A stretch of 61,637 nt of DNA, filler included. It is 7 parts of 7 records of this genome, joined end to end, with 100 filler letters (N's around TTAATTAATTAA, not from the genome) between each part and the next. Parts side by side here need not be neighbours in the genome. Positions count along the whole stretch, not along the records: positions 5,740 to 28,558 come from SRR31156797_15519; 6 more parts are not named here. One strand, 5' to 3'. Positions 1-61,637 of the stretch are shown here, piece by piece. Every line of letters begins with the position of its first letter. Positions within the stretch are counted from its first letter, which is position 1. The notes beneath the pieces were generated by a model. That model was given only the letters and a program-made list of their open reading frames with translations, did no database searches and was not told the origin of the DNA. A program made the position numbers and the translations under genes.

Positions 1-759
1 AGGGGTTTTAAGTTCATGCATAATATTTCGTAAAAAAAGATTTCTTGATTCATTAAGTTGTCTGATCTCTGTAATGGCATTGTTAAATTCATTTGATACC
101 TCACTGATCTCATCTTTTCCATTACAAGATGTATCTATTTTGAGATCACCTTTAGAAAACTTGATAATATTTTGTTTGAGTCTTTGTAATGGTTGTAGTT
201 TCTTTATCAAAAATAGATAAAAGACTATAAATGTGATATTAAATAAAATAGTAAGTAAGATAAGATATTGGGTTCTATCTGAGATCTTTACTGTATCTTT
301 TATAAGTAGAGTCTCAAAATGGTCATTTTTATAAAAATATTTATATCCCTCATATTCATAAAGTTCCCATGCTATATCTGATGATAGTAGTTTTCCATCT
401 TTTTTGATTGTATTATAAGGTATTTGTGAGAGTTGTAGGTCGTATTTTTTAAGATATTCATCAAGTTTTTTAGAATCTTTTTGAAATATAAGAGGTTTAG
501 GTGGTTTTGGACGCACTTTTAACTCTTCTTTTTTTAAAGGTGGCATAGGTGGTTTATCTTTAAAAGGTTGAGTAGGAATAGGGTGTTCTTTTTCAAACTC
601 TTTATGGATAATAAAAAGGGTTTTCATATATTTATTGATCAAAAGATCAATTTGCTGCTGTTTTGTAATGTTGTATCCTATATAGATAATACCATGAACT
701 GTAACAATTAAAATGATAAAAAAAACAGTGATTCTAAAAAAAATAGAATCTTTATTGAT
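1..759 (-). CDS. Membrane sensor histidine kinase (HAMP + HisKA), 3'-truncated at the window edge; start codon uncertain
   Basis: Own translation of the minus strand: two hydrophobic segments, a Pro-rich periplasmic part, a HAMP-like segment (LQPLQRLK...KDEISEVSNEFN) and an H-box (FLRNIMHELKTP) running off position 1. It lies directly downstream of the response regulator. Confidence 0.85.
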   Translation of the reverse strand, partial: MNKDSIFFRITVFFIILIVTVHGIIYIGYNITKQQQIDLLINKYMKTLFIIHKEFEKEHPIPTQPFKDKPPMPPLKKEELKVRPKPPKPLIFQKDSKKLDEYLKKYDLQLSQIPYNTIKKDGKLLSSDIAWELYEYEGYKYFYKNDHFETLLIKDTVKISDRTQYLILLTILFNITFIVFYLFLIKKLQPLQRLKQNIIKFSKGDLKIDTSCNGKDEISEVSNEFNNAITEIRQLNESRNLFLRNIMHELKTP

Positions 760-1426
760 TGATAAGTTTATAACCCACTCCTCTAATTGAAAGTAAAAAT
801 TCTGGTTTTTTTGAAGAAACCTCGATCTTTTGTCTGATTCGTCCAATGAGAACATCAATACTTTTCATATTACTATCATATTTAATAGAATCAACATTTA
901 AAAGGAGCTCCTCTCTTGAAACTGGGTAACCACTTTTTTTAATTAAATAAGTTAAAATATGAAACTCTGCATTTGTTAGATCAAGGAGTTCCTCTTCTTT
1001 GTATATTTCCATCCTTTTCTCATCATAAGAGAAGATTCTTTTATTTTCTAGTGGTTCTATTTGAGGATGGTTTCTTTTCATTAAAGCATTGATCCGTAAA
1101 ACTAATTCTTGAGTATCATAAGGCTTGGGGATATAATCATCTGCCCCATGACTATAACAGATCGTTTTATCCTCTATATCACTTCTTGCTGTTGAGATAA
1201 TAATAGGAATATCTGATTTTCCTCGTATGATCTTACATACTTCAGTTCCATCAAGCCCAGGTAAGGAGAGATCTAAAATGACTAGATCATATTTTTCTAC
1301 ACTTAAACTACTTATACCAAGTTCTGGACAATCAAAATTTGTGATCTTTATATCATGTTGTTCTAAATACTCACTTAAAAGCTCAGCAAGTTCTATATCA
1401 TCTTCTATCATTAATATTTTTATCAT
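752..1426 (-). CDS. OmpR-family response regulator
   Basis: REC domain (LMIEDD, DLSLPGLDG, KPY) followed by a winged helix ending IRGVGYKL. Confidence 0.95.
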   Translation of the reverse strand: MIKILMIEDDIELAELLSEYLEQHDIKITNFDCPELGISSLSVEKYDLVILDLSLPGLDGTEVCKIIRGKSDIPIIISTARSDIEDKTICYSHGADDYIPKPYDTQELVLRINALMKRNHPQIEPLENKRIFSYDEKRMEIYKEEELLDLTNAEFHILTYLIKKSGYPVSREELLLNVDSIKYDSNMKSIDVLIGRIRQKIEVSSKKPEFLLSIRGVGYKLINQ

Positions 1427-1502
1427 ATAACCTCTTTAGAGTGATTTTAAATATTATATTAAAAAAAAGTAAATAGGAAGTATCAAAGAGGGATTTTTAT
1501 AA

Positions 1503-2423
1503 CTAATACCCTAGGGTTTTATCTATTTGATGTAATATATTCATATTATTTTTAGCTCTTTTATAGTTCTCTAAAACTTGTTTGATTACACTATTTGGGT
1601 CAGTCAATGAAGCACAATGTGGAGTGATAAAGATTTTTTCATGTTTCCAAAAAGGATGCTCTTTTTGTAGTGGTTCATTTTGAAAAACATCTAAGATAGC
1701 TCCATTTAAGATTTTATCTTTAAGAGCTTCTAAGAGTTCTTTTTCTACTAAATGCTCTCCTCGTCCCACATTGATCAAATAGCTATGAATATTGAGTTTT
1801 TGAAAAAGTTTAAGATTTAATATCCCTTTTGTATCGGAAGTAAGAGGAAGAAGATTGATAAGAATATCAACATCTTTTAAAAAACTTGGGAGCTCTGTAA
1901 AGCTTTGTATACCGTGAATATTTTTTTTGCTTCTTGCATACCCTTTTACAAGAAAGCCCATATCAGAAAACTTTGTAGCAGAAAAGCTTCCAAGTTGTCC
2001 TAGTCCCATGATACCTATTGTAGTATTATGTATATCTTTGCTCACTTTTGGATCCCATATGGTATTTTTTTGTTGGGTAATATAATGATATTGATTGGTT
2101 ACAATATTCATCACTATGCTTAAAAGATATTCCCACATAGAATTTACCAGTTTAGTATCAACTATCTTTGCAATAGGGATATGAGAAGGAAGGGTTTTAT
2201 TGTTTAAAATATGATCAACTCCTGCACCCATAGAGTTGATAGCTTTGAGGTTTGGAAACTCTTGAAAGTTTATAGTTTGTGCAGACCAAACAAGGGCAAA
2301 GGTGATCTTTTGTTTATCTTGTACTTTAGGATATATTTGAATATCTAAAGAACTATCAGCTTTTTTTAGAGCCTCTATCCAAGGCTCTATATCTTTATTG
2401 TCAGTAACTAAAAGGATACCCAT
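1503..2423 (-). CDS. ghrA: D-2-hydroxyacid dehydrogenase (glyoxylate/hydroxypyruvate reductase A-like)
   Basis: GAGVDH, GIMGLGQLG Rossmann motif, INVGRG, LDVFxxEPL, ITPH. Confidence 0.85.
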   Translation of the reverse strand: MGILLVTDNKDIEPWIEALKKADSSLDIQIYPKVQDKQKITFALVWSAQTINFQEFPNLKAINSMGAGVDHILNNKTLPSHIPIAKIVDTKLVNSMWEYLLSIVMNIVTNQYHYITQQKNTIWDPKVSKDIHNTTIGIMGLGQLGSFSATKFSDMGFLVKGYARSKKNIHGIQSFTELPSFLKDVDILINLLPLTSDTKGILNLKLFQKLNIHSYLINVGRGEHLVEKELLEALKDKILNGAILDVFQNEPLQKEHPFWKHEKIFITPHCASLTDPNSVIKQVLENYKRAKNNMNILHQIDKTLGY

Positions 2424-2430
2424 AGAGTTA

Positions 2431-4245
2431 TTATACTATTCCCCAGTATTTTATAAATTGATCATCCACATCGATGATCTCTCTTTTTTTAAGATCTTCA
2501 ACTACTGATTTTGTACAAACAACATCATCTGGCCATCTTCTTTTAAAATTATCGTGAGAGTTTTTATTGGTTGCATCGATTGCTATGGTATGACCTTCAA
2601 GATAGATATCTCTATTACTATCAATATTGTTTACTACTCTCCATACTAGCATATATGGATTGTCTAGTTGATTATTTTTTTCATCTACGATAACTAGTAT
2701 TTTAATATGTGAAAAGAGTGGTTTAAGTTCATCTATAAGGTATTTTTGAGATCTAAGCTTTTCTATACTTATTACAACTATAGGGTTTTTCGTATCTATA
2801 AAATATTGTTTTAAGCCTTTTATCTCAGATGAGACCTCTTTCATCCCTGAGAGTAGGGTTGTATCATCAAGGATTTCTATTCCAAGCTCTTTTATCTCAT
2901 CTCCCGTACAATCAAGTCCAAGTTTTCCACCCATAGCAAACTTTGGTGAACTATGATCAAGAGCATCAACTACCCCTTTTGTTATAAGGATATCTTCACT
3001 ATCGATTCTATTTAAAATATACGGGATGATCTCTTCAGAGTCAAGTTCAGGTGCATCCTCTCCTACAAAGATAGCATGTTTTACAAAGCTCATTTGTCCT
3101 ACACCCCAAAAAGCGTGCATCACTTGTTGTGCATGTCCTGGGTAGAGTGTTTTTATTTTTGCTAAGATCAGATTATGAAATACTCCATTTTCAGGCATAT
3201 AATAATCAATGAGATCAGGTGCAGTGGTTTTTAAAAGTGGTAAAAATATCCGTTCAGTTGCATGACCCATATATTTATCTTCTAAAAGAGGTTTTCCTAC
3301 AACTGTAGCTGCAAATACAGGATTTTTTTTACTAGTAATTGCTGTAACTTCTAAAAATGGATACTCCTCTTCTAGGGTATAATATCCTGTATGATCCCCA
3401 AAAGGTCCTTCAATTCTTAGCTTTGAGGTATCTACAAATCCCTCAATTACAAAGTCCACATCTTTTGGTACATAGATATCATTTGTGATAGATTTTACAA
3501 GCTCTGCATTTTTCTTTTTTACAAATCCATAAAGCATAAGCTCAAACACTCCAATTGGAAGTGGAGCTTGCCCACACCAGATATACATAGGATCTCCACC
3601 GATTCCAATAGATACAGGCATCTTTTTACCAGCTTTTTTATATTCATGGAAAAAATGGTTACTATCTTTGTGGATCTGCCAGTGCATTCCTAAAGTATGA
3701 TCATCATATACTTGTAATCTATACATTCCTACATTGTGCATTTTTCCATCAAGTGAAGTGGTATAGACCTGTCCCATAGTGATAAAAGGACCACCATCTT
3801 GCTCCCAAGTGGTAAGGATTGGAATCTCACTTAGTTTTGCTTCCTCACCTTTTTTGATTATAGCTTGACATTCCCCTTTACCACTTAAGCGCTTTGGAAA
3901 TACTGATTTTAAAGAGAAGAGGTTTTTAAACATTGAAAGTTTATCCATAAATCCACTTGGTGATTTCATCTTTAGAAGCTTTTCTATTTCAGCTCCTATC
4001 TCATCTCCATCACCTATAAAAAGCTTTACTGCTTCATCATTACAAAAAACATTCATTAAAACTGGGGTGTCAAATTTTTTATCTGTTTTTTTGTCAACTG
4101 GATTGGTAAAAAGAATAGCTTTACTTGTCTCTTTCTTTACTTCAATATAAGCAACATGAGGAATCTCTAAATAAATATCTAAAGGTTCATCGATCACTTT
4201 TAATAAATCATTTTGTTTGAGTTTATCTATTATTTCATTTTTCAA
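2431..4245 (-). CDS. UbiD-family decarboxylase (menaquinone/futalosine pathway type)
   Basis: NVGMYRLQ, EGPFGDHTGYY, DALDHS motifs; 604 aa with a C-terminal extension; TTG start. Confidence 0.9.
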   Translation of the reverse strand: MKNEIIDKLKQNDLLKVIDEPLDIYLEIPHVAYIEVKKETSKAILFTNPVDKKTDKKFDTPVLMNVFCNDEAVKLFIGDGDEIGAEIEKLLKMKSPSGFMDKLSMFKNLFSLKSVFPKRLSGKGECQAIIKKGEEAKLSEIPILTTWEQDGGPFITMGQVYTTSLDGKMHNVGMYRLQVYDDHTLGMHWQIHKDSNHFFHEYKKAGKKMPVSIGIGGDPMYIWCGQAPLPIGVFELMLYGFVKKKNAELVKSITNDIYVPKDVDFVIEGFVDTSKLRIEGPFGDHTGYYTLEEEYPFLEVTAITSKKNPVFAATVVGKPLLEDKYMGHATERIFLPLLKTTAPDLIDYYMPENGVFHNLILAKIKTLYPGHAQQVMHAFWGVGQMSFVKHAIFVGEDAPELDSEEIIPYILNRIDSEDILITKGVVDALDHSSPKFAMGGKLGLDCTGDEIKELGIEILDDTTLLSGMKEVSSEIKGLKQYFIDTKNPIVVISIEKLRSQKYLIDELKPLFSHIKILVIVDEKNNQLDNPYMLVWRVVNNIDSNRDIYLEGHTIAIDATNKNSHDNFKRRWPDDVVCTKSVVEDLKKREIIDVDDQFIKYWGIV

Positions 4246-4369
4246 AGGGTATGTCCTTTTTGGTGTAGTTTAAAAATTATATCGAAAAATATATAATTGT
4301 GTAGATGATATATGTTTGTTGAACCTTTTTAGAGCAAATTAAATCCACACTAAATTTCTTTATAACTCA

Positions 4370-5639
4370 CTACGAACATAAGCTTTCTAAAATAATCAGT
4401 GCATAAGGATGGTTTTTATCTAAAATATGTTGTTTTACAAGTGTAAATAATTGAAGTTTATCTTTATCTAGTTGAGTTGGGTTAATTTGATCAATAAGTA
4501 TTTCAAGCTCTTCAAAATCATCTTCTAAGAGTTTTGAGTGGAGCTTTGAGAAAAGGTGTTGATTTTGATTTAAAAAACTATTTAAAGAGTTGAGAAGGTT
4601 TTCAAAATTTATAGGTTTATTAAGGTGGGCATTCATCCCTATCTTTTTACTTTTTTCAATATCTTCTTTCATAGCATTTGCACTTAAAGCAATAATAGGA
4701 ATTTTTTTGTCCAATTCTCTTATAATACTTGTCGCTTCATATCCGCTCATGATCGGCATCTGTATATCCATCAGTATTAAGTCGTATTTGCTTGGAGAGT
4801 TTTTATATAAATCTACTGCTTCTTGCCCATTTGAGGCGATATCAATAGCTATTTTTGTAGGTTCTAGAACCCCTTTAATAATCTCTTGATTGGTATTATT
4901 ATCTTCTGCAAGTAATATAGTATAGTTTTCAAAGTTATTTTGTGTTGATGTTGTAAGATGAGCTTGCTTAGACTTATTTGTATTTACCGTATTGTTTCGT
5001 TGAAGATCAAGTTCAAAAAAGAAACTACTCCCTTTGTTGTAAGTACTTTCAACCCATATTTTCCCATTCATCAGTTCAACTAGTTGTTTAGAGATACTGA
5101 GTCCTAGTCCTGTACCCCCATATTTTCTAGTGGTACTCCCATCTGCTTGAGAAAAAGATTCAAAGAGTTTTGATATTTGCTTTTCACTAAGTCCAATCCC
5201 TGTATCTTTTACTTCAAATAATACCTGTGATGAAGAGGTTTGTTTTATAAATAGAGTGATAAAACCATTTTCTGTGAATTTTACAGCATTACTAAGAAGA
5301 TTGGTAAGTATTTGGGCAATTCTTAATTTATCTCCATAATAAGAGTTTCCAAGAGATGGATCATACTTTATAGAAGTGATTAAGCCTTTTTGTTTTGCTT
5401 TAAGTTGTATCATTTCAAAAACTTCATTGATAAGTTCAAAAAGATCAAAGTCTATTTTTTCTATATGTAATTTACCAGCTTCAATTTTACTGAAATCTAA
5501 GATATCATTGAGGATACCTAAAAGGTTTTTGGCACTCGTATCAATCTGTTTAATATATCGTTGCTGTTTCTCATTGAGTGGGGTTTGTAATGCTAAATGG
5601 GACATCCCAATGATACCATTCATTGGAGTTCGTATCTCA
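4370..5639 (-). CDS. Hybrid sensor histidine kinase/receiver, 5'-truncated by the contig end
   Basis: EIRTPMNGI, NLLSNAVKFT, DTGIG, GGTGLGL, then a REC domain (LAEDN, LMDIQMP, KP). Confidence 0.93.
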
Positions 5640-5739
5640 NNNNNNNNNNNNNNNNNNNNNNNNNNNNNNNNNNNNNNNNNNNNTTAATTAATTAANNNNN
5701 NNNNNNNNNNNNNNNNNNNNNNNNNNNNNNNNNNNNNNN
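5640..5739. other. Artificial contig spacer
   Basis: N44-TTAATTAATTAA-N44; base composition changes abruptly across it. Confidence 0.98.
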
Positions 5740-5821
5740 AAAGCGGCCCAGCACCTGATCGGCGTGGTTGATGTGATCGAGAAGCAGGTGAGAGTATTAC
5801 CTTAAAACCGCTATTCTCTGA

Positions 5822-7579
5822 TCAGTTTGCTGGGCCGCCGGTAAGGGGTCGGCTGATTTCCGTCATGCGAACCAGAAATGGACCGGACGGCAGAAAATCC
5901 ACCAGGCGCAGGTCTCGCCGTTCTTTACCCGTGGAATCGATGAAAACAACCGTGGGGACTCCTCTGATGTCATACTGCTTCAGCAATCTTTCGTAAACGG
6001 GATTACCCTTGCGCGTCAGATCCACTTTCACCAGGATAAAATCCTTTTTAGACCGTTTGACGATTTCCGGGTCGCGGAAGGTGATTTCATCCAACTCACG
6101 GCAGGGGGCACACCAGGCAGCGGAAAAATCGATAATTACCGGTTTCTTTTGGACAACCGCCTCTTTGAGCAACCGGTCCGAATAGGGGTGCCAAAAGGCA
6201 CCGGGCCCGGCCATGAGCAGGGAACCGATCAGAAACGTTGCGGTTAACATTCCCACAATACCGGCAATCGTTTTCATCCAGCCAAAGGCTTTAAAATTGG
6301 CCTGAGAACGGTCAATCCAGCCCAGGTGCAGACCAGCCCCCAGGGCCACGGCCGCCAGGACAACATTACCCATCGATTGGGACATCACCGGACGAATGAA
6401 GTAAGCCGCCATACCCACCAGCACCCACCCCATGAGCTTACGCACCCACACCATCCACTCGCCGCTGCGAGGCAGCCTGTCCAGCTTTCCGGAAAACAGT
6501 GCCAGCACGAACAGGGGCAGCCCCAGGCCCACGCTGAGGGAGAAAAACACCAGAAATCCCAGATAGGGATTTCCCATGCCGGCTACCCAGGTGAGCAGCC
6601 CCAGTACGAATGGGCCGATGCAGGGCGCTGCCACCACCCCCAAGGTGATCCCCATGAAAACACTGCCGAAATAGCCGGTGTAGGATTTGGAAGCCGCCTG
6701 AGTCAGCCCTTGGGGCAGTTTGAACTCCCAGAATCCAAACATGCTGGTGGCAAATGCCAGCAGAATGAGCGCTACCGCTGACAGCACAAAGGGGTTCTGG
6801 AGCATGGCCCCCATGAGCCCACCGGTAAAAGCGGCGACCACCCCCAGGCTGGAATTGGTCAGGGCCAGCCCGCCCACATAACACAGGCCATGGGCGAAGG
6901 TTTCTCCTTTTCCCTTGGAACTGCGACCGCCAAAGTAGGAGACAGTAATGGGAATCAGGGGGTAAACACAAGGGGTCAGGTTTAGCGCCATGCCGCCCAG
7001 AAAAATGCCCAGAAGGGTCCAGAGCATGGCCCAGCCCGCAAGGGAACCATACTCCTTTTCCGGCGCAGTCACCGGAGCCGGTTGATGTGATGCGGTTTCA
7101 AAAGGATGCCCCTCCGCTTTCCAGGTGGGGAACCCCATGGGATCACGGTAAACATTCGTATAGCCAAGTTTTACGGCCACCCGGGCCGCCGAGTCGCTGC
7201 GGACTCATGCCAGCCCCGCTCAGTAAAATACAATGAAACGATTTTTGTCAGGTCCGAGGAGTTTTTCCATTGCATCCTTTTTCTTCCACCGCGATAACCA
7301 GGTGGGCTCCATGGGAAAGTTCACCGCCCCTTTCATGTGCCCGGTACGATACTCCCACTCCTGGCGGGTATCTACGATGAACGTGTCATTAGGTTTCTTC
7401 CGGTACTGTTCCCACAGCTTCCCGGTGTCGATCAGGCGATATCCGCCTTTTTCAGCTTCGGCCAGAACGTCTTCATGGGTTGCCGTTTTCAGTACGACAG
7501 GACGATTCTGAAACCATAAGGCATAAACCGCTATACCCACTGCCAAAACAGCCAAAATGGTCGTTCTTGTTCTCTGCAT
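5822..7579 (-). CDS. Predicted selenoprotein: rhodanese (UxxxxU)-DsbD/CcdA transmembrane domain-thioredoxin (WCAPC) fusion, with two in-frame TGA codons
   Basis: ORFs 7220-7618 and 5822-7180 share one frame, reading RFIVFY-TGA-AGLA-TGA-VRSDSAARVAVKLGYTNVYRDPMGFPTW, a complete rhodanese fold. It continues with LNLTPCVYP, AAPCIGP and WCAPC. ATG 7579 has a GAGGA RBS. Confidence 0.85.
7173..7219 (-). promoter_or_regulatory. Two candidate bacterial SECIS hairpins downstream of the in-frame UGAs
   Basis: Hairpin A: GAGTC/GACTC, loop CGCAGC, 18 nt after the first UGA, with lower stem GGGCTG/CGGCCC. Hairpin B: GCGGCC/GGCCGT, loop CGGGT, 21 nt after the second UGA. Folded by eye. Confidence 0.55.
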
Positions 7580-7650
7580 TGGAAATCCTCTGTTTGAAGA
7601 AATATGTTCGACAGCCACATCTCAGAAAAATGAGATATAAAAATAAATAC

Positions 7651-7690
7651 ATAAATAAATATTTATACGCTATTATGTACGATGTGTCAA
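7651..7690 (-). promoter_or_regulatory. Sigma70-type promoter of the rhodanese-DsbD gene with an overlapping AT-rich palindrome
   Basis: TTGACA (7690-7685), 17 nt, TATAAA (7667-7662); ATAAATA-AA-TATTTAT at 7651-7666. Confidence 0.6.
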
Positions 7691-7828
7691 GGTAGAAATC
7701 CCCCTTCTGGACGTTAACATATGCCGACAGGGAACAGGAGGAATGCCCCGGTGTTTCCAATGTGCCACCGTTTAAGGGCTTTGGCAATTAATACTTAAAC
7801 AGCTGCTTCTTTGCTTTTTACTTTTGTC

Positions 7829-7859
7829 TTGACATGGGTGACCAGGTGGTCAACAATAT
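7829..7859 (+). promoter_or_regulatory. Putative promoter and operator of the ABC operon
   Basis: TTGACA at 7829-7834 followed by the palindrome TGACCA-GG-TGGTCA at 7839-7852. Confidence 0.45.
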
Positions 7860-7915
7860 CCGGTATGGTTAAAATTGATAAATTTTTTCTTTAAAGAAAT
7901 GATGGGGGAATCGTA

Positions 7916-8953
7916 ATGGGGCAACCGAATATTAAACGTCCTTTAGGGTTGTTGGTGTTAATGGTGCTTTTAATCTGTTGGAGCGCTACGTCCACCGTGG
8001 CAGCGGAAAAGCTTCGGGTCGGGGCTCTCAGACTGACGTCATCTGCGCCACTCTTTATTGCCGTTGAGAAAGGGTATTTCGCCGATGAAGGGTTGGATGT
8101 GGAACTTAAATTCATGAAGTCGGCCCAGCCCGTGGCCATGGCCCTGGCTTCGGGGGATGTTGACGTGGGGGCGACAGGATTGACCGCGGGCCTTTACAAT
8201 GCGGCGGCAAACGGCCTGAAGGTCAGTATCGTGGCGGATAAGGGCCGTGTCTGGCCGGGGTACAGACTGGTGGGGCTCATGGTGAGCAATGACGCCTGGG
8301 GGAAGGGCCTCGGGAGCCTTTCGGATTTCAAAGGAAAGCGGGTGGGCATCACCCAGATGGGATCCACCTTTCATTACATGCTTGGGAATATCCTGAGCAA
8401 AAACCACATGGACCTTAAAGATGTGAAACCAACCCCCTTGGGCGGCGTCAAAAGTATGATGGATGCGGTGTCCGCCAATCGGATCGAAACGGCTTTTATG
8501 GTGCAGCCTTTCTGTACGGTGATGGAAAAGAAAAAGCTGGGGCACGTGATGCTGTGGGCCGGCGATGAGATGCGTTACCAGATCGCGGCCATCTTTCTTT
8601 CCGGAAAAATGGCTGAAAATGAGGCACTGAGCGTGAAATTCCTGCGGGCCTACATTCGGGCCTGCCGGTTCTATTACGACAACTGCCTGACAAAAAAGGA
8701 TGGGGTTTTGGTGAAAGGGCCTGAGTTCAATGAGGTTATCGGCTATATTGCCAAATACACGTCCCGGAAACCGGCCCTGATCGCATTGGGGCTCAATTAC
8801 AATGACCGCGACGGCAGGCTCTTTGCAGAAGACATTCAGCGACAGATCGATTGGTATCATGATCACAAAATGGTTGGAAAAAGACTGGATGCTCGGAAAA
8901 TCGTGAACATGAAGCTGTGGCAAAAGGCCCTTGACAGCCTTGACCGAAAGTGA
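7916..8953 (+). CDS. NitT/TauT (SsuA-like) ABC transporter substrate-binding protein
   Basis: Signal peptide; PLFIAVEKGYFADEGLDVEL and KGKRVG..GST motifs. Confidence 0.9.
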   Translation: MGQPNIKRPLGLLVLMVLLICWSATSTVAAEKLRVGALRLTSSAPLFIAVEKGYFADEGLDVELKFMKSAQPVAMALASGDVDVGATGLTAGLYNAAANGLKVSIVADKGRVWPGYRLVGLMVSNDAWGKGLGSLSDFKGKRVGITQMGSTFHYMLGNILSKNHMDLKDVKPTPLGGVKSMMDAVSANRIETAFMVQPFCTVMEKKKLGHVMLWAGDEMRYQIAAIFLSGKMAENEALSVKFLRAYIRACRFYYDNCLTKKDGVLVKGPEFNEVIGYIAKYTSRKPALIALGLNYNDRDGRLFAEDIQRQIDWYHDHKMVGKRLDARKIVNMKLWQKALDSLDRK

Positions 8954-9729
8954 TGAGAGCTGTCGTCAACAACATCTGCAAAAGTTTTGAAAACCCGGAC
9001 GGAACGGTTTTTGAGGCCCTCCGGGGGATTAATTTGACCATCAGCCAGGGGGAGTTCGTGGCGGTGGTGGGCCGGTCCGGATGCGGCAAATCCACCCTGC
9101 TCAATATGGTTGCCGGTCTTCTGCCCGCCACCGAAGGGGAGGTGGTGTTTGAAGACCTTTCGGCGGATGATCGACCGCTTACATCGGTGGTGTTCCAGGA
9201 CCTGGCCCTGTTTCCCTGGCGGAGCGTCAAAAAAAATATTACCTACGGTCTGGAAGAGCAGGGGGCCTCAAAAAAATCGAGGGATGACCGGGCCTCCCAA
9301 TTGATTGACCTGGTGGGGTTGACCGGGTTTGAAGAGCATTATCCGCACCAGTTGTCCGGGGGCATGAAACAGCGGGCCGCCATTGCCCGGGCCCTGGCCG
9401 TGAACCCTGAACTGTTGCTCATGGATGAGCCCTTTTCCGCCCTGGACGCCCAGATCCGCATGGATATGCAGGTGGAACTCTCCCGCATATATGAGACCAC
9501 CGGTCAGAGTTTTCTCTATATCACCCATTATATTCCCGAGGCCGTATTCCTGGCGGACCGGGTGGTGATCATGGGGGGGCGGCCGGGCGAAATCGAATCC
9601 GTTGTTCCCATTGATCTGCCCCGGCCCCGTGAAGAAAAAGTGAAAGTGGACCCCCGTTTTGTCTCTTACCTTGAGCGGATCTGGAGCGAGGTTCGAAGAA
9701 AACCCGAGGCGTCCGGGGGGAATCAATGA
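8950..9729 (+). CDS. NitT/TauT ABC transporter ATP-binding protein
   Basis: GRSGCGKST, LSGGMKQR, LLLMDEPFSALD. Confidence 0.95.
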   Translation: MMRAVVNNICKSFENPDGTVFEALRGINLTISQGEFVAVVGRSGCGKSTLLNMVAGLLPATEGEVVFEDLSADDRPLTSVVFQDLALFPWRSVKKNITYGLEEQGASKKSRDDRASQLIDLVGLTGFEEHYPHQLSGGMKQRAAIARALAVNPELLLMDEPFSALDAQIRMDMQVELSRIYETTGQSFLYITHYIPEAVFLADRVVIMGGRPGEIESVVPIDLPRPREEKVKVDPRFVSYLERIWSEVRRKPEASGGNQ

Positions 9730-10520
9730 CCCCGCATCGAAAGAAGGTGAAAGACAAAACCGGTTTTCTGGTGCGGCGCAGGAACCCCTGTGTGAGCTGG
9801 GTGTCGGTGATTGTCCTATTGGGGCTTTGGGAGATGGTGGGCCTTTTGGGGATCGTGCCGCCCCTTTTCCTGCCCCGGTTTTCGGCGGTGCTGGTTTCGG
9901 GATGGGATATGGTTTTAAGCGGCGAAATTTTCATTCATCTGGCCGCCAGTTTGTGGCGCATCGGGTGGGGGTTTTTCCTGGGCGCGGGTTTAGGAATTTT
10001 CACAGGCGTTGCGGTGGGGTATTTTCAGTTGGCCGACGATGCGGCCCGTCCCCTGGTGGCGGCCACCTATCCCATTCCGAAGATTGCCATCCTGCCGCTG
10101 TTGATTCTCTGGCTGGGCATCGGTGAAGGCTCCAAGGCGGCGGTGATCATGCTGGGGGTCTTTTTTCCGGTGGTGATCAACGTGCGGGCAGGTGTCAGGA
10201 ATGTGGACCCGTTGTTGATCAAGGCGGCCCTGTCGCTCGGTTCCGGTCCCTTCAACGTGATCCGAAAGGTCATTTTGCCCATGAGTCTCCCAATGATTTT
10301 CGCAGGCCTTAAGCTGGGCATCGGCATTGCACTGTTGTTGGTGGTGACCGCCGAAATGATTGCCGCGGACAAGGGGATCGGGTTCCTGATCCTTTCCTCC
10401 GCCGACCTCATGCAGACGACCCGTCTATTGTTCGGAATTATGGTCTTATCCGGCATGGGAATCTCCTTTGCATGGATCCTTGACAAGCTTGAACGTATTT
10501 GGATTCCATGGCGTGAATAA
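9726..10520 (+). CDS. NitT/TauT ABC transporter permease
   Basis: PIPKIAILPLLILWLGIGE, AEMIAADKGIG; multiple TM segments. Confidence 0.93.
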   Translation: MTPHRKKVKDKTGFLVRRRNPCVSWVSVIVLLGLWEMVGLLGIVPPLFLPRFSAVLVSGWDMVLSGEIFIHLAASLWRIGWGFFLGAGLGIFTGVAVGYFQLADDAARPLVAATYPIPKIAILPLLILWLGIGEGSKAAVIMLGVFFPVVINVRAGVRNVDPLLIKAALSLGSGPFNVIRKVILPMSLPMIFAGLKLGIGIALLLVVTAEMIAADKGIGFLILSSADLMQTTRLLFGIMVLSGMGISFAWILDKLERIWIPWRE

Positions 10521-10565
10521 TTGCACAAACTTATTATTGACATGTATTTGAGAACATGCTAGTTG
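10511..10565 (+). promoter_or_regulatory. Candidate Rex-like operator and promoter upstream of sat
   Basis: GCGTGAA-TAAT-TGCACAA (10511-10528) resembles TTGTGAA-N4-TTCACAA; TTGACA at 10537-10542. Confidence 0.4.
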
Positions 10566-10713
10566 ACATTTGGTTTATAGATGCGGGTGGTGTATGGCCC
10601 GCATCGGATGATCTTCTGGAACTCGATGGCCCCCATATGAATTAGGGGCCGTATTGTTGGAAGTGTGATTCTTTTTTGTTAACCCATATCAAAAAGAAAT
10701 AGGAGAATAAGAA

Positions 10714-11904
10714 ATGATTAAACCCCATGGATCCGATACCCTAAATCCTTTGTACGTCGAGGACGACGCCAAACGCGCCGAGTTGGTTAAGGAAGCGGAA
10801 GGCCTTCCCTCCATCGTCATCAGCTCCGCCGCCGCGGGTAATGCCGTGATGCTGGGCTCCGGATACTTCAATCCGCTGACCGGTTTTATGAACAAAGCCG
10901 ATGCAATGGCCGTTGCCAAAGACATGCACATGGCAGACGGTTTTTTCTGGCCCACCCCCGTGCTCAACATGGTGGAAGACGCAAGCGCCATTAAAGATGC
11001 CAAGCGCATTGCCCTTCTGGACCCCAATGTGGAAGGCAATCCCGTGATCGCCATTCAGGATGTGGAAGCCATCGAAGAGTACACCGATGACGAAATGAAG
11101 GCAATGACCGAGAGCATCTTCCGTACCCTCGATATGGATCATCCCGGCGTCAACGCCTTTAACACCGTCGGCAAAATCGGCATCTCCGGTCCCATCCAGG
11201 TGTTGAACTACTCCTACTTTGACAAGGAATTCCCCGAAACTTTCCGCACCGCCGTGCAGATCCGCGACGAAATCGGCAAATTGGGCTGGGAAACGGTCGT
11301 GGCTTTCCAGACCCGTAACCCCATGCATCGCGCCCACGAAGGGTTGACCAAGATGGCCATGGAAGCGGTGAACGCAGATGGCGCCGTCATCCACATGCTC
11401 CTGGGCAAACTGAAACCGGGCGATATCCCGGCTGACGTGCGCGACGCCGCCATCCGCAAGATGGTTGAGCTGTACTTCGAGCCCAACACCGCTCTGATCA
11501 CCGGATACGGTTTCGACATGCTCTATGCCGGTCCCAAAGAGGCCGTGCTCCATGCGGTCTTCCGCCAGAACATGGGCTGCACCCACCTCATCGTGGGCCG
11601 CGATCACGCCGGTGTCGGCGACTACTATGGCGGTTTTGACGCCCAGACCATCTTTGACGACATCACCAAAGACGATCTGCTCATCGACATCTACCGCGGC
11701 GATCATACCGCCTACTCCAAGAAATTGGGCAAGGTGATCATGATGGGCAGCGTGACCGATCATACCAAGGAAGACTGGGTTTTCCTGTCAGGTACCAAGG
11801 TTCGCGAAATGCTGGCTGCCGGCCAGGATCTGCCGCCCGAATTTGCACGCCCGGAAGTGGCCAAGATTTTGATGGACTACTATCAGTCCGAAGCCGCTCA
11901 ATAG
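10714..11904 (+). CDS. sat: Sulfate adenylyltransferase (ATP sulfurylase)
   Basis: AFQTRNPMHRAH, YAGPKEAVLHA, IVGRDHAGVG, LSGTKVRE; AGGAG RBS. Confidence 0.97.
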   Translation: MIKPHGSDTLNPLYVEDDAKRAELVKEAEGLPSIVISSAAAGNAVMLGSGYFNPLTGFMNKADAMAVAKDMHMADGFFWPTPVLNMVEDASAIKDAKRIALLDPNVEGNPVIAIQDVEAIEEYTDDEMKAMTESIFRTLDMDHPGVNAFNTVGKIGISGPIQVLNYSYFDKEFPETFRTAVQIRDEIGKLGWETVVAFQTRNPMHRAHEGLTKMAMEAVNADGAVIHMLLGKLKPGDIPADVRDAAIRKMVELYFEPNTALITGYGFDMLYAGPKEAVLHAVFRQNMGCTHLIVGRDHAGVGDYYGGFDAQTIFDDITKDDLLIDIYRGDHTAYSKKLGKVIMMGSVTDHTKEDWVFLSGTKVREMLAAGQDLPPEFARPEVAKILMDYYQSEAAQ

Positions 11905-11937
11905 TTCTGATCCGTATGGATCAAAGATAACCGATTA

Positions 11938-11976
11938 AAAAAAGCGCCCGCCTGATTTCAGGTGGGCGCTTTTCTT
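11938..11976. terminator. Bidirectional rho-independent terminator
   Basis: AAAAGCGCCCGCCTGA-TT-TCAGGTGGGCGCTTTT between convergent genes. Confidence 0.85.
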
Positions 11977-12171
11977 TTATGATGTTATCTCCTTGACCCT
12001 CCCCACCTGCCCATCCATGAGTCGCACCTTGATGCCGTGAGGATGGGTGGGTGATCGGGTCAGGATGTCTTTTACGATCCCCACCGTTCGTTTGCCCGAG
12101 CGCTGGTCCGATTTCGTGACGATGGAAACCTGCGTCCCCCGCTTGATGTCTTTCCGTTTTTGGCCGTCCAC
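11977..12171 (-). CDS. YwbE-family small protein
   Basis: DQRSGKRTVGIVKDILT..PTHPHGIKVRLMDGQVGRVKEI signature. Confidence 0.85.
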   Translation of the reverse strand: MDGQKRKDIKRGTQVSIVTKSDQRSGKRTVGIVKDILTRSPTHPHGIKVRLMDGQVGRVKEITS

Positions 12172-13874
12172 TTTTTCTTAGCCCCCCGTTTTTTACCCGA
12201 TCTGCTCGATTTTTCGGCCTTTTTTTCCGCGTAGCCCATGGAAACCCTTTTGCCGTCCAGGCTGGCCCCTTTCATGGATTTCATTACATGGGGTGCCGAA
12301 TCGGCATCCACTTCCAGGAAAGAGAATTCTCTCATCACCTCTATTTTTCCAATTTGATTGGAGCGGATGCCGCTTTTGTCGCACACCAGTCGCGTGATGG
12401 CCCCCTTTTGAATATCGTCCAGTTGCCCCATATTGAGGAACAGCTTCCGGATCTGGGCCGGATTTTCCGGAAAACCCTTTGGGGATTTTTTTCCAAAGGA
12501 GGCTTTTTTTCCCATTGATCCCTTTTTCTGAAAGGCCTTCTTCCGAGGGGTGCGGGCATTGATATCCCCGGAATCCTTGTAGTAGTCCAGGAACCGGTTG
12601 AATTCGATGGATACGAAATGCTGGATTAATTCTTCTTTTGTAAGTGCCGCCAAGGTCTCGTATACGGGGGGAAGAAAGGCGGCGATTTCTTCATGATTGA
12701 CGTCGGTTGCCACCAGTCTTTCCACCATGCCGTAGAGTTGTTTTTCGCAGACGGCGCGACCGCTGGGGACTTTCTCGTGCTGAAACCGGACCCCGGTTAC
12801 CTTTTCCACATAGACCAGTTTTCGATTTTCACGGGTATTGATGAGAACAATTGAAGTTCCCGATTTTCCGGCCCTTGCGGTTCGGCCGCTTCGGTGTGTG
12901 TAGGCACCCGGTTCATCGGGAAGATTGTACTGAATCACATGGCTGATATCATCCACATCCAGCCCGCGTGCGGCAACATCCGTTGCCACGAGAATCTGCA
13001 GGCTTTTTTCCCTGAACCGGCGCATAACGTAATCCCGCTGGGTCTGTGACAACTCCCCGTGCAGGCTTTCCGCATTATAACCGTCTTTGATCAGCTTTTC
13101 AGCCACAGTTTGGGTTTCTTTCCGGGTTCTGCAGAAAACCAGACTGAAAATGTTGGGATGATAGTCGATGATCCGTTTGAGCGCCGGATAGCGGTCTTTT
13201 TCCATGACCACATATTTGAAGTGGGAGATGTTTCCGGCCCCGCTGTTTTTGCGTCCAATGGTGATTTCCACCTGGTCCTTCATGTAATTTTGGGAAATCC
13301 TGGCCACCGGCGCCGTCATGGTGGCGGAAAAAAGCCAGGTTCTTTTTTCGGAAGGGGTTTTGTCCAGGATTTCGTCCAGGTCTTCGAGGAAACCCATGGT
13401 GAGCATCTCATCGGCCTCATCGAGAACCACATAGTCGATGCCCTTCAGGTTGACGATGCCTCTGTGAATCAGATCCAGAAGCCTTCCCGGAGTGGCGGCT
13501 ATGATCTGGGCGCCGTTCTTGATTTGACGGATCTGGGGTTCCATGCCGGCGCCCCCGTAGACTGCGACGATTTTTGCGTTTTTCACGTACCGGCTGTAAC
13601 GGATCAAATCCTTTGAGATCTGCACGCACAGCTCCCGGGTGGGACACAGAATCAGGCCTTGAACCTGCGGTCTCGAAAAATCGATTAACTGGAGCAGGGG
13701 GAGGCCGTAGGCCGCTGTTTTTCCCGTTCCCGTCTGCGCCAGGCCCACCAGATCCCGGTTCCCTTCAATAATGGCGGGGATGGCCTTTTCCTGTATGGGT
13801 GTGGGTTCTTTAAACCCTAATTTATGAACTGCTCTGATGAGATGTGGCTCTAAGCCTAATGCTTCAAAATCCAT
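12072..13874 (-). CDS. DEAD-box RNA helicase with DbpA-type RNA-binding C-terminus (DeaD/CsdA-like)
   Basis: AQTGTGKT, PTREL, DEAD, SAT, HRSGRTAR; the 3' end may be misplaced (see findings). Confidence 0.95.
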   Translation of the reverse strand: MDFEALGLEPHLIRAVHKLGFKEPTPIQEKAIPAIIEGNRDLVGLAQTGTGKTAAYGLPLLQLIDFSRPQVQGLILCPTRELCVQISKDLIRYSRYVKNAKIVAVYGGAGMEPQIRQIKNGAQIIAATPGRLLDLIHRGIVNLKGIDYVVLDEADEMLTMGFLEDLDEILDKTPSEKRTWLFSATMTAPVARISQNYMKDQVEITIGRKNSGAGNISHFKYVVMEKDRYPALKRIIDYHPNIFSLVFCRTRKETQTVAEKLIKDGYNAESLHGELSQTQRDYVMRRFREKSLQILVATDVAARGLDVDDISHVIQYNLPDEPGAYTHRSGRTARAGKSGTSIVLINTRENRKLVYVEKVTGVRFQHEKVPSGRAVCEKQLYGMVERLVATDVNHEEIAAFLPPVYETLAALTKEELIQHFVSIEFNRFLDYYKDSGDINARTPRKKAFQKKGSMGKKASFGKKSPKGFPENPAQIRKLFLNMGQLDDIQKGAITRLVCDKSGIRSNQIGKIEVMREFSFLEVDADSAPHVMKSMKGASLDGKRVSMGYAEKKAEKSSRSGKKRGAKKKWTAKNGKTSSGGRRFPSSRNRTSARANERWGS

Positions 13875-14149
13875 ATAATATAACGCTCAACCTTTCTTGA
13901 ATCCGAATGGGCGCGACAAAAGCGCCATAGTCGGTTTGTTGATAAATTTAAAACTTTTTAAAATAGTACATATGTAATGAAAAATCAATAGTGATGTGGG
14001 GTTTAAGATAATTTAATATTAATTGTTTATAAATTTTAACGAGATGGCTGCTTTTTACTTCTTGACTCATCTCCCCAATTCTCATAAACTCCTAACCCTT
14101 ATAGAGATGTCTATTTTTTTAAGTCCCTTCCGAAAAGGAGATGAATGAG

Positions 14150-16111
14150 ATGCTGCAGAACAAGGTAGGATATGACATTATCCAGAAAATCGGTGGCGTA
14201 TCAACAATCGAAGAGGCCCTCGGGGTTTTTGAAAAGCACATGGATGCGGTCAATCTGGCCAAAATTCAGAAAATTAAAAACGCTGACGCCCTTCTGAAGA
14301 TCGCCAACGCCATTGTCATGTGTCGGCCCGATGATATCTTCGTGAATACCGGGTCGGATGAAGATGTGCAAAGGGTCAAACAGATGTCTCTGGAAAAGGG
14401 CGAAGAAGCCGTACTGGCCATGGAAGATCACACCATTCATTTTGATCTGGCGGCCGAGCAGGGTCGCATTATCGACCGAACATTTTATATTGCCAATCCG
14501 GATGAAGAGATCAGTTCACTGGCCAACCGGATGGATCGGGATGATGCGCTGAAAGATGTTGAGGAGAAGATGGGCGGCATCATGAAAGGCAAAACCATGG
14601 TGATCGGTTTTTACAGCCGCGGTCCCGTGGGTTCCCAGGGTTCCAATCCGGCCATTGAAGTGACCAGTTCTCTGTATGTGTCCCACAGTGCCGAACTCCT
14701 CTACCGGAATGTTTTTGATCACTTTGATGAAGAGGTGGAGCGGTTGGGCCATTTCTATGCCAATATTCACAGCGAAGGCCTTAATCGAACCGAAGATCTG
14801 CCCAATGCCCGGGTCTTTATGGACCGAAGTTTCCAGACCACCTACAGTATGAACTGTACCTATGCCGGCAATACCCTGTTGCTGAAAAAGGGGAATCACC
14901 GTTTTTCCGTGGACAAGGCCGTTTATACCAACCGGGGCAATGAGCTGGCTGAACATATGTTCATCACGGGCATCGATGGTCCCGACAAAAAGCGGGTGAC
15001 CTGGTTTGCGGGCGCCGCCCCCAGCGGTTGCGGCAAGACCACCACCGCAATGGCCGGTGCCCACTTCCTGGGTGATGACCTTGCCCAGATGTGGATTGAA
15101 GATGACGGCACCGTTCGGTCCATCAACCCGGAGGCGGGTATTTTCGGGATTGTGGAAGATGTGAACCGGGAAGGGGATCCGCTTCTGATGGATTGTCTGC
15201 GAGAGCCCGGTACCGAAGTGATCTGGTCAAACGTTTTGATCGATGATGAAAAGGTCCCCCACTGGGTGGGTAACGGTGGGGCACCACCCAAAAAAGGATT
15301 CAACTTCCAGGGTCCCTGGGAAGAGGGGATGGTGGATGAAAGCGGCAAGCCGGTGCCCATGAGCCACCCCAACTCCAGATGTACTCTGAAGGCAACGGCT
15401 CTGGCCAATTGCTCGGAGCGGTTTGAAGATCCGGCGGGCGCGAAGACCAGCGTCATTACCTACAGTGGCCGGGACAGCGACACCATGCCGCCGGTGTGGC
15501 TGGCGGTCACCCCGGATCATGGGGTGGTCATCGGCGCATCCATCGTATCAGCGGCCACGGCCACCGAAGTGGGTGCCACGGGCGTGAAGCGTGCTCCCTG
15601 GGCCAATGCACCCTTTATTCCGGGGGCCCTGGCGGACTATATGGATGCCCAGTTCAAGTTTTTCAACAGCCGGAAGATTGACGACAAGAAACGCCCCGTC
15701 CTCGCCGGTCTCAACTATTTTTTGACCCATGAAGCCAGGGGCGGGGAGTCCAAGAAATTGCTGGGGGAAAAGCGGGATGTGAAAGTATGGCTGGGCTGGC
15801 TGGAGAGACGCTTTCACGGTGATGTGGATGCCATAAAAACGCCCATCGGCCTTCTCCCCAAATATGATGATTTGAAAAACCTGTTTAAGGATATCATTGA
15901 TAAAGAATATCCCGAAGATTTGTATGTGAAGCAGTTTTCCCTCTATATCGACAACATCGTTGCCCGCTTGGATCTCCAGAAAGAAGCCTACGGAAAAGAG
16001 AGCAATGTTCCGGAACGTCTTTTTGAGATCCTGGACGAGCAAAGAGAGGGATTGGTTTCGCTCAGGGAAAAATTCGGTTCCGTTGTCACCCCTGCCCAAT
16101 TGATGACATAA
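14150..16111 (+). CDS. pckG: Phosphoenolpyruvate carboxykinase (GTP)
   Basis: AEHMFI, PSGCGKT, GDDLA, NPEAGIFG, HPNSR; RBS spacing favours ATG 14150 over 14141. Confidence 0.92.
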   Translation: MLQNKVGYDIIQKIGGVSTIEEALGVFEKHMDAVNLAKIQKIKNADALLKIANAIVMCRPDDIFVNTGSDEDVQRVKQMSLEKGEEAVLAMEDHTIHFDLAAEQGRIIDRTFYIANPDEEISSLANRMDRDDALKDVEEKMGGIMKGKTMVIGFYSRGPVGSQGSNPAIEVTSSLYVSHSAELLYRNVFDHFDEEVERLGHFYANIHSEGLNRTEDLPNARVFMDRSFQTTYSMNCTYAGNTLLLKKGNHRFSVDKAVYTNRGNELAEHMFITGIDGPDKKRVTWFAGAAPSGCGKTTTAMAGAHFLGDDLAQMWIEDDGTVRSINPEAGIFGIVEDVNREGDPLLMDCLREPGTEVIWSNVLIDDEKVPHWVGNGGAPPKKGFNFQGPWEEGMVDESGKPVPMSHPNSRCTLKATALANCSERFEDPAGAKTSVITYSGRDSDTMPPVWLAVTPDHGVVIGASIVSAATATEVGATGVKRAPWANAPFIPGALADYMDAQFKFFNSRKIDDKKRPVLAGLNYFLTHEARGGESKKLLGEKRDVKVWLGWLERRFHGDVDAIKTPIGLLPKYDDLKNLFKDIIDKEYPEDLYVKQFSLYIDNIVARLDLQKEAYGKESNVPERLFEILDEQREGLVSLREKFGSVVTPAQLMT

Positions 16112-16159
16112 GGGCTTTTGCTCCGGTTCCATGGGGCGCAACATAAAGAGGATCTGATG

Positions 16160-16200
16160 AAAAGGGCAGGGCGTTTTTCCAGCGTGCCGCCCTTTTTTTT
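16160..16200 (+). terminator. Probable rho-independent terminator
   Basis: AAAAGGGC...GCCCTTTTTTTTT after pckG, between convergent genes. Confidence 0.6.
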
Positions 16201-16224
16201 ATGACGATTATCTATTTAGGTTCC

Positions 16225-17415
16225 CTATTCAGCGCGACGCGTCACGGTTTTAAAAAGAATAAAGCTTAAAAAGGTCAGTCCGAAAAAGGTAACACTGATG
16301 GGTATCAGGGAGTCAGATTCCAGAAAACTGGCAATGCCGGAACAGATGCCTGAAATAATGGAAAACAGACTTCCCAGGGCGGCACTTGCGGTCCCTCCCG
16401 CGTGAGGAAAAAGCCCAAGGGTTTTAGCAAACATACCGGTGAAAACCACAGCGCCGCAAATGAATAGAAACACGGCAGGTAAGAAGGTCGTAATCAGATT
16501 CAGGGAACCCGTTGTCCCTAAAACAAGCCAAATAATGGAAATTATTAAGGCAATTATCATAAAAGTACTTGTTCTGTCTTTTGTTTTCGATTTGGAAATC
16601 CCATATCGGAAGATCATAATGCCTGTCGTCCATGCCAGTCCAAGGGCCAGGGCAACATGTCCATAAACAATGGCACCGTATTTTAGCTCGGTTTCAACCA
16701 GGAAAGGCCCCACCACGTTGTAAACGGTGATATAACCGTACATCATTCCACAAATAAAGGCGCCCGAGATAAAAAACTTGTTCAGGAAAACATCTTTATA
16801 GCCTCTTATCAAATGGGTTAAGTTCTGCTTTAAACAATTTGAGCATGTTTCCGGAAGGAAAAGGATTACCAGCAGAACACTTATGGCAGTGTAAATGGCC
16901 AGAAAATAGAAACAGGATTTCCAGCCGAAAAACTCCTGCAGATAACCGCCGATAAAAGGCGAAATAATGGGGCCGGCAGCCCAGGCGATCAACACATAGC
17001 TTGCGTATTTCGATAAGGTTTTACCCGAAAAACTGTCACTTAACACAGCCCGGTTTACAACGCCCACACCGCCGGTGAACATCCCTTGAAAAAACCGGAT
17101 GATGAGAAATAAGTGGATACTGGTGGTCAGTGTAATTAAATACGAAGAAAAGGAATAGCCGATCATGGCAAAAATCAGCACTTTTTTCCTTCCGAACCGG
17201 TCCGATATGCTGCCGTAAACCAGTTGAAAAATTCCGTATGCGATTAAATAAATGGTAACTGCCAGGCGTGTTTCGGCAGCCCCCGCGTGGAAATAATCCT
17301 TAATATGCGGCAATGAAGGAACAAAGACATCCACTGCCGACCCGAGGATAAAAGTGGTAATGGCAACGATTGAAAAGATCAGCCAGGGGTTTTTGACCCT
17401 TATTTCCTCATTCAT
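16225..17415 (-). CDS. Bcr/CflA-family MFS drug efflux transporter
   Basis: DVFVPSLP, GSISDRFGRK, GPIISPFIGG; about 12 TM segments. Confidence 0.9.
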   Translation of the reverse strand: MNEEIRVKNPWLIFSIVAITTFILGSAVDVFVPSLPHIKDYFHAGAAETRLAVTIYLIAYGIFQLVYGSISDRFGRKKVLIFAMIGYSFSSYLITLTTSIHLFLIIRFFQGMFTGGVGVVNRAVLSDSFSGKTLSKYASYVLIAWAAGPIISPFIGGYLQEFFGWKSCFYFLAIYTAISVLLVILFLPETCSNCLKQNLTHLIRGYKDVFLNKFFISGAFICGMMYGYITVYNVVGPFLVETELKYGAIVYGHVALALGLAWTTGIMIFRYGISKSKTKDRTSTFMIIALIISIIWLVLGTTGSLNLITTFLPAVFLFICGAVVFTGMFAKTLGLFPHAGGTASAALGSLFSIISGICSGIASFLESDSLIPISVTFFGLTFLSFILFKTVTRRAE

Positions 17416-17487
17416 ATTCACCTCCGGGAATCGCCTGTTTATTGTGCGTCCGCCTGAGCACGGATAGATGCGGCACCTATGGATTAT

Positions 17488-17781
17488 CTATTGGGTTGAG
17501 ATGATCTGACAATTGCGCCAAAAACCCATTGCTGCCGCGTTCAGGGCCAGGAATGTTTGCAAGGAAAAATAGTCGAGATTACATTGATCCGGGTCGGAAG
17601 AATTTGTACATTGCGGTGAAGGGTTTATATCTGCGGGCAGGTTATATGAAATGTTGCATACAGGTGTTAATGCGCCCGTACTTGTGGAGCTGGATGAATC
17701 ACGGCCCATGATCGGGAAGAAAAGTAGAAAACGCAGGCATGGCACCGGTAATGAGGTTTTTAAACCGTCCATTTTTTCCAC
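17488..17781 (-). pseudogene. Probable truncated remnant of a secreted protein gene
   Basis: Short ORF with a protein-like core (SYNLPADINP...DYFSLQTFLALN) that ends abruptly; lies among other gene fragments. Confidence 0.3.
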
Positions 17782-17918
17782 TCCCTTATTATTGAAATAA
17801 TGATTTATTTTGGCATAACGTGAGGCGTTTAAATATTAGATGAATCTTATTCATTATTCAAGCTGTATTGTGATGTACGGAGGCTTGTCAATCTCTAAAA
17901 CATCAAGTCAGAAAAGTT

Positions 17919-18005
17919 GTGCGGCTGAAGCCGCACCTACAAGTCGCATCACGCGCCTTATTAGCATCAATGCGCAACAAGGTGTAGGTGCGAATTTATT
18001 CGCAC
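17919..18005. repeat. Pair of GTAG-family REP-like palindromes in opposite orientation
   Basis: Minus strand 17940-17919 GTAG-GTGCGGCTTCAGCCGCAC; plus strand 17984-18005 GTAG-GTGCGAATTTATTCGCAC. Confidence 0.75.
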
Positions 18006-18164
18006 ATTTTTCCCTTTCCGCACCGGCCTTGGTGGAGACAGCGCCGTTTCCCTTTTCCGGTGAAAAATGGAATACGCACGCCCTTAAAGGATACAACTTT
18101 GAAGGCATGCCCGCCTCATTACGCACCATGCAGGAAGAGAGGGTCGCTTTTGGGGAAAGGTTCG

Positions 18165-18248
18165 TTTACAGTAGTCCTTGATAAAGCCGGGCACATGCCC
18201 TTTTACGAACAGCCTGAAGTATTCAACAAAATTCTGGCCGACAACTAA
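18165..18248 (+). pseudogene. C-terminal remnant of an alpha/beta hydrolase
   Basis: VVLDKAGHMPFYEQPEVFNKIL, the catalytic-His region, with no upstream domain. Confidence 0.6.
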
Positions 18249-18610
18249 AAGCTTCTCTCGGGGCCTTCAAAATTCAAAGGATAAGCCTGGCTCACGCAGC
18301 CTGAAAAGAGACCTTTTTCAAACACGGGAATCATGGTGACCAGATCCCTTCCCCCTCCGATGGTCGAAATGTAATGATGGGGCTCAGTACGCCCATTTCG
18401 GAAATCTCTGAAAATCTCCACGATTTTTTCGTTGCTCGCATCCTTATGGCACGCCCGAATATTGACGCCCACATCACGCGGTGTTTTGGAGGGCCGTTTT
18501 CTGGCGGCGGTGTTGGCATAGAGGATCTGGCCGTCCGCATCCACGTAGGTTACGGCGATCTTCATGTGATCCAGGATATTTTCATGGAGTGCCTTTTTCT
18601 CAGTGTTCAA
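18245..18610 (-). CDS. Stand-alone PAS-domain protein
   Basis: ILDHMKIAVTYVDADGQILYAN...VGVNIRACH; TTG start with GGAGG RBS. Confidence 0.8.
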   Translation of the reverse strand: MNTEKKALHENILDHMKIAVTYVDADGQILYANTAARKRPSKTPRDVGVNIRACHKDASNEKIVEIFRDFRNGRTEPHHYISTIGGGRDLVTMIPVFEKGLFSGCVSQAYPLNFEGPERSF

Positions 18611-18868
18611 TTGTTCCTCCCTTCAAAAATTCTTTATCTCTGCAACCCGTGGCTTTTCGTCACACCGGTTCTCTGCTGTTCTTTCACATCTGTGACCCAA
18701 TCTAATGGAGGGTGTATAAGTATGTTGTTGAGGCCTATCCGTCAATATTTTTATTGGCTGAAATTTTAGGGTTGACCCGAAAATTATCTTTTTCTTGAAT
18801 GGATAGATGAATCATGGAACGTTATCTGATGGGGCAGACCATAGACGATTTGCGAAAAAAAATGGTAT

Positions 18869-19099
18869 TTGTTGGAGGTCCCAGGCAAGTGGGAAAGACA
18901 ACCCTGGCGCTTTCCATTTGCCGTGGAAAGCAAGACCGGCGACGGTGATGTCAGCAGACACATTTCCTATTTTGCTTCAAGAACGGAGATCCCTAGATTT
19001 TTTCCGGTACATCGGGGTATCAGGGATTATGAGGTAAGCGACAGCAGAGCAAGAGTGCTTCCGTTTACGACCTTTGCAGCCGAGATTCTGAAAATTTAA
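18869..19099 (+). pseudogene. C-terminal remnant of an AAA-ATPase/DUF4143-like gene
   Basis: FAVESKTGDGDVSRHISYFASRTEIPRFF.VH resembles the nuclease-like tail of this family; no N-terminal part present. Confidence 0.45.
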
Positions 19100-19103
19100 G
19101 GAT

Positions 19104-19991
19104 TCAATACTTTCTGCTTCGCATGTGGTTAAAACTCTCAATGACCACCAGGAGAAGCCCGAACCATACCAGTGAAAAGGTAATCAGCCTTCCCGGGGGG
19201 AAAGCTTCCTCATAGATCCAGTAGCCCAGTATCCCCATTAGGGTGGGAGCCAGGTACTGCATCATGCCCACGATGGAATAGTTGAGCTTTTTGGTGGCGC
19301 TGATGAACCAGATGAGGGGCAGGGTGGTGACGAGTCCCGCCGAAATCAATAAACAGGTGGTTAAGGAGCCATGGCTCAAGAAAGCAAGGGTTCCTTGCCG
19401 TTTCAGGAAGAGGAGGTAGCCGGCGGCAAGTGGGAGGAGCAGGAGCGTTTCGATGAGCAACCCTTCACTGCCGCCGATATTGGCCTTTTTCCGGATCAAA
19501 CCGTAAATCCCGAATGTGCCGGCCATAATCATGGCCAGTGTGGGAAACTGCCCGAACCTGAAAATTTCCTGGGTCACACCGATGGTCGCCAGCAATACGG
19601 CAACCATTTGAATCCTGGATAGCTTTTCCTTAAGGATAATGGCTGCCAGCGCCACATTGACCAAGGGGTTTATGAAATACCCGAGACTGGCTTCAAGGAC
19701 TTTCCCATTGGAAACGGCATATATGTAAGTCAGCCAGTTGATGGAGAGCAGGGTGGCGCCGATGCCCAATGTCCATCCGTGCCGTTTGAGTTGAATGACG
19801 GCGCCGCTGAAAAACTTTCGATTGATGACCAGCAGCAGCCCCGCCAGGATGAATGTGGACCAGATGATACGGTGGGATACAATCTCAAGGGGAGAAACCG
19901 CCGACATGGCTTTGAAATAAAAGGGGGTCAACCCCCAGAAAACAAAGGCGGATGCCGCCAGCAAAAGACCTGCTTTTTGATCTCCATCCAT
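19104..19991 (-). CDS. rarD: EamA-family transporter RarD
   Basis: EIVSHRIIWS, EASLGYFINPL, QYLAPT. Confidence 0.92.
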   Translation of the reverse strand: MDGDQKAGLLLAASAFVFWGLTPFYFKAMSAVSPLEIVSHRIIWSTFILAGLLLVINRKFFSGAVIQLKRHGWTLGIGATLLSINWLTYIYAVSNGKVLEASLGYFINPLVNVALAAIILKEKLSRIQMVAVLLATIGVTQEIFRFGQFPTLAMIMAGTFGIYGLIRKKANIGGSEGLLIETLLLLPLAAGYLLFLKRQGTLAFLSHGSLTTCLLISAGLVTTLPLIWFISATKKLNYSIVGMMQYLAPTLMGILGYWIYEEAFPPGRLITFSLVWFGLLLVVIESFNHMRSRKY

Positions 19992-20040
19992 CTATTGCGC
20001 ATATTCCATTATTTTCTCCATTGCTTCAGGTTGCGAAACC

Positions 20041-20853
20041 CTATGAATTGTGTTGGTAAAGGTGTATGTCCTGCTGGGGATAAGGGATGCCGATGCCTTC
20101 GGCGTCAAACCGTTTTTTGACGGCCTCGGTGGTGTCCCAGAAAAATCCCCAGTAATCACCCGATTTGGTCCAGACCCGTACCGTGAAATTCACGGTGCTG
20201 TCGGCCAGTTCGCTTACGGCCACCACCGGCGCCTGATCTTTCAGCACCCGCTCATCCCCGTTTATGATGTCTAAAATGACCGATCTTGCCTTATCGATAT
20301 CGTCTTCATAACCGATGCCGAATGTCATGTCGACACGGCGGGTTCCCTTGGTTGAATAATTGACGATTTTATCTCCGAAGATCTTGGCGTTGGGAACAAT
20401 AACGGTCTTGTTGTCCGCGGTTTTGAGCTGGGTGGTGAAAATCTGGATTTCTTCCACCGTGCCCGATGTCCCCCCCCCTTCGATAAAATCCCCCACCTTG
20501 AAAGGGCGGAAAATGATCATCATGACCCCTGCGGCGAAATTGGAGAGTGAGCCCCGGAGCGCCAGACCGATGGCCAAACTGGCGGCGCCCAGGATGGCGA
20601 TGAGGGATGTGGTTTGAATCCCCAGTTTGGAGAGGGCTGCGATGATCACGAAAGCCAGCATGGCCACATAAGAGAGATTGCAGATAAAGGAAATGAGGGT
20701 TTTATCTACCTTGCCGCGCGTCATCATGCGGCGAAGCAGGTTTCGAAGGCCCTTGGCGACCCAGCGGCCGACGATGAATATGGCCGCGGCCGCAATGATG
20801 CGGATTCCGTAAATGGCGAGAATCTCTTTAACCTGAGTTAAAATATCTTCCAT
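20041..20853 (-). CDS. mscS: Small-conductance mechanosensitive channel
   Basis: LAIGLAL.GSLSNFAAG, RPFKVGD, IVPN, IPYPQ. Confidence 0.93.
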   Translation of the reverse strand: MEDILTQVKEILAIYGIRIIAAAAIFIVGRWVAKGLRNLLRRMMTRGKVDKTLISFICNLSYVAMLAFVIIAALSKLGIQTTSLIAILGAASLAIGLALRGSLSNFAAGVMMIIFRPFKVGDFIEGGGTSGTVEEIQIFTTQLKTADNKTVIVPNAKIFGDKIVNYSTKGTRRVDMTFGIGYEDDIDKARSVILDIINGDERVLKDQAPVVAVSELADSTVNFTVRVWTKSGDYWGFFWDTTEAVKKRFDAEGIGIPYPQQDIHLYQHNS

Positions 20854-20988
20854 TTTCCCTCCCCTTATTCATGCTTCTGAAGCCTAAAATTTGAGTATAA
20901 CATATACGAAATCGTCAAAAAAATCGCATGAAAAATATGCAATTTTGAAACTCCGGCGAAAAATGTTATGGGTGATGCCTCCAAAAAC

Positions 20989-23900
20989 CTATTCATAGGT
21001 CAGGTTTTTGCGGATATTCAGTTTTCGGATCTTGGCGTAGAGGGTGGTGGGTTTGAGATTCAGCAATTCGGCCGCGCCCCCTTTTCCGCTGACGCGCCAT
21101 CGGCAGCGGCCCAGGGCTTCCAGGATATGATCCCGCTCCATCTCTTTGAAAGATCGGAAATTTCCCGCATGGGTTTCCCCGCCGCCATTTGCCCTTAACT
21201 CCGGAACCTTGAGGAATTCCCCATCGGACAATATGGCGGCCCGCTCCACGATATGTTTCAGTTCCCGAACATTCCCCGGCCATGAATAGGTTTTGAGGCG
21301 GGCCAAATCGCTCTTGGAGACTCCCTTGATCGATTTTCCCAGCCGGGTATTATTCAGTTTTAGGAAATGGGTCGCCAGGATGGGGATATCTTCCATCCGC
21401 TTTCGAAGGGGCGGCACATGAATGGGAAATACCGCCAATCGGTAGAAAAGATCCGCCCGGAATTCCCCTTTTTTCACAAGGGACGACAGATCCTGGTTTG
21501 TGGCGGCAATGAGCCTGAAATCCGAACGGATGGTTCGGTCTCCACCCACCCGCTCAAATTCTTTTTCCTGCAGTGCCCTTAAAATTCGTGTTTGAATATC
21601 CGGCGACAGCGTGTCCACATCATCCAGGAATAGGGTTCCGTGATCCGCCAATTCAAAACGTCCGCTACGTTTCCTGAGAGCCCCCGTAAAAGCGCCTTTC
21701 TCGTGTCCGAAAAGTTCACTGGCAATGACGCCCTTCTCCAGGGAAGAGGTATTGACCGGGATGAACGGCCCCCCGTTTCGCCGGCTGAGTCGATGGATTG
21801 CCCGTGCAACCAGTTCCTTTCCAACACCTGTTTCTCCGGTGACCAGAACAGTGGCGTCCGTGGGGCTCACCCGGTCGATCTGCTCCAGAATCCGACCGAT
21901 CAATTGCGAGTTTCCCAGGATTTGCCGATGGTGTGGGAAAGATTCCATCTCCATTCGATAAAACTGCGTTTCGTCTTCCAGTCGATTCTTGAGGCGCGCG
22001 ATCTCCTCGTAAGCGTGTGCATTGTCCAGGGCGATGGCCAGCTGGTTGTTGATCACGCGGAGCAGGGAAAGGCTTCTTTTCGGGGGGGAGAGTCCCACCA
22101 AGGCGTTATCCAGGTAGATGACCCCAAGAAGTCGGTCCTGCAGAATGATGGGGCTGCACAGTGCCCACCCTTCATCCGGTTGGAACATTTCTCCGGTGGT
22201 TCTGTTTCCGCCTTCAAGAATCATTTCGGTTTTTTCCTGCGCCACATGACGGATCATTCCGCGAGCGGATTTAAAACCGTTTGAGTTGAAGATGGCGCGG
22301 TCCAGATTCCGGCTGGCTGCAAGTTCGAAATCATCTTCGGCATCAACCAGAAAGAAGCCGCCCCTTCCCGCCAGGGTGAGTCTCATGAGCAGATTGATGA
22401 TGCGTTCCAGCAACCGTTTGCGGTCTCGAACCGTGCCGATCACATTGCTCACCTCCACCAGTGTGTTGATGGGAACGTCTTCTTCCGTGTCATCCAGGTA
22501 GGGACGAAGTTCGTTGGGGAAAAGGCTTTCATTGACCCCCGAAAGCACCTCCCAGGCTTTCCCCAAGAGTTCCCTGGCCGGTTTGTCCTTGCCCCATTCC
22601 AGGTGTTGCCGGGCCAGGAGTATCTGTGTCCTGGCCAGTTCGATGCGGGCGCCGGCGCGGGTCAGCAGTTCCCTGCTCCGTTCCAGGTGCCATAAAACCT
22701 CCTCGCGATTACCTCCCTTTGTTGCGAGCCGCTGTGCCTGATAGCGAAGACCGACCCCCTGCATATAAACATCAGGCCAGTTGCAAATGCGCTTGATCTC
22801 CGAATCATAATTCATTTCCGGATGGGTCATGCCGGCACGTTCCAAGGCATCCATGTATTCAAAATTCCACGGACCCCGATGGTGGTGCCAACCGAATTCC
22901 GTGGCTTTTTTATGGGCCTTTTTCTGGTACAGAAAACATCCCTTCAGGTCTCCCCGGGCATAAAGAATATAGGCTTTTGAAGCATACCCCGCCCAGAGGT
23001 TGTAGTTGCCCAGGTCGGTTTCCGGATGGGAAAAAATTTCGTTTAAATGCTTTTCCGCCTCATGGATGCGGCGGGCTTCAAGGTACGTCAGTACGCTCAT
23101 GAGATCTGCGTAAACCCGTATCCGGGTCAATTTGAGCCGGGTGGCCCGGTTCCGTACGGCCTCAAGGAGCCCGATCCCCCGGGCCGTTTGCCCGCAGATG
23201 CCGTAACACCACCCCAGGGTGGCGCAGGCTCGCAGGGTTGCCTGGTCCGAAGGCAACTCTTCCAGATCTCCGATGGTTTGCTCGTATCGCGAGACCGCAT
23301 CCTTCACCAACCCCTGCCAAAATAGAAAATCCGAGGTGAAAAAAGCCGCTTGTTTTCGCAGATCATCCCGCCTGAGTTGCTTCGCCAGACGCCATGCCTC
23401 TTCGTAAAGGCGGCCGGCATGGGCATAATCCCCCTCGATCTTGACCACCTGGGCCAGTCGCAAATCCACCTGGCAGAGGCGTTCCTCATCATTTGGCGCC
23501 ATGCAGAAGGTCCGGGCCCGATTCAGGATTTCTCTTTGCTGATCCAGCGGTTTTTGATGCCCGCATGAAGCGATGAGTCCCAGGACGGCATCGATGTAAA
23601 GGGTTTGCTCATTTTCCGACTTGGATGGGGATTGCAGCACGTCCAGGATCAGCTGGAAGTAAATGGCCGCAGCCTCCAGGGCTTCGGTTTTCAGGCAATG
23701 GCGGGCCGCCTGCAGAAAATCGTTCAGTCTGTGGGGCAAGAGACCCGTTAACTGGTGGACGTGGGTAATCACCAGACTTTTTTCGTATTGACCTTCAAGG
23801 GTTTTATCAATATGGGCAACAAGGCTTGTGGTCAGAGAGGCTACGATTTTTTTAGAAAATTCGTGAAGTATCCTTTTCGGCGCACCATTATCCCCAAAAA

Positions 23901-24108
23901 AATAAAGGCCCGGCCCTTCCATTTCATAAGCCTTAAGGATGCCTTTTTGGGTGGAGCGTTCCAGAAACCGCAGTACCGTGACCGGTGAAAGTCCTGATAC
24001 GGAGGTCAGGGTATCCAGAGAAACGGGCGGCGGCATAAGAGCCGTCAGGATGAGTAGTTCCCGTTCCGGGGTTGAGGCGCGAAAAGAAACGTCCAAATGG
24101 TTTGCCAT
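20989..24108 (-). CDS. Large sigma-54-dependent activator (helical/TPR-like N-terminus, GAF, AAA+, Fis-type HTH)
   Basis: GETGVGKE, ELFGHEKGAFTGA, WPGNVREL, C-terminal HTH; GAF segment LGVIYLDN. Confidence 0.92.
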   Translation of the reverse strand: MANHLDVSFRASTPERELLILTALMPPPVSLDTLTSVSGLSPVTVLRFLERSTQKGILKAYEMEGPGLYFFGDNGAPKRILHEFSKKIVASLTTSLVAHIDKTLEGQYEKSLVITHVHQLTGLLPHRLNDFLQAARHCLKTEALEAAAIYFQLILDVLQSPSKSENEQTLYIDAVLGLIASCGHQKPLDQQREILNRARTFCMAPNDEERLCQVDLRLAQVVKIEGDYAHAGRLYEEAWRLAKQLRRDDLRKQAAFFTSDFLFWQGLVKDAVSRYEQTIGDLEELPSDQATLRACATLGWCYGICGQTARGIGLLEAVRNRATRLKLTRIRVYADLMSVLTYLEARRIHEAEKHLNEIFSHPETDLGNYNLWAGYASKAYILYARGDLKGCFLYQKKAHKKATEFGWHHHRGPWNFEYMDALERAGMTHPEMNYDSEIKRICNWPDVYMQGVGLRYQAQRLATKGGNREEVLWHLERSRELLTRAGARIELARTQILLARQHLEWGKDKPARELLGKAWEVLSGVNESLFPNELRPYLDDTEEDVPINTLVEVSNVIGTVRDRKRLLERIINLLMRLTLAGRGGFFLVDAEDDFELAASRNLDRAIFNSNGFKSARGMIRHVAQEKTEMILEGGNRTTGEMFQPDEGWALCSPIILQDRLLGVIYLDNALVGLSPPKRSLSLLRVINNQLAIALDNAHAYEEIARLKNRLEDETQFYRMEMESFPHHRQILGNSQLIGRILEQIDRVSPTDATVLVTGETGVGKELVARAIHRLSRRNGGPFIPVNTSSLEKGVIASELFGHEKGAFTGALRKRSGRFELADHGTLFLDDVDTLSPDIQTRILRALQEKEFERVGGDRTIRSDFRLIAATNQDLSSLVKKGEFRADLFYRLAVFPIHVPPLRKRMEDIPILATHFLKLNNTRLGKSIKGVSKSDLARLKTYSWPGNVRELKHIVERAAILSDGEFLKVPELRANGGGETHAGNFRSFKEMERDHILEALGRCRWRVSGKGGAAELLNLKPTTLYAKIRKLNIRKNLTYE

Positions 24109-24235
24109 GGGTCACCCATATTTATACAATTGCCATATATTATAAAGTTACAAAATATTATAACAAAGTATCCCGGCATTTTGGAAGCAATCTTTTTTTT
24201 AGCATTGATTCCGGCATGTTGAATTTTACGGTGGT

Positions 24236-24251
24236 TGGCACTGAAATTGCT
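24236..24251 (+). promoter_or_regulatory. Sigma-54 (-24/-12) promoter of the Liv-type operon
   Basis: TGGCAC-TGAAA-TTGCT, divergent from a sigma-54 activator gene. Confidence 0.85.
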
Positions 24252-24318
24252 GATGAATACTTTCCTAAAATTTAGGTGATGTTCAATCCAACAACCCAAA
24301 TAAACAAGGAGGAACGCG

Positions 24319-25473
24319 ATGCGACGGATAGGCTTTGTTCTGGCAATGGTGGGGGTTTGCGCCATAACCCTGTTGGGCCCGGCTTGGGCCGCGGATAAGG
24401 AACCTTATCGGATCGGGGCGCTTTTTGCGGTCACGGGGCCCGCGTCTTTTCTGGGGGAACCGGAACGCAACACGGCGGGAATGGTAACGGATATGATCAA
24501 CGCCTCGGGCGGCATCAACGGCCATCCCATTGAACTGATTGTGTATGATACGGAGGCCAATGAAACCAAAACGGTGGTGGCGGCCAAGAAGCTCATCAAC
24601 AGGGACCGCGTCCTGGCCATCATCGGACCTTCCACCAGCGGTACATCCCTGGCGGTGGTGCCCATCGTCAACAAGGCCCAGGTGCCCATGATTTCGTGCG
24701 CCGCAAGTCTTAAAATTGCATCGCCTGTGGAAAAACGAAAATGGGTCTTCAAGGTGGTTCCCGGTGACGACCTGGCCGTGGCGCTCATGTACGGCTACAT
24801 GAAAAAGCAGGGGATCAAGAAGATCGCCCTCATGAGCGTCTCCACCGGTTACGGGATCAGCGGTCGGAATCAGCTCAAAAAGCTGGCGCCGGAATACGGC
24901 ATGGAGATTGTGGCGGATGAGACCTACGGACCCAAGGAGTCGGACTTGACGGCCCAGCTCACCAAGGTTCGGGGAACCGGGGCCGACGCCATCATCAACT
25001 GGTCCATCGGCCCTCCGCAGATTGTGGTCACCCGAAACTGGAAACAGCTGGGTATCCCCATACCCCTCTATCAGAGTTACGGGTTCGGCAGCAAACGCAA
25101 CATAAAACTGTCCGGCGGTGCCGCCGAAGGGGTCATCTGCCCGGTATCCCGCATCGTCATCGCCGAAAGTCTGGCCCACAAGGATCCCCACAGCCCGGTG
25201 GTCAAAAAATACAAATCCCTCTATGAAAAACAATTCAAGAAAGAGGTGAGCGTATTCGGGGGGCACGCCTGGGATGCCATGTTTCAACTGGCCGGCGCCC
25301 TCAAGGCCGTTGGTCCCGATCGGGCAAAAATCCGGGACTACCTGGAAACCCTTCAGGGTTTTGTGGGCAACAACAGCATCTTCAACCGTTCCCCGAAGGA
25401 TCATGTGGGCCTTGGGAAAGACGCCTACGTGATGGTGGTGGTCAAGGACGGCGACTGGGCCATCCTGGAGTAA
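24319..25473 (+). CDS. Liv/HAAT-type ABC substrate-binding protein
   Basis: Signal peptide; IGALFAVTGPASFLG, INASGGINGHPIEL. Confidence 0.92.
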   Translation: MRRIGFVLAMVGVCAITLLGPAWAADKEPYRIGALFAVTGPASFLGEPERNTAGMVTDMINASGGINGHPIELIVYDTEANETKTVVAAKKLINRDRVLAIIGPSTSGTSLAVVPIVNKAQVPMISCAASLKIASPVEKRKWVFKVVPGDDLAVALMYGYMKKQGIKKIALMSVSTGYGISGRNQLKKLAPEYGMEIVADETYGPKESDLTAQLTKVRGTGADAIINWSIGPPQIVVTRNWKQLGIPIPLYQSYGFGSKRNIKLSGGAAEGVICPVSRIVIAESLAHKDPHSPVVKKYKSLYEKQFKKEVSVFGGHAWDAMFQLAGALKAVGPDRAKIRDYLETLQGFVGNNSIFNRSPKDHVGLGKDAYVMVVVKDGDWAILE

Positions 25474-25482
25474 AAGCTTTAA

Positions 25483-26376
25483 ATGGATTCCATCAGTCTC
25501 GGCAGTCAGTCGGTTCAGTACGTTTTTGCGGGTCTCACCGTGGGCGCCATCTATGCACTGGTGGCGCTGGGATTCAACATTATCTACAACGTGACCGAAG
25601 TGATCAATTTTGCCCAGGGAGAGTTCGGGGTCTGGGGCGGATTGATCCTGGCCGTGCTGGCGGAATCATTGGGGATACCGCTCTTTTTCAGTTTTTTCAT
25701 ATGCGTTGGGCTGGTGGCCCTGGTGGGGACCGGCATTTACTGGGCCGGCATCCGCCCCCTGCGGCAACCCACGGTCCTGACCATGATCATGGCCACCATT
25801 GCCATCTCCATCATACTGAAAGGGCTTGCCATGTTCATATGGGGGAAGGACCCTTATGCCATCCGGCCTTTTGTGGATGCGCCGCCCATCACCATTTGGG
25901 GGGCCTACATCCAGGCCCAGACCTTCTGGGTTTTGGGTATATCCGTTGCCCTGGTGGTGGCCCTGACCCTCTTTTTTCAGCACACCCTCACGGGAAAAGC
26001 CATGCGCGCCTGCGCGGACAACCCCGGCGCCGCAAGCCTGGTGGGGATCAGCCCCGGCAGAATGATCCTTTTTTCATTTGCGCTGAGCGCGGCCCTGGGA
26101 GCGGTGGGCGGGGCCATTATCACGCCCATCACCCTCATGGAGTATGACCGGGGGGCCCTGCTGGCGTTAAAAGGCTTCGGGGCGGCAATTCTGGGGGGAT
26201 TGGGAAATTTTTACGGGGCTGTTGCGGCAGGATTCCTGCTGGGATTGCTGGAATCCTTTGCAACCGGTTTTATTTCATCCTCTTACAAGGATGCCATTGC
26301 CTTGCTTGTGCTCCTTACCGTCCTCTTCGCCAGGCCCCAAGGCCTGATGGGGTCCTCTTTACAGGACGATGAATGA
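25483..26376 (+). CDS. livH: Liv-type ABC permease (LivH-like)
   Basis: GAIYALVALGF..IY....VINFAQG, GKAMRACADN. Confidence 0.9.
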   Translation: MDSISLGSQSVQYVFAGLTVGAIYALVALGFNIIYNVTEVINFAQGEFGVWGGLILAVLAESLGIPLFFSFFICVGLVALVGTGIYWAGIRPLRQPTVLTMIMATIAISIILKGLAMFIWGKDPYAIRPFVDAPPITIWGAYIQAQTFWVLGISVALVVALTLFFQHTLTGKAMRACADNPGAASLVGISPGRMILFSFALSAALGAVGGAIITPITLMEYDRGALLALKGFGAAILGGLGNFYGAVAAGFLLGLLESFATGFISSSYKDAIALLVLLTVLFARPQGLMGSSLQDDE

Positions 26377-27359
26377 TAATGCCAATTTCTGAAAAAAGAC
26401 AAACCGTTACCCATATTTTCCTGTTTGCCCTGGTGGTGGCGGCGCTGCCCTGGTTGTTCAATCTTTCAAGGGCCACCAGCTATTACACGGACGTCATGGT
26501 ATTTGTGGCCATCCACAGCATTATCGCCGCCGGGCTCTCCCTGCTCCTGGGGTATGCCGGCCAGATTTCCCTGGGCCAGGCGGCCTTCTACGGCCTGGGC
26601 GCCTATGCATCGGGGATTTTGACCACGCGACTGGGCCTCTCCCCGTGGCTGGGGATCATGGCGGGGATGGGTTTGGCGGCGGGAATGGCCTATGGGGTGG
26701 GCCTGCCCGCACTCAGGCTCAAGGGGCATTACCTGGCCATGGCAACTTTAGGTTTCGGCATGATCATCTACATTGTTTTTAACGAATTCATAGGGCTCAC
26801 CGGCGGCCCCTCCGGCTTTGGCGAAATCCCGCCCATCCCTCTTCCGGGAATGGAAATTTCATCCACGCTCGGTTTTTATTACCTCTCCTGGACCTTTGCC
26901 CTCGCGGTCCTCTGGATCTCCCTGAACATGGTCGATTCAAGACCGGGCCGCGCCCTTCGGGCCATTCACGACAGCGAAAAAGCGGCCGCCAGCGTGGGGG
27001 TCGACATCACCCGGGCCAAGGTGCGCATATTTGTGGTCAGCGGCGTTTACGGCGCCCTGGCCGGCAGCCTTTACGCCCATTTCGTCACATTCGTCAACCC
27101 GCCCCCCTTCAATATCTTCTTTTCCATCAAGGTCTTGATGATGGTGGTGATCGGCGGCTCAGGCAGCATCTGGGGCGCCTATTTGGGGGCAGCCCTGCTG
27201 ACCTTTCTCCCGGAATGGCTGGCGTTTATGGAAGACTTTGATGTGCTGGCGTACGGCATCATCCTGCTTTTCATCGTCATGTTTTCCCCGGATGGTCTGG
27301 TGGGTCTCGCATCCCGGGTGATGGAGCGGATTCGAAACATGAAACACCGGAGGCGTTAA
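26373..27359 (+). CDS. livM: Liv-type ABC permease (LivM-like)
   Basis: GYAGQISLGQAAFYGLGAY, LRLKGHYLAMATL. Confidence 0.9.
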   Translation: MIMPISEKRQTVTHIFLFALVVAALPWLFNLSRATSYYTDVMVFVAIHSIIAAGLSLLLGYAGQISLGQAAFYGLGAYASGILTTRLGLSPWLGIMAGMGLAAGMAYGVGLPALRLKGHYLAMATLGFGMIIYIVFNEFIGLTGGPSGFGEIPPIPLPGMEISSTLGFYYLSWTFALAVLWISLNMVDSRPGRALRAIHDSEKAAASVGVDITRAKVRIFVVSGVYGALAGSLYAHFVTFVNPPPFNIFFSIKVLMMVVIGGSGSIWGAYLGAALLTFLPEWLAFMEDFDVLAYGIILLFIVMFSPDGLVGLASRVMERIRNMKHRRR

Positions 27360-28133
27360 ATGGCGCCCCTGCTCCAAATCAGAAATCTCAACAAGCGGTT
27401 TGCAGGCGTTCAAGCCATCTTCGACCTCTCCTTTGAGGTAACCCGAGGGAGTGTTACTTCCATTATCGGCCCCAACGGCGCCGGGAAAACGACCCTCATC
27501 AACATGATTTCAGGTTTTTTCAGCCCGTCCGACGGCGACATCCTTTTTAACGGAAAATCGTTAAAGGGACTGAAGCCCCACCAGGTGGCGGCCAGGGGCA
27601 TTGCCAGGACATTCCAGACGGTGGAACTGTTCGGGAAAATGACAGTCCTTGAAAACGTCATGCTGGGACGTCACCTGAAAAGCCGCAAAGGGTTGTTGAG
27701 CGCCGCCTTCAGGCTGCCCGGGGTCTTCCGGGAAGAGGCGGACATCAGGGCACGGTCCCTGTCCGTGCTTGAGACGGTGGGCATTGCCGGGCATGCCCAT
27801 ATGAAAGCGGGCAATCTGCCCCTGGGGGAGCAGAAACTGCTGGAGGTGGCCCGGGCCCTGGCCTCTGAACCGAAGCTCCTGCTCCTGGATGAACCGGCCG
27901 CCGGTTTAAATGAGGTGGAAACCCGAAAAGCAGCGGAAATGATCATGGGCCTGGGCAAAAGGGGCGTTACCGTGATCCTGGTGGAACATGACATGAAGAT
28001 GGTCATGTCCATCTCGGATGAAATCCTGGTCCTCAATTACGGGGCTAAAATTGCCGAGGGGCCGCCGGCCTCCATCCGGACGGACCCCGGCGTGATCAAG
28101 GCGTATCTGGGCCATGACGACATCAGTTCTTGA
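27360..28133 (+). CDS. livG: Liv-type ABC ATP-binding protein
   Basis: GPNGAGKT, LLLDEPAAG, VEHDM, AYLG. Confidence 0.92.
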   Translation: MAPLLQIRNLNKRFAGVQAIFDLSFEVTRGSVTSIIGPNGAGKTTLINMISGFFSPSDGDILFNGKSLKGLKPHQVAARGIARTFQTVELFGKMTVLENVMLGRHLKSRKGLLSAAFRLPGVFREEADIRARSLSVLETVGIAGHAHMKAGNLPLGEQKLLEVARALASEPKLLLLDEPAAGLNEVETRKAAEMIMGLGKRGVTVILVEHDMKMVMSISDEILVLNYGAKIAEGPPASIRTDPGVIKAYLGHDDISS

Positions 28134-28558
28134 AGGGGAAAATATCCGGGTCTTTTACGGGGCCGTTTGCGCCTTGAAGCGCGTCTCTTTTAAGGTCTCG
28201 GAAGGGAGGATCACATCCGTCATCGGCGCCAACGGCGCCGGGAAATCGACCCTGCTCAAAGGCGTGGCGGGGGTTGTGCCGCCGACGGAGGGGCATATCC
28301 GATTTGAGGGGCAATCCATTAACGGGCTTTCCGCCGCCGCCATTGTCAAAAAGGGGATCTCCATGGTTCCCGAGGGTCGGCAGTTGTTTACCAGTCTCAG
28401 CGTCTTGGACAATCTGACCCTGGGGGCCTACCTTCACTACCGGCGGGAGGGACGTCTGAAAACCCAATCCCGTCTGGAGGCCGTATATACGCTTTTTCCA
28501 CGCTTAAAAGAACGTTCCGCCCAAATATCGGGAACCCTTTCAGGGGGCGAACAGCAGA
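28114..28558 (+). CDS. livF: Liv-type ABC ATP-binding protein, truncated by the contig end
   Basis: GANGAGKST, VPEGR, LSGGEQQ at the contig end. Confidence 0.9.
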
Positions 28559-28658
28559 NNNNNNNNNNNNNNNNNNNNNNNNNNNNNNNNNNNNNNNNNN
28601 NNTTAATTAATTAANNNNNNNNNNNNNNNNNNNNNNNNNNNNNNNNNNNNNNNNNNNN
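28559..28658. other. Artificial contig spacer
   Basis: N44-TTAATTAATTAA-N44. Confidence 0.98.
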
Positions 28659-28705
28659 AAAATTTAGTTTTTAGTGGATTGAGCTATAGATAAGTAGAAA
28701 AAGTT

Positions 28706-29779
28706 TTATTTTTCAAGATAAGTGATCAAACTTTTAAGATCAGGGATATAATAATCAGCATGAAGCATTTGAGCAGGTAGAATTAAGTTTTCAAAAGCAT
28801 TTCCTGCAACTCCTAGTTGAAACTTTTTATGACTTTTAAGCTCACTTTTGAGAATATCGTTAATAATAAAAGCAATATCTATCAAGCTTGTTTGAAGAGT
28901 TGCACTAAAAATAATATGATCAGGGGAGAAGTCAATGATCCCTTTTACAAGTTCATGACTTGGGATATTAGATGATAGATTAGTTACTTTGTATCCCAAT
29001 TTTACAAGTACTTTTGCTGCAATTTGAGTTCCCAATGAGTGGAGTTCCTCAGGAGCACAACTTAAAAAAATATGTTTATCGTTTTTGGGAAGTTCTGGAT
29101 AACTATCAAGAGTTTCAAATACTATTGTATTGAGCGTTTTGGTGGCAATATGTTCTTTTGCAACATTTATTGTTCCATCTTCCCATAAGTAGCCTATAAG
29201 TTTCATGGAACTATGAACTATATGGGAATAAAACTCTAAAAACTCTTCAAGGTTTGAGACTTTTGAGTTAAGAAACTCTTGTGCTTGGTGTGTATCTGCA
29301 GCTAGAAGATATCTTGTAAATGTTGATGTCTCATCATTCTCTGCGAGTAAAAATTTTTTTGTTTGTATATTTTTTAAAAATAGTGCATGATGATTGGAAA
29401 GTCCATCATAGAGTTTGCTTAGTTGAAGAGAAGCTTTTTTCTCTATATATCTTGAAGATACTTTTTTACAAAGCTCATTATAATAAAGAAAAAACTCCAT
29501 ATCAATATTTTTATGATGATATATCTTATAAACCCATTGTTGATAGTTGTTTGCAATATCAGGGTTTTTAAAATAAAGGCTATTTAAAACTATTTTATAA
29601 TGATATTTGATAAAGTAGTGAAGCTCTGTATGACCTAGTTGATTTGAAACCTCTTTTGTCAAGATAGAGTCCCCTTTTTCAAGGGAATCGGTTAGTTCAA
29701 AGATTATTTCGTGTTTATATCTTTGAAACTCTTCAAAAGCAGTATTAAAGTGTTCTATATTATTATTATTATTATTCAT
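28706..29779 (-). CDS. Cobalamin-binding protein (helical N-terminal domain + B12-binding_2 + B12-binding Rossmann domain)
   Basis: IGYLW-x9-EHIAT cap motif, EELHSLG (ExH), LSSNIP and FSAT; no DNA-binding domain apparent. Confidence 0.82.
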   Translation of the reverse strand: MNNNNNNIEHFNTAFEEFQRYKHEIIFELTDSLEKGDSILTKEVSNQLGHTELHYFIKYHYKIVLNSLYFKNPDIANNYQQWVYKIYHHKNIDMEFFLYYNELCKKVSSRYIEKKASLQLSKLYDGLSNHHALFLKNIQTKKFLLAENDETSTFTRYLLAADTHQAQEFLNSKVSNLEEFLEFYSHIVHSSMKLIGYLWEDGTINVAKEHIATKTLNTIVFETLDSYPELPKNDKHIFLSCAPEELHSLGTQIAAKVLVKLGYKVTNLSSNIPSHELVKGIIDFSPDHIIFSATLQTSLIDIAFIINDILKSELKSHKKFQLGVAGNAFENLILPAQMLHADYYIPDLKSLITYLEK

Positions 29780-32138
29780 AAGTTTTTATATCCCATTTTT
29801 TTGATACCACTTCATTTAAAGGGATTGGTTTTGAGTAGTAATATCCTTGGAGAGTATCTACATCTAATTGGACCGCTTTTTCTAAGTGTTGTTTTGTTTC
29901 TATCCCCTCTGCTTGAACTTCTAGCTTAAAGATTTTTGCTATATTGATAATCGCTCTTACAAGATCTTCATCATCTTTATCTTCTACCATATCTAAGATA
30001 AATGATTTATCTATCTTTAGTTTATTTGCTGGGAATTTTTTAAGATAACTCAATGAGGAGTATCCTGTTCCAAAATCATCTATTGCTATTTTAAATCCTT
30101 TTTCTTTTAATTGGCTTATCTGCTCCGTTGCAATCCAGTGATTTTCAATAATAGAGGTTTCTGTTATTTCTAATTCTATATTGTTTGCAGATATATGAAA
30201 ATCTTTGAGAGTCTCAAGAAGATATTCAATATAGTTTTCACTTGAGAACTCTTTTGATGAAACATTAATAGCTAAAAGAAACTCTTTACCAAATTTATGA
30301 AGTAGAGTTGGTAGATCTCCAAAGGCTTGTCTTAAGACAAGTTTTCCTATCTTCTCAATAAGCCCATGGTACTCAGCTATGGGGATAAACTCATCAGGAG
30401 GAATAAATCCTTTTTGAGGATGATTCCATCTTATAAGAGCTTCAGCACCTGAGATTTGTTTTGTATGGCTATCTACAACTATTTGGTAATAGAGCTCAAA
30501 TTGTTCCTCTTGAATCGCTTGTTTTAAATCGATCAAAAGGGATACTTTTTTCTCTAAGATATCAGTAAACTTTTTAGAGTAGAGTAAAAAACCATCTCTT
30601 CCATTTTTCTTTACTTCATACATAGCAGCATCTGCATGTTTTGAGAGTGTTTTTGCCAAAGTTCCGTGTTCAGGGAAAAGTGCAATTCCTATAGACAGCG
30701 ATAAAAAGAATGATCTCCCTTGAATCACATAAGGCTCTTTTATAGCTTGGTTTAATTTATCAGCTAATAAAAGAAGATCTTTCTCATCCTGGATATTGTC
30801 AATGATCACATTAAACTCATCTCCACCAATTCTAGCGATAATATCCTCTTTCCTTAAAGTTTTTTGTAATCTTGTAGCAGTTTGTTTGAGTACAAGATCT
30901 CCTATATCGTGACCAGCTGTGTCATTGACCTCTTTAAAGTGATCAAGGTCTATAAACAATAAAGCAAATTTACGGTTATTTCTTGTGGAGCTTTTAATAG
31001 TTTGTTCCATCATATTTTCAAATTGAGCTTTATTGATTAAGCTTGTTAAGGGATCATGGTTGGCATAAAAGTAGAGTTTTTTATCTACCTCTTTTAATGA
31101 GGTGATATCAGAAAAAATAGCCATATAATTAATCTCTTTTGTTATCACATCTTCTATTTTAGTGATAGAGAGCCATTCAGGATAGATTTCACCATTTTTT
31201 CTTTTATTCCAGATCTCTCCTTGCCATTTACCATAATGTTTTAAAGAATCCCACATGTTTTCATAGAAACTTTTTTCATGAATTCCAGAATTTAAGATAT
31301 TTGTAGAGTGTCCTATAGAATCATCTCTTGTATATCCTGTAATAGAGCAAAAAGAATCATTGACTAAAAGTATTGTTCCATATTGGTCAGTGATGATAGC
31401 CCCCTCAGAGCTTTTTTCAAAAAACTGTGAAGCTTTTTTAAGATCATTTATATGATTTTTTTCATCAGTTTGATCGGTACAGAGATGAACAATATAGTTT
31501 GAATCTCCTGCAAGATAAAATAAAGACTTAAACCACTTATTTTCATGTTGTCTTTCTATGGTGATACTATTTTTGAGTTTTAGGTTATGGACTACATCTT
31601 TAAAAGTTATGGTACAGTATTTAAGATCTTCAAAATGGCTATGATAAAAATCTTCCATTTCGTTAAAAATGATATAGGGCTGATTGGCATAAACTATAGT
31701 ACCTTCTAGATCATAGATTGCAATTCGAAGAGGTGAGTCATCGATAGTTTTTACAAGGATGTTTTCTTTTGCTTGAAGATAGTTTTGTTTTTCTATTTTA
31801 AGTCTACAGTTATTTAAAACAAGGTGAAACTTTTCCATTTTAAAAGGTTTTGTGAAAAAAAACTTGTTACATGACTCAAAGTTTTGTGGGAGTTTTAAAA
31901 ACTCACTTGAAAAAGGGGAGATAAAAATTATGTGACTGTTTTTTTCAAAAGATAGATGCTCTAAAAGTTGAAATCCTTTCATGTTTTTAAGATCTATAAG
32001 TATAAGGTTTGAAGAGCATTGGTGATAGGTTCTATTTAATACGATAGTATTATTAATAAAAAACTCTGATGTGCTAAAGAGTTTTTCATAGAGTTTTATT
32101 GTGGTACTATCTTGTACTAAAAGATCGATATGTATCAT
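29772..32138 (-). CDS. PAS-GGDEF-EAL diguanylate cyclase/phosphodiesterase with a degenerate REC-like N-terminus
   Basis: WQGEIWNKRKNGEIYPEWL (PAS/PAC), RIGGDEF, AEALIRW, DDFGTGYSS. Confidence 0.95.
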   Translation of the reverse strand: MIHIDLLVQDSTTIKLYEKLFSTSEFFINNTIVLNRTYHQCSSNLILIDLKNMKGFQLLEHLSFEKNSHIIFISPFSSEFLKLPQNFESCNKFFFTKPFKMEKFHLVLNNCRLKIEKQNYLQAKENILVKTIDDSPLRIAIYDLEGTIVYANQPYIIFNEMEDFYHSHFEDLKYCTITFKDVVHNLKLKNSITIERQHENKWFKSLFYLAGDSNYIVHLCTDQTDEKNHINDLKKASQFFEKSSEGAIITDQYGTILLVNDSFCSITGYTRDDSIGHSTNILNSGIHEKSFYENMWDSLKHYGKWQGEIWNKRKNGEIYPEWLSITKIEDVITKEINYMAIFSDITSLKEVDKKLYFYANHDPLTSLINKAQFENMMEQTIKSSTRNNRKFALLFIDLDHFKEVNDTAGHDIGDLVLKQTATRLQKTLRKEDIIARIGGDEFNVIIDNIQDEKDLLLLADKLNQAIKEPYVIQGRSFFLSLSIGIALFPEHGTLAKTLSKHADAAMYEVKKNGRDGFLLYSKKFTDILEKKVSLLIDLKQAIQEEQFELYYQIVVDSHTKQISGAEALIRWNHPQKGFIPPDEFIPIAEYHGLIEKIGKLVLRQAFGDLPTLLHKFGKEFLLAINVSSKEFSSENYIEYLLETLKDFHISANNIELEITETSIIENHWIATEQISQLKEKGFKIAIDDFGTGYSSLSYLKKFPANKLKIDKSFILDMVEDKDDEDLVRAIINIAKIFKLEVQAEGIETKQHLEKAVQLDVDTLQGYYYSKPIPLNEVVSKKWDIKTYE

Positions 32139-32148
32139 TTTGATCCTC

Positions 32149-35100
32149 TTATTCTATTTGACATACTATCGATCCTTGATCTTTGTCGATAGATGCATCT
32201 ATTTGTTTTTTGAGGAGTTGGCTTTTGAGTATTACAAACTCTTTGTTAAATATTGTGTCTACTTGTAATAAAGAGAAATCTGAGAGTTTAAAAGTTATAA
32301 AAATATGATCATTATTTTTGTGGTTTGTAATCTCTATGGTATACTCTTTTATATCAGTATCTTCAATATGTCGTAAAATAAACTCTATCACTGTATAGAG
32401 AGTATCATAGATAACAGCTACAGGGAAAACATTTTGGATAGTAGGTTGTAATTTAGTTTTTAAAACAATATTTTTATTCTCTAAAATAGGGCTAAATAGT
32501 GATGCGAATTTTTCAATAGAACTTGATAATGAGTTTGTAGAGTAGTTTATTTTATGGGTGTAAAACTCTGTTTGGGTTTCTAAGATAGAAGTGACTTTAT
32601 CTATTGTTTCATTTGAAGTTTCTAATATATCATCTATTTGGAGTGTATTATTAGAGAAGCTATTTAATTCAAAAACAAATTCATTTAAGATATTTCTTAT
32701 TTGTGTTGAGGTGTCAAATAAAGAGAGTTCCATGAGTTTAGAGTTTTTATTTTCAAGAATATTTTCATTGTTTGATTGTAACATTTTTTGATAATTACTA
32801 ATATCATTTTGTAATTCAAAAGAGCTACTAAGATCCTCTATACAAAAAACTGCTCCTTGGAAGTTCCCCTCAAAATCAAACTGTGGAGTTCCACTTACTG
32901 AGAGATATGATTTTTTGATATCGTTTTCTATCACATGTTTATATCCATGGATCGATTCATAGTTCTTTTTAATCAGTGAAAATGGGAGCTGATCATCGGC
33001 AATATCATCACCCTCAAAAGTTTTTATTTTCCACTCTGTACCATTGAAATCTCTTTTTAAAATATCTTTTCGTGAAAGCTCAAAAACTTTTTCAGCAAAC
33101 TCGTTAGCATAGGTGAGTTTTCCATCTTTATTGACCATAGTTATGGCAATAGGAGCTGTATCTAAGATCGCTTCTGTGATCTCTTTTTGTTTTCGATACT
33201 CTTCTGTTTTATTGCTAAGTTTTTCTGTAAGCTCTTCAAGTTGTTTTGTTCTTTTTTCTTTATCTTCATATAAAACACGCAGTTCTGAGTAGGCAGTTTG
33301 AAGCTCTTCATTAGTACTTTGAAGCTCCTCATTTGTAGTCTCTAGCTCTTCATTGGAACTTTGTAACTCTTCATTAGAACTTTGAAGCTCTTCATTTAAA
33401 CTTTGCATCTCTTCATAAGAGGTTTCAAGCTCTTCAATCACATTTTGCAGATGGGCTTTTGTACTATCAAGCTCTAAAGTAAGTTTTTCTATTGCCTCAT
33501 TTTCGTCACCATTAGCGATGATATGACCTTTGATATTTTGAGCTTCTTCTGATTGAAAAAATAAAACATAGAGCCAATCTTCACTTTTCTCATCCTCTAA
33601 AGGGGTAACGATAACACGCACATAACGGACAATATCTTCAAAAATATTGATAGATCGAAACGGAGTCATATGGACTTTTTTCTCTTTTGAAGCTTTATTA
33701 ATAGCACTTCTTAGATCTAAAGAAAGTTCATCATTAAGCTGTTTAAAAATATTATTACTTACTTTTCCATCTTTATGTTTTAAAAAGGGGATATCCCCTT
33801 TGATATAAATAATATCATTAGAAGAGTTGATCACTACACATCTTTGTAAAAGCACCTCTCTTAGAGCTTCAGCAATCATCTCTTCTAAAAACTCTTCATC
33901 ATTTTTTATTTTGACATTTTTACTTGAGTCATAGAGATCTTTTTTAAATGGAGCTGAGTAGTTGTAGAGCTTTGGTGGTTCTTTTACTCCTGTAAATTGT
34001 GCTTTAAAAATCTTTGCCGATTTATCGATGAGGTTAAAAAGATCAATATGTTGCCCCACAGATTCTGATTTTCCTAAAAATAAGATACCATTATCTTTAA
34101 GAGCATAATGTACTATAGGGAAAAATTTATTTTGTAAAGAGCTACTAAAATAGATCAGCATATTTCTACAAGAGATAAGATCGAGACGTAAAAAAGGGGA
34201 ATCACTTACAATATTATGTTTTGAAAAGATCACTAGCTCTCTTAAGCTTTTTTTGATCTCAAATTGGTTTTTTTGTACAGAGAAATATTTAGAGATAATT
34301 TTTTTATCTAGCCCCTCTAAAGAAGTCTCAGAATAGACTCCTGTTCTTGCAATTTTGAGCGCTTCATCATCAATATCTGTGGCAAAGATTTTTATTTTAT
34401 ATTTATTGATTTTTTCTTTTAATATATCAGATAGGATGATCGCAAGAGAGTAAGCTTCTTCCCCAGTTGAACATCCTATAGACCACATTCTGATCTCTTC
34501 ACCTTGCTCTTTCTTTTTTATAAGGTGATCTATTTGAGCGTAGAGTTTATCAAAGGCTTCTTTATCTCTAAAAAAGCTTGTAACACCTATTAAGATATCA
34601 TGATAAAGCATTGTTGATTCATTTTCGGTCTCTTCAAGAATCTTTATATACTCTTTTAAAGAATCAATTTTTAAAGCAGATAGTCTTCTTTCTATTCTTC
34701 TAATAAGTGTATTTTTTTTATAAAGCGAAAAATCTACACCATGCTCTTCAAATAGTATCCTATATACTTGTTGTAGAATTCTATCATCAAGAGAAAGTTC
34801 CAGTTTTTTATCAATTGAAGTGATGATACTTTGTATCTCTTCACCTAGTTTTTCTATAGGAACTACGAGGTCTACTTTCCCTGTATTAATAGCAGAGAGA
34901 GGCATACCATCATATTTTGCTGTTGCGGGAGATTGGGCAATAGTGATACCACCTTCAGCTTTTACAGCTCTTATCCCATAAGCTCCATCGCTTCCTGTTC
35001 CTGAGAGTATGATCCCAATGGATCTCTCTCCAAAACTCTGTGCTAAGGAGCTTAAAAAATAGTTAACAGAGGGTTTTGGTCCAAAAGATTGGGCAATGGT

Positions 35101-35382
35101 TTTAAGATAAAGTTTATTCCCTTTTACATATATATCAGTATTCTCTGGGGTCATATAGATGGTTTTTGGTTTGATTCTCATCCCATTTTGTACTTCAATC
35201 ACTGGGATATCGGTAGTTCTAGAGAGTAGATCTACCATCATACTTTTATGGGTAGGACTTAAATGTTGTGCTATGATATAAGAGCAGTTATTTATTTCAG
35301 GTAAAGATCCAAGTAAGATTTGTAATGCTTCTAAACCACCTGCACTCGAACCTAATCCTACTACAACTAAATCATCACTCAT
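32149..35382 (-). CDS. CheB-CheR fusion with PAS, coiled coil, second PAS and a degenerate kinase-like tail
   Basis: CheB motifs GSSAGG, QHLS, SGTGSDG; CheR motifs GCSTGEEAYS, ATDID, SCRNMLIYF; EELQSxN heptads. Confidence 0.93.
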   Translation of the reverse strand: MSDDLVVVGLGSSAGGLEALQILLGSLPEINNCSYIIAQHLSPTHKSMMVDLLSRTTDIPVIEVQNGMRIKPKTIYMTPENTDIYVKGNKLYLKTIAQSFGPKPSVNYFLSSLAQSFGERSIGIILSGTGSDGAYGIRAVKAEGGITIAQSPATAKYDGMPLSAINTGKVDLVVPIEKLGEEIQSIITSIDKKLELSLDDRILQQVYRILFEEHGVDFSLYKKNTLIRRIERRLSALKIDSLKEYIKILEETENESTMLYHDILIGVTSFFRDKEAFDKLYAQIDHLIKKKEQGEEIRMWSIGCSTGEEAYSLAIILSDILKEKINKYKIKIFATDIDDEALKIARTGVYSETSLEGLDKKIISKYFSVQKNQFEIKKSLRELVIFSKHNIVSDSPFLRLDLISCRNMLIYFSSSLQNKFFPIVHYALKDNGILFLGKSESVGQHIDLFNLIDKSAKIFKAQFTGVKEPPKLYNYSAPFKKDLYDSSKNVKIKNDEEFLEEMIAEALREVLLQRCVVINSSNDIIYIKGDIPFLKHKDGKVSNNIFKQLNDELSLDLRSAINKASKEKKVHMTPFRSINIFEDIVRYVRVIVTPLEDEKSEDWLYVLFFQSEEAQNIKGHIIANGDENEAIEKLTLELDSTKAHLQNVIEELETSYEEMQSLNEELQSSNEELQSSNEELETTNEELQSTNEELQTAYSELRVLYEDKEKRTKQLEELTEKLSNKTEEYRKQKEITEAILDTAPIAITMVNKDGKLTYANEFAEKVFELSRKDILKRDFNGTEWKIKTFEGDDIADDQLPFSLIKKNYESIHGYKHVIENDIKKSYLSVSGTPQFDFEGNFQGAVFCIEDLSSSFELQNDISNYQKMLQSNNENILENKNSKLMELSLFDTSTQIRNILNEFVFELNSFSNNTLQIDDILETSNETIDKVTSILETQTEFYTHKINYSTNSLSSSIEKFASLFSPILENKNIVLKTKLQPTIQNVFPVAVIYDTLYTVIEFILRHIEDTDIKEYTIEITNHKNNDHIFITFKLSDFSLLQVDTIFNKEFVILKSQLLKKQIDASIDKDQGSIVCQIE
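33290..33440 (-). repeat. 21-nt coding tandem repeats (EELQS/TxN heptads) within CheBR
   Basis: About 7 imperfect heptads: EELETSY-EEMQSLN-EELQSSN-EELQSSN-EELETTN-EELQSTN-EELQTAY. Confidence 0.85.
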
Positions 35383-35514
35383 TTTGATCACCTTTTTATA
35401 TAATTATTAATTTTATTATATCTATTATGTATAAAGATATTCATAAAAATTGTATAAAAAATAGTTTTTTACAAAAATTTCTCTATTTTAGATAAGAATC
35501 ACTCATCTATTGAG

Positions 35515-35689
35515 CTAATTAAAAAAAACTATCTTAAAACATGCACCTTTATAGTACTTTTTATTATATTGAAAATTTTTATTAGTAACAAAAAGGTCGC
35601 TATTGTGTCTTTTTTTTATTATATTTTGGGCCATTGCCAAGCCTAATCCTGTACCAATTGATTGATGTTTGGTAGTAAAATATGGTTCA
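35515..35689 (-). CDS. C-terminal fragment of a histidine kinase (HATPase), contig-truncated
   Basis: Own translation EPYFTTKHQSIGTGLGLAMAQNII...GACFKIVFFN*. Confidence 0.85.
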
Positions 35690-35789
35690 NNNNNNNNNNN
35701 NNNNNNNNNNNNNNNNNNNNNNNNNNNNNNNNNTTAATTAATTAANNNNNNNNNNNNNNNNNNNNNNNNNNNNNNNNNNNNNNNNNNNN
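35690..35789. other. Artificial contig spacer
   Basis: N44-TTAATTAATTAA-N44. Confidence 0.98.
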
Positions 35790-37291
35790 AGTTGTTTTGA
35801 TAATTTTAAAATAAGCTTTTTATTCTTATTTTTATCTTTCTTGTTCTTTCTTGATTCTAAATTTATTCTTTCTAATTTATCTAAAATATTTTTTTCTAAT
35901 TCTTTTAGATTATTCCATTCAAACTCATCAATAAAAGTAGGCTTAACTCCAAGTTTTTTATTAGTACATATACCTATTAAAGATTCATTAATGAATGCCT
36001 TTCTTCTTTCTTTCTCTTCTAAATTACTTATTAAATTATTTATTCTTAAAATATTTTCATAATCTTCTTTATGAATCCACTTAGCTTCTTCTAATTGAGT
36101 CTCTAAATTAGAATTTTCTAATAATTTAAGAGAAATAAAATCATTAAATCTCTTCTTGTATAATATATTTTTTAACTTTTTTTGTTCATCAGAAGGAAGA
36201 AACTTCAAAGACTCCTCATCAATAGTACCACTTGTAATAATTCTTTCAATTAATGCTATATAAAGTAAGTGATTCATTTTCTCTACAAATTTATCCCAAA
36301 ATTTTTTCTGTAATCCTTTTGGTTGCCCTAAAGATAGTTCTTTTGTAATATGATATGAAGATAGTCCATTTGATATTAGATTCAAAAGACTTCTATCTAT
36401 ATAATATGCATTAAATGATTGTTCTAAATCATCCCATTTTTGGTCGGGAAACAACTTAGGCTTTTTTAAAAGTAATAGTTTTTCATAACCAAATGTATAC
36501 TTAGAGTTAATAACATCTTCAATTTTTTTTGTTAGTGTTTTAATACAAACATCTTGCATCAATATCCATTCTTCATCACTTATGAAATCTAATTTTTCAT
36601 TATTTAATATTTTATATGTAGGTTCTTCTTCAATATTTGAAGTATATTTATCTTGATTAGCCAAATGATTAATATATTCTTTTCTAATCTCGATCCAATC
36701 TTTTTCAAATAAATAAAAAGGCTTTTTTCGCTCTAAAAAGATTAGATAATCTTCATATTTAATTTTATTTATAATTGATTCTCTAGCTATTTTAAAGCCA
36801 TCTTTAATCATAAAGATAAGATATATAAAAACAAAAATCAACCAAAAAACATCTTTTAAACCTATGTCCTCTTTCCCTGATGATTTTTCAGCCTTCCCAT
36901 CTAAATGTACTATATTTATAGATGAATCAAATATACTTAAAATTGAAGTTTTAATAACTATTGTTATACTACCTTCAATAGGTAGTGCAGTATAAGAAAT
37001 TTCATATTTACTATCTAATTTTTTTATTTTAACTTCATCATCACTTGAAAATTTAATTACCTTAATATCCTTAATAGCGCCAGACATATGAATTTCAATA
37101 TCTTTTGCTACTTTATTACCTTCATTCACAATGATTAATTGTTGAATATTTTCATCTTTTGTATCCAAAAATGAACTAGGTATCTCTTTTGATAATGTAT
37201 ATTTAAGTACTGCTTTTTTATTAGTATAGTCATAAGAAAGATATACTACTAATAGACCTGCAATCAAAGCTGCAATTATGCTTTTTAACAT
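35790..37291 (-). CDS. Hypothetical membrane-anchored protein with internal KP...W repeats, truncated by the contig end
   Basis: ORF of about 500 codons, GGAG RBS, two hydrophobic segments. Confidence 0.75.
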
Positions 37292-37434
37292 ATTTTCTCC
37301 ATATCAGGTAATTTAAAAAATCATCCAACTTTTTTATTTTTACGAGATTAAATCTTATTTAAAAATGTATAAGTATCTAAATAAAATCTATATTGATATT
37401 ATTATATATAAAAAATACTATAGTTATATTAATC

Positions 37435-37629
37435 TTATTCAATTTCTTTTATACCTAAACAGTAGAACTCTTTATAAAACCTATAGTTTTCTGCTTTCAC
37501 AATTACATTATTATTTTCACAAGAGAACTGTTCTAACATAAACCACTCAATATTTTTATCAAGTTAATATTCTCTTCTATACCCTTTTTCAGAATAGTGC
37601 AACTTTTTAATTACTGGCTCTATAGTCAT
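37435..37629 (-). pseudogene. Small ORF of about 64 aa interrupted by one in-frame TAA
   Basis: MTIEPVIKKLHYSEKGYRREY*LDKNIEWFMLEQF...GIKEIE*, with the stop at 37566-37564; ATG lies just after the repeated palindrome. Confidence 0.4.
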
Positions 37630-37633
37630 ATTT

Positions 37634-37647
37634 TTTCGCCAGCGAAA
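37634..37647. repeat. TTTCGC-NN-GCGAAA palindrome, copy 1
   Basis: TTTCGCCAGCGAAA. Confidence 0.8.
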
Positions 37648-37677
37648 CTTTTATCTAAATATATATCTTCTATATCA

Positions 37678-37711
37678 TTTAGTGATAATTTATAGTTCTT
37701 TTATCACTAAA
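37678..37711 (-). terminator. Inverted repeat/terminator after the lipoprotein gene
   Basis: TTTAGTGATAA-N12-TTATCACTAAA. Confidence 0.5.
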
Positions 37712-37733
37712 CAATTTTTTTAGTCTTTTTAAT

Positions 37734-38264
37734 CTATTTATACTCCCAACCTTCATTAGTCAAGAACACTAATAACTTACCTTTTCTATCTTCTTTATAA
37801 GTAAACCACTTTGGTAAATCATTTATTATATAAGTGTATTTAATTTCACTAACTGTTCTATCCATAAATGCAGTTGGTTCTGTAAAACTTATAACTTTAG
37901 TTACTACAGGTGTACCAAAACAAAATTTCCCATTATTTAAATGTTCTTTCCCTTTTTCTGTTAAATCATATGACTTCTTATACTTCTTTTTCATTTCTCC
38001 AGTTAAAAAGTCTTTTGTTTCATACTCTTCTACATCAATTTTCATTAGCCCTGAATCTACAAACTTTTTATATGTATTTCCATAGATACCAAAATCATCT
38101 TTTATCGGGAATCTTGTTCCTACTTTTGTACAAGTTAAATTATCTTTTTTCTCTAATAAATACTTATTAACAAGCTTTTCAAAATTCTCATTGTTTGCCT
38201 CTGTAGGATTTCCACATCCAACTAAAAGTACTGATACACCAATAATTCCTAATATTTTTTTCAT
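37734..38264 (-). CDS. Hypothetical lipoprotein
   Basis: Lipobox LLVGC after MKK and a hydrophobic stretch; ATG overlaps the upstream stop. Confidence 0.85.
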   Translation of the reverse strand: MKKILGIIGVSVLLVGCGNPTEANNENFEKLVNKYLLEKKDNLTCTKVGTRFPIKDDFGIYGNTYKKFVDSGLMKIDVEEYETKDFLTGEMKKKYKKSYDLTEKGKEHLNNGKFCFGTPVVTKVISFTEPTAFMDRTVSEIKYTYIINDLPKWFTYKEDRKGKLLVFLTNEGWEYK

Positions 38265-38503
38265 TCTTTTTCCCTTTTAAATTGTGCTAATACATCTAAT
38301 ATTCCATATGCAATAATATCTAGTAGTCTTTTTACTTTAAAAAATATAATCAACCCAATAAATGAAAGGATCAATATATTTAGTAAGTACTGTTTTAAAA
38401 ATGGTTCATGCATATAAGGAGCTACTAACAAATTATAAAGATAACTGTTAATAGCTGAATACCAAACTGTATAATTAAATAAATATGAAAGTGTTTTTAA
38501 CAT
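38261..38503 (-). CDS. Small hypothetical membrane protein
   Basis: 80-aa ORF with hydrophobic segments, translationally coupled to the lipoprotein gene. Confidence 0.6.
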   Translation of the reverse strand: MLKTLSYLFNYTVWYSAINSYLYNLLVAPYMHEPFLKQYLLNILILSFIGLIIFFKVKRLLDIIAYGILDVLAQFKREKE

Positions 38504-38505
38504 TC

Positions 38506-38519
38506 TTTCGCCCGCGAAA
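38506..38519. repeat. TTTCGC-NN-GCGAAA palindrome, copy 2
   Basis: TTTCGCCCGCGAAA occupying most of the 20-bp gap between two genes. Confidence 0.8.
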
Positions 38520-38523
38520 TTTT

Positions 38524-38838
38524 CTATTTAATATTTTTGTTGTTCTTCTTATGTAAATAAGAAAAGAACTCTTCTTCTGATTTAAAGTCATTAATTGCTT
38601 TAGTAAGTGGTTCTGTAAACTCTAATATCTCTAGTTTTAAATCATTCTCTTTACAAAAAGTTTCTATTTTTAAATCAAACTTTTTTGTATGTACATTGTT
38701 TGGAACTTCTAAAGACCAAGATTTAAAATCTTTATTAAACTTCCACCAGTTCGTAAAATCTTTTCTTTCTGGCTTTAACTGTTTAATGTCTTCTTTTAAT
38801 GCAAAAGTATTAGTTCCACTAATATAATAAAAATACAT
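38524..38838 (-). CDS. Hypothetical protein
   Basis: 104 aa, AAGGA RBS; GTNTFALKEDIK...WKFNKDFKSW. Confidence 0.75.
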   Translation of the reverse strand: MYFYYISGTNTFALKEDIKQLKPERKDFTNWWKFNKDFKSWSLEVPNNVHTKKFDLKIETFCKENDLKLEILEFTEPLTKAINDFKSEEEFFSYLHKKNNKNIK

Positions 38839-38876
38839 AATAAATTCCTTTTTTTATTATTTTACTATACTTATTA

Positions 38877-40340
38877 TTAACGTTCAATGTCTTTATTTAA
38901 AGACTTATGTAGATTATTTATATTCTTCGTTGTTTTTGGGATATTACTTTTTATAGCTTCTTTTAGATTGTCTAAATCAAATATTTTAAGGTGACTTCGC
39001 AACTCATGAACAAAGCTACTAAGCTTTTGATTAGTTTGTTTTAAATCTTCATTTTCCGTTACTAACTTATTTAGTTTTATTCCTGACTCTTTGATATAGC
39101 CCTCTACACTTAAAGTATCATAGATTTTAGTTTCTTTTGATTTTAATAGCCCTTCTTTTATTTTTACAGTTTTAGTTTTTATTTTTCCATCTATAAAAGT
39201 TCTTCTCTTTTCATTCTCAGCTCTATATTTATCTAATTGATTTCTTAATTCTTCTATAGTTAATTCTTTTGCTTTAACTTTTTTACTCAAATCTTTTTTT
39301 AATTGCTCCAATACAGCATAACTTTTTCTATCAAACTTATTTTCTTCTAGTTCTTGTCTTATTTCACTTACTTGACTATTTAAATCTTTTAGTCTAGCTA
39401 GAGATTTTTTGTTTTCTAAATTAGAAGCTCTCTTTGAATCGATTGAACGTTTTAATTGCCAATGGTTCATACGTTTATTTTTACTAAATTCTAAGCCACG
39501 CTGCATATTAAGACTTTCAGCAACTATTGTTTGAAGTTCTCTCATATCATTTCTATCCATACGTGCAGTTTTGCCAGTATCTTTATTGAAGTTACTATAT
39601 AAAACATGAGCATGATAGTTAATTTTCTTTTGAAATTTTGAAGTATCAGCTTTATTTTTAAATTCCTTATCAAAGTACCAATTACTATTTTCACTATTAA
39701 AATATATATTCCGATTGGGTGCGAAATCAATTACTTCACTTGTAACATCTTCCTTCGTACTTCTTAACTTCCAAGATAGGTTACTTGAAACATATTCTAA
39801 ATCTTTTAAATCATATTTACTATCAATAAATACACCTTCATCTCTATGAATAGAACTAGCTAAAATAAAATGTCCTCCAAACTTTTCATTTAAATTTTTA
39901 AAAGTTTTTTCTATATCTTCAAGTGTAGTATCAGGCTTTACATTAATTACTGATTCTTTAATGAGATTTTCTTTAGCTTTTTGCTGGATTTTTTGACCTA
40001 TTATTTCTTTATAAATCTTTACTGAATCTTTTTTAAACTTTTCTATATCTTCATAGATTTTATTATCATTAACGCTAGAATCATGTTCTAACAGATATGT
40101 AACTTTACTTTCTCTTTCCATATGTTCTAATGAATGTTTTGTTGCTTTTTGACTATGAAAAGATGATTTATAAATAGATGATTTATAAATAGATACATTT
40201 CCACTTGCATATTTACTTTTAACACTACTGTTTGAATAACTACTATTAAAGTTTTTTTCTTCTTTTAATTTAAATATTTTCTCTTTTTGCTTTGGAGTAT
40301 TTTTTAATTTTTTTTCTAATAAATTTTCTTCTTGTTCCAT
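38877..40340 (-). CDS. MOBV/Mob_Pre-like relaxase (mobilisation protein)
   Basis: HMER (HxxR), ESVIN, IHRDEG...NYHAH, ELQT..AE.L.M.RG, C-terminal coiled coil; GGGAGG RBS. Confidence 0.8.
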   Translation of the reverse strand: MEQEENLLEKKLKNTPKQKEKIFKLKEEKNFNSSYSNSSVKSKYASGNVSIYKSSIYKSSFHSQKATKHSLEHMERESKVTYLLEHDSSVNDNKIYEDIEKFKKDSVKIYKEIIGQKIQQKAKENLIKESVINVKPDTTLEDIEKTFKNLNEKFGGHFILASSIHRDEGVFIDSKYDLKDLEYVSSNLSWKLRSTKEDVTSEVIDFAPNRNIYFNSENSNWYFDKEFKNKADTSKFQKKINYHAHVLYSNFNKDTGKTARMDRNDMRELQTIVAESLNMQRGLEFSKNKRMNHWQLKRSIDSKRASNLENKKSLARLKDLNSQVSEIRQELEENKFDRKSYAVLEQLKKDLSKKVKAKELTIEELRNQLDKYRAENEKRRTFIDGKIKTKTVKIKEGLLKSKETKIYDTLSVEGYIKESGIKLNKLVTENEDLKQTNQKLSSFVHELRSHLKIFDLDNLKEAIKSNIPKTTKNINNLHKSLNKDIER

Positions 40341-40384
40341 ATAAAAACCCTCCCCCTTTTTATAAGAAATCTAAGCCCTTGTGG

Positions 40385-40440
40385 GTAGATTTTAAATTTA
40401 AATCCTGAAAGGGTGCTAGTATGCAAACTAACACCTTATC
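40385..40440. promoter_or_regulatory. Candidate oriT upstream of the relaxase
   Basis: Imperfect inverted repeat GGTGCTAGT-ATGCAA-ACTAACACC (40412-40435) about 70 bp upstream of the relaxase start. Confidence 0.45.
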
Positions 40441-40486
40441 AGGTTATGGTTATAAAATTGAAGCATAAAGCTTTCAATTTATATTA

Positions 40487-40834
40487 TTAAAAAGGGGAAG
40501 TACTCCTTTCATTTTCTTTTATTAATCTTGCAGATTCAACATCTAAATAGTAGCTTTTAGATATCTTCATTTTTAATTCAAATTCTTCTCCTATATCTTC
40601 TTCTCTAAATGAAAAGCTTTTATCTCTTGTTGCATACAGAGGATGAAAAACAGAGGTTTTGAACTTTTTATCATTTGTAGAAAAAAGTAGGAATAAGTTT
40701 TTAGATTTACCCCATCCTAAAAAGTCTAATTTTGCTCTTATTGTCTTACCTTCTATTTCTTCTTTTTTAAATTTATCTCCATATGAATCAAGTATTGGCA
40801 TAACTGTTTTAAAACTTAAAATTGTTTTTTTCAT
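40487..40834 (-). CDS. Hypothetical protein
   Basis: 115 aa, AAGGA RBS. Confidence 0.7.
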   Translation of the reverse strand: MKKTILSFKTVMPILDSYGDKFKKEEIEGKTIRAKLDFLGWGKSKNLFLLFSTNDKKFKTSVFHPLYATRDKSFSFREEDIGEEFELKMKISKSYYLDVESARLIKENERSTSPF

Positions 40835-40852
40835 AATATTTTCCTTTTATTT

Positions 40853-41065
40853 TTATTTATCTTGAGCAGTCAATCTCATTATTTTAATATCTCTTTTTAA
40901 CCTATTTTCTATATCTTCAATGTCCTCTACTCGTCCACCTTTAAACTCCATATATACTTCTTGTAGTTCGATATATAATCCAACTAATTCATTCAGCATT
41001 GCCTGGTATTCTTTTACTTCTTTTATTAAACTACTTCTTTTCATTTTTCCATAATTTTTATTCAT
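40853..41065 (-). CDS. Small hypothetical coiled-coil protein
   Basis: 70 aa, AAGGA RBS. Confidence 0.65.
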   Translation of the reverse strand: MNKNYGKMKRSSLIKEVKEYQAMLNELVGLYIELQEVYMEFKGGRVEDIEDIENRLKRDIKIMRLTAQDK

Positions 41066-41081
41066 AATTTTTTCCTTTTTA

Positions 41082-41095
41082 TTTCGCTCGCGAAA
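41082..41095. repeat. TTTCGC-NN-GCGAAA palindrome, copy 3
   Basis: TTTCGCTCGCGAAA just after the VirB6 stop codon. Confidence 0.8.
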
Positions 41096-41098
41096 TTA

Positions 41099-41543
41099 TT
41101 AATCTCTTCCACGAGCTTTAATATCATTCCACTTTTGACCTGTTTTATTTACAGCTACTTTACTCATCTTTTTTGCTCCTTTGTTTACCCCTGCACCAAC
41201 AAAACTCATACCAGTTGCTTTAGAAAAACCATCCATTATAGTTGTACCTGCACTTACTGTTCCAACTCCACTAGTTAAAGAGGTACCTTCATTTGAACTT
41301 CCTATAATTTGATTGATAATATTGGGTATTTTAAAAATGCCAAGAGCTGTTAAGACTTGAGCCAATGCTAAAACTAAAATCATATTGAAATTATTTTCAA
41401 AATCATTCTCTAATAATTTACTGATGTGCATAGTTAAATTTGTTGTCTCAACTGAAACGAGTCCAAAAAGGATTGTGAAAGGTGCATATAAAGAAACTGA
41501 TATATACAGCTTACACCAATTGTAGAAAATATATTCTGTCTTT
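41099..41543 (-). CDS. virB6: VirB6/TrbL-like type IV secretion inner-membrane protein, 5'-truncated
   Basis: Frame open to the contig end (QNIFYNWCKLYISVSLY...), TM segments, KIPNIINQIIG, Gly/Ser-rich tail. Confidence 0.65.
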
Positions 41544-41643
41544 NNNNNNNNNNNNNNNNNNNNNNNNNNNNNNNNNNNNNNNNNNNNTTAATTAATTAAN
41601 NNNNNNNNNNNNNNNNNNNNNNNNNNNNNNNNNNNNNNNNNNN
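41544..41643. other. Artificial contig spacer
   Basis: N44-TTAATTAATTAA-N44. Confidence 0.98.
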
Positions 41644-42036
41644 AAAGGCTTTTTAAGTGGTTGTGATGATTATCTGAAAAAACCTTTTGAACTTGAAGAG
41701 CTTCAATTACGTCTTGAAAATATCCAAAGGTTATATAATCTAAATAATCATATGGTTATAGATAAAAATATATCTTTAGATACAAATAGTTCAACTCTTT
41801 TTATTGATGATCTTCAATATAAGATCACCAATAAAGAGGTATTGATCTTAAAGTACCTTATTAAACATAAAGCTCGCTATATATCTATAGATGAACTTAT
41901 TCATAATATTTGGAGTTATGAAGAGAGTCCTACAGAAGCTACTATTCGAACTTATATAAAGAATTTACGTAAAATACTAGGTGAAAATAAAATTCAAAAC
42001 ATAAGAGGAGCTGGTTATCGTTTTATCAAAGAGTGA
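41644..42036 (+). CDS. OmpR-family response regulator, 5'-truncated
   Basis: GCDDYLKKPFELEEL...IRTYIKNLRK...IRGAGYRF. Confidence 0.92.
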   Translation, partial: KGFLSGCDDYLKKPFELEELQLRLENIQRLYNLNNHMVIDKNISLDTNSSTLFIDDLQYKITNKEVLILKYLIKHKARYISIDELIHNIWSYEESPTEATIRTYIKNLRKILGENKIQNIRGAGYRFIKE

Positions 42037-42064
42037 AAAAAGATCTTTTTATAATTTTATAGCA

Positions 42065-43159
42065 TTGTATTTAGGATCATCTTTTATTTTGATCATTTTA
42101 ATAGCTATTTTTTATTATGATGCGATGCAAAGCTCTCTTTTTCAAAATAAAAAAGATCAAATGAAAAACCATGCGATGAGTATTGGTTCTCAAGTTATTT
42201 ATGCACATATGAATAATAAAGAGTTTCACTTTAAGGAGTTTGGAACTTGTGATATAGGACTTTATTCAAAAGATCATACTTTGCTTTTTGGTAAGAGTAT
42301 TGACGGGGTTGATTTTACTAAAACTCAATTTACTCAAGGCAAAGATTTATATATAATCGATCGTTCATCACAAATGCATTTAGGTGTAAAATTTATTGTT
42401 TTAAAAGATAAAGAGTTGTATCAACTCAAAAGAACTTTACAAAAAAAAGTGATATTTTTTACTTTAATTACCTTAGTGTTGATAGGCTTTATAGGATATT
42501 TTTTAGGACAACTGTTTTTACGACCTATAATTAGTGAAAGAAAAAAGCTTGATAGATTTTTAAAAGATATTACTCATGAGTTAAATACTCCAATATCTGC
42601 TTTAGTGATGAGTACACGCTCTTTAGATAAAAAGCATTCAAAAGTAGTAAAAAGGATCCACTTAAGTGCTACACGGATATCAAATCTTTATAATGATCTT
42701 TGCTACTTGATTATGAATGATATAGAAAAACAAACTTCTATAAAAAGCTTAGATATAAAAGAGGTGATACAAGAGTATCTCACACTTTTAGAAGAGTATG
42801 CCATAAGTAAAAAGATATCAGTAAAAGTAGATATAGAAAGTTTTTTTTATGATATGGATGAAGAATCTGCTAAAAGACTAATATCTAATTTATTATCCAA
42901 TGCCTTTAAGTATACAAAACCAAATAAAGATATTTTTATCTCTTTAAAAAATGGAGTTTTATTGATAGAAGATTCCGGAATAGGGATAAAAGAGGATAAA
43001 ATCAAAGCTATCAAACAAAGATATTTTAGAGCTGATGAAACACAAAGTGGTTTTGGGATAGGATTAAATATTGTTGATATGGTATGTAAAAAATATCATA
43101 TAGAGTTTTTTATAGAATCCGAGTACGGTGTGGGTACAAGTGTAAAGTTAGTTTTTTAA
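42065..43159 (+). CDS. Sensor histidine kinase (true start probably slightly upstream)
   Basis: Two TM segments, HELNTP, NLLSNAFKY, DSGIGI, GFGIGL. Confidence 0.93.
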   Translation: MYLGSSFILIILIAIFYYDAMQSSLFQNKKDQMKNHAMSIGSQVIYAHMNNKEFHFKEFGTCDIGLYSKDHTLLFGKSIDGVDFTKTQFTQGKDLYIIDRSSQMHLGVKFIVLKDKELYQLKRTLQKKVIFFTLITLVLIGFIGYFLGQLFLRPIISERKKLDRFLKDITHELNTPISALVMSTRSLDKKHSKVVKRIHLSATRISNLYNDLCYLIMNDIEKQTSIKSLDIKEVIQEYLTLLEEYAISKKISVKVDIESFFYDMDEESAKRLISNLLSNAFKYTKPNKDIFISLKNGVLLIEDSGIGIKEDKIKAIKQRYFRADETQSGFGIGLNIVDMVCKKYHIEFFIESEYGVGTSVKLVF

Positions 43160-43932
43160 CTTCCACATTTTCCTGCGCCACATTTTCCTGCTCCGCATCT
43201 CATCATTGTTGTTTTTGGAGTTTCATCATTAAATTCAGCTTCTATTTGCTGTTCATATTGAGCTTCAAGCATTTTTGTTTTCTCCTCCTCACTCATCATC
43301 ATATGAGGAAGCATCTGCATTGCCATTGATTTATGGGGAGTATTGATACTAAAGTTATATAAAGAGACAACAATAAAAATAGAGCTTATTCCAATAATTG
43401 CTTTTTGAATAAAAGAAAAGGTTTGAATAGGATCTTTTTGTCTTATTTCACAAACTCCACCTGGACAGTTTGTAGCTTTTTTCTTTTTAATAAAATGAAA
43501 TAGTTTACATCCAAGGCAAATAGAAAATGCTGATTCACTCATCAAGAGTATTAGACATGTTACGCAGATAACTATTTTTATTGGATTCATCTGAGGATCT
43601 ATGGCTACAAGATAAAACATTGGGATAGATAGAATAAGTCCAATAGACCATGCAAAACGTTTTTGTTCAGCACCAACATATTCAGGTATTTGATTTTGTA
43701 TAAATATCCGACCAATCAACATACTTGGAGAAAAACTAGGATTAATAATACGAATAAAAAAATCTACCATAAAAAACCCAACAAAATATTGAGTAAAGGC
43801 AAAGTTTCCTAACATGAAACTATTTAAAAAACTTAAAAATCCAAAAGCAAATAAAATACCTGCAGCTGCTCTTGCTTCTCTTTCGTTGATCACTGGTTGA
43901 TCATATCCTTGTACTATTTCTCCAAAAGCCAT
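43156..43932 (-). CDS. DUF4395-like membrane protein with a C-terminal CGAGKCGAGKCG tail
   Basis: NEREARAAAG, QKRFAWSIG, ESAFSICLGC, CPGGVC; ends TMMRCGAGKCGAGKCGS. Confidence 0.8.
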   Translation of the reverse strand: MAFGEIVQGYDQPVINEREARAAAGILFAFGFLSFLNSFMLGNFAFTQYFVGFFMVDFFIRIINPSFSPSMLIGRIFIQNQIPEYVGAEQKRFAWSIGLILSIPMFYLVAIDPQMNPIKIVICVTCLILLMSESAFSICLGCKLFHFIKKKKATNCPGGVCEIRQKDPIQTFSFIQKAIIGISSIFIVVSLYNFSINTPHKSMAMQMLPHMMMSEEEKTKMLEAQYEQQIEAEFNDETPKTTMMRCGAGKCGAGKCGS

Positions 43933-43978
43933 AATTATTCCTATTGTAAAGATTTGTTATAAAAGGATACTGTTTTTA

Positions 43979-43997
43979 TGTGTAGTGAGTGTGTAGT
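43979..43997. promoter_or_regulatory. Tandem direct repeat, candidate OmpR-family binding site
   Basis: TGTGTAGT twice with an 11-bp period upstream of the DUF4395-like gene. Confidence 0.45.
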
Positions 43998-44037
43998 AAA
44001 ACAGCAGATAATCTAAAAGGAAATTATCTGCTATTTT
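43998..44037 (-). terminator. Rho-independent terminator of the small HTH gene
   Basis: AGCAGATAAT-N10-ATTATCTGCT flanked by A/T runs. Confidence 0.65.
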
Positions 44038-44045
44038 AATAGGAA

Positions 44046-44276
44046 TTAAGAAACTTTTTGTTGCTCTTTATTGATTCTTTCTTCCAGTTTTTTCTTTTGA
44101 TCAATCAAAAACATGATGTTTTCTTTTAGAGCAGTTCTGTGTTCATACGAATCTATAATAAACTCATACAACTTAGGTCGATTCTGTTTCCAGTTATGTA
44201 ACGTAGTCTTGTTCACTTCAAGATCGTTTTCAAGCTTACGTAAACTTGGACCTTTTTTGGTGTTAGGTGCGGTCAT
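44046..44276 (-). CDS. Small HTH-like DNA-binding protein
   Basis: SLRKLENDLEVNKTTLHNWK (HTH-like) plus a coiled-coil tail; AAGGAG RBS before ATG 44276. Confidence 0.7.
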   Translation of the reverse strand: MTAPNTKKGPSLRKLENDLEVNKTTLHNWKQNRPKLYEFIIDSYEHRTALKENIMFLIDQKKKLEERINKEQQKVS

Positions 44277-44306
44277 CTCTCTCCTTTCAAAAGTAGTTTC
44301 GCCAAA

Positions 44307-44371
44307 TTGTACCAAATATTGGAACAATAGTCAAGATTAAATATCAATTTTGTTCCAATTATTGGAACAAA
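44307..44371. promoter_or_regulatory. Two palindromic operator-like sites in a divergent intergenic region
   Basis: TTGTACCAAATATTGGAACAA (44307-44327) and TTTGTTCCAATTATTGGAACAAA (44349-44371). Confidence 0.7.
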
Positions 44372-44405
44372 TGAGCTTGAAAGTCTTGATTCTGTACAAT
44401 TTCAA

Positions 44406-45056
44406 ATGATTTTGCAAAAAGATAAAAGTTTTTTATTAAATACTTTATATAGTTATAAATGTTTCGGTGTGGAATATATAGAAGAGTTTGATTATAAAAA
44501 TCTAAGAAATAAAAAAGTGAGCTTTGAGTTGCCAAATGATTATTCAAAGCTTTTAGAGTTTATTGAACACTGCTCTTTATGTGAGCTTTCTAAGTTGACT
44601 GATAAAAAGACCATCGGGACTGGAAACTCTTTAAGTCAGGTTTATTTTGTGTATGATCTTGTAAATTTAAAAGATAAAAATATCTTAAATATATTAGAGC
44701 AGATCTTAAGAATACTTGAACTTTCTTTTCAAGAGATTTATATGACAAATATTATAAAATGTGCTGTAGATTTAGCAAAAGAAAATAAAGATAAATATTG
44801 TGAAATTTGTAAAGAGTACACTTTACAGCAAATAAAAATCAAACAGCCCTCTACAATAATTACTTTTGGAGAAAGTTGGAGACATTTTTTAAATCTTGGT
44901 GAAAATGATCCTATTCTTTTTGGAAAAGAGTATAGTTATAACAATAGTAAATTATTTGCTTTATATGACTTGGAGTTTTTATATAAAAATCCATCATATT
45001 TAGGCGATATGCAAGAGCATTTAGAAAAAGTAAAAAGGTATATAAAAGGTGAGTAA
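44406..45056 (+). CDS. Family-4 uracil-DNA glycosylase-like protein (degenerate)
   Basis: CSLC, TNIIKC, ICKEY..QQI....P..IITFG; catalytic motifs altered. Confidence 0.7.
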   Translation: MILQKDKSFLLNTLYSYKCFGVEYIEEFDYKNLRNKKVSFELPNDYSKLLEFIEHCSLCELSKLTDKKTIGTGNSLSQVYFVYDLVNLKDKNILNILEQILRILELSFQEIYMTNIIKCAVDLAKENKDKYCEICKEYTLQQIKIKQPSTIITFGESWRHFLNLGENDPILFGKEYSYNNSKLFALYDLEFLYKNPSYLGDMQEHLEKVKRYIKGE

Positions 45057-46209
45057 AAATATATTTGTATTAATACTAATAGCTGTTATTTTTGCAGGGT
45101 GTAGTATAAAAACTGAAAATGGAAATGTTGTTTATTCTTCTCAAATAATACAAAAAAGTGAGACTGTAACAAAAGAGACTCCTAAAAGCACAGAAAACTC
45201 CTCTTCTGTATTTGTAACTAATGAAGAAAAAGCGCCATTGCAAGAGGAGGAACCACAAAGTGAAATATCAAAAAGTAATTATATCTCTATTGTTTATCCA
45301 TCTGCTGAGATAAATAGATATGCCTTAGAAGCTACAAATACTATCAATGGATATCTTCTTCAAGTACATAGTGAAAAAAACTTTCATTTAAAGACTCTAG
45401 ATATAATGAGACAGTCTAAACAAAGCATTAAAAATGCTTTTGATGCTATTTCTCAAGAGGGGATCACAAAAGTGATCTTAATGATCACAAAAGAGTATAT
45501 TGATGTATTAAAAGAGATTGATAATATAGAACAGTTTACAATAGTACTCCCTTTGATCAATAAACAGGAGCTAGGCTTTAATAAAGAGTTTAATTATCCA
45601 AATATTTTATTTGCAGGAGTGAGTTATCAAGATCAATTTAAAAAACTCTCATCATATGTGAATGGGTATCCGTTAAATGAGTTTTATGATAATTCTGCTA
45701 TTGGAGAAACACTCCATACTTTTTTATCTAGTGAGCCAGTGAAATACTCAAAACAGATCAATGATAATAATGGACGATATAAAAAAGTAGTCTCTTCTCT
45801 TCGGTCACGTCTTAATGGTTCAGCACTGATTTTGAATACGCCTATTGTAAAAAGCTCAATGCTATTATCAGCTCTTACAGCAGAGGAGGTACGTCCAAGA
45901 GTAGTTCTTTCAACGCAGCTTAATTTTACCCCTTTAGTGTTTTCTTTAACACAAAGAGGTGATAGAAATAGTTTAATTATTGCAAGTTCTATTGGACAGA
46001 TACCTGATATGCTAGAGGGGTATAGTGAACTTTTAGGAAATAACATACTTTATAACTGGGTAAATTATAGTAGTATGATCGCAATAGAGTATTTAAAATC
46101 AGAAGATATCTCAATTTTTAAAGATATTACCATTGAAAATGGACAGGTGATCTATCCTGTAAAACTTTATAAGGTGCAAAGAAGTTCATTCTCTTTGCTC
46201 CCTTTTTAA
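45049..46209 (+). CDS. Hypothetical lipoprotein
   Basis: Lipobox FAGC; 386 aa. Confidence 0.8.
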   Translation: MSKNIFVLILIAVIFAGCSIKTENGNVVYSSQIIQKSETVTKETPKSTENSSSVFVTNEEKAPLQEEEPQSEISKSNYISIVYPSAEINRYALEATNTINGYLLQVHSEKNFHLKTLDIMRQSKQSIKNAFDAISQEGITKVILMITKEYIDVLKEIDNIEQFTIVLPLINKQELGFNKEFNYPNILFAGVSYQDQFKKLSSYVNGYPLNEFYDNSAIGETLHTFLSSEPVKYSKQINDNNGRYKKVVSSLRSRLNGSALILNTPIVKSSMLLSALTAEEVRPRVVLSTQLNFTPLVFSLTQRGDRNSLIIASSIGQIPDMLEGYSELLGNNILYNWVNYSSMIAIEYLKSEDISIFKDITIENGQVIYPVKLYKVQRSSFSLLPF

Positions 46210-46219
46210 AGCTAGAAGT

Positions 46220-46840
46220 TTAAATCTTATCTAAGATCTGTGTAAGATCTTTTGTATCTATAATTATATTAGCTTCTTTTTTTAAGATATCTTTGGCACA
46301 AAATGCGATTCTAGTATTGGCAAATTTAAACATACTTCTATCATTTGCACCATCTCCAACGACTAAAGTATCGGTTCTATGAATATTTAAAAGTCTTTGT
46401 AATCTTTGGATCATCTCCCCTTTTGAATAATCAAACATCATCTCTCCACCAACAAGTCCTGTCAATTTTCCATCTTTATGATGTAAAATATTTGAAAAGT
46501 CTGCATCAAGTCCAAGTTTCTCTTTAGCAGGCTCAGTTCCCACTCGAAATCCTCCACTAAAACAAACTGTTTTATAACCTTTTTTTTGAAGCTCACTTAT
46601 AGTCTCATACGCTCCTGGCATCAAAGGAAGGTTTCTTCCAATCTCTACAACTTTTTCATGCTCTAAACCTTTTAGTAGGTTTACCCTTGTGATAAGACTC
46701 TCAAAAAAGTCAAGTTTCCCTTGCATCGCTTGTTCTGTGATCGCAGCAACTTTCTCTTCAAGTCCAAGTTCTGCGGCAAAAAAATCAATAGTCTCTCCAT
46801 CCATAAGTGTTGAGTCAAAATCAAATACAGCCAGTTTCAT
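46220..46840 (-). CDS. serB: Phosphoserine phosphatase
   Basis: FDFDSTL..ETID, SGGF, GDGAND. Confidence 0.95.
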   Translation of the reverse strand: MKLAVFDFDSTLMDGETIDFFAAELGLEEKVAAITEQAMQGKLDFFESLITRVNLLKGLEHEKVVEIGRNLPLMPGAYETISELQKKGYKTVCFSGGFRVGTEPAKEKLGLDADFSNILHHKDGKLTGLVGGEMMFDYSKGEMIQRLQRLLNIHRTDTLVVGDGANDRSMFKFANTRIAFCAKDILKKEANIIIDTKDLTQILDKI

Positions 46841-46928
46841 AGCTACTCCATATATTAGTATAAATTTGGTATAATCAGAGGATTATATCAAATAGAGTAT
46901 AAAACTTTTTAAAAGGCAAAAATCCTAT

Positions 46929-47840
46929 ATGTTTGAACAATTAATTGAAAAACTACAAAATGATAAATATATTACACTAGAAACTACTCCATCTCATGAG
47001 CCAACTTTTGATGGAATTATAGAAAAAATTAAAAAACTTCACCTTGAATCAAAGGTAGATGGTTTTAGTACTACAGACAATCCTCTTGCAAAATTAAAAT
47101 ATAATGCAATGTTTGCTGCTTTAAAATTGCAACAAAGTTTTAATAAACCAGTGATCGCTACAATGAGTATGCGAGATAAAAACAAAATCGCTTTACAAAG
47201 TGATCTTCTTGGAGGTAATGACTTTGATATAAGAGCAGTTCTTGCTCTTACAGGAGATCCTGCTCATATGAGTGATCAACCACGTGTCAAAGGGGTGTTT
47301 GAAGGAAACTCTACGGTTCTTTTAGAGATGATCAATTCATTTAATAATGGGATGGACTATTCAGGGAAACCATTTAAAACTGCTCCTAAAAAAATCTATC
47401 CATATGCAGTAACAAATTCATTTGCTAAAAATATGAGATCCTTAGAGAAAAAAATGACAAAAAAAGTACAAAATGGAGCGCTAGGGATCATTTCCCAACC
47501 TGTATATGATATTGAGAATGCAAAACAGCTTATAGAGTACTTTACCAATGTGCAAAATAGTTTCCATGATGAGAGAAAAAAAGCACAACTTATCTTAGGA
47601 GTGTTTCCTATAACAAAACTTCGTACAGCACAATTCTTATCTTCCCATGTACCAGGTATCCATGTTCCAGATATGTGGAGTGAAAAACTTGCAAAAGCTG
47701 CAAAAATTGGTGAAGAGGAAGAGTATAAAGTAGGGATGGAATTGAGTCAAAATCTTTTAGACTCAATTTTAAAGATCCATCCAAAAGTTCATCTAATGAC
47801 AGCTAATAGATTTGAGATTGCAAGTGAGTTATTAGACTAG
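46929..47840 (+). CDS. metF: Methylenetetrahydrofolate reductase
   Basis: TDNPLA, MRDKNKIALQSDLLG, LALTGDP, ISQPVYD. Confidence 0.88.
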   Translation: MFEQLIEKLQNDKYITLETTPSHEPTFDGIIEKIKKLHLESKVDGFSTTDNPLAKLKYNAMFAALKLQQSFNKPVIATMSMRDKNKIALQSDLLGGNDFDIRAVLALTGDPAHMSDQPRVKGVFEGNSTVLLEMINSFNNGMDYSGKPFKTAPKKIYPYAVTNSFAKNMRSLEKKMTKKVQNGALGIISQPVYDIENAKQLIEYFTNVQNSFHDERKKAQLILGVFPITKLRTAQFLSSHVPGIHVPDMWSEKLAKAAKIGEEEEYKVGMELSQNLLDSILKIHPKVHLMTANRFEIASELLD

Positions 47841-48230
47841 ATGCAAAAAAAATACGCTGCAATCGATATAGGTCTTAAAAGAATAGGGTGTGCCTTATCT
47901 TTGGCTTCAAATATAGTAAGTCCACAAGAGGCAATTTTAAGAAAAAATAGAGATCAAGCAGCAAGAGATGTAAGTGCATTTTTAAAAGAATGGGCAATTG
48001 ATACTTTAGTGGTAGGATACCCTGAATCAAGTGAAGATATGAAACCGCGTGTAAAACATTTTGTAACTCTTTTAGATTTTACCGGAGAAGTTGTTTTTCA
48101 AAATGAAAATATGAGTTCTTTAGAAGCAAAAGAGCTTACCAAAGGGGAGATCAAACAAAAGCGTGATGGAAGGATCGATTCGATTGCTGCAAAAATAATT
48201 CTTGAGCGGTATTTAGGAAGCGTAACATGA
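47841..48230 (+). CDS. ruvX: YqgF/RuvX-family nuclease
   Basis: [29 protein letters not shown]. Confidence 0.92.
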
Positions 48231-48583
48231 TTGGTATAGATATGGTAGTGATTTCAAGAATAGAGAAGCTTATTGAAAAATTTGGAGATAAAGCTTTAAA
48301 GAGATTCTTATCAGATGAAGAGATAGCGTTAGTAAAAAGCCCAAGTAGTGTAGCAGGATTTTGGGCAGCAAAAGAAGCATCAAGCAAGGCCTTAGGTGTA
48401 GGAATAGGGAGTGAATGTGGATTTCATGATATATGTATCTCTAAAACAGCTAAAGGTGCTCCTATGATCACATTTACAGATGAGATCATAAAAAACTTTT
48501 CTATAAAAGATAGCTCATTAAGTATTACTCACGATGGAGGATTTGCTATAGCTGTAGTAGCAATTGAGACAAACAATGAATAA
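48227..48583 (+). CDS. acpS: Holo-ACP synthase
   Basis: [26 protein letters not shown]. Confidence 0.95.
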
Positions 48584-49541
48584 GATCATTATAAAAAAAA
48601 CTATCTATTTAGTATTTATGTTATTTATTATCTCTGTAATATCTTTTACTGCGATCAATTTAGCACCAAATAGTTTTTTTGCGAGTGGAGAGCTCAATCC
48701 AAATATTACCCCTGAAGCAGTCGCTCAGCTTAAAGAGGTGTATGGTTTAGATAAGCCTTTATATGTTCAGTTTTTTTCATGGATGTATAATATTATTCAA
48801 CTTGATTTTGGGATCTCTTTTGCAAGTGGCGCATCAGTTCAAGATGAGATATTAAGCCGAATACCAATCACTCTTACAATTAATATAATCAGTATGTTTT
48901 TTATCTTTTTTATATCTTTATATCTAGGGGTAAAAGCTGCTTTAAATAAAGATAAATGGCTGGATCGTGCTATTGGGCAGCTCTCACTGGTAAGTTTCTC
49001 TTTGCCTTCATTTTATCTGGCATTACTTTTAGTACTAGTATTTGCAGTAACTTTAGAAGTTTTACCAATTGCAGGACTTCATAGTAGTGGATTAGAAGAA
49101 GGGACTATGGAGTATTACTTAGATACTGCTTGGCATCTTATCCTTCCTATTGGAATCATTATCTTTAGTGGAATAGGGAGTTTGATCCTTTATATAAGAT
49201 CACTTACTTTAGAGATTTTAAAAAGTGATTATATTTTTTGGGCAAAATCAAGAGGACTAAAGGATAATCAAATCTTACGATATTATATTTTGCCAAATCT
49301 TTATCCACCTGTAATTACTCTTTTGGGGCTTTCTCTTCCAGGAATCATTGGAGGGAGTGTTATTTTAGAGACGATCTTTAGTATTGATGGGATGGGATTA
49401 TTGTTTTTTCAATCAGCTTTAAGCAGGGACTACCCAGTAATTATGGGGATACTTATCATTGGAGCTTTTTTAACACTTTTAGGAAATATTATTGCTGATT
49501 TATTTCTTTTAAAACTCAATCCAAGTTTTAAACAGGAGTAA
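48576..49541 (+). CDS. Peptide/nickel ABC transporter permease (DppB/OppB-like)
   Basis: [26 protein letters not shown]. Confidence 0.92.
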
Positions 49542-49547
49542 AAAGGC

Positions 49548-50039
49548 CTAAAACCTTTTTACATAGGAGTGACAATAAGGGATCTTATTGTGTTTAAAGT
49601 AGTAATCTTGATGATAGTCCTCAGCTTCAAAAAATGGAGTATTGTGAGTTGAGATAAGTTTTGTTGCTATTTTATACCCTTTTGCTTCAAGTTCATTGAT
49701 TAGTTTTTTAGCAATCTCTTTTTCCTCTTGAGTCCCATAAAAGATTGCACTTAGGTATTGTGATCCAAGGTCAGGACCTTGTCCATTGGTTTGTTCTGGA
49801 TCATGGGTTTCAAAAAAAAGTTTTGCTAAGGTTTCAAAGTCTACTTCCTCATCATTATATTCTACTTTTACCACTTCAAGATGTCCTGTATTTCCATAAC
49901 AAACTTCTTTATAGCTTGGATTGTTTAGATGACCTCCCATATAACCACTAATGGCACTTTTTACCCCTTGAAAGTTTTCAAAAAAGTATTCTACTCCCCA
50001 AAAACATCCTCCTGCAAAGTATGCTTGTTTTATTGCCAT
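49548..50039 (-). CDS. msrA: Peptide-methionine (S)-S-oxide reductase
   Basis: GGCFWG, GHLEVV, HDP, AEDYHQDY. Confidence 0.95.
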   Translation of the reverse strand: MAIKQAYFAGGCFWGVEYFFENFQGVKSAISGYMGGHLNNPSYKEVCYGNTGHLEVVKVEYNDEEVDFETLAKLFFETHDPEQTNGQGPDLGSQYLSAIFYGTQEEKEIAKKLINELEAKGYKIATKLISTHNTPFFEAEDYHQDYYFKHNKIPYCHSYVKRF

Positions 50040-50187
50040 AATAAAGCCTTTGTAAATAAATTTTTTTGATTATAATCAACTCTTTCTTAAAGAGTATAAG
50101 CTGAAATGACGTTAGTTATTTAATTTAATAATCTTAAATGTAATGATATTTTGTTATACTAAAGAAAATAACACTTACTGGGTTTTT

Positions 50188-51283
50188 ATGGATATTAGGA
50201 AAAAAATCTTTAATGTAAAAGCATCATATATAATCATATTTATCACTTTAGTGATATGGGCTTTTTTTGCATATTTTACTATGAATGAGATCATTAGTTC
50301 TCAAAAAGTGTATGGAAAACTTATCAATGTCAGTGGAAAGCAAAGGATGCTTTCTCAAAAAACAACTTTGATTGCAAAAAGAGTTATTGAGACAAAAGAT
50401 GAGAGTTTGTTAGAGCATCTAAAAGAGCTTGTGAAGAAGATGAAAGAGGATCATCTTTTTTTAACTCAAAACTTTACTTCAAAAGAGGTTTCAGATATCT
50501 ATTTAAAAAAACCATACAATATAGACTTTAAAGTACAAACCTATTTTAATCTTTTAGATAAGTTTTTATCAAATCCAAAGCAACAAACTATTATAAAAAT
50601 TGAACAATACTCTTTTGATCTTTTACCAATTTTGGATCATGCAGTAAATGAGTTTGAAAAAGAGAGTGATGCCAATACAATGGAGCTTAAAAATCGTGAG
50701 TTTTTTATTTTAATTGGGACACTTTTTACACTTATTTTAGAAGCGATATTTATTATGATACCAGCTTTAAAAATAGCACGAGAGTCTGAACAAAGATTAC
50801 TACATTTTAATGAAGAGTTGAGATTTGAAGTTGAAAAGAAAACAAAACAGATACAAAAAGAACATAAACTTAAAAAGTTTTATTTTAATACTATCAATAC
50901 CTTGATATTTGCCTTAGATCTTGATGGTAAGGTAACTATGATCAATAAACGAGGACTAAAGATCTTAGGTCTAGAAGAGAAAGATATTTTAGGAAAAAAT
51001 TTATGTGAAGTGGGGATTATTCCTACGGAAGATATTAATCGGGTAAAAAAGCTTTTTAATCAAATTATTAATAGTGAAATAGATATACAAGAAACACATT
51101 TTGAAAGCAGATTACTTGATCGTGATGGGAACGAAAAAACTTTTACATGGTCAAATGCTGTAATAAAAGAAGAAGATAAAATAGTGGGGCTTTTAAGTTC
51201 AGGAATCGATATCTCCAATGAAAAAAAACAAGAAAATATTATTAAAGAGCAAACAAAATTAGCATCTATGGGAGAGATGATAG
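50188..51283 (+). CDS. NarX/PilJ-type periplasmic sensor + PAS histidine kinase, truncated by the contig end
   Basis: INVSGKQRMLSQK (P-box-like), PAS domain, KLASMGEMI at the contig end. Confidence 0.85.
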
Positions 51284-51383
51284 NNNNNNNNNNNNNNNNN
51301 NNNNNNNNNNNNNNNNNNNNNNNNNNNTTAATTAATTAANNNNNNNNNNNNNNNNNNNNNNNNNNNNNNNNNNNNNNNNNNNN
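51284..51383. other. Artificial contig spacer
   Basis: N44-TTAATTAATTAA-N44. Confidence 0.98.
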
Positions 51384-52570
51384 GTGACCACGTCGGCCGC
51401 GGTCGCCTGCCAGGCGACCATTTCCGGGCTGCATCCCGCGTGGGCTTCTTTTGCCGCACAAGAAGAAGTAGATACGCACCACCCCAGGGTTCCCAAAGAG
51501 CCGTCATGCACGGCGCCGACTGAAATAACGCTGGAAATACAGGCCGGCCAGCCCATGGAATCGCAATAACCGTCGTTGCCCGACGATACGAAAAGAGTCA
51601 TGCCGGCCGCAACAGCATTGTTCGCCGCCGCGGTCATGGCCGCCGTTGCTCCGTCGCATGTGCCAAAAAAGCGGCCCCCGCCGAAACTGGTGCTGATAAT
51701 CATGATCGGATTGGCCGGGTCGTCATTCTGGTGAGTTATGCACCATTCCCATCCCGCAATCATGGCGGAAGTAAGCGCACTGCCCGTACTGCCGTAAGAT
51801 ATCTTAACCGCGTAAAGCTTGGCGTTATAAGCGACTCCGCCTATATAATCGGACGAAGTCGGCAGGTTTCCGGCGGAAATGCCCGCGCAAGCCGTGCCGT
51901 GTCCGTTGTTGTCCATGGGATCGTTGTCGCTGTCGCCGGTGTCGTACCCGCCGATGACCTTGGCATTGGGGAAGCCTCCGCCTCCCAGGTTTGTATGATT
52001 GTAATCTATACCCGTATCGCAAATGGCAATGGACAAACCGGCCCCGTTGTTGGTATTGCGGACAGTCGTCGCATTCATCAGGGGGATGCCCTGGGCTGTA
52101 TGAGCGTGTAGAATTCTGTCTTCTTCAACCGCTAATACATCGGGATGGTTTATTAAATCCTGAAGACCCTGCAGCGTGGAAGAAGCGGAAAAGCCGAATA
52201 CGTATTTGAAACGTCGTTCCACTGCAACGCGTTTTTTATCCATGGCGTCTATGACCGCGTCCAGGGAATATTCGACTGTCTGCCTGAGTTGCTGCTTTTG
52301 GGAGTTGTCGCGAATGTCCGGTGTTTTAAAGTATTTTATCGGCCTGCGCAAGGTGACGATAACCCTGGCGGTCTCCTCGCCTGAAGAATAGGCGTCAAGA
52401 ATCGAATCCGGAGTCAGAATTTTCGAATTCGATTGCATATCCCGTATCATTTGCCTGTCGGCCGAGGTCAGGGTTGCGGCCCCGCCCGGGCCGGGAAAGG
52501 CAAATATGGACAGGGATATTAAAAAAATATATGAAAACAGTCTATTAGTTCCGGGGTTGCGTTTAGACAT
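51384..52570 (-). CDS. Secreted S8 (subtilisin-like) serine peptidase with propeptide, truncated by the contig end
   Basis: Signal peptide, ICDTGID, GHGTACAG, SSGN. Confidence 0.92.
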
Positions 52571-52917
52571 TTTGTAATTTCATACCTCTCCTGATGCTGT
52601 CATCTAGACATTCTAATGGATTTTTAGCGACATGTCAGCGTATATACTCAAAATCAGCCTAATAAATGCACCCGGATCACGATATATTCATAGATAACAA
52701 ACAATTAATGAAATCCATCCTTATAAAAAAAACCGAATAATGCGGCTGAATCCGGTGGCGGCGCCGGAGTAGAAGACAACCGGAAATCCGGGCTTAAACT
52801 TCGACTTATCAAGTGATACGCATGGGATTAAAGAATCGGTCCAACCGAGCGGCTCTCCAGGCATTACGACGCCTCGAGCGAAGTCGGACGTCGCGATCAA
52901 TATTTGTTTTAGTCCGG

Positions 52918-53763
52918 CTAATCTTCAAGACGGGGGTCCAGGGCGTCCCTTAGTCCTTCGCCGAGCAGGTTGTAGCCTAAAACCGTTACCAGGATGGCCA
53001 GGCCGGGATAAAGACTTAACCACCAGGCTATGGAAATTGTATCTTTTCCTTCTGTCAGAATATTTCCCCAGGAAGGAGTAGGCGGTTGCACACCGATTCC
53101 AAGAAAGCTGAGGGCGCTTTCAGTAAGTATGGCGCCGGCCACGCCCAAAGTGGCTGAAACAAGGACCGGGGCCAGGGCATTGGGTAAAATATGGACAAAT
53201 ATAATCCTCATATCGCTCGCGCCCATGGCAACGGCCGCTTGCACGAAATCCCTTTTCTTGAGGGTGAGAAATTCCGCCCTGACCAGCCTGGCCACGCCCA
53301 TCCAGCTTGTCAGGCCGATCACTATCATAATGTTCCAGATTGACGGCTCCAGAAAGGCGATTACAGCCAGGATAAGAAAAAACGCAGGGAAGCAGAGCAT
53401 CAGGTCCACAAAGCGCATGATCAAATTATCCGCCCAGCCTCCGTAATAACCGGCCAGTGAACCGAGCAGAATGCCGATGGTTGTTGATATACCCACGGCG
53501 ACAAAGCCGACTTTCAGGGACACGCCGGCGCCCCAGATCATTCGCGACAGGACGTCGCGTCCCAGGTTGTCCGTCCCGAATGGGTGTTCCTGCGAGGGAG
53601 GGGCCAAAATCAGGGTCAATTGCGGCGTGTTGGGATCGTAAGGCGCCAGTTGGGACGCAAAAATCGAAACGATGAACAAGGCCGCGACTATCAGGCCGCC
53701 TGCCAGGGCGGCCTTGTTTTCCAGCAAGGTTGTTTTTATTTCTCCGGGTTCGCGGGAAAACAT
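52918..53763 (-). CDS. Peptide ABC transporter permease (DppC/OppC-like)
   Basis: HPFGTDNLGRD, LSFLGIG..PP.PSWG, GEGLRDALDP. Confidence 0.95.
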   Translation of the reverse strand: MFSREPGEIKTTLLENKAALAGGLIVAALFIVSIFASQLAPYDPNTPQLTLILAPPSQEHPFGTDNLGRDVLSRMIWGAGVSLKVGFVAVGISTTIGILLGSLAGYYGGWADNLIMRFVDLMLCFPAFFLILAVIAFLEPSIWNIMIVIGLTSWMGVARLVRAEFLTLKKRDFVQAAVAMGASDMRIIFVHILPNALAPVLVSATLGVAGAILTESALSFLGIGVQPPTPSWGNILTEGKDTISIAWWLSLYPGLAILVTVLGYNLLGEGLRDALDPRLED

Positions 53764-54743
53764 TATTTCTGGTCCTCCCGCACCCTGGGATCGGCCAGGG
53801 CGTACCCCACATCCGCCAGCAGGTTCCCGATAAGAGTCAGCACCGCCCCCAGCACCAACCCGCCCATTACCAATGGGTAATCCCGGCTCATGACCGCGGA
53901 ATAAAACAGGCGCCCCATACCGGGAATGGCGAAGATCGATTCAAATATCACGCTGCCGCCTATAAGGCCGGGCACGGATAATCCCAATACCGTAATTAGC
54001 GGCATGAGAGCGTTTCTGAGAGCATGTTTGTAAACAACGACCCGTTCGCTCAGTCCCTTGGCCCTGGCCGTGATGATAAAGTCCTGCCGAACAACTTCGA
54101 GCATGTTTGAACGCATGTATCGGCTCATGCCGGCCAAACCGGCGAAAGCGGAGAGCGTGACCGGGAGTATCAGGTGGGAAACCCGGTCCCATACCTGTCC
54201 CCAAAAAGGAAGTTGCTCGTATCCATGTGATGTTAATTGGGAAATGGGCAGCCAGCCCAGCTTTACTCCAAACAGGATCATTAGCAGCAAGGCCAGCCAA
54301 AACGATGGAGTGGCAAATCCGACAAAGACAAAAATCGTGGTCAACCTGTCAATAATGTTGTTACGGTGCAGGGCCGAATATATGCCGATCGGGATGGCTG
54401 TAAGTAAGATGAGCGCCAAAGACAGCACATTTATTAATATAGTGATGGGCATGGCTTCCAGAATCTTATCAATTACCGGCCGGCGGTCGGGAGTGAACGA
54501 CCGTCCGAAATCCAGGGAGACGAATCTTTTAAGCCAGTTCCAGTACTGAACGTGAAGAGGCTTGTCCAGCCCGTAAAGCTCCCGCAGTCTCTGCTTGGCT
54601 TCCACGCTCGAATCCGGATTGAGCGTGGTCAATTGATCGGTAGGATCCCCCGGCGCCAGGTGTATGACCATAAAAGAGATAATGGTAATGCCTATCAGCA
54701 GAGGAAACATTAATAGGATTCGTCTGATAATGTATTGAAACAT
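53763..54743 (-). CDS. Peptide ABC transporter permease (DppB/OppB-like)
   Basis: APGDP, YGLDKP, TARAKGL, RDYP. Confidence 0.95.
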
Positions 54744-54766
54744 TAAAGAAAAGACTCCGGACCTAA

Positions 54767-56401
54767 CTACGGCTTTGTCTCATATTTCTGAAGGCCTTTC
54801 GGCGCGTACCACTTAATGAAGTCGTAGTCGATGCCTGCCGGCGCCGGCTGGATGCCGCGGAACCTGGAGGATACGACCGGCAAGGCGTCAGGATAGTAAA
54901 GGAAGACATAGGGGACTTCTTCATACAGTATTTCCTGGATGCGGTCGTAGGCCGCTTTTCTTTCTTCCTGGTCGAGGGTGAATCTGCCCTTGTCTATAAG
55001 ATCGTCAACTTCCTTGTTTTTAAAGGATATGAAATTAAGCTCTCCTTCCGCGGTTTTGGATGAATGCCAGACATTATAAAGATCCGGATCAATAGGTATG
55101 GTCCAACCCATAATTACTGCTTCGAAATTTTTCTTGTCCAGGAATTCTTTCAAAAATGCAGTCCATTCAATTGTTCTGACCTTGACGCTTATTCCAACTT
55201 CCTTGAGACGCTGTTGAATGATCAATGCGGTTGTTTCCCTGCGTTTATTGCCCAGGTTGGTCATTAAAATAAATTCAAAAGGTTGACCGTCCTTATCAAT
55301 AACACCGTCCTTGTCGGAATCCGTCCAACCTGCTTCGGAAAGAAGCTCCTTGGCCCTGGACTGGTCGAAAGGATAAGGCTTCACATTTTTGTTGGCAGCC
55401 CAATGGTCAGGCTTATATGGTCCATTGGCCGGTGCGCCCAGTCCGAGCAACACGCCCTGAATAATTTCATCCTTGTCAATGGCATAGGCGATGGCCTGCC
55501 GGACCCGCTTGTCCTTGAAACGCTCCTTGAGCAGGTTGAAGCCAAGGTAGGTGTAGCCGAAATCCAGATACTTGAACTTGTTGTAATTGTCTTTAAATTC
55601 CGCGGTTTCTGTCTGGCGTTGATACTGGACCGGCGTCAATTTCATCCAATCAAGCCCCCCGCTTTTCAGTTCTAGAAACATTGTGGCGTTGTCCGGAATG
55701 ATTCTGAGGACTTTCTGCGCTATGTAGGGCTTTCCTCCAAAGTAGTCGGGGTTGGCTTCTATAATGATTTTTTGTCCGGTCAGCCATTCCTTGAACCTGT
55801 AAGGGCCGGTCCCGACAGGATGGCGGGCTAGCGGTGAAGTTGTAATATCTTTACCTTCGAGCAGGTGAGCCGGCACTATATACATGCCCCAGGTTATGAG
55901 GGCCCGGGCGAAAGGGCGGGAATAGGTTACACGGAACGTGTAATCGTCGGGGGTTTCAACTGATTCGATTTGCTTGAATTGCTCGGCGTACGCGGTTGGA
56001 GTCTTCGGATCGACCATGACCCGGTAGGTAAACGCGCAGTCTTTGGAAGTAAAAGGCTTGCCGTCGTGCCATCTGACACCCTGGCGCAAGTGGAATGTTA
56101 TCGTTCGCCCGTCGTCGGAGACGTCCCATTTTTCCGCCAGATCGCCGGTCAGATTAAGATTCTTGTCTATTTTAACCAGGCCGTTGTATACAAGCTGGTT
56201 TAATTCACTGGAAACGGAATCCGATGATATGACCGGCAGGAGATTGGAAGCATCTCCGATGGAACCCTGGATAATAGCGTCCCCGTAAGCCGGGCCGCTG
56301 TCTTTTCCGGAGTTTTTGTCCCCGTCATCCCGGCCGCATCCATGGATGGAAAACAGCATAAAGACGGTCAATATTATGAGATTTTTTACGGCCGGTCGCA
56401 T
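54767..56401 (-). CDS. Peptide ABC transporter substrate-binding lipoprotein (family 5)
   Basis: Lipobox [38 protein letters not shown] before ATG 56401. Confidence 0.93.
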
Positions 56402-56490
56402 AAGTCGTTGTCCTTTCAACATGTTTAAATAGTGTCTGTCCAGAAATGAAAAGTTTTTTCCAAGTTCGAGGAGAGCGAGAATTTTAACCG

Positions 56491-56590
56491 NNNNNNNNNN
56501 NNNNNNNNNNNNNNNNNNNNNNNNNNNNNNNNNNTTAATTAATTAANNNNNNNNNNNNNNNNNNNNNNNNNNNNNNNNNNNNNNNNNNNN
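56491..56590. other. Artificial contig spacer
   Basis: N44-TTAATTAATTAA-N44. Confidence 0.98.
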
Positions 56591-57678
56591 ATATTCTCAA
56601 CGGCCCGCTCGGTTTCTTTATCCTCGTTTTCCGCCACAGTCCGGATCACCACCTGCTTGGCAGCAGCCCGGGCAATGGCCTTGGCCGTGATCCTCACCCG
56701 CCGGTCTTCAAGATTCTTGACGGCAATGGCCGAAATATCCGATACCAGACCGGCTTTCTTTTCCACCGTCTCCCCGGTTTTGGAGACCATAACCAGCGGC
56801 AGGAAGGGGTCGGGGACGGACGGGGGACCATACCCGGGAAATGCAATGGTCAGAGGGCCGTGGGGGCTGGGAACCGTGATTCGCCTCTCCTCTTTTTCAG
56901 GAACCCTGCCCACAAGTTTGATCCAGACCACCTGGCCCATGGACTCAGTATCCAAGGATTCCGGCGGAATTGTATATCCGGGGGCTGCCGCCCGGGCATC
57001 GGCCAGGCGCCCGGCCTTGGCCGCTACCCGGAAAAGGTCAGCTGTCAGCCCTTGGGGAAGGGCTGTTCCGTAATACCGGCCATATTCCCCATAGGCTTTC
57101 ACAGCCTTCTTGTAATCAATAAAAGCCCCGTCGGGATCATGGTCTGCCTCCCGCAGAATCCCGCTCAGATACCGGCCGAATGCATCTTCCCTGTATACAT
57201 TTTTTTCCTGGTATTTATCATTGAACAGGGCCAGAAGACTATCCAGGCGGCGGCACTCGACCAGGGCCTCTTCCGATAGCCCCTGGTCCAGAAAGGCCAG
57301 GGCCGACATGAGATGAATCATGGCCCTTTCAAAGTCCTCCCCCCCATATGAACTGAGGTATTCATTGGTCAGAAAAGAAACCGCTTCTCTGGACAGGCTC
57401 AGGGTCCAAAGATTCTCCGCCAGGTCTTCAGCCGCCCTGAACTTTTCCTGGGCCGCCCCGAAATTCCGGCAGGCCATATCCACCATGGCCGAATCCAATA
57501 GAAAAAGAAGGGTCCCGTTTTCCCCGTAATCCTCTTCTGCCGCGGCCAGGAGGTCTTCGGCAGCCCGGCAGTCACCGGCAGCAAGCTGGTGATCCAGGGT
57601 CTCATAGGGAACATGACCGGCACACCCGCCCAGGAACAGGGCCGCCACCCCCCAGAAAAATAATAAAATCCGGTTCAC
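56591..57678 (-). CDS. TPR-like lipoprotein (COG3014-like), truncated by the contig end
   Basis: GTG 57678 gives a signal peptide with lipobox LGGC; YGGEDFE, ALVECRR; follows lpoB. Confidence 0.75.
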
Positions 57679-57688
57679 AACAAGCCGA

Positions 57689-58303
57689 TCAGAACCAGAA
57701 TTTCTTTTTTTCCACCAGTTTTTTGATCTTTTTCTCACCCAGCCATACTTTCTTATGGGTAAGGATCTGGATGAGCTCCAGGTTGACCTGGTAATATCTA
57801 ACTTCCTTGCCCTCGATCCGGTCGGAAATGGTATTAATACTGCCCTGAAGCATATAATCCGCACCGATTTCCCGGCCCTCTTCCTTGGCCGTCTCCTCGG
57901 AGGAATGGGAGGCCTGGTCCAGCCGCTCGGCCCGGATCTCCATCCGCTCTCCGCCGGAGGCCACCAGATCCACCTCCCCGGAATTGACCAATGCCCGCTC
58001 CAGGTCCTTTACAAAGGTTTGGGTATTGATATGCTCATCGCTTCTATTCCTCACCGTGCCCACAATCACCGAGGGAGATCTGCCCTGGTTGGCCGACCTG
58101 TGGTTACCCAGCCAGGCCCGGTCCATGACATCCGAGATCATCTCATGGGAGACCAGCCTGGAATCGCTGTCATTCCACCGCCCGCTCAAATCGATGGTCT
58201 CGTCCACCCCTACCCGGTCCACTTTGGTGGTACTGCAGGCGGCAAGCATCAACACCAGCCCTGTCACAATTATCCCGAGACCCGATTTTTTCCATGACTT
58301 CAT
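57689..58303 (-). CDS. lpoB: Penicillin-binding protein activator LpoB-family lipoprotein
   Basis: Lipobox LAAC, DLSGRWNDSD, NRSDEHI, GADYML.G. Confidence 0.82.
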   Translation of the reverse strand: MKSWKKSGLGIIVTGLVLMLAACSTTKVDRVGVDETIDLSGRWNDSDSRLVSHEMISDVMDRAWLGNHRSANQGRSPSVIVGTVRNRSDEHINTQTFVKDLERALVNSGEVDLVASGGERMEIRAERLDQASHSSEETAKEEGREIGADYMLQGSINTISDRIEGKEVRYYQVNLELIQILTHKKVWLGEKKIKKLVEKKKFWF

Positions 58304-58345
58304 ATCCTGACTCCCTTTCTCTTCTTGGTTTCAATTCACGGGACA

Positions 58346-58374
58346 AGCCTACAAAAGGGGGGATTTTTTGTCAA
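58346..58374 (-). promoter_or_regulatory. Sigma70-type promoter of lpoB
   Basis: TTGACA, 17 nt, TAGGCT. Confidence 0.5.
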
Positions 58375-58699
58375 CGCAGGAGACTTCTCAAAATACGATA
58401 AATACAAAGACAAACAAATATTCACTCGGTGATACTTAATTAAAAACTGCTTCACACTTTGATAAAAATTGCGAAATTGAAAGTAATTTTCCTATTGCAT
58501 TCTATACGGAACAACTGTACTTTCAAGCCGATTGTACATAGATTAAATCGAAACAGGTAAAGAATGTCCGATTCTGCCTTCCAGCTCGCTCATCAAAGGA
58601 ATTTCACCTGATAACTCGGTCATTGTTGCCCAAAAAGGAAATTAAACCTCAATTTTAAACGACCCAACGGCAGGAAGGCATTACAAAACACATCACAAA

Positions 58700-59155
58700 A
58701 TGGAACTATTGTCTCTCATACAACGGCCACGGCATTTGGACCAGGTTGCCGACTGGCTCTATTCCGAATGGGGAATGAAAACCCAAGGGAACTTGGAGGC
58801 AGTCCGAAAACGGCTGGAGTCCTTCAAGCGTGTCAACGAAATCCCCATAAACTACATTGCCCTGAACAACGACTGCCTGGTGGGCACCTTTAATATCATG
58901 CCGTCTGATCCCCCGGCCAGACAAGACCTCTCCCCCTGGTTGGGCAGCCTTTATGTCGATCCCCGGTACCGGAATCAGGGTATAGGCAGCTTTCTGGCAA
59001 AATCCGCCGTTTTAATGGCAAAACAATTGGGGTTTAAAAAATTGTATCTGTGCACCCCCTCCCGCCAGGGGATGTATAAGGAACTAGGGTGGCGCCCCAT
59101 AGATCTGGTCTTGTTTCGTCAGGAGCCGGTTACCATAATGGAAACCCTCACCTAA
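58700..59155 (+). CDS. GNAT-family acetyltransferase
   Basis: SPWLGSLYVDPRYRNQGIGS, LYL.T, Y..LGW. Confidence 0.9.
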   Translation: MELLSLIQRPRHLDQVADWLYSEWGMKTQGNLEAVRKRLESFKRVNEIPINYIALNNDCLVGTFNIMPSDPPARQDLSPWLGSLYVDPRYRNQGIGSFLAKSAVLMAKQLGFKKLYLCTPSRQGMYKELGWRPIDLVLFRQEPVTIMETLT

Positions 59156-59214
59156 AAAAACGGAGGGATCCTCAAGGGGCGCTGTTTTAAATTCACGAGA
59201 GCGAATCTTTCACC

Positions 59215-60759
59215 TTATCCCCATCGCACATGCCGGCCAAAGGGGATATTCAACTTCTTCATCCGCTTGCGCAGGGTGGAGGGATGGACCTCCAAGAGCC
59301 GGGCCGCCCCTTTTTCCCCTTCCACCCGCCCATTGCAACGGACAAGGGCCTGGCGGATATGGGCCGAAACCATCTGGTCAAGGGGAATGGCCCTGGCTTC
59401 AGGATCGGGCCCAGTGGGGGGGGGCGGGGCGGAGATCTCCTTGAAAAAAAGGTGACCCTCCCGGTCCAGGATCATGGACCGCTCCACCGCGTTTTCCAGC
59501 TCCCGGACATTGCCCGGCCATTGGTAGGCCATGAGCCCTTCCATGACAGGGTCCGGCACCGAGGGAATCTCGAGCAGTTTCATTTCCCTGGCCTTTTTCA
59601 TAATAAAATGATCCACCAGGGCCGGAATGTCCCGGCACCGTTCCCGCAGGGGGGGGATGGAGATGGGAAAAACCCGGAGACGAAAAAACAGATCCGGGCG
59701 GAACCGGTTCTCCGCCATCATCTGCTCCAGATTCCGGTGGGTGGCGGCAATGACCCTGATATTGACCTTGATGGTTTCACTGCCCCCCACCCGGTCTATT
59801 TCCTTTTCCTGGAGTACCCTGAGCAGGCGGATCTGGGCCTCGGCGCTCAGTTCCCCGATCTCATCCAGAAACAGGGTACCGCCGCGGGCCCGCTCGATCC
59901 GTCCCCGCTTTCTGGCCACGGCCCCGGTAAAGGCCCCTTTTTCATAGCCAAAGAGTTCCGAATCCAGAAGTGCGGCCGGTATGGCCCCGCAGTTCACCCG
60001 GATGAAAGGGCCCTGGCTTCGAAGGGATAGATTGTGGATGGCATTGGCAATCACCTCCTTGCCCGTGCCGGTCTCCCCTAAAAGGAGAACCGGGCTTTCC
60101 AGGGGAGAGACCTGGTGGACCATTTCCATGACCTTTCCCAGTCCCTGGCCCGCCCCGATCACGGTCTCCCCGGCCATCCGGTTCAGCTCGTCCTGGAAAT
60201 ACCGATTGTCGTCGGCCAGAAGCTCCTTTAAGTTTTTCAGTTCCCTGAACCTCAGGGAGTTGGTCAGGGCAATGGCGCAGGGCTTGTCCAAAAGGCTGAG
60301 CAGTTTTACATGGTCCCGGGTAAAGGGAGCATCCCCGTCGTTGAACACGGAAAATATTCCCAGCAGGGTCCGGTCGAGCACCAGGTCAATGACCACGGCA
60401 GAGACCTCCCGGGCCCGGAGCCGGTCGGCCACGGGCCCGGTTATGGGGTCATCCCCCAGACGGTCAATGGAGCGGACCCGGTCCAGGCGGCGCTCCTCAA
60501 TGAGTTTGCGCCCCGGTTCGGACAAGGGAATTTTCAGGGAAACGGCCTCACCTGTTTCCGGGGTGGCCAGGGCCACGGTTTCCACAATGCCCGCATCCCG
60601 GTGGTATACATGAAATCCCATCTGATGGGCCGGCATGAACTGCCGGACATAGACAAGGCAATGGTGAAGGGCCCGCTCTATTTCCAGACTAGAACAAAGA
60701 GTAAGGGTCGCTTCCCTGAAAAAATCATTTTTTTTCATTTGAGCACGGTTTGACGCCAT
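59215..60759 (-). CDS. GAF-domain sigma-54-dependent activator (FhlA/NifA-like)
   Basis: GETGTGKE, GAFTGA, WPGNVREL, HTH; GGAGG RBS before ATG 60759. Confidence 0.93.
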   Translation of the reverse strand: MASNRAQMKKNDFFREATLTLCSSLEIERALHHCLVYVRQFMPAHQMGFHVYHRDAGIVETVALATPETGEAVSLKIPLSEPGRKLIEERRLDRVRSIDRLGDDPITGPVADRLRAREVSAVVIDLVLDRTLLGIFSVFNDGDAPFTRDHVKLLSLLDKPCAIALTNSLRFRELKNLKELLADDNRYFQDELNRMAGETVIGAGQGLGKVMEMVHQVSPLESPVLLLGETGTGKEVIANAIHNLSLRSQGPFIRVNCGAIPAALLDSELFGYEKGAFTGAVARKRGRIERARGGTLFLDEIGELSAEAQIRLLRVLQEKEIDRVGGSETIKVNIRVIAATHRNLEQMMAENRFRPDLFFRLRVFPISIPPLRERCRDIPALVDHFIMKKAREMKLLEIPSVPDPVMEGLMAYQWPGNVRELENAVERSMILDREGHLFFKEISAPPPPTGPDPEARAIPLDQMVSAHIRQALVRCNGRVEGEKGAARLLEVHPSTLRKRMKKLNIPFGRHVRWG

Positions 60760-60773
60760 GGCACCTCCTAAAA

Positions 60774-60844
60774 TTCTGTTCCATGGGACAGAATACCGGA
60801 TATCTGGAAAATAGAACAGAAAAAACTTTTCCATGGAACAGAAA
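60774..60844. promoter_or_regulatory. Candidate upstream activator sequences
   Basis: TTCTGTTCCATGGGACAGAA (60774-60793) and TTTTCCATGGAACAGAA (about 60827-60843), with a partial copy between them. Confidence 0.6.
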
Positions 60845-60903
60845 CCCAACAGCTTCTCCCCTTATCCAGACCGCCTCCCCTGCCAGTCAAGGTGCTGGCG
60901 CTC

Positions 60904-60919
60904 TGGCACAGCTCTTGCT
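60904..60919 (+). promoter_or_regulatory. Sigma-54 (-24/-12) promoter
   Basis: TGGCAC-AGCTC-TTGCT. Confidence 0.88.
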
Positions 60920-60972
60920 CTTATTCTACCCGGTTCCATCCGGATCAACGTTCACCAACCAAGGGAGGTATC

Positions 60973-61637
60973 ATGGAAATGAAAAACATCACCGTACTCG
61001 GGGCAGGCATCATGGGGGCAGGCATTGCCCAATGCGCAGCCCAGGCAGGATTTGATGTCTGTTTAAGGGATGTGGAGGACCGGTTTGTGGAAAACGGACT
61101 CACCACCATAAAATCCAATCTGGACCGTGCCGTGTCCAAGGGAAAACTGGCCGCCGAAGCGGCTGATAAAATCATGGACCGTGTCACGGGCACAACAGAC
61201 CTGACCATGGCGGCCCGGGAGGCAGACCTGGTTATTGAAGCCATCATCGAGGTCATGGACATTAAAAAAGAGGTGTTCCGTGAACTGGATGCCATCTGCA
61301 AAAAAGAGGCCTTGTTTGCCTCCAACACCTCGGGGCTTTCCATCACGGAAATGGCCTCGGCCACAGGCCGTGCCGACAAATTCATCGGCATGCATTTTTT
61401 CAACCCCGTTCCGGTCATGAAGCTGGTGGAGCTGATTCGGGGGTTCACCACCTCGGACCAGACCCTGGGCATTGCCCAGGATTTTGTGGATAAAATCAAT
61501 AAAACCGCCATTGAGGTCAAGGAAGCCCCGGGCTTTGCCGTCAACCGCATCCTCTGCCCCATGATCAACGAAGCCATCTTTGTTCTGGCCGAAGGGATTG
61601 CCTCCCCCGAAGATATCGACAATGCCATGACCCTGGG
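60973..61637 (+). CDS. hbd: 3-hydroxyacyl/3-hydroxybutyryl-CoA dehydrogenase, truncated at the window end (absent from the ORF track)
   Basis: Own translation MEMKNITVLGAGIMGAGIAQ...IEAIIE...SNTSG...GMHFFNPVPVMKLVE...PGFAVNR; GGAGG RBS. Confidence 0.92.
   Translation, partial: MEMKNITVLGAGIMGAGIAQCAAQAGFDVCLRDVEDRFVENGLTTIKSNLDRAVSKGKLAAEAADKIMDRVTGTTDLTMAAREADLVIEAIIEVMDIKKEVFRELDAICKKEALFASNTSGLSITEMASATGRADKFIGMHFFNPVPVMKLVELIRGFTTSDQTLGIAQDFVDKINKTAIEVKEAPGFAVNRILCPMINEAIFVLAEGIASPEDIDNAMTL

Follow-up and report, generated by a model that had tools for sequence, protein, structure and literature searches.

In this study, we analyzed a stretch of 61,637 nucleotides, filler included (the window), and found that the frame on its minus strand at 5822-7579 belongs, judged from its sequence, to the already described TsoB family, which was named from sequence in 2025. 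The locus as a whole is probably explained by a single gene for a 585-residue TsoB selenoprotein that carries a candidate SECIS, would work as a DsbD-like relay and is likely controlled by the regulator TsoR. The translated product matched the NCBIfam model NF045694 (seleno_TsoB) over profile positions 2-571 of 572, with an E-value of 2.1e-299 and a score of 993.5 bits, the curated threshold being 805, and the UxxxxU motif with two selenocysteines (Sec) was present as U120-AGLA-U125. In PMC13188914, TsoB is entered as a UxxxxU family with two Sec and credited to Haft and Tolstoy (2025). The first-pass annotation had supposed that the architecture might be unrecognized; this found no support, as it corresponds to the curated NCBIfam TsoB and appears in that 2026 review. 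No experiments on any TsoB were found in the literature searched, and the BSepDB paper did not mention rhodanese, Tso or DsbD.

The tsoB instance reported here chiefly illustrates the breadth of mis-annotation in this family. Among the best 120 database hits, 117 were C-terminal fragments of 397-467 aa labelled 'DsbD' or 'CcdA', because the UGA is read as a stop. TsoB is also unusual in three respects: few bacterial proteins besides it carry two Sec within one active-site loop, it would couple electron transfer across the membrane to a Se-Se site, and its mRNA has to decode two UGAs 15 nt apart.

Standard ORF calling gives two ORFs on the minus strand, at 7220-7618 and 5822-7180, which lie in a common frame. 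Translation with TGA as U yielded one frame of 585 codons, interrupted solely by TGA at 7222-7220 and TGA at 7207-7205 and followed by a TGA stop at 5824-5822; the junction then reads IVFY-U-AGLA-U-VRSDSAARVAVKLGYTNVYRDPMGFPTW. The probable start is the ATG at 7579-7577, with GAGGA 5' of it at 7590-7586, and the product counted from this ATG has 585 residues with Sec at U120 and U125. The ORF coordinates, shared frame and two TGA positions given earlier were all reproduced by translation of the window, and the proposal that the gene had been split by calling UGA as a stop proved sound: there is one frame, and the curated family model spans both halves.

Conservation strongly supported the Sec reading of both codons. 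UGA 1 (7220-7222, minus strand; Sec120, at the rhodanese catalytic cysteine position) and UGA 2 (7205-7207, minus strand; Sec125, within the extended active-site loop) were TGA in the same frame in all 80 related loci, at 59-91% protein identity, a degree of conservation far beyond chance, and neither TAA nor TAG was seen at either site among these loci. Furthermore, a sample of 401 genomes from the phylum gave 30 above-cut-off matches, spread over 26 of these genomes, and every match carried exactly two TGA codons. The first-pass annotation had proposed looking for Cys or TGA at both positions in homologues, and besides the TGA/TGA loci we identified two homologues with Cys aligned to both UGA positions, P0011 (FYC-TGQT-C) and P0015 (FYC-AGPD-C). 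The exception was P0027, which has Gly and Arg at the two Sec positions, so the redox loop is not kept universally. Taken together, the alignments showed that both in-frame UGAs are conserved Sec/Cys positions. The genomes of four relatives each contained selA, selB, selD and tRNA-Sec scoring above the cut-offs, and from these relatives we infer the Sec machinery of the window's own organism; no tRNA genes were found in the window. A cultured carrier of tsoB also exists, Desulfoprunum benzoelyticum DSM 28570 (locus L031), so the decoding and function of TsoB are directly testable.

The domain composition agreed largely with what had been read from the sequence at first. An N-terminal hydrophobic segment (residues 6-24, 7508-7564, minus strand), preceded by R3 and R5, was identified by the hydropathy scan as a signal peptide or membrane anchor. 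It is followed by a rhodanese domain (residues 57-156, 7112-7411, minus strand), supported by Pfam PF00581 (53.9 bits versus 22.2), by sequence matches in the PDB and by an AF2 pLDDT of about 75-92. Sec120 aligns with the catalytic Cys of this domain, and the active-site loop, of six residues in typical rhodaneses, carries a 2-residue insertion. Both stops had been claimed to fall at cysteines expected in rhodaneses; this is correct for the first TGA, which takes the catalytic Cys position, but not for the second, which lies inside the extended loop, where alignment to solved rhodaneses showed no Cys in the ordinary members. The Cys-type homologues of the TsoB family itself do have Cys at the Sec125 position.

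The remainder of the protein comprises a DsbD-beta-type membrane domain of about eight helices (6200-7045, minus strand; Pfam PF02683, DsbD_TM, 147.5 bits; hydropathy scan) with Cys204 in TPC (6968-6970) and Cys320 in APC (6620-6622), and a thioredoxin-like DsbD-gamma-type domain (5936-6193, minus strand; Pfam Thioredoxin_7, Thioredoxin_2 and Thioredoxin) with WCAPC at 6101-6115 (residues 489-493). The top Foldseek match of the latter was DsbD-gamma 1uc7_A, with a TM-score of 0.80 on the target, and Cys204, Cys320 and the WCAPC cysteines were invariant in an alignment of 33 sequences. Pfam and hydropathy thus recovered every element named at first, namely a DsbD-beta domain with TPC and APC, a WCAPC thioredoxin domain and an N-terminal signal or anchor, and Pfam, NCBIfam and Foldseek agreed that the rhodanese precedes the beta and gamma module in the place of DsbD-alpha. 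The predicted topology of 1+8 hydrophobic segments, together with the N-terminal Arg residues, would put both the rhodanese and the thioredoxin domain on the extracytoplasmic side of the membrane, in line with the extracytoplasmic rhodanese suggested earlier. The AF2 model of the whole protein (mean pLDDT 68.4, pTM 0.45) was poor in the membrane part and is uninformative on domain contacts for that reason.

The domain order suggests an electron relay, which the first-pass annotation pictured as a one-protein wire leading to a Se-based sulfur-transfer or reductase site. In DsbD, electrons pass from thioredoxin to beta, then to gamma and finally to alpha. By topology and domain homology, the N-terminal segment would anchor TsoB and leave its rhodanese domain exposed to the periplasm, the membrane would be spanned by eight DsbD-beta helices, of which TM1 and TM4 each hold a single Cys, and the C-terminal DsbD-gamma-like WCAPC domain would likewise be periplasmic. 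A cytoplasmic thiol or selenol donor, either thioredoxin or, in genomes having it, the small glutaredoxin-like selenoprotein TsoC, might reduce the beta Cys pair, which would in turn reduce the gamma CxxC. The gamma CxxC could then reduce a Sec120-Sec125 selenenylselenide in the rhodanese loop, whereupon Sec120, at the catalytic position, would attack an extracytoplasmic substrate, an oxidized species of sulfur, selenium or a metalloid, and the resulting adduct would be resolved by Sec125.

The window's tsoB is solitary, with no tsoA, tsoC or tsoR in the window, and it does not stand here in a tsoA-tsoB-tsoC operon, which usually comes with tsoR. The motifs LULAxC and NEPxGxxU were absent from the window, and tblastn of TsoR, TsoA and TsoC from the nearest relative (L001) against it returned zero matches. 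On the 3' side, the end of a convergent gene (5740-5805, plus strand, recognized by translation and cut by the contig end) occupies the space, so there is no tsoC downstream of tsoB, and upstream lies a divergent ABC transporter. By motif search, 8 of the 80 related loci were also without either tso neighbor nearby. The 5' region at 7580-7699 (minus strand) is shared with L001, blastn homology ending at 7699, and contains TTGACA at 7690-7685, a 17-nt spacer, TATAAA at 7667-7662, an AT-rich stretch and the RBS GAGGA at 7590-7586. This TTGACA-17-TATAAA promoter was recognized by eye, and the site was not listed by the consensus promoter scan of the window. The element occurs once in the window and at two places in L001, one ahead of tsoB and one ahead of tsoR, and no other locus has the exact pattern. 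When the upstream regions of all 80 loci were searched by 9-mers for a common promoter or operator, only the part of tsoA with its coding sequence and SECIS was recovered. From its sequence context, the window's tsoB is monocistronic with its own putative promoter. It is probably under the control of TsoR, an ArsR/SmtB-type regulator that would be encoded elsewhere in the genome, because the promoter is similar to that of tsoR-tsoA-tsoC in L001.

In the relatives, TsoA, TsoC and TsoR were confirmed by NCBIfam. Across 19 loci, 13 of the 96 ORFs lying upstream matched TsoR and 3 encoded thioredoxin reductase; the NCBIfam tally of downstream neighbors gave no recurring named family, and Pfam identified a VTT/DedA-family membrane protein after tsoC in 8 of 104 downstream ORFs.

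The mRNA following UGA 2 showed a second layer of conservation. The share of the top codon ranged from 0.63 to 1.0 in the ten codons past UGA 2, whereas variable codons on either side (5-8 and 20-35) had shares of 0.34-0.76, apart from one outlier of 0.89 at a poorly conserved position. Codon usage and base pairing across the alignment showed that these ten codons are under strong synonymous constraint and that the mRNA there is predicted to fold into two short tandem hairpins. Hairpin 1 (7191-7206, minus strand; GAGUC, loop CGCAGC, GACUC) has two letters of UGA 2, the G and the A, in its 5' arm; its loop begins 18 nt past UGA 1, its energy is -4.8 kcal/mol, and 97.5% of alignment cells are paired, with 10 unpaired cells and one compensatory change. 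Hairpin 2 (7173-7189, minus strand; GCGGCC, loop CGGGU, GGCCGU) is the top SECIS candidate, with a 6-bp stem, a loop beginning 21 nt past UGA 2 and 36 nt past UGA 1, an energy of -9.5 kcal/mol and 99.4% of cells paired. Two of its pairs carry compensatory changes: pair 39-51 is GC in 63 sequences, AU in 12 and CG in 1, and pair 42-48 is CG in 77 sequences, the other 4 having UA; each of the columns concerned (39, 51, 42 and 48) is a third codon position. Of 81 distinct sequences, 71 favored the two-hairpin fold over a nested one. Folding the window's sequence by itself yielded no signal (z-score of -0.34) and a nested fold that was discarded, its outer pairs being broken in 18-68 of the 81 sequences. 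As described in PMC13188914 (section 5), the bSECISearch model specifies a 4-16 bp stem, a loop of 3-9 nt with G in its first two positions, a distance of 16-37 nt from the UGA and an MFE of -7.5 kcal/mol or lower. Hairpin 2 lies within these limits, at a distance in range for both UGAs, and fits a putative SECIS conforming to the model for both; hairpin 1 agrees in shape and spacing and fails on energy.

How the two hairpins divide the work can be read in more than one way. Hairpin 2 may be the one SECIS that serves both UGAs, hairpin 1 being a spacer whose sequence is held by other constraints, for instance SelB or ribosome contacts or codon context, and we put the chance of this only slightly below even; the contrasting reading has two SECIS elements in tandem, each serving one UGA. 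Both of its distances, 21 nt and 36 nt, fall inside the 16-37 nt described in that text, it passes the -7.5 kcal/mol threshold in 72 of 81 distinct sequences while hairpin 1 passes in none of the 81, and RNAalifold predicts hairpin 2 and omits hairpin 1. However, 36 nt is the extreme edge of that range, hairpin 1 is itself 97.5% paired with a loop at the usual spacing of 18 nt from UGA 1, and its codons are consistent with pairing: the Ser at codon 12 is always AGY, that at codon 14 always UCN, and the Asp is GAC in 81 of 81. A further reading takes the UGAs as real stops, so that the locus would be a pseudogene or else a pair of genes, one for an anchored rhodanese fragment of 132 aa and one for a CcdA/thioredoxin protein of 452 aa. 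Standard ORF calling yields precisely these two ORFs, the C-terminal piece stands in public databases as 'DsbD' or 'CcdA' (117 of the best 120 hits), and free-standing anchored rhodaneses exist, though with both TGAs too. We nevertheless rejected this reading as extremely improbable, on the conservation of the frame and both TGAs in every one of the 80 loci, even at 59% identity, the full-length Cys/Cys homologues, the covariation in the SECIS-like hairpin and the family model covering both halves; in addition, TAA and TAG were seen at neither site, and a truncated rhodanese would terminate exactly at its own catalytic residue.

With TsoB retained as a single selenoprotein, the substrate of its loop may also be read differently. 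The U-x4-U loop could be a soft-metal or metalloid site for binding, reduction or hand-over of As, Se, Te or Hg species, not mainly a sulfane-sulfur transferase or reductase, with the DsbD part keeping the selenols reduced and Tso forming a metalloid module under a metalloregulator; we regard this as rather unlikely. TsoR is of the ArsR/SmtB type (NF045707; the L001 protein scores 159.1 bits, above the threshold of 115) and recurs in 13 of 96 upstream ORFs across 19 loci, but ArsR/SmtB regulators include non-metal sensors, and TsoR also matches the BigR model at 1.7e-11. An arsenite-methyltransferase/AhpD double selenoprotein lies between tsoB and tsoR in L001 (NF041537, 512.5 versus 510 bits), yet such an ArsM-type neighbor was present in one locus only, and arsenic, mercury and tellurite resistance genes were absent among the 25 families listed in the neighborhood tallies. 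The VTT/DedA-family protein after tsoC (8 of 104 downstream ORFs) points the same way as the regulator, DedA being linked to selenite. The rhodanese fold is common to Cdc25, to which weak matches were obtained, and to Acr2-type arsenate reductases; against this, the loop is not C-X5-R, and Arg stands at +7 from Sec120. A composite reading, which we hold to be unlikely, joins either a tandem mini-SECIS pair with UGA 2 inside hairpin 1, or one edge-distance hairpin for two UGAs, to a solitary tsoB in a dispersed TsoR regulon, whose DsbD-reduced Se-Se rhodanese would act as a periplasmic Se, Te, As or sulfane reductase.

The single-gene TsoB reading that we prefer can be set against several known systems. 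With the TsoB family (NF045694) the window gene agrees over the full length of the profile, at a score exceeding the curated cut-off, and has the two-Sec U-x4-U motif and an identical domain order; it differs in standing alone, whereas the family takes its name from the three-selenoprotein operon tsoA-tsoB-tsoC. Compared with DsbD of the E. coli type (NF001419), it retains the gamma CxxC domain and a beta membrane domain whose two Cys are of the essential type, matching profile positions 163-572, but it lacks the immunoglobulin-like alpha domain and scores 240.9 bits, below the cut-off of 330; the two-Sec rhodanese domain occupies the N-terminal periplasmic place instead. Single-domain rhodaneses of the PspE/GlpE type (PDB 6mxv, 2hhg, 3d1p) have the fold and the FY-[C/U] at the catalytic position in common with TsoB, whose active-site loop is 2 residues longer and contains a second Sec. 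The rhodanese selenoprotein forms 1-4 given in PMC13188914 have one Sec, in UxxS, UxxG or CxU, in contrast to the two of TsoB. Finally, hairpin 2 resembles the bacterial SECIS consensus on all four criteria listed in that source, and tsoB departs from the model in that the region is common to two UGAs, spaced 15 nt apart, the second of which lies inside the 5' arm of hairpin 1.

The ORFs at 7220-7618 and 5822-7180 on the minus strand share one common frame and form a single gene, tsoB, as the first-pass annotation had proposed: ORF calling and translation of the window confirmed that the frame is split by TGA 7222-7220 (UGA 1) and TGA 7207-7205 (UGA 2), the sole internal stops, and with TGA read as selenocysteine (Sec, U) the product runs uninterrupted through the junction IVFY-U-AGLA-U-VRSDSAARVAVKLGY. 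The best start in the sequence is ATG 7579-7577, with GAGGA six bases ahead, giving a product of 585 residues that contains U120 and U125. Pfam annotation placed a rhodanese domain (53.9 bits), DsbD_TM (147.5 bits) and thioredoxin-type domains in it, and the DsbD model scored 240.9 bits, under its cut-off of 330, matching over profile positions 163-572, which are the beta and gamma parts only. The accompanying suggestion that this architecture might be unrecognised did not hold, since TsoB is a named and curated family (NF045694). A selenoprotein review lists TsoB beside TsoA (LULAxC), TsoC (NEPxGxxU), TsoX and TsoY, in a passage on "Tso (three selenoprotein operon)", which it attributes to Haft & Tolstoy 2025 (PMC13188914). 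No experimental work on TsoB was found in the literature searched, outside which Haft & Tolstoy 2025 itself lies. As a member of a described and curated family this instance has low novelty, and the interest left lies in function and in the decoding of two UGAs 15 nt apart.

The homologues support both UGAs as Sec/Cys positions, but only UGA 1 falls at the cysteine expected in a rhodanese. In a one-genome-per-species scan, from which the best 80 of 212 relatives were kept (59-91% identity), both TGAs recurred, frame included, in 80 of 80 loci, one of which held two tsoB copies, and the loop read FY-U-[AGS]GL[ATS]-U-[VA]RS throughout. An even sample of 401 genomes from the phylum to which the nearest relative belongs gave above-cut-off TsoB matches in 26 genomes, and all 30 such matches contained exactly 2 TGA. 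Among the best 120 protein-database matches, 117 were fragments covering the C-terminal part (397-467 residues), any name they bore being "DsbD" or "CcdA", and three were full-length homologues, two of which had Cys at both Sec positions (FYC-TGQT-C and FYC-AGPD-C). The third, P0027 (587 aa, on one contig), had Gly and Arg there (FYG-HGLA-R-VRS), which may reflect either loss of redox function or an error in the sequence; each of the two codons is one base from TGA. Genes for selB, selA, tRNA-Sec and selD were above cut-offs in all four genomes of relatives that were searched, among them the genome encoding the 91%-identical TsoB, and selD of these genomes itself contains one TGA. No tRNA gene was found in the window, and from its relatives the source organism would be expected to possess this machinery.

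Several variants were observed alongside. Free-standing anchored rhodaneses of ~160 aa with the loop FY-U-AGLA-U-VRS and both TGAs occurred at L081 (G055:C23), L082 (G400:C53) and L083 (G376:C26), in genomes that also encode full-length TsoB, and a lipoprotein-like rhodanese near L083 carried the Cys form of the extended loop, FYC-GFTK-C-TRS. The match at G363:C14:444866-446519 fell into two pieces that overlap (profile 4-291 with 2 TGA, 278-554 with 1 TGA), perhaps because of a frameshift or a break in this copy. At L008, L023, L027, L047 and L048 the tblastn match spanned ~2040-2090 nt against the usual ~1750, which hints at an insertion or N-terminal extension.

The RNA behind the UGAs was analyzed in a gapless alignment of 82 gene copies, 66 nt per copy. 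Codon usage revealed a sharp-edged block of synonymous constraint covering ten codons 3' of UGA 2, where the top-codon share was 0.63-1.0 vs 0.34-0.76 in the variable codons on either side (5-8 and 20-35), apart from one flanking value of 0.89 at a poorly conserved position. Of two serine positions, one used AGY and the other UCN without exception, and the Asp codon in the block was GAC in 81 of 81. Alignment pairing yielded two hairpins on the minus strand. Hairpin 1 (GAGUC/GACUC, loop CGCAGC, 7206-7191), whose 5' arm overlaps UGA 2 at its G and A, reached 97.5% pairing, leaving 10 cells unpaired among the aligned copies, and showed a single compensatory change. Hairpin 2 (GCGGCC/GGCCGU, loop CGGGU, 7189-7173) was 99.4% paired and is a SECIS-like element with covariation: compensatory changes occurred at two pairs (GC 63, AU 12, CG 1; and CG 77, UA 4), whose four columns are every one a third codon position. 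RNAalifold predicted hairpin 2 independently, and hairpin 1 was absent from its prediction. A nested alternative, the minimum-energy fold of the single sequence, was rejected, its outer pairs being broken in 18-68 of 81 sequences; the two-hairpin fold was lower in energy than the nested one in 71 of 81.

Either a single SECIS element may serve both UGAs, or each UGA may have its own element in a tandem pair. The bacterial SECIS model, as outlined in the review, has a stem of 4-16 bp, a loop of 3-9 nt with G in the first two loop positions, a distance of 16-37 nt from the UGA and an MFE of -7.5 or lower (PMC13188914). Hairpin 2 agrees with every element of this outline and lies within range of both codons, 21 nt from UGA 2 and 36 nt from UGA 1, with an energy of -9.5 kcal/mol and 72 of 81 sequences reaching the energy threshold. 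A separate element for UGA 1 would be hairpin 1, which has the shape and, at 18 nt from UGA 1, the spacing of the outline; its energy is -4.8 kcal/mol, and 0 of 81 sequences reach the threshold.

The window consists of seven contigs with six joints of the form N44-TTAATTAATTAA-N44 (5640-5739, 28559-28658, 35690-35789, 41544-41643, 51284-51383 and 56491-56590). Its G+C is ~0.24-0.36 in 1-5639 and 28659-51283 vs ~0.45-0.58 in 5740-28558 and 51384-61637; the record is probably a mixture of two organisms, and adjacency across a joint therefore carries no meaning. On its own contig (5740-28558), tsoB faces a convergent gene whose end lies 16 bases past the tsoB stop codon; beyond that the contig stops. 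Upstream, a divergent NitT/TauT-type ABC transporter (binding protein, ATPase, permease; 7916-10520, plus strand) precedes sulfate adenylyltransferase and then housekeeping genes; this adjacency is absent in the nearest relative, locus L001. The transporter showed weak, below-cut-off similarity to SaoX/SaoA/SaoP, the transporter belonging to the Sec-assisted organometallic system. TsoA and TsoC motifs were absent from the window, where TsoR, TsoA, TsoC and the two other neighbours of tsoB in L001 had no tblastn match either.

DNA homology between the window and L001 is confined to tsoB and the 120 nt preceding it (window 7699-5822, 90% identity). This conserved 5' region contains TTGACA-17 nt-TATAAA (7690-7662, minus strand), a pattern occurring once in the window; a consensus promoter scan of the window did not list it because the scan rule demands T at the last -10 position. 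In L001 a near-identical putative promoter element precedes both tsoB and tsoR (1635-1656 and 5778-5799, with ~60 nt in common), and genes for a C_GCAxxG_C_C protein and an ArsM/AhpD double selenoprotein lie between the copies, in the order tsoB, these two, then tsoR, tsoA and tsoC. We infer that the solitary tsoB of the window still belongs to the TsoR regulon.

Judged by motif, 48 of the 80 related loci had tsoA upstream and tsoC downstream of tsoB, 21 had tsoC only, three tsoA only and eight neither, some of these with short flanks. NCBIfam models confirmed TsoA, TsoC and the ArsR/SmtB-type regulator TsoR (NF045707) in example loci. Among 19 of the 80 loci, hand-picked from those with full flanks, TsoR accounted for 13 of 96 upstream ORFs, thioredoxin reductase for 3 of 96 and a VTT/DedA-family membrane protein for 8 of 104 downstream ORFs, tallies in which selenoprotein genes are split or missed since ORFs of at least 100 aa were called under table 11. 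L074 carried tandem tsoA-tsoB-tsoC copies (~7700-9900 and ~12080-14300, ~4.4 kb apart) with near-identical Sec regions. Nucleotides 3' of the tsoA UGA were conserved in DNA, e.g. AGGTGTCGA in 51 of 80 upstream regions, suggesting that tsoA may have its own SECIS. The C-terminus of TsoA also weakly matched a winged-helix model (HTH_24, 21.5 bits vs 21.9).

In an alignment of 33 sequences, Cys204 (TPC), Cys320 (APC), Cys490 and Cys493 (WCAPC) were invariant and both Sec positions at least 90% conserved. FY-U120 aligned with FY-Cys, the catalytic residue, of the solved rhodaneses 6mxv, 2hhg and 3d1p, but the TsoB loop is two residues longer and holds U125 inside it. AlphaFold2 on the 33-sequence alignment (mean pLDDT 68.4, pTM 0.45) gave a poor model of the membrane part, whereas confidence was fair for the rhodanese domain and for the thioredoxin domain; the best Foldseek PDB matches were DsbD-gamma 1uc7_A (E 7.3e-07, TM 0.80 on target) and rhodanese-like structures such as 6mxv_A. 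A hydropathy scan marked an N-terminal hydrophobic segment (residues 6-24, preceded by R3 and R5) and flagged six helices in the DsbD-type membrane block that follows, which we read, from sequence and the DsbD match, as probably eight.

The DsbD electron relay serves as the model for a possible TsoB scheme. By analogy, a cytoplasmic donor would pass electrons to Cys204/Cys320, which would pass them to the WCAPC domain and this in turn to a Sec120-Sec125 selenenylselenide in the rhodanese loop; Sec120 could then attack an extracytoplasmic substrate, an oxidised species of sulfur, selenium or a metalloid, with Sec125 resolving the adduct. TsoC, which had no signal sequence in the copies read and a faint glutaredoxin-like match (E 0.073), might, speculatively, be the dedicated cytoplasmic donor. 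A metalloid or selenium substrate is suggested by the metalloregulator type of TsoR, the ArsM-type neighbour at one locus and the DedA-type gene, and sulfane sulfur by the rhodanese catalytic position and the sulfate-reducer background. If the N-terminus lies inside, both the rhodanese and the C-terminal thioredoxin domain would be outward, placed like DsbD-alpha and DsbD-gamma, which face outwards in the DsbD topology.
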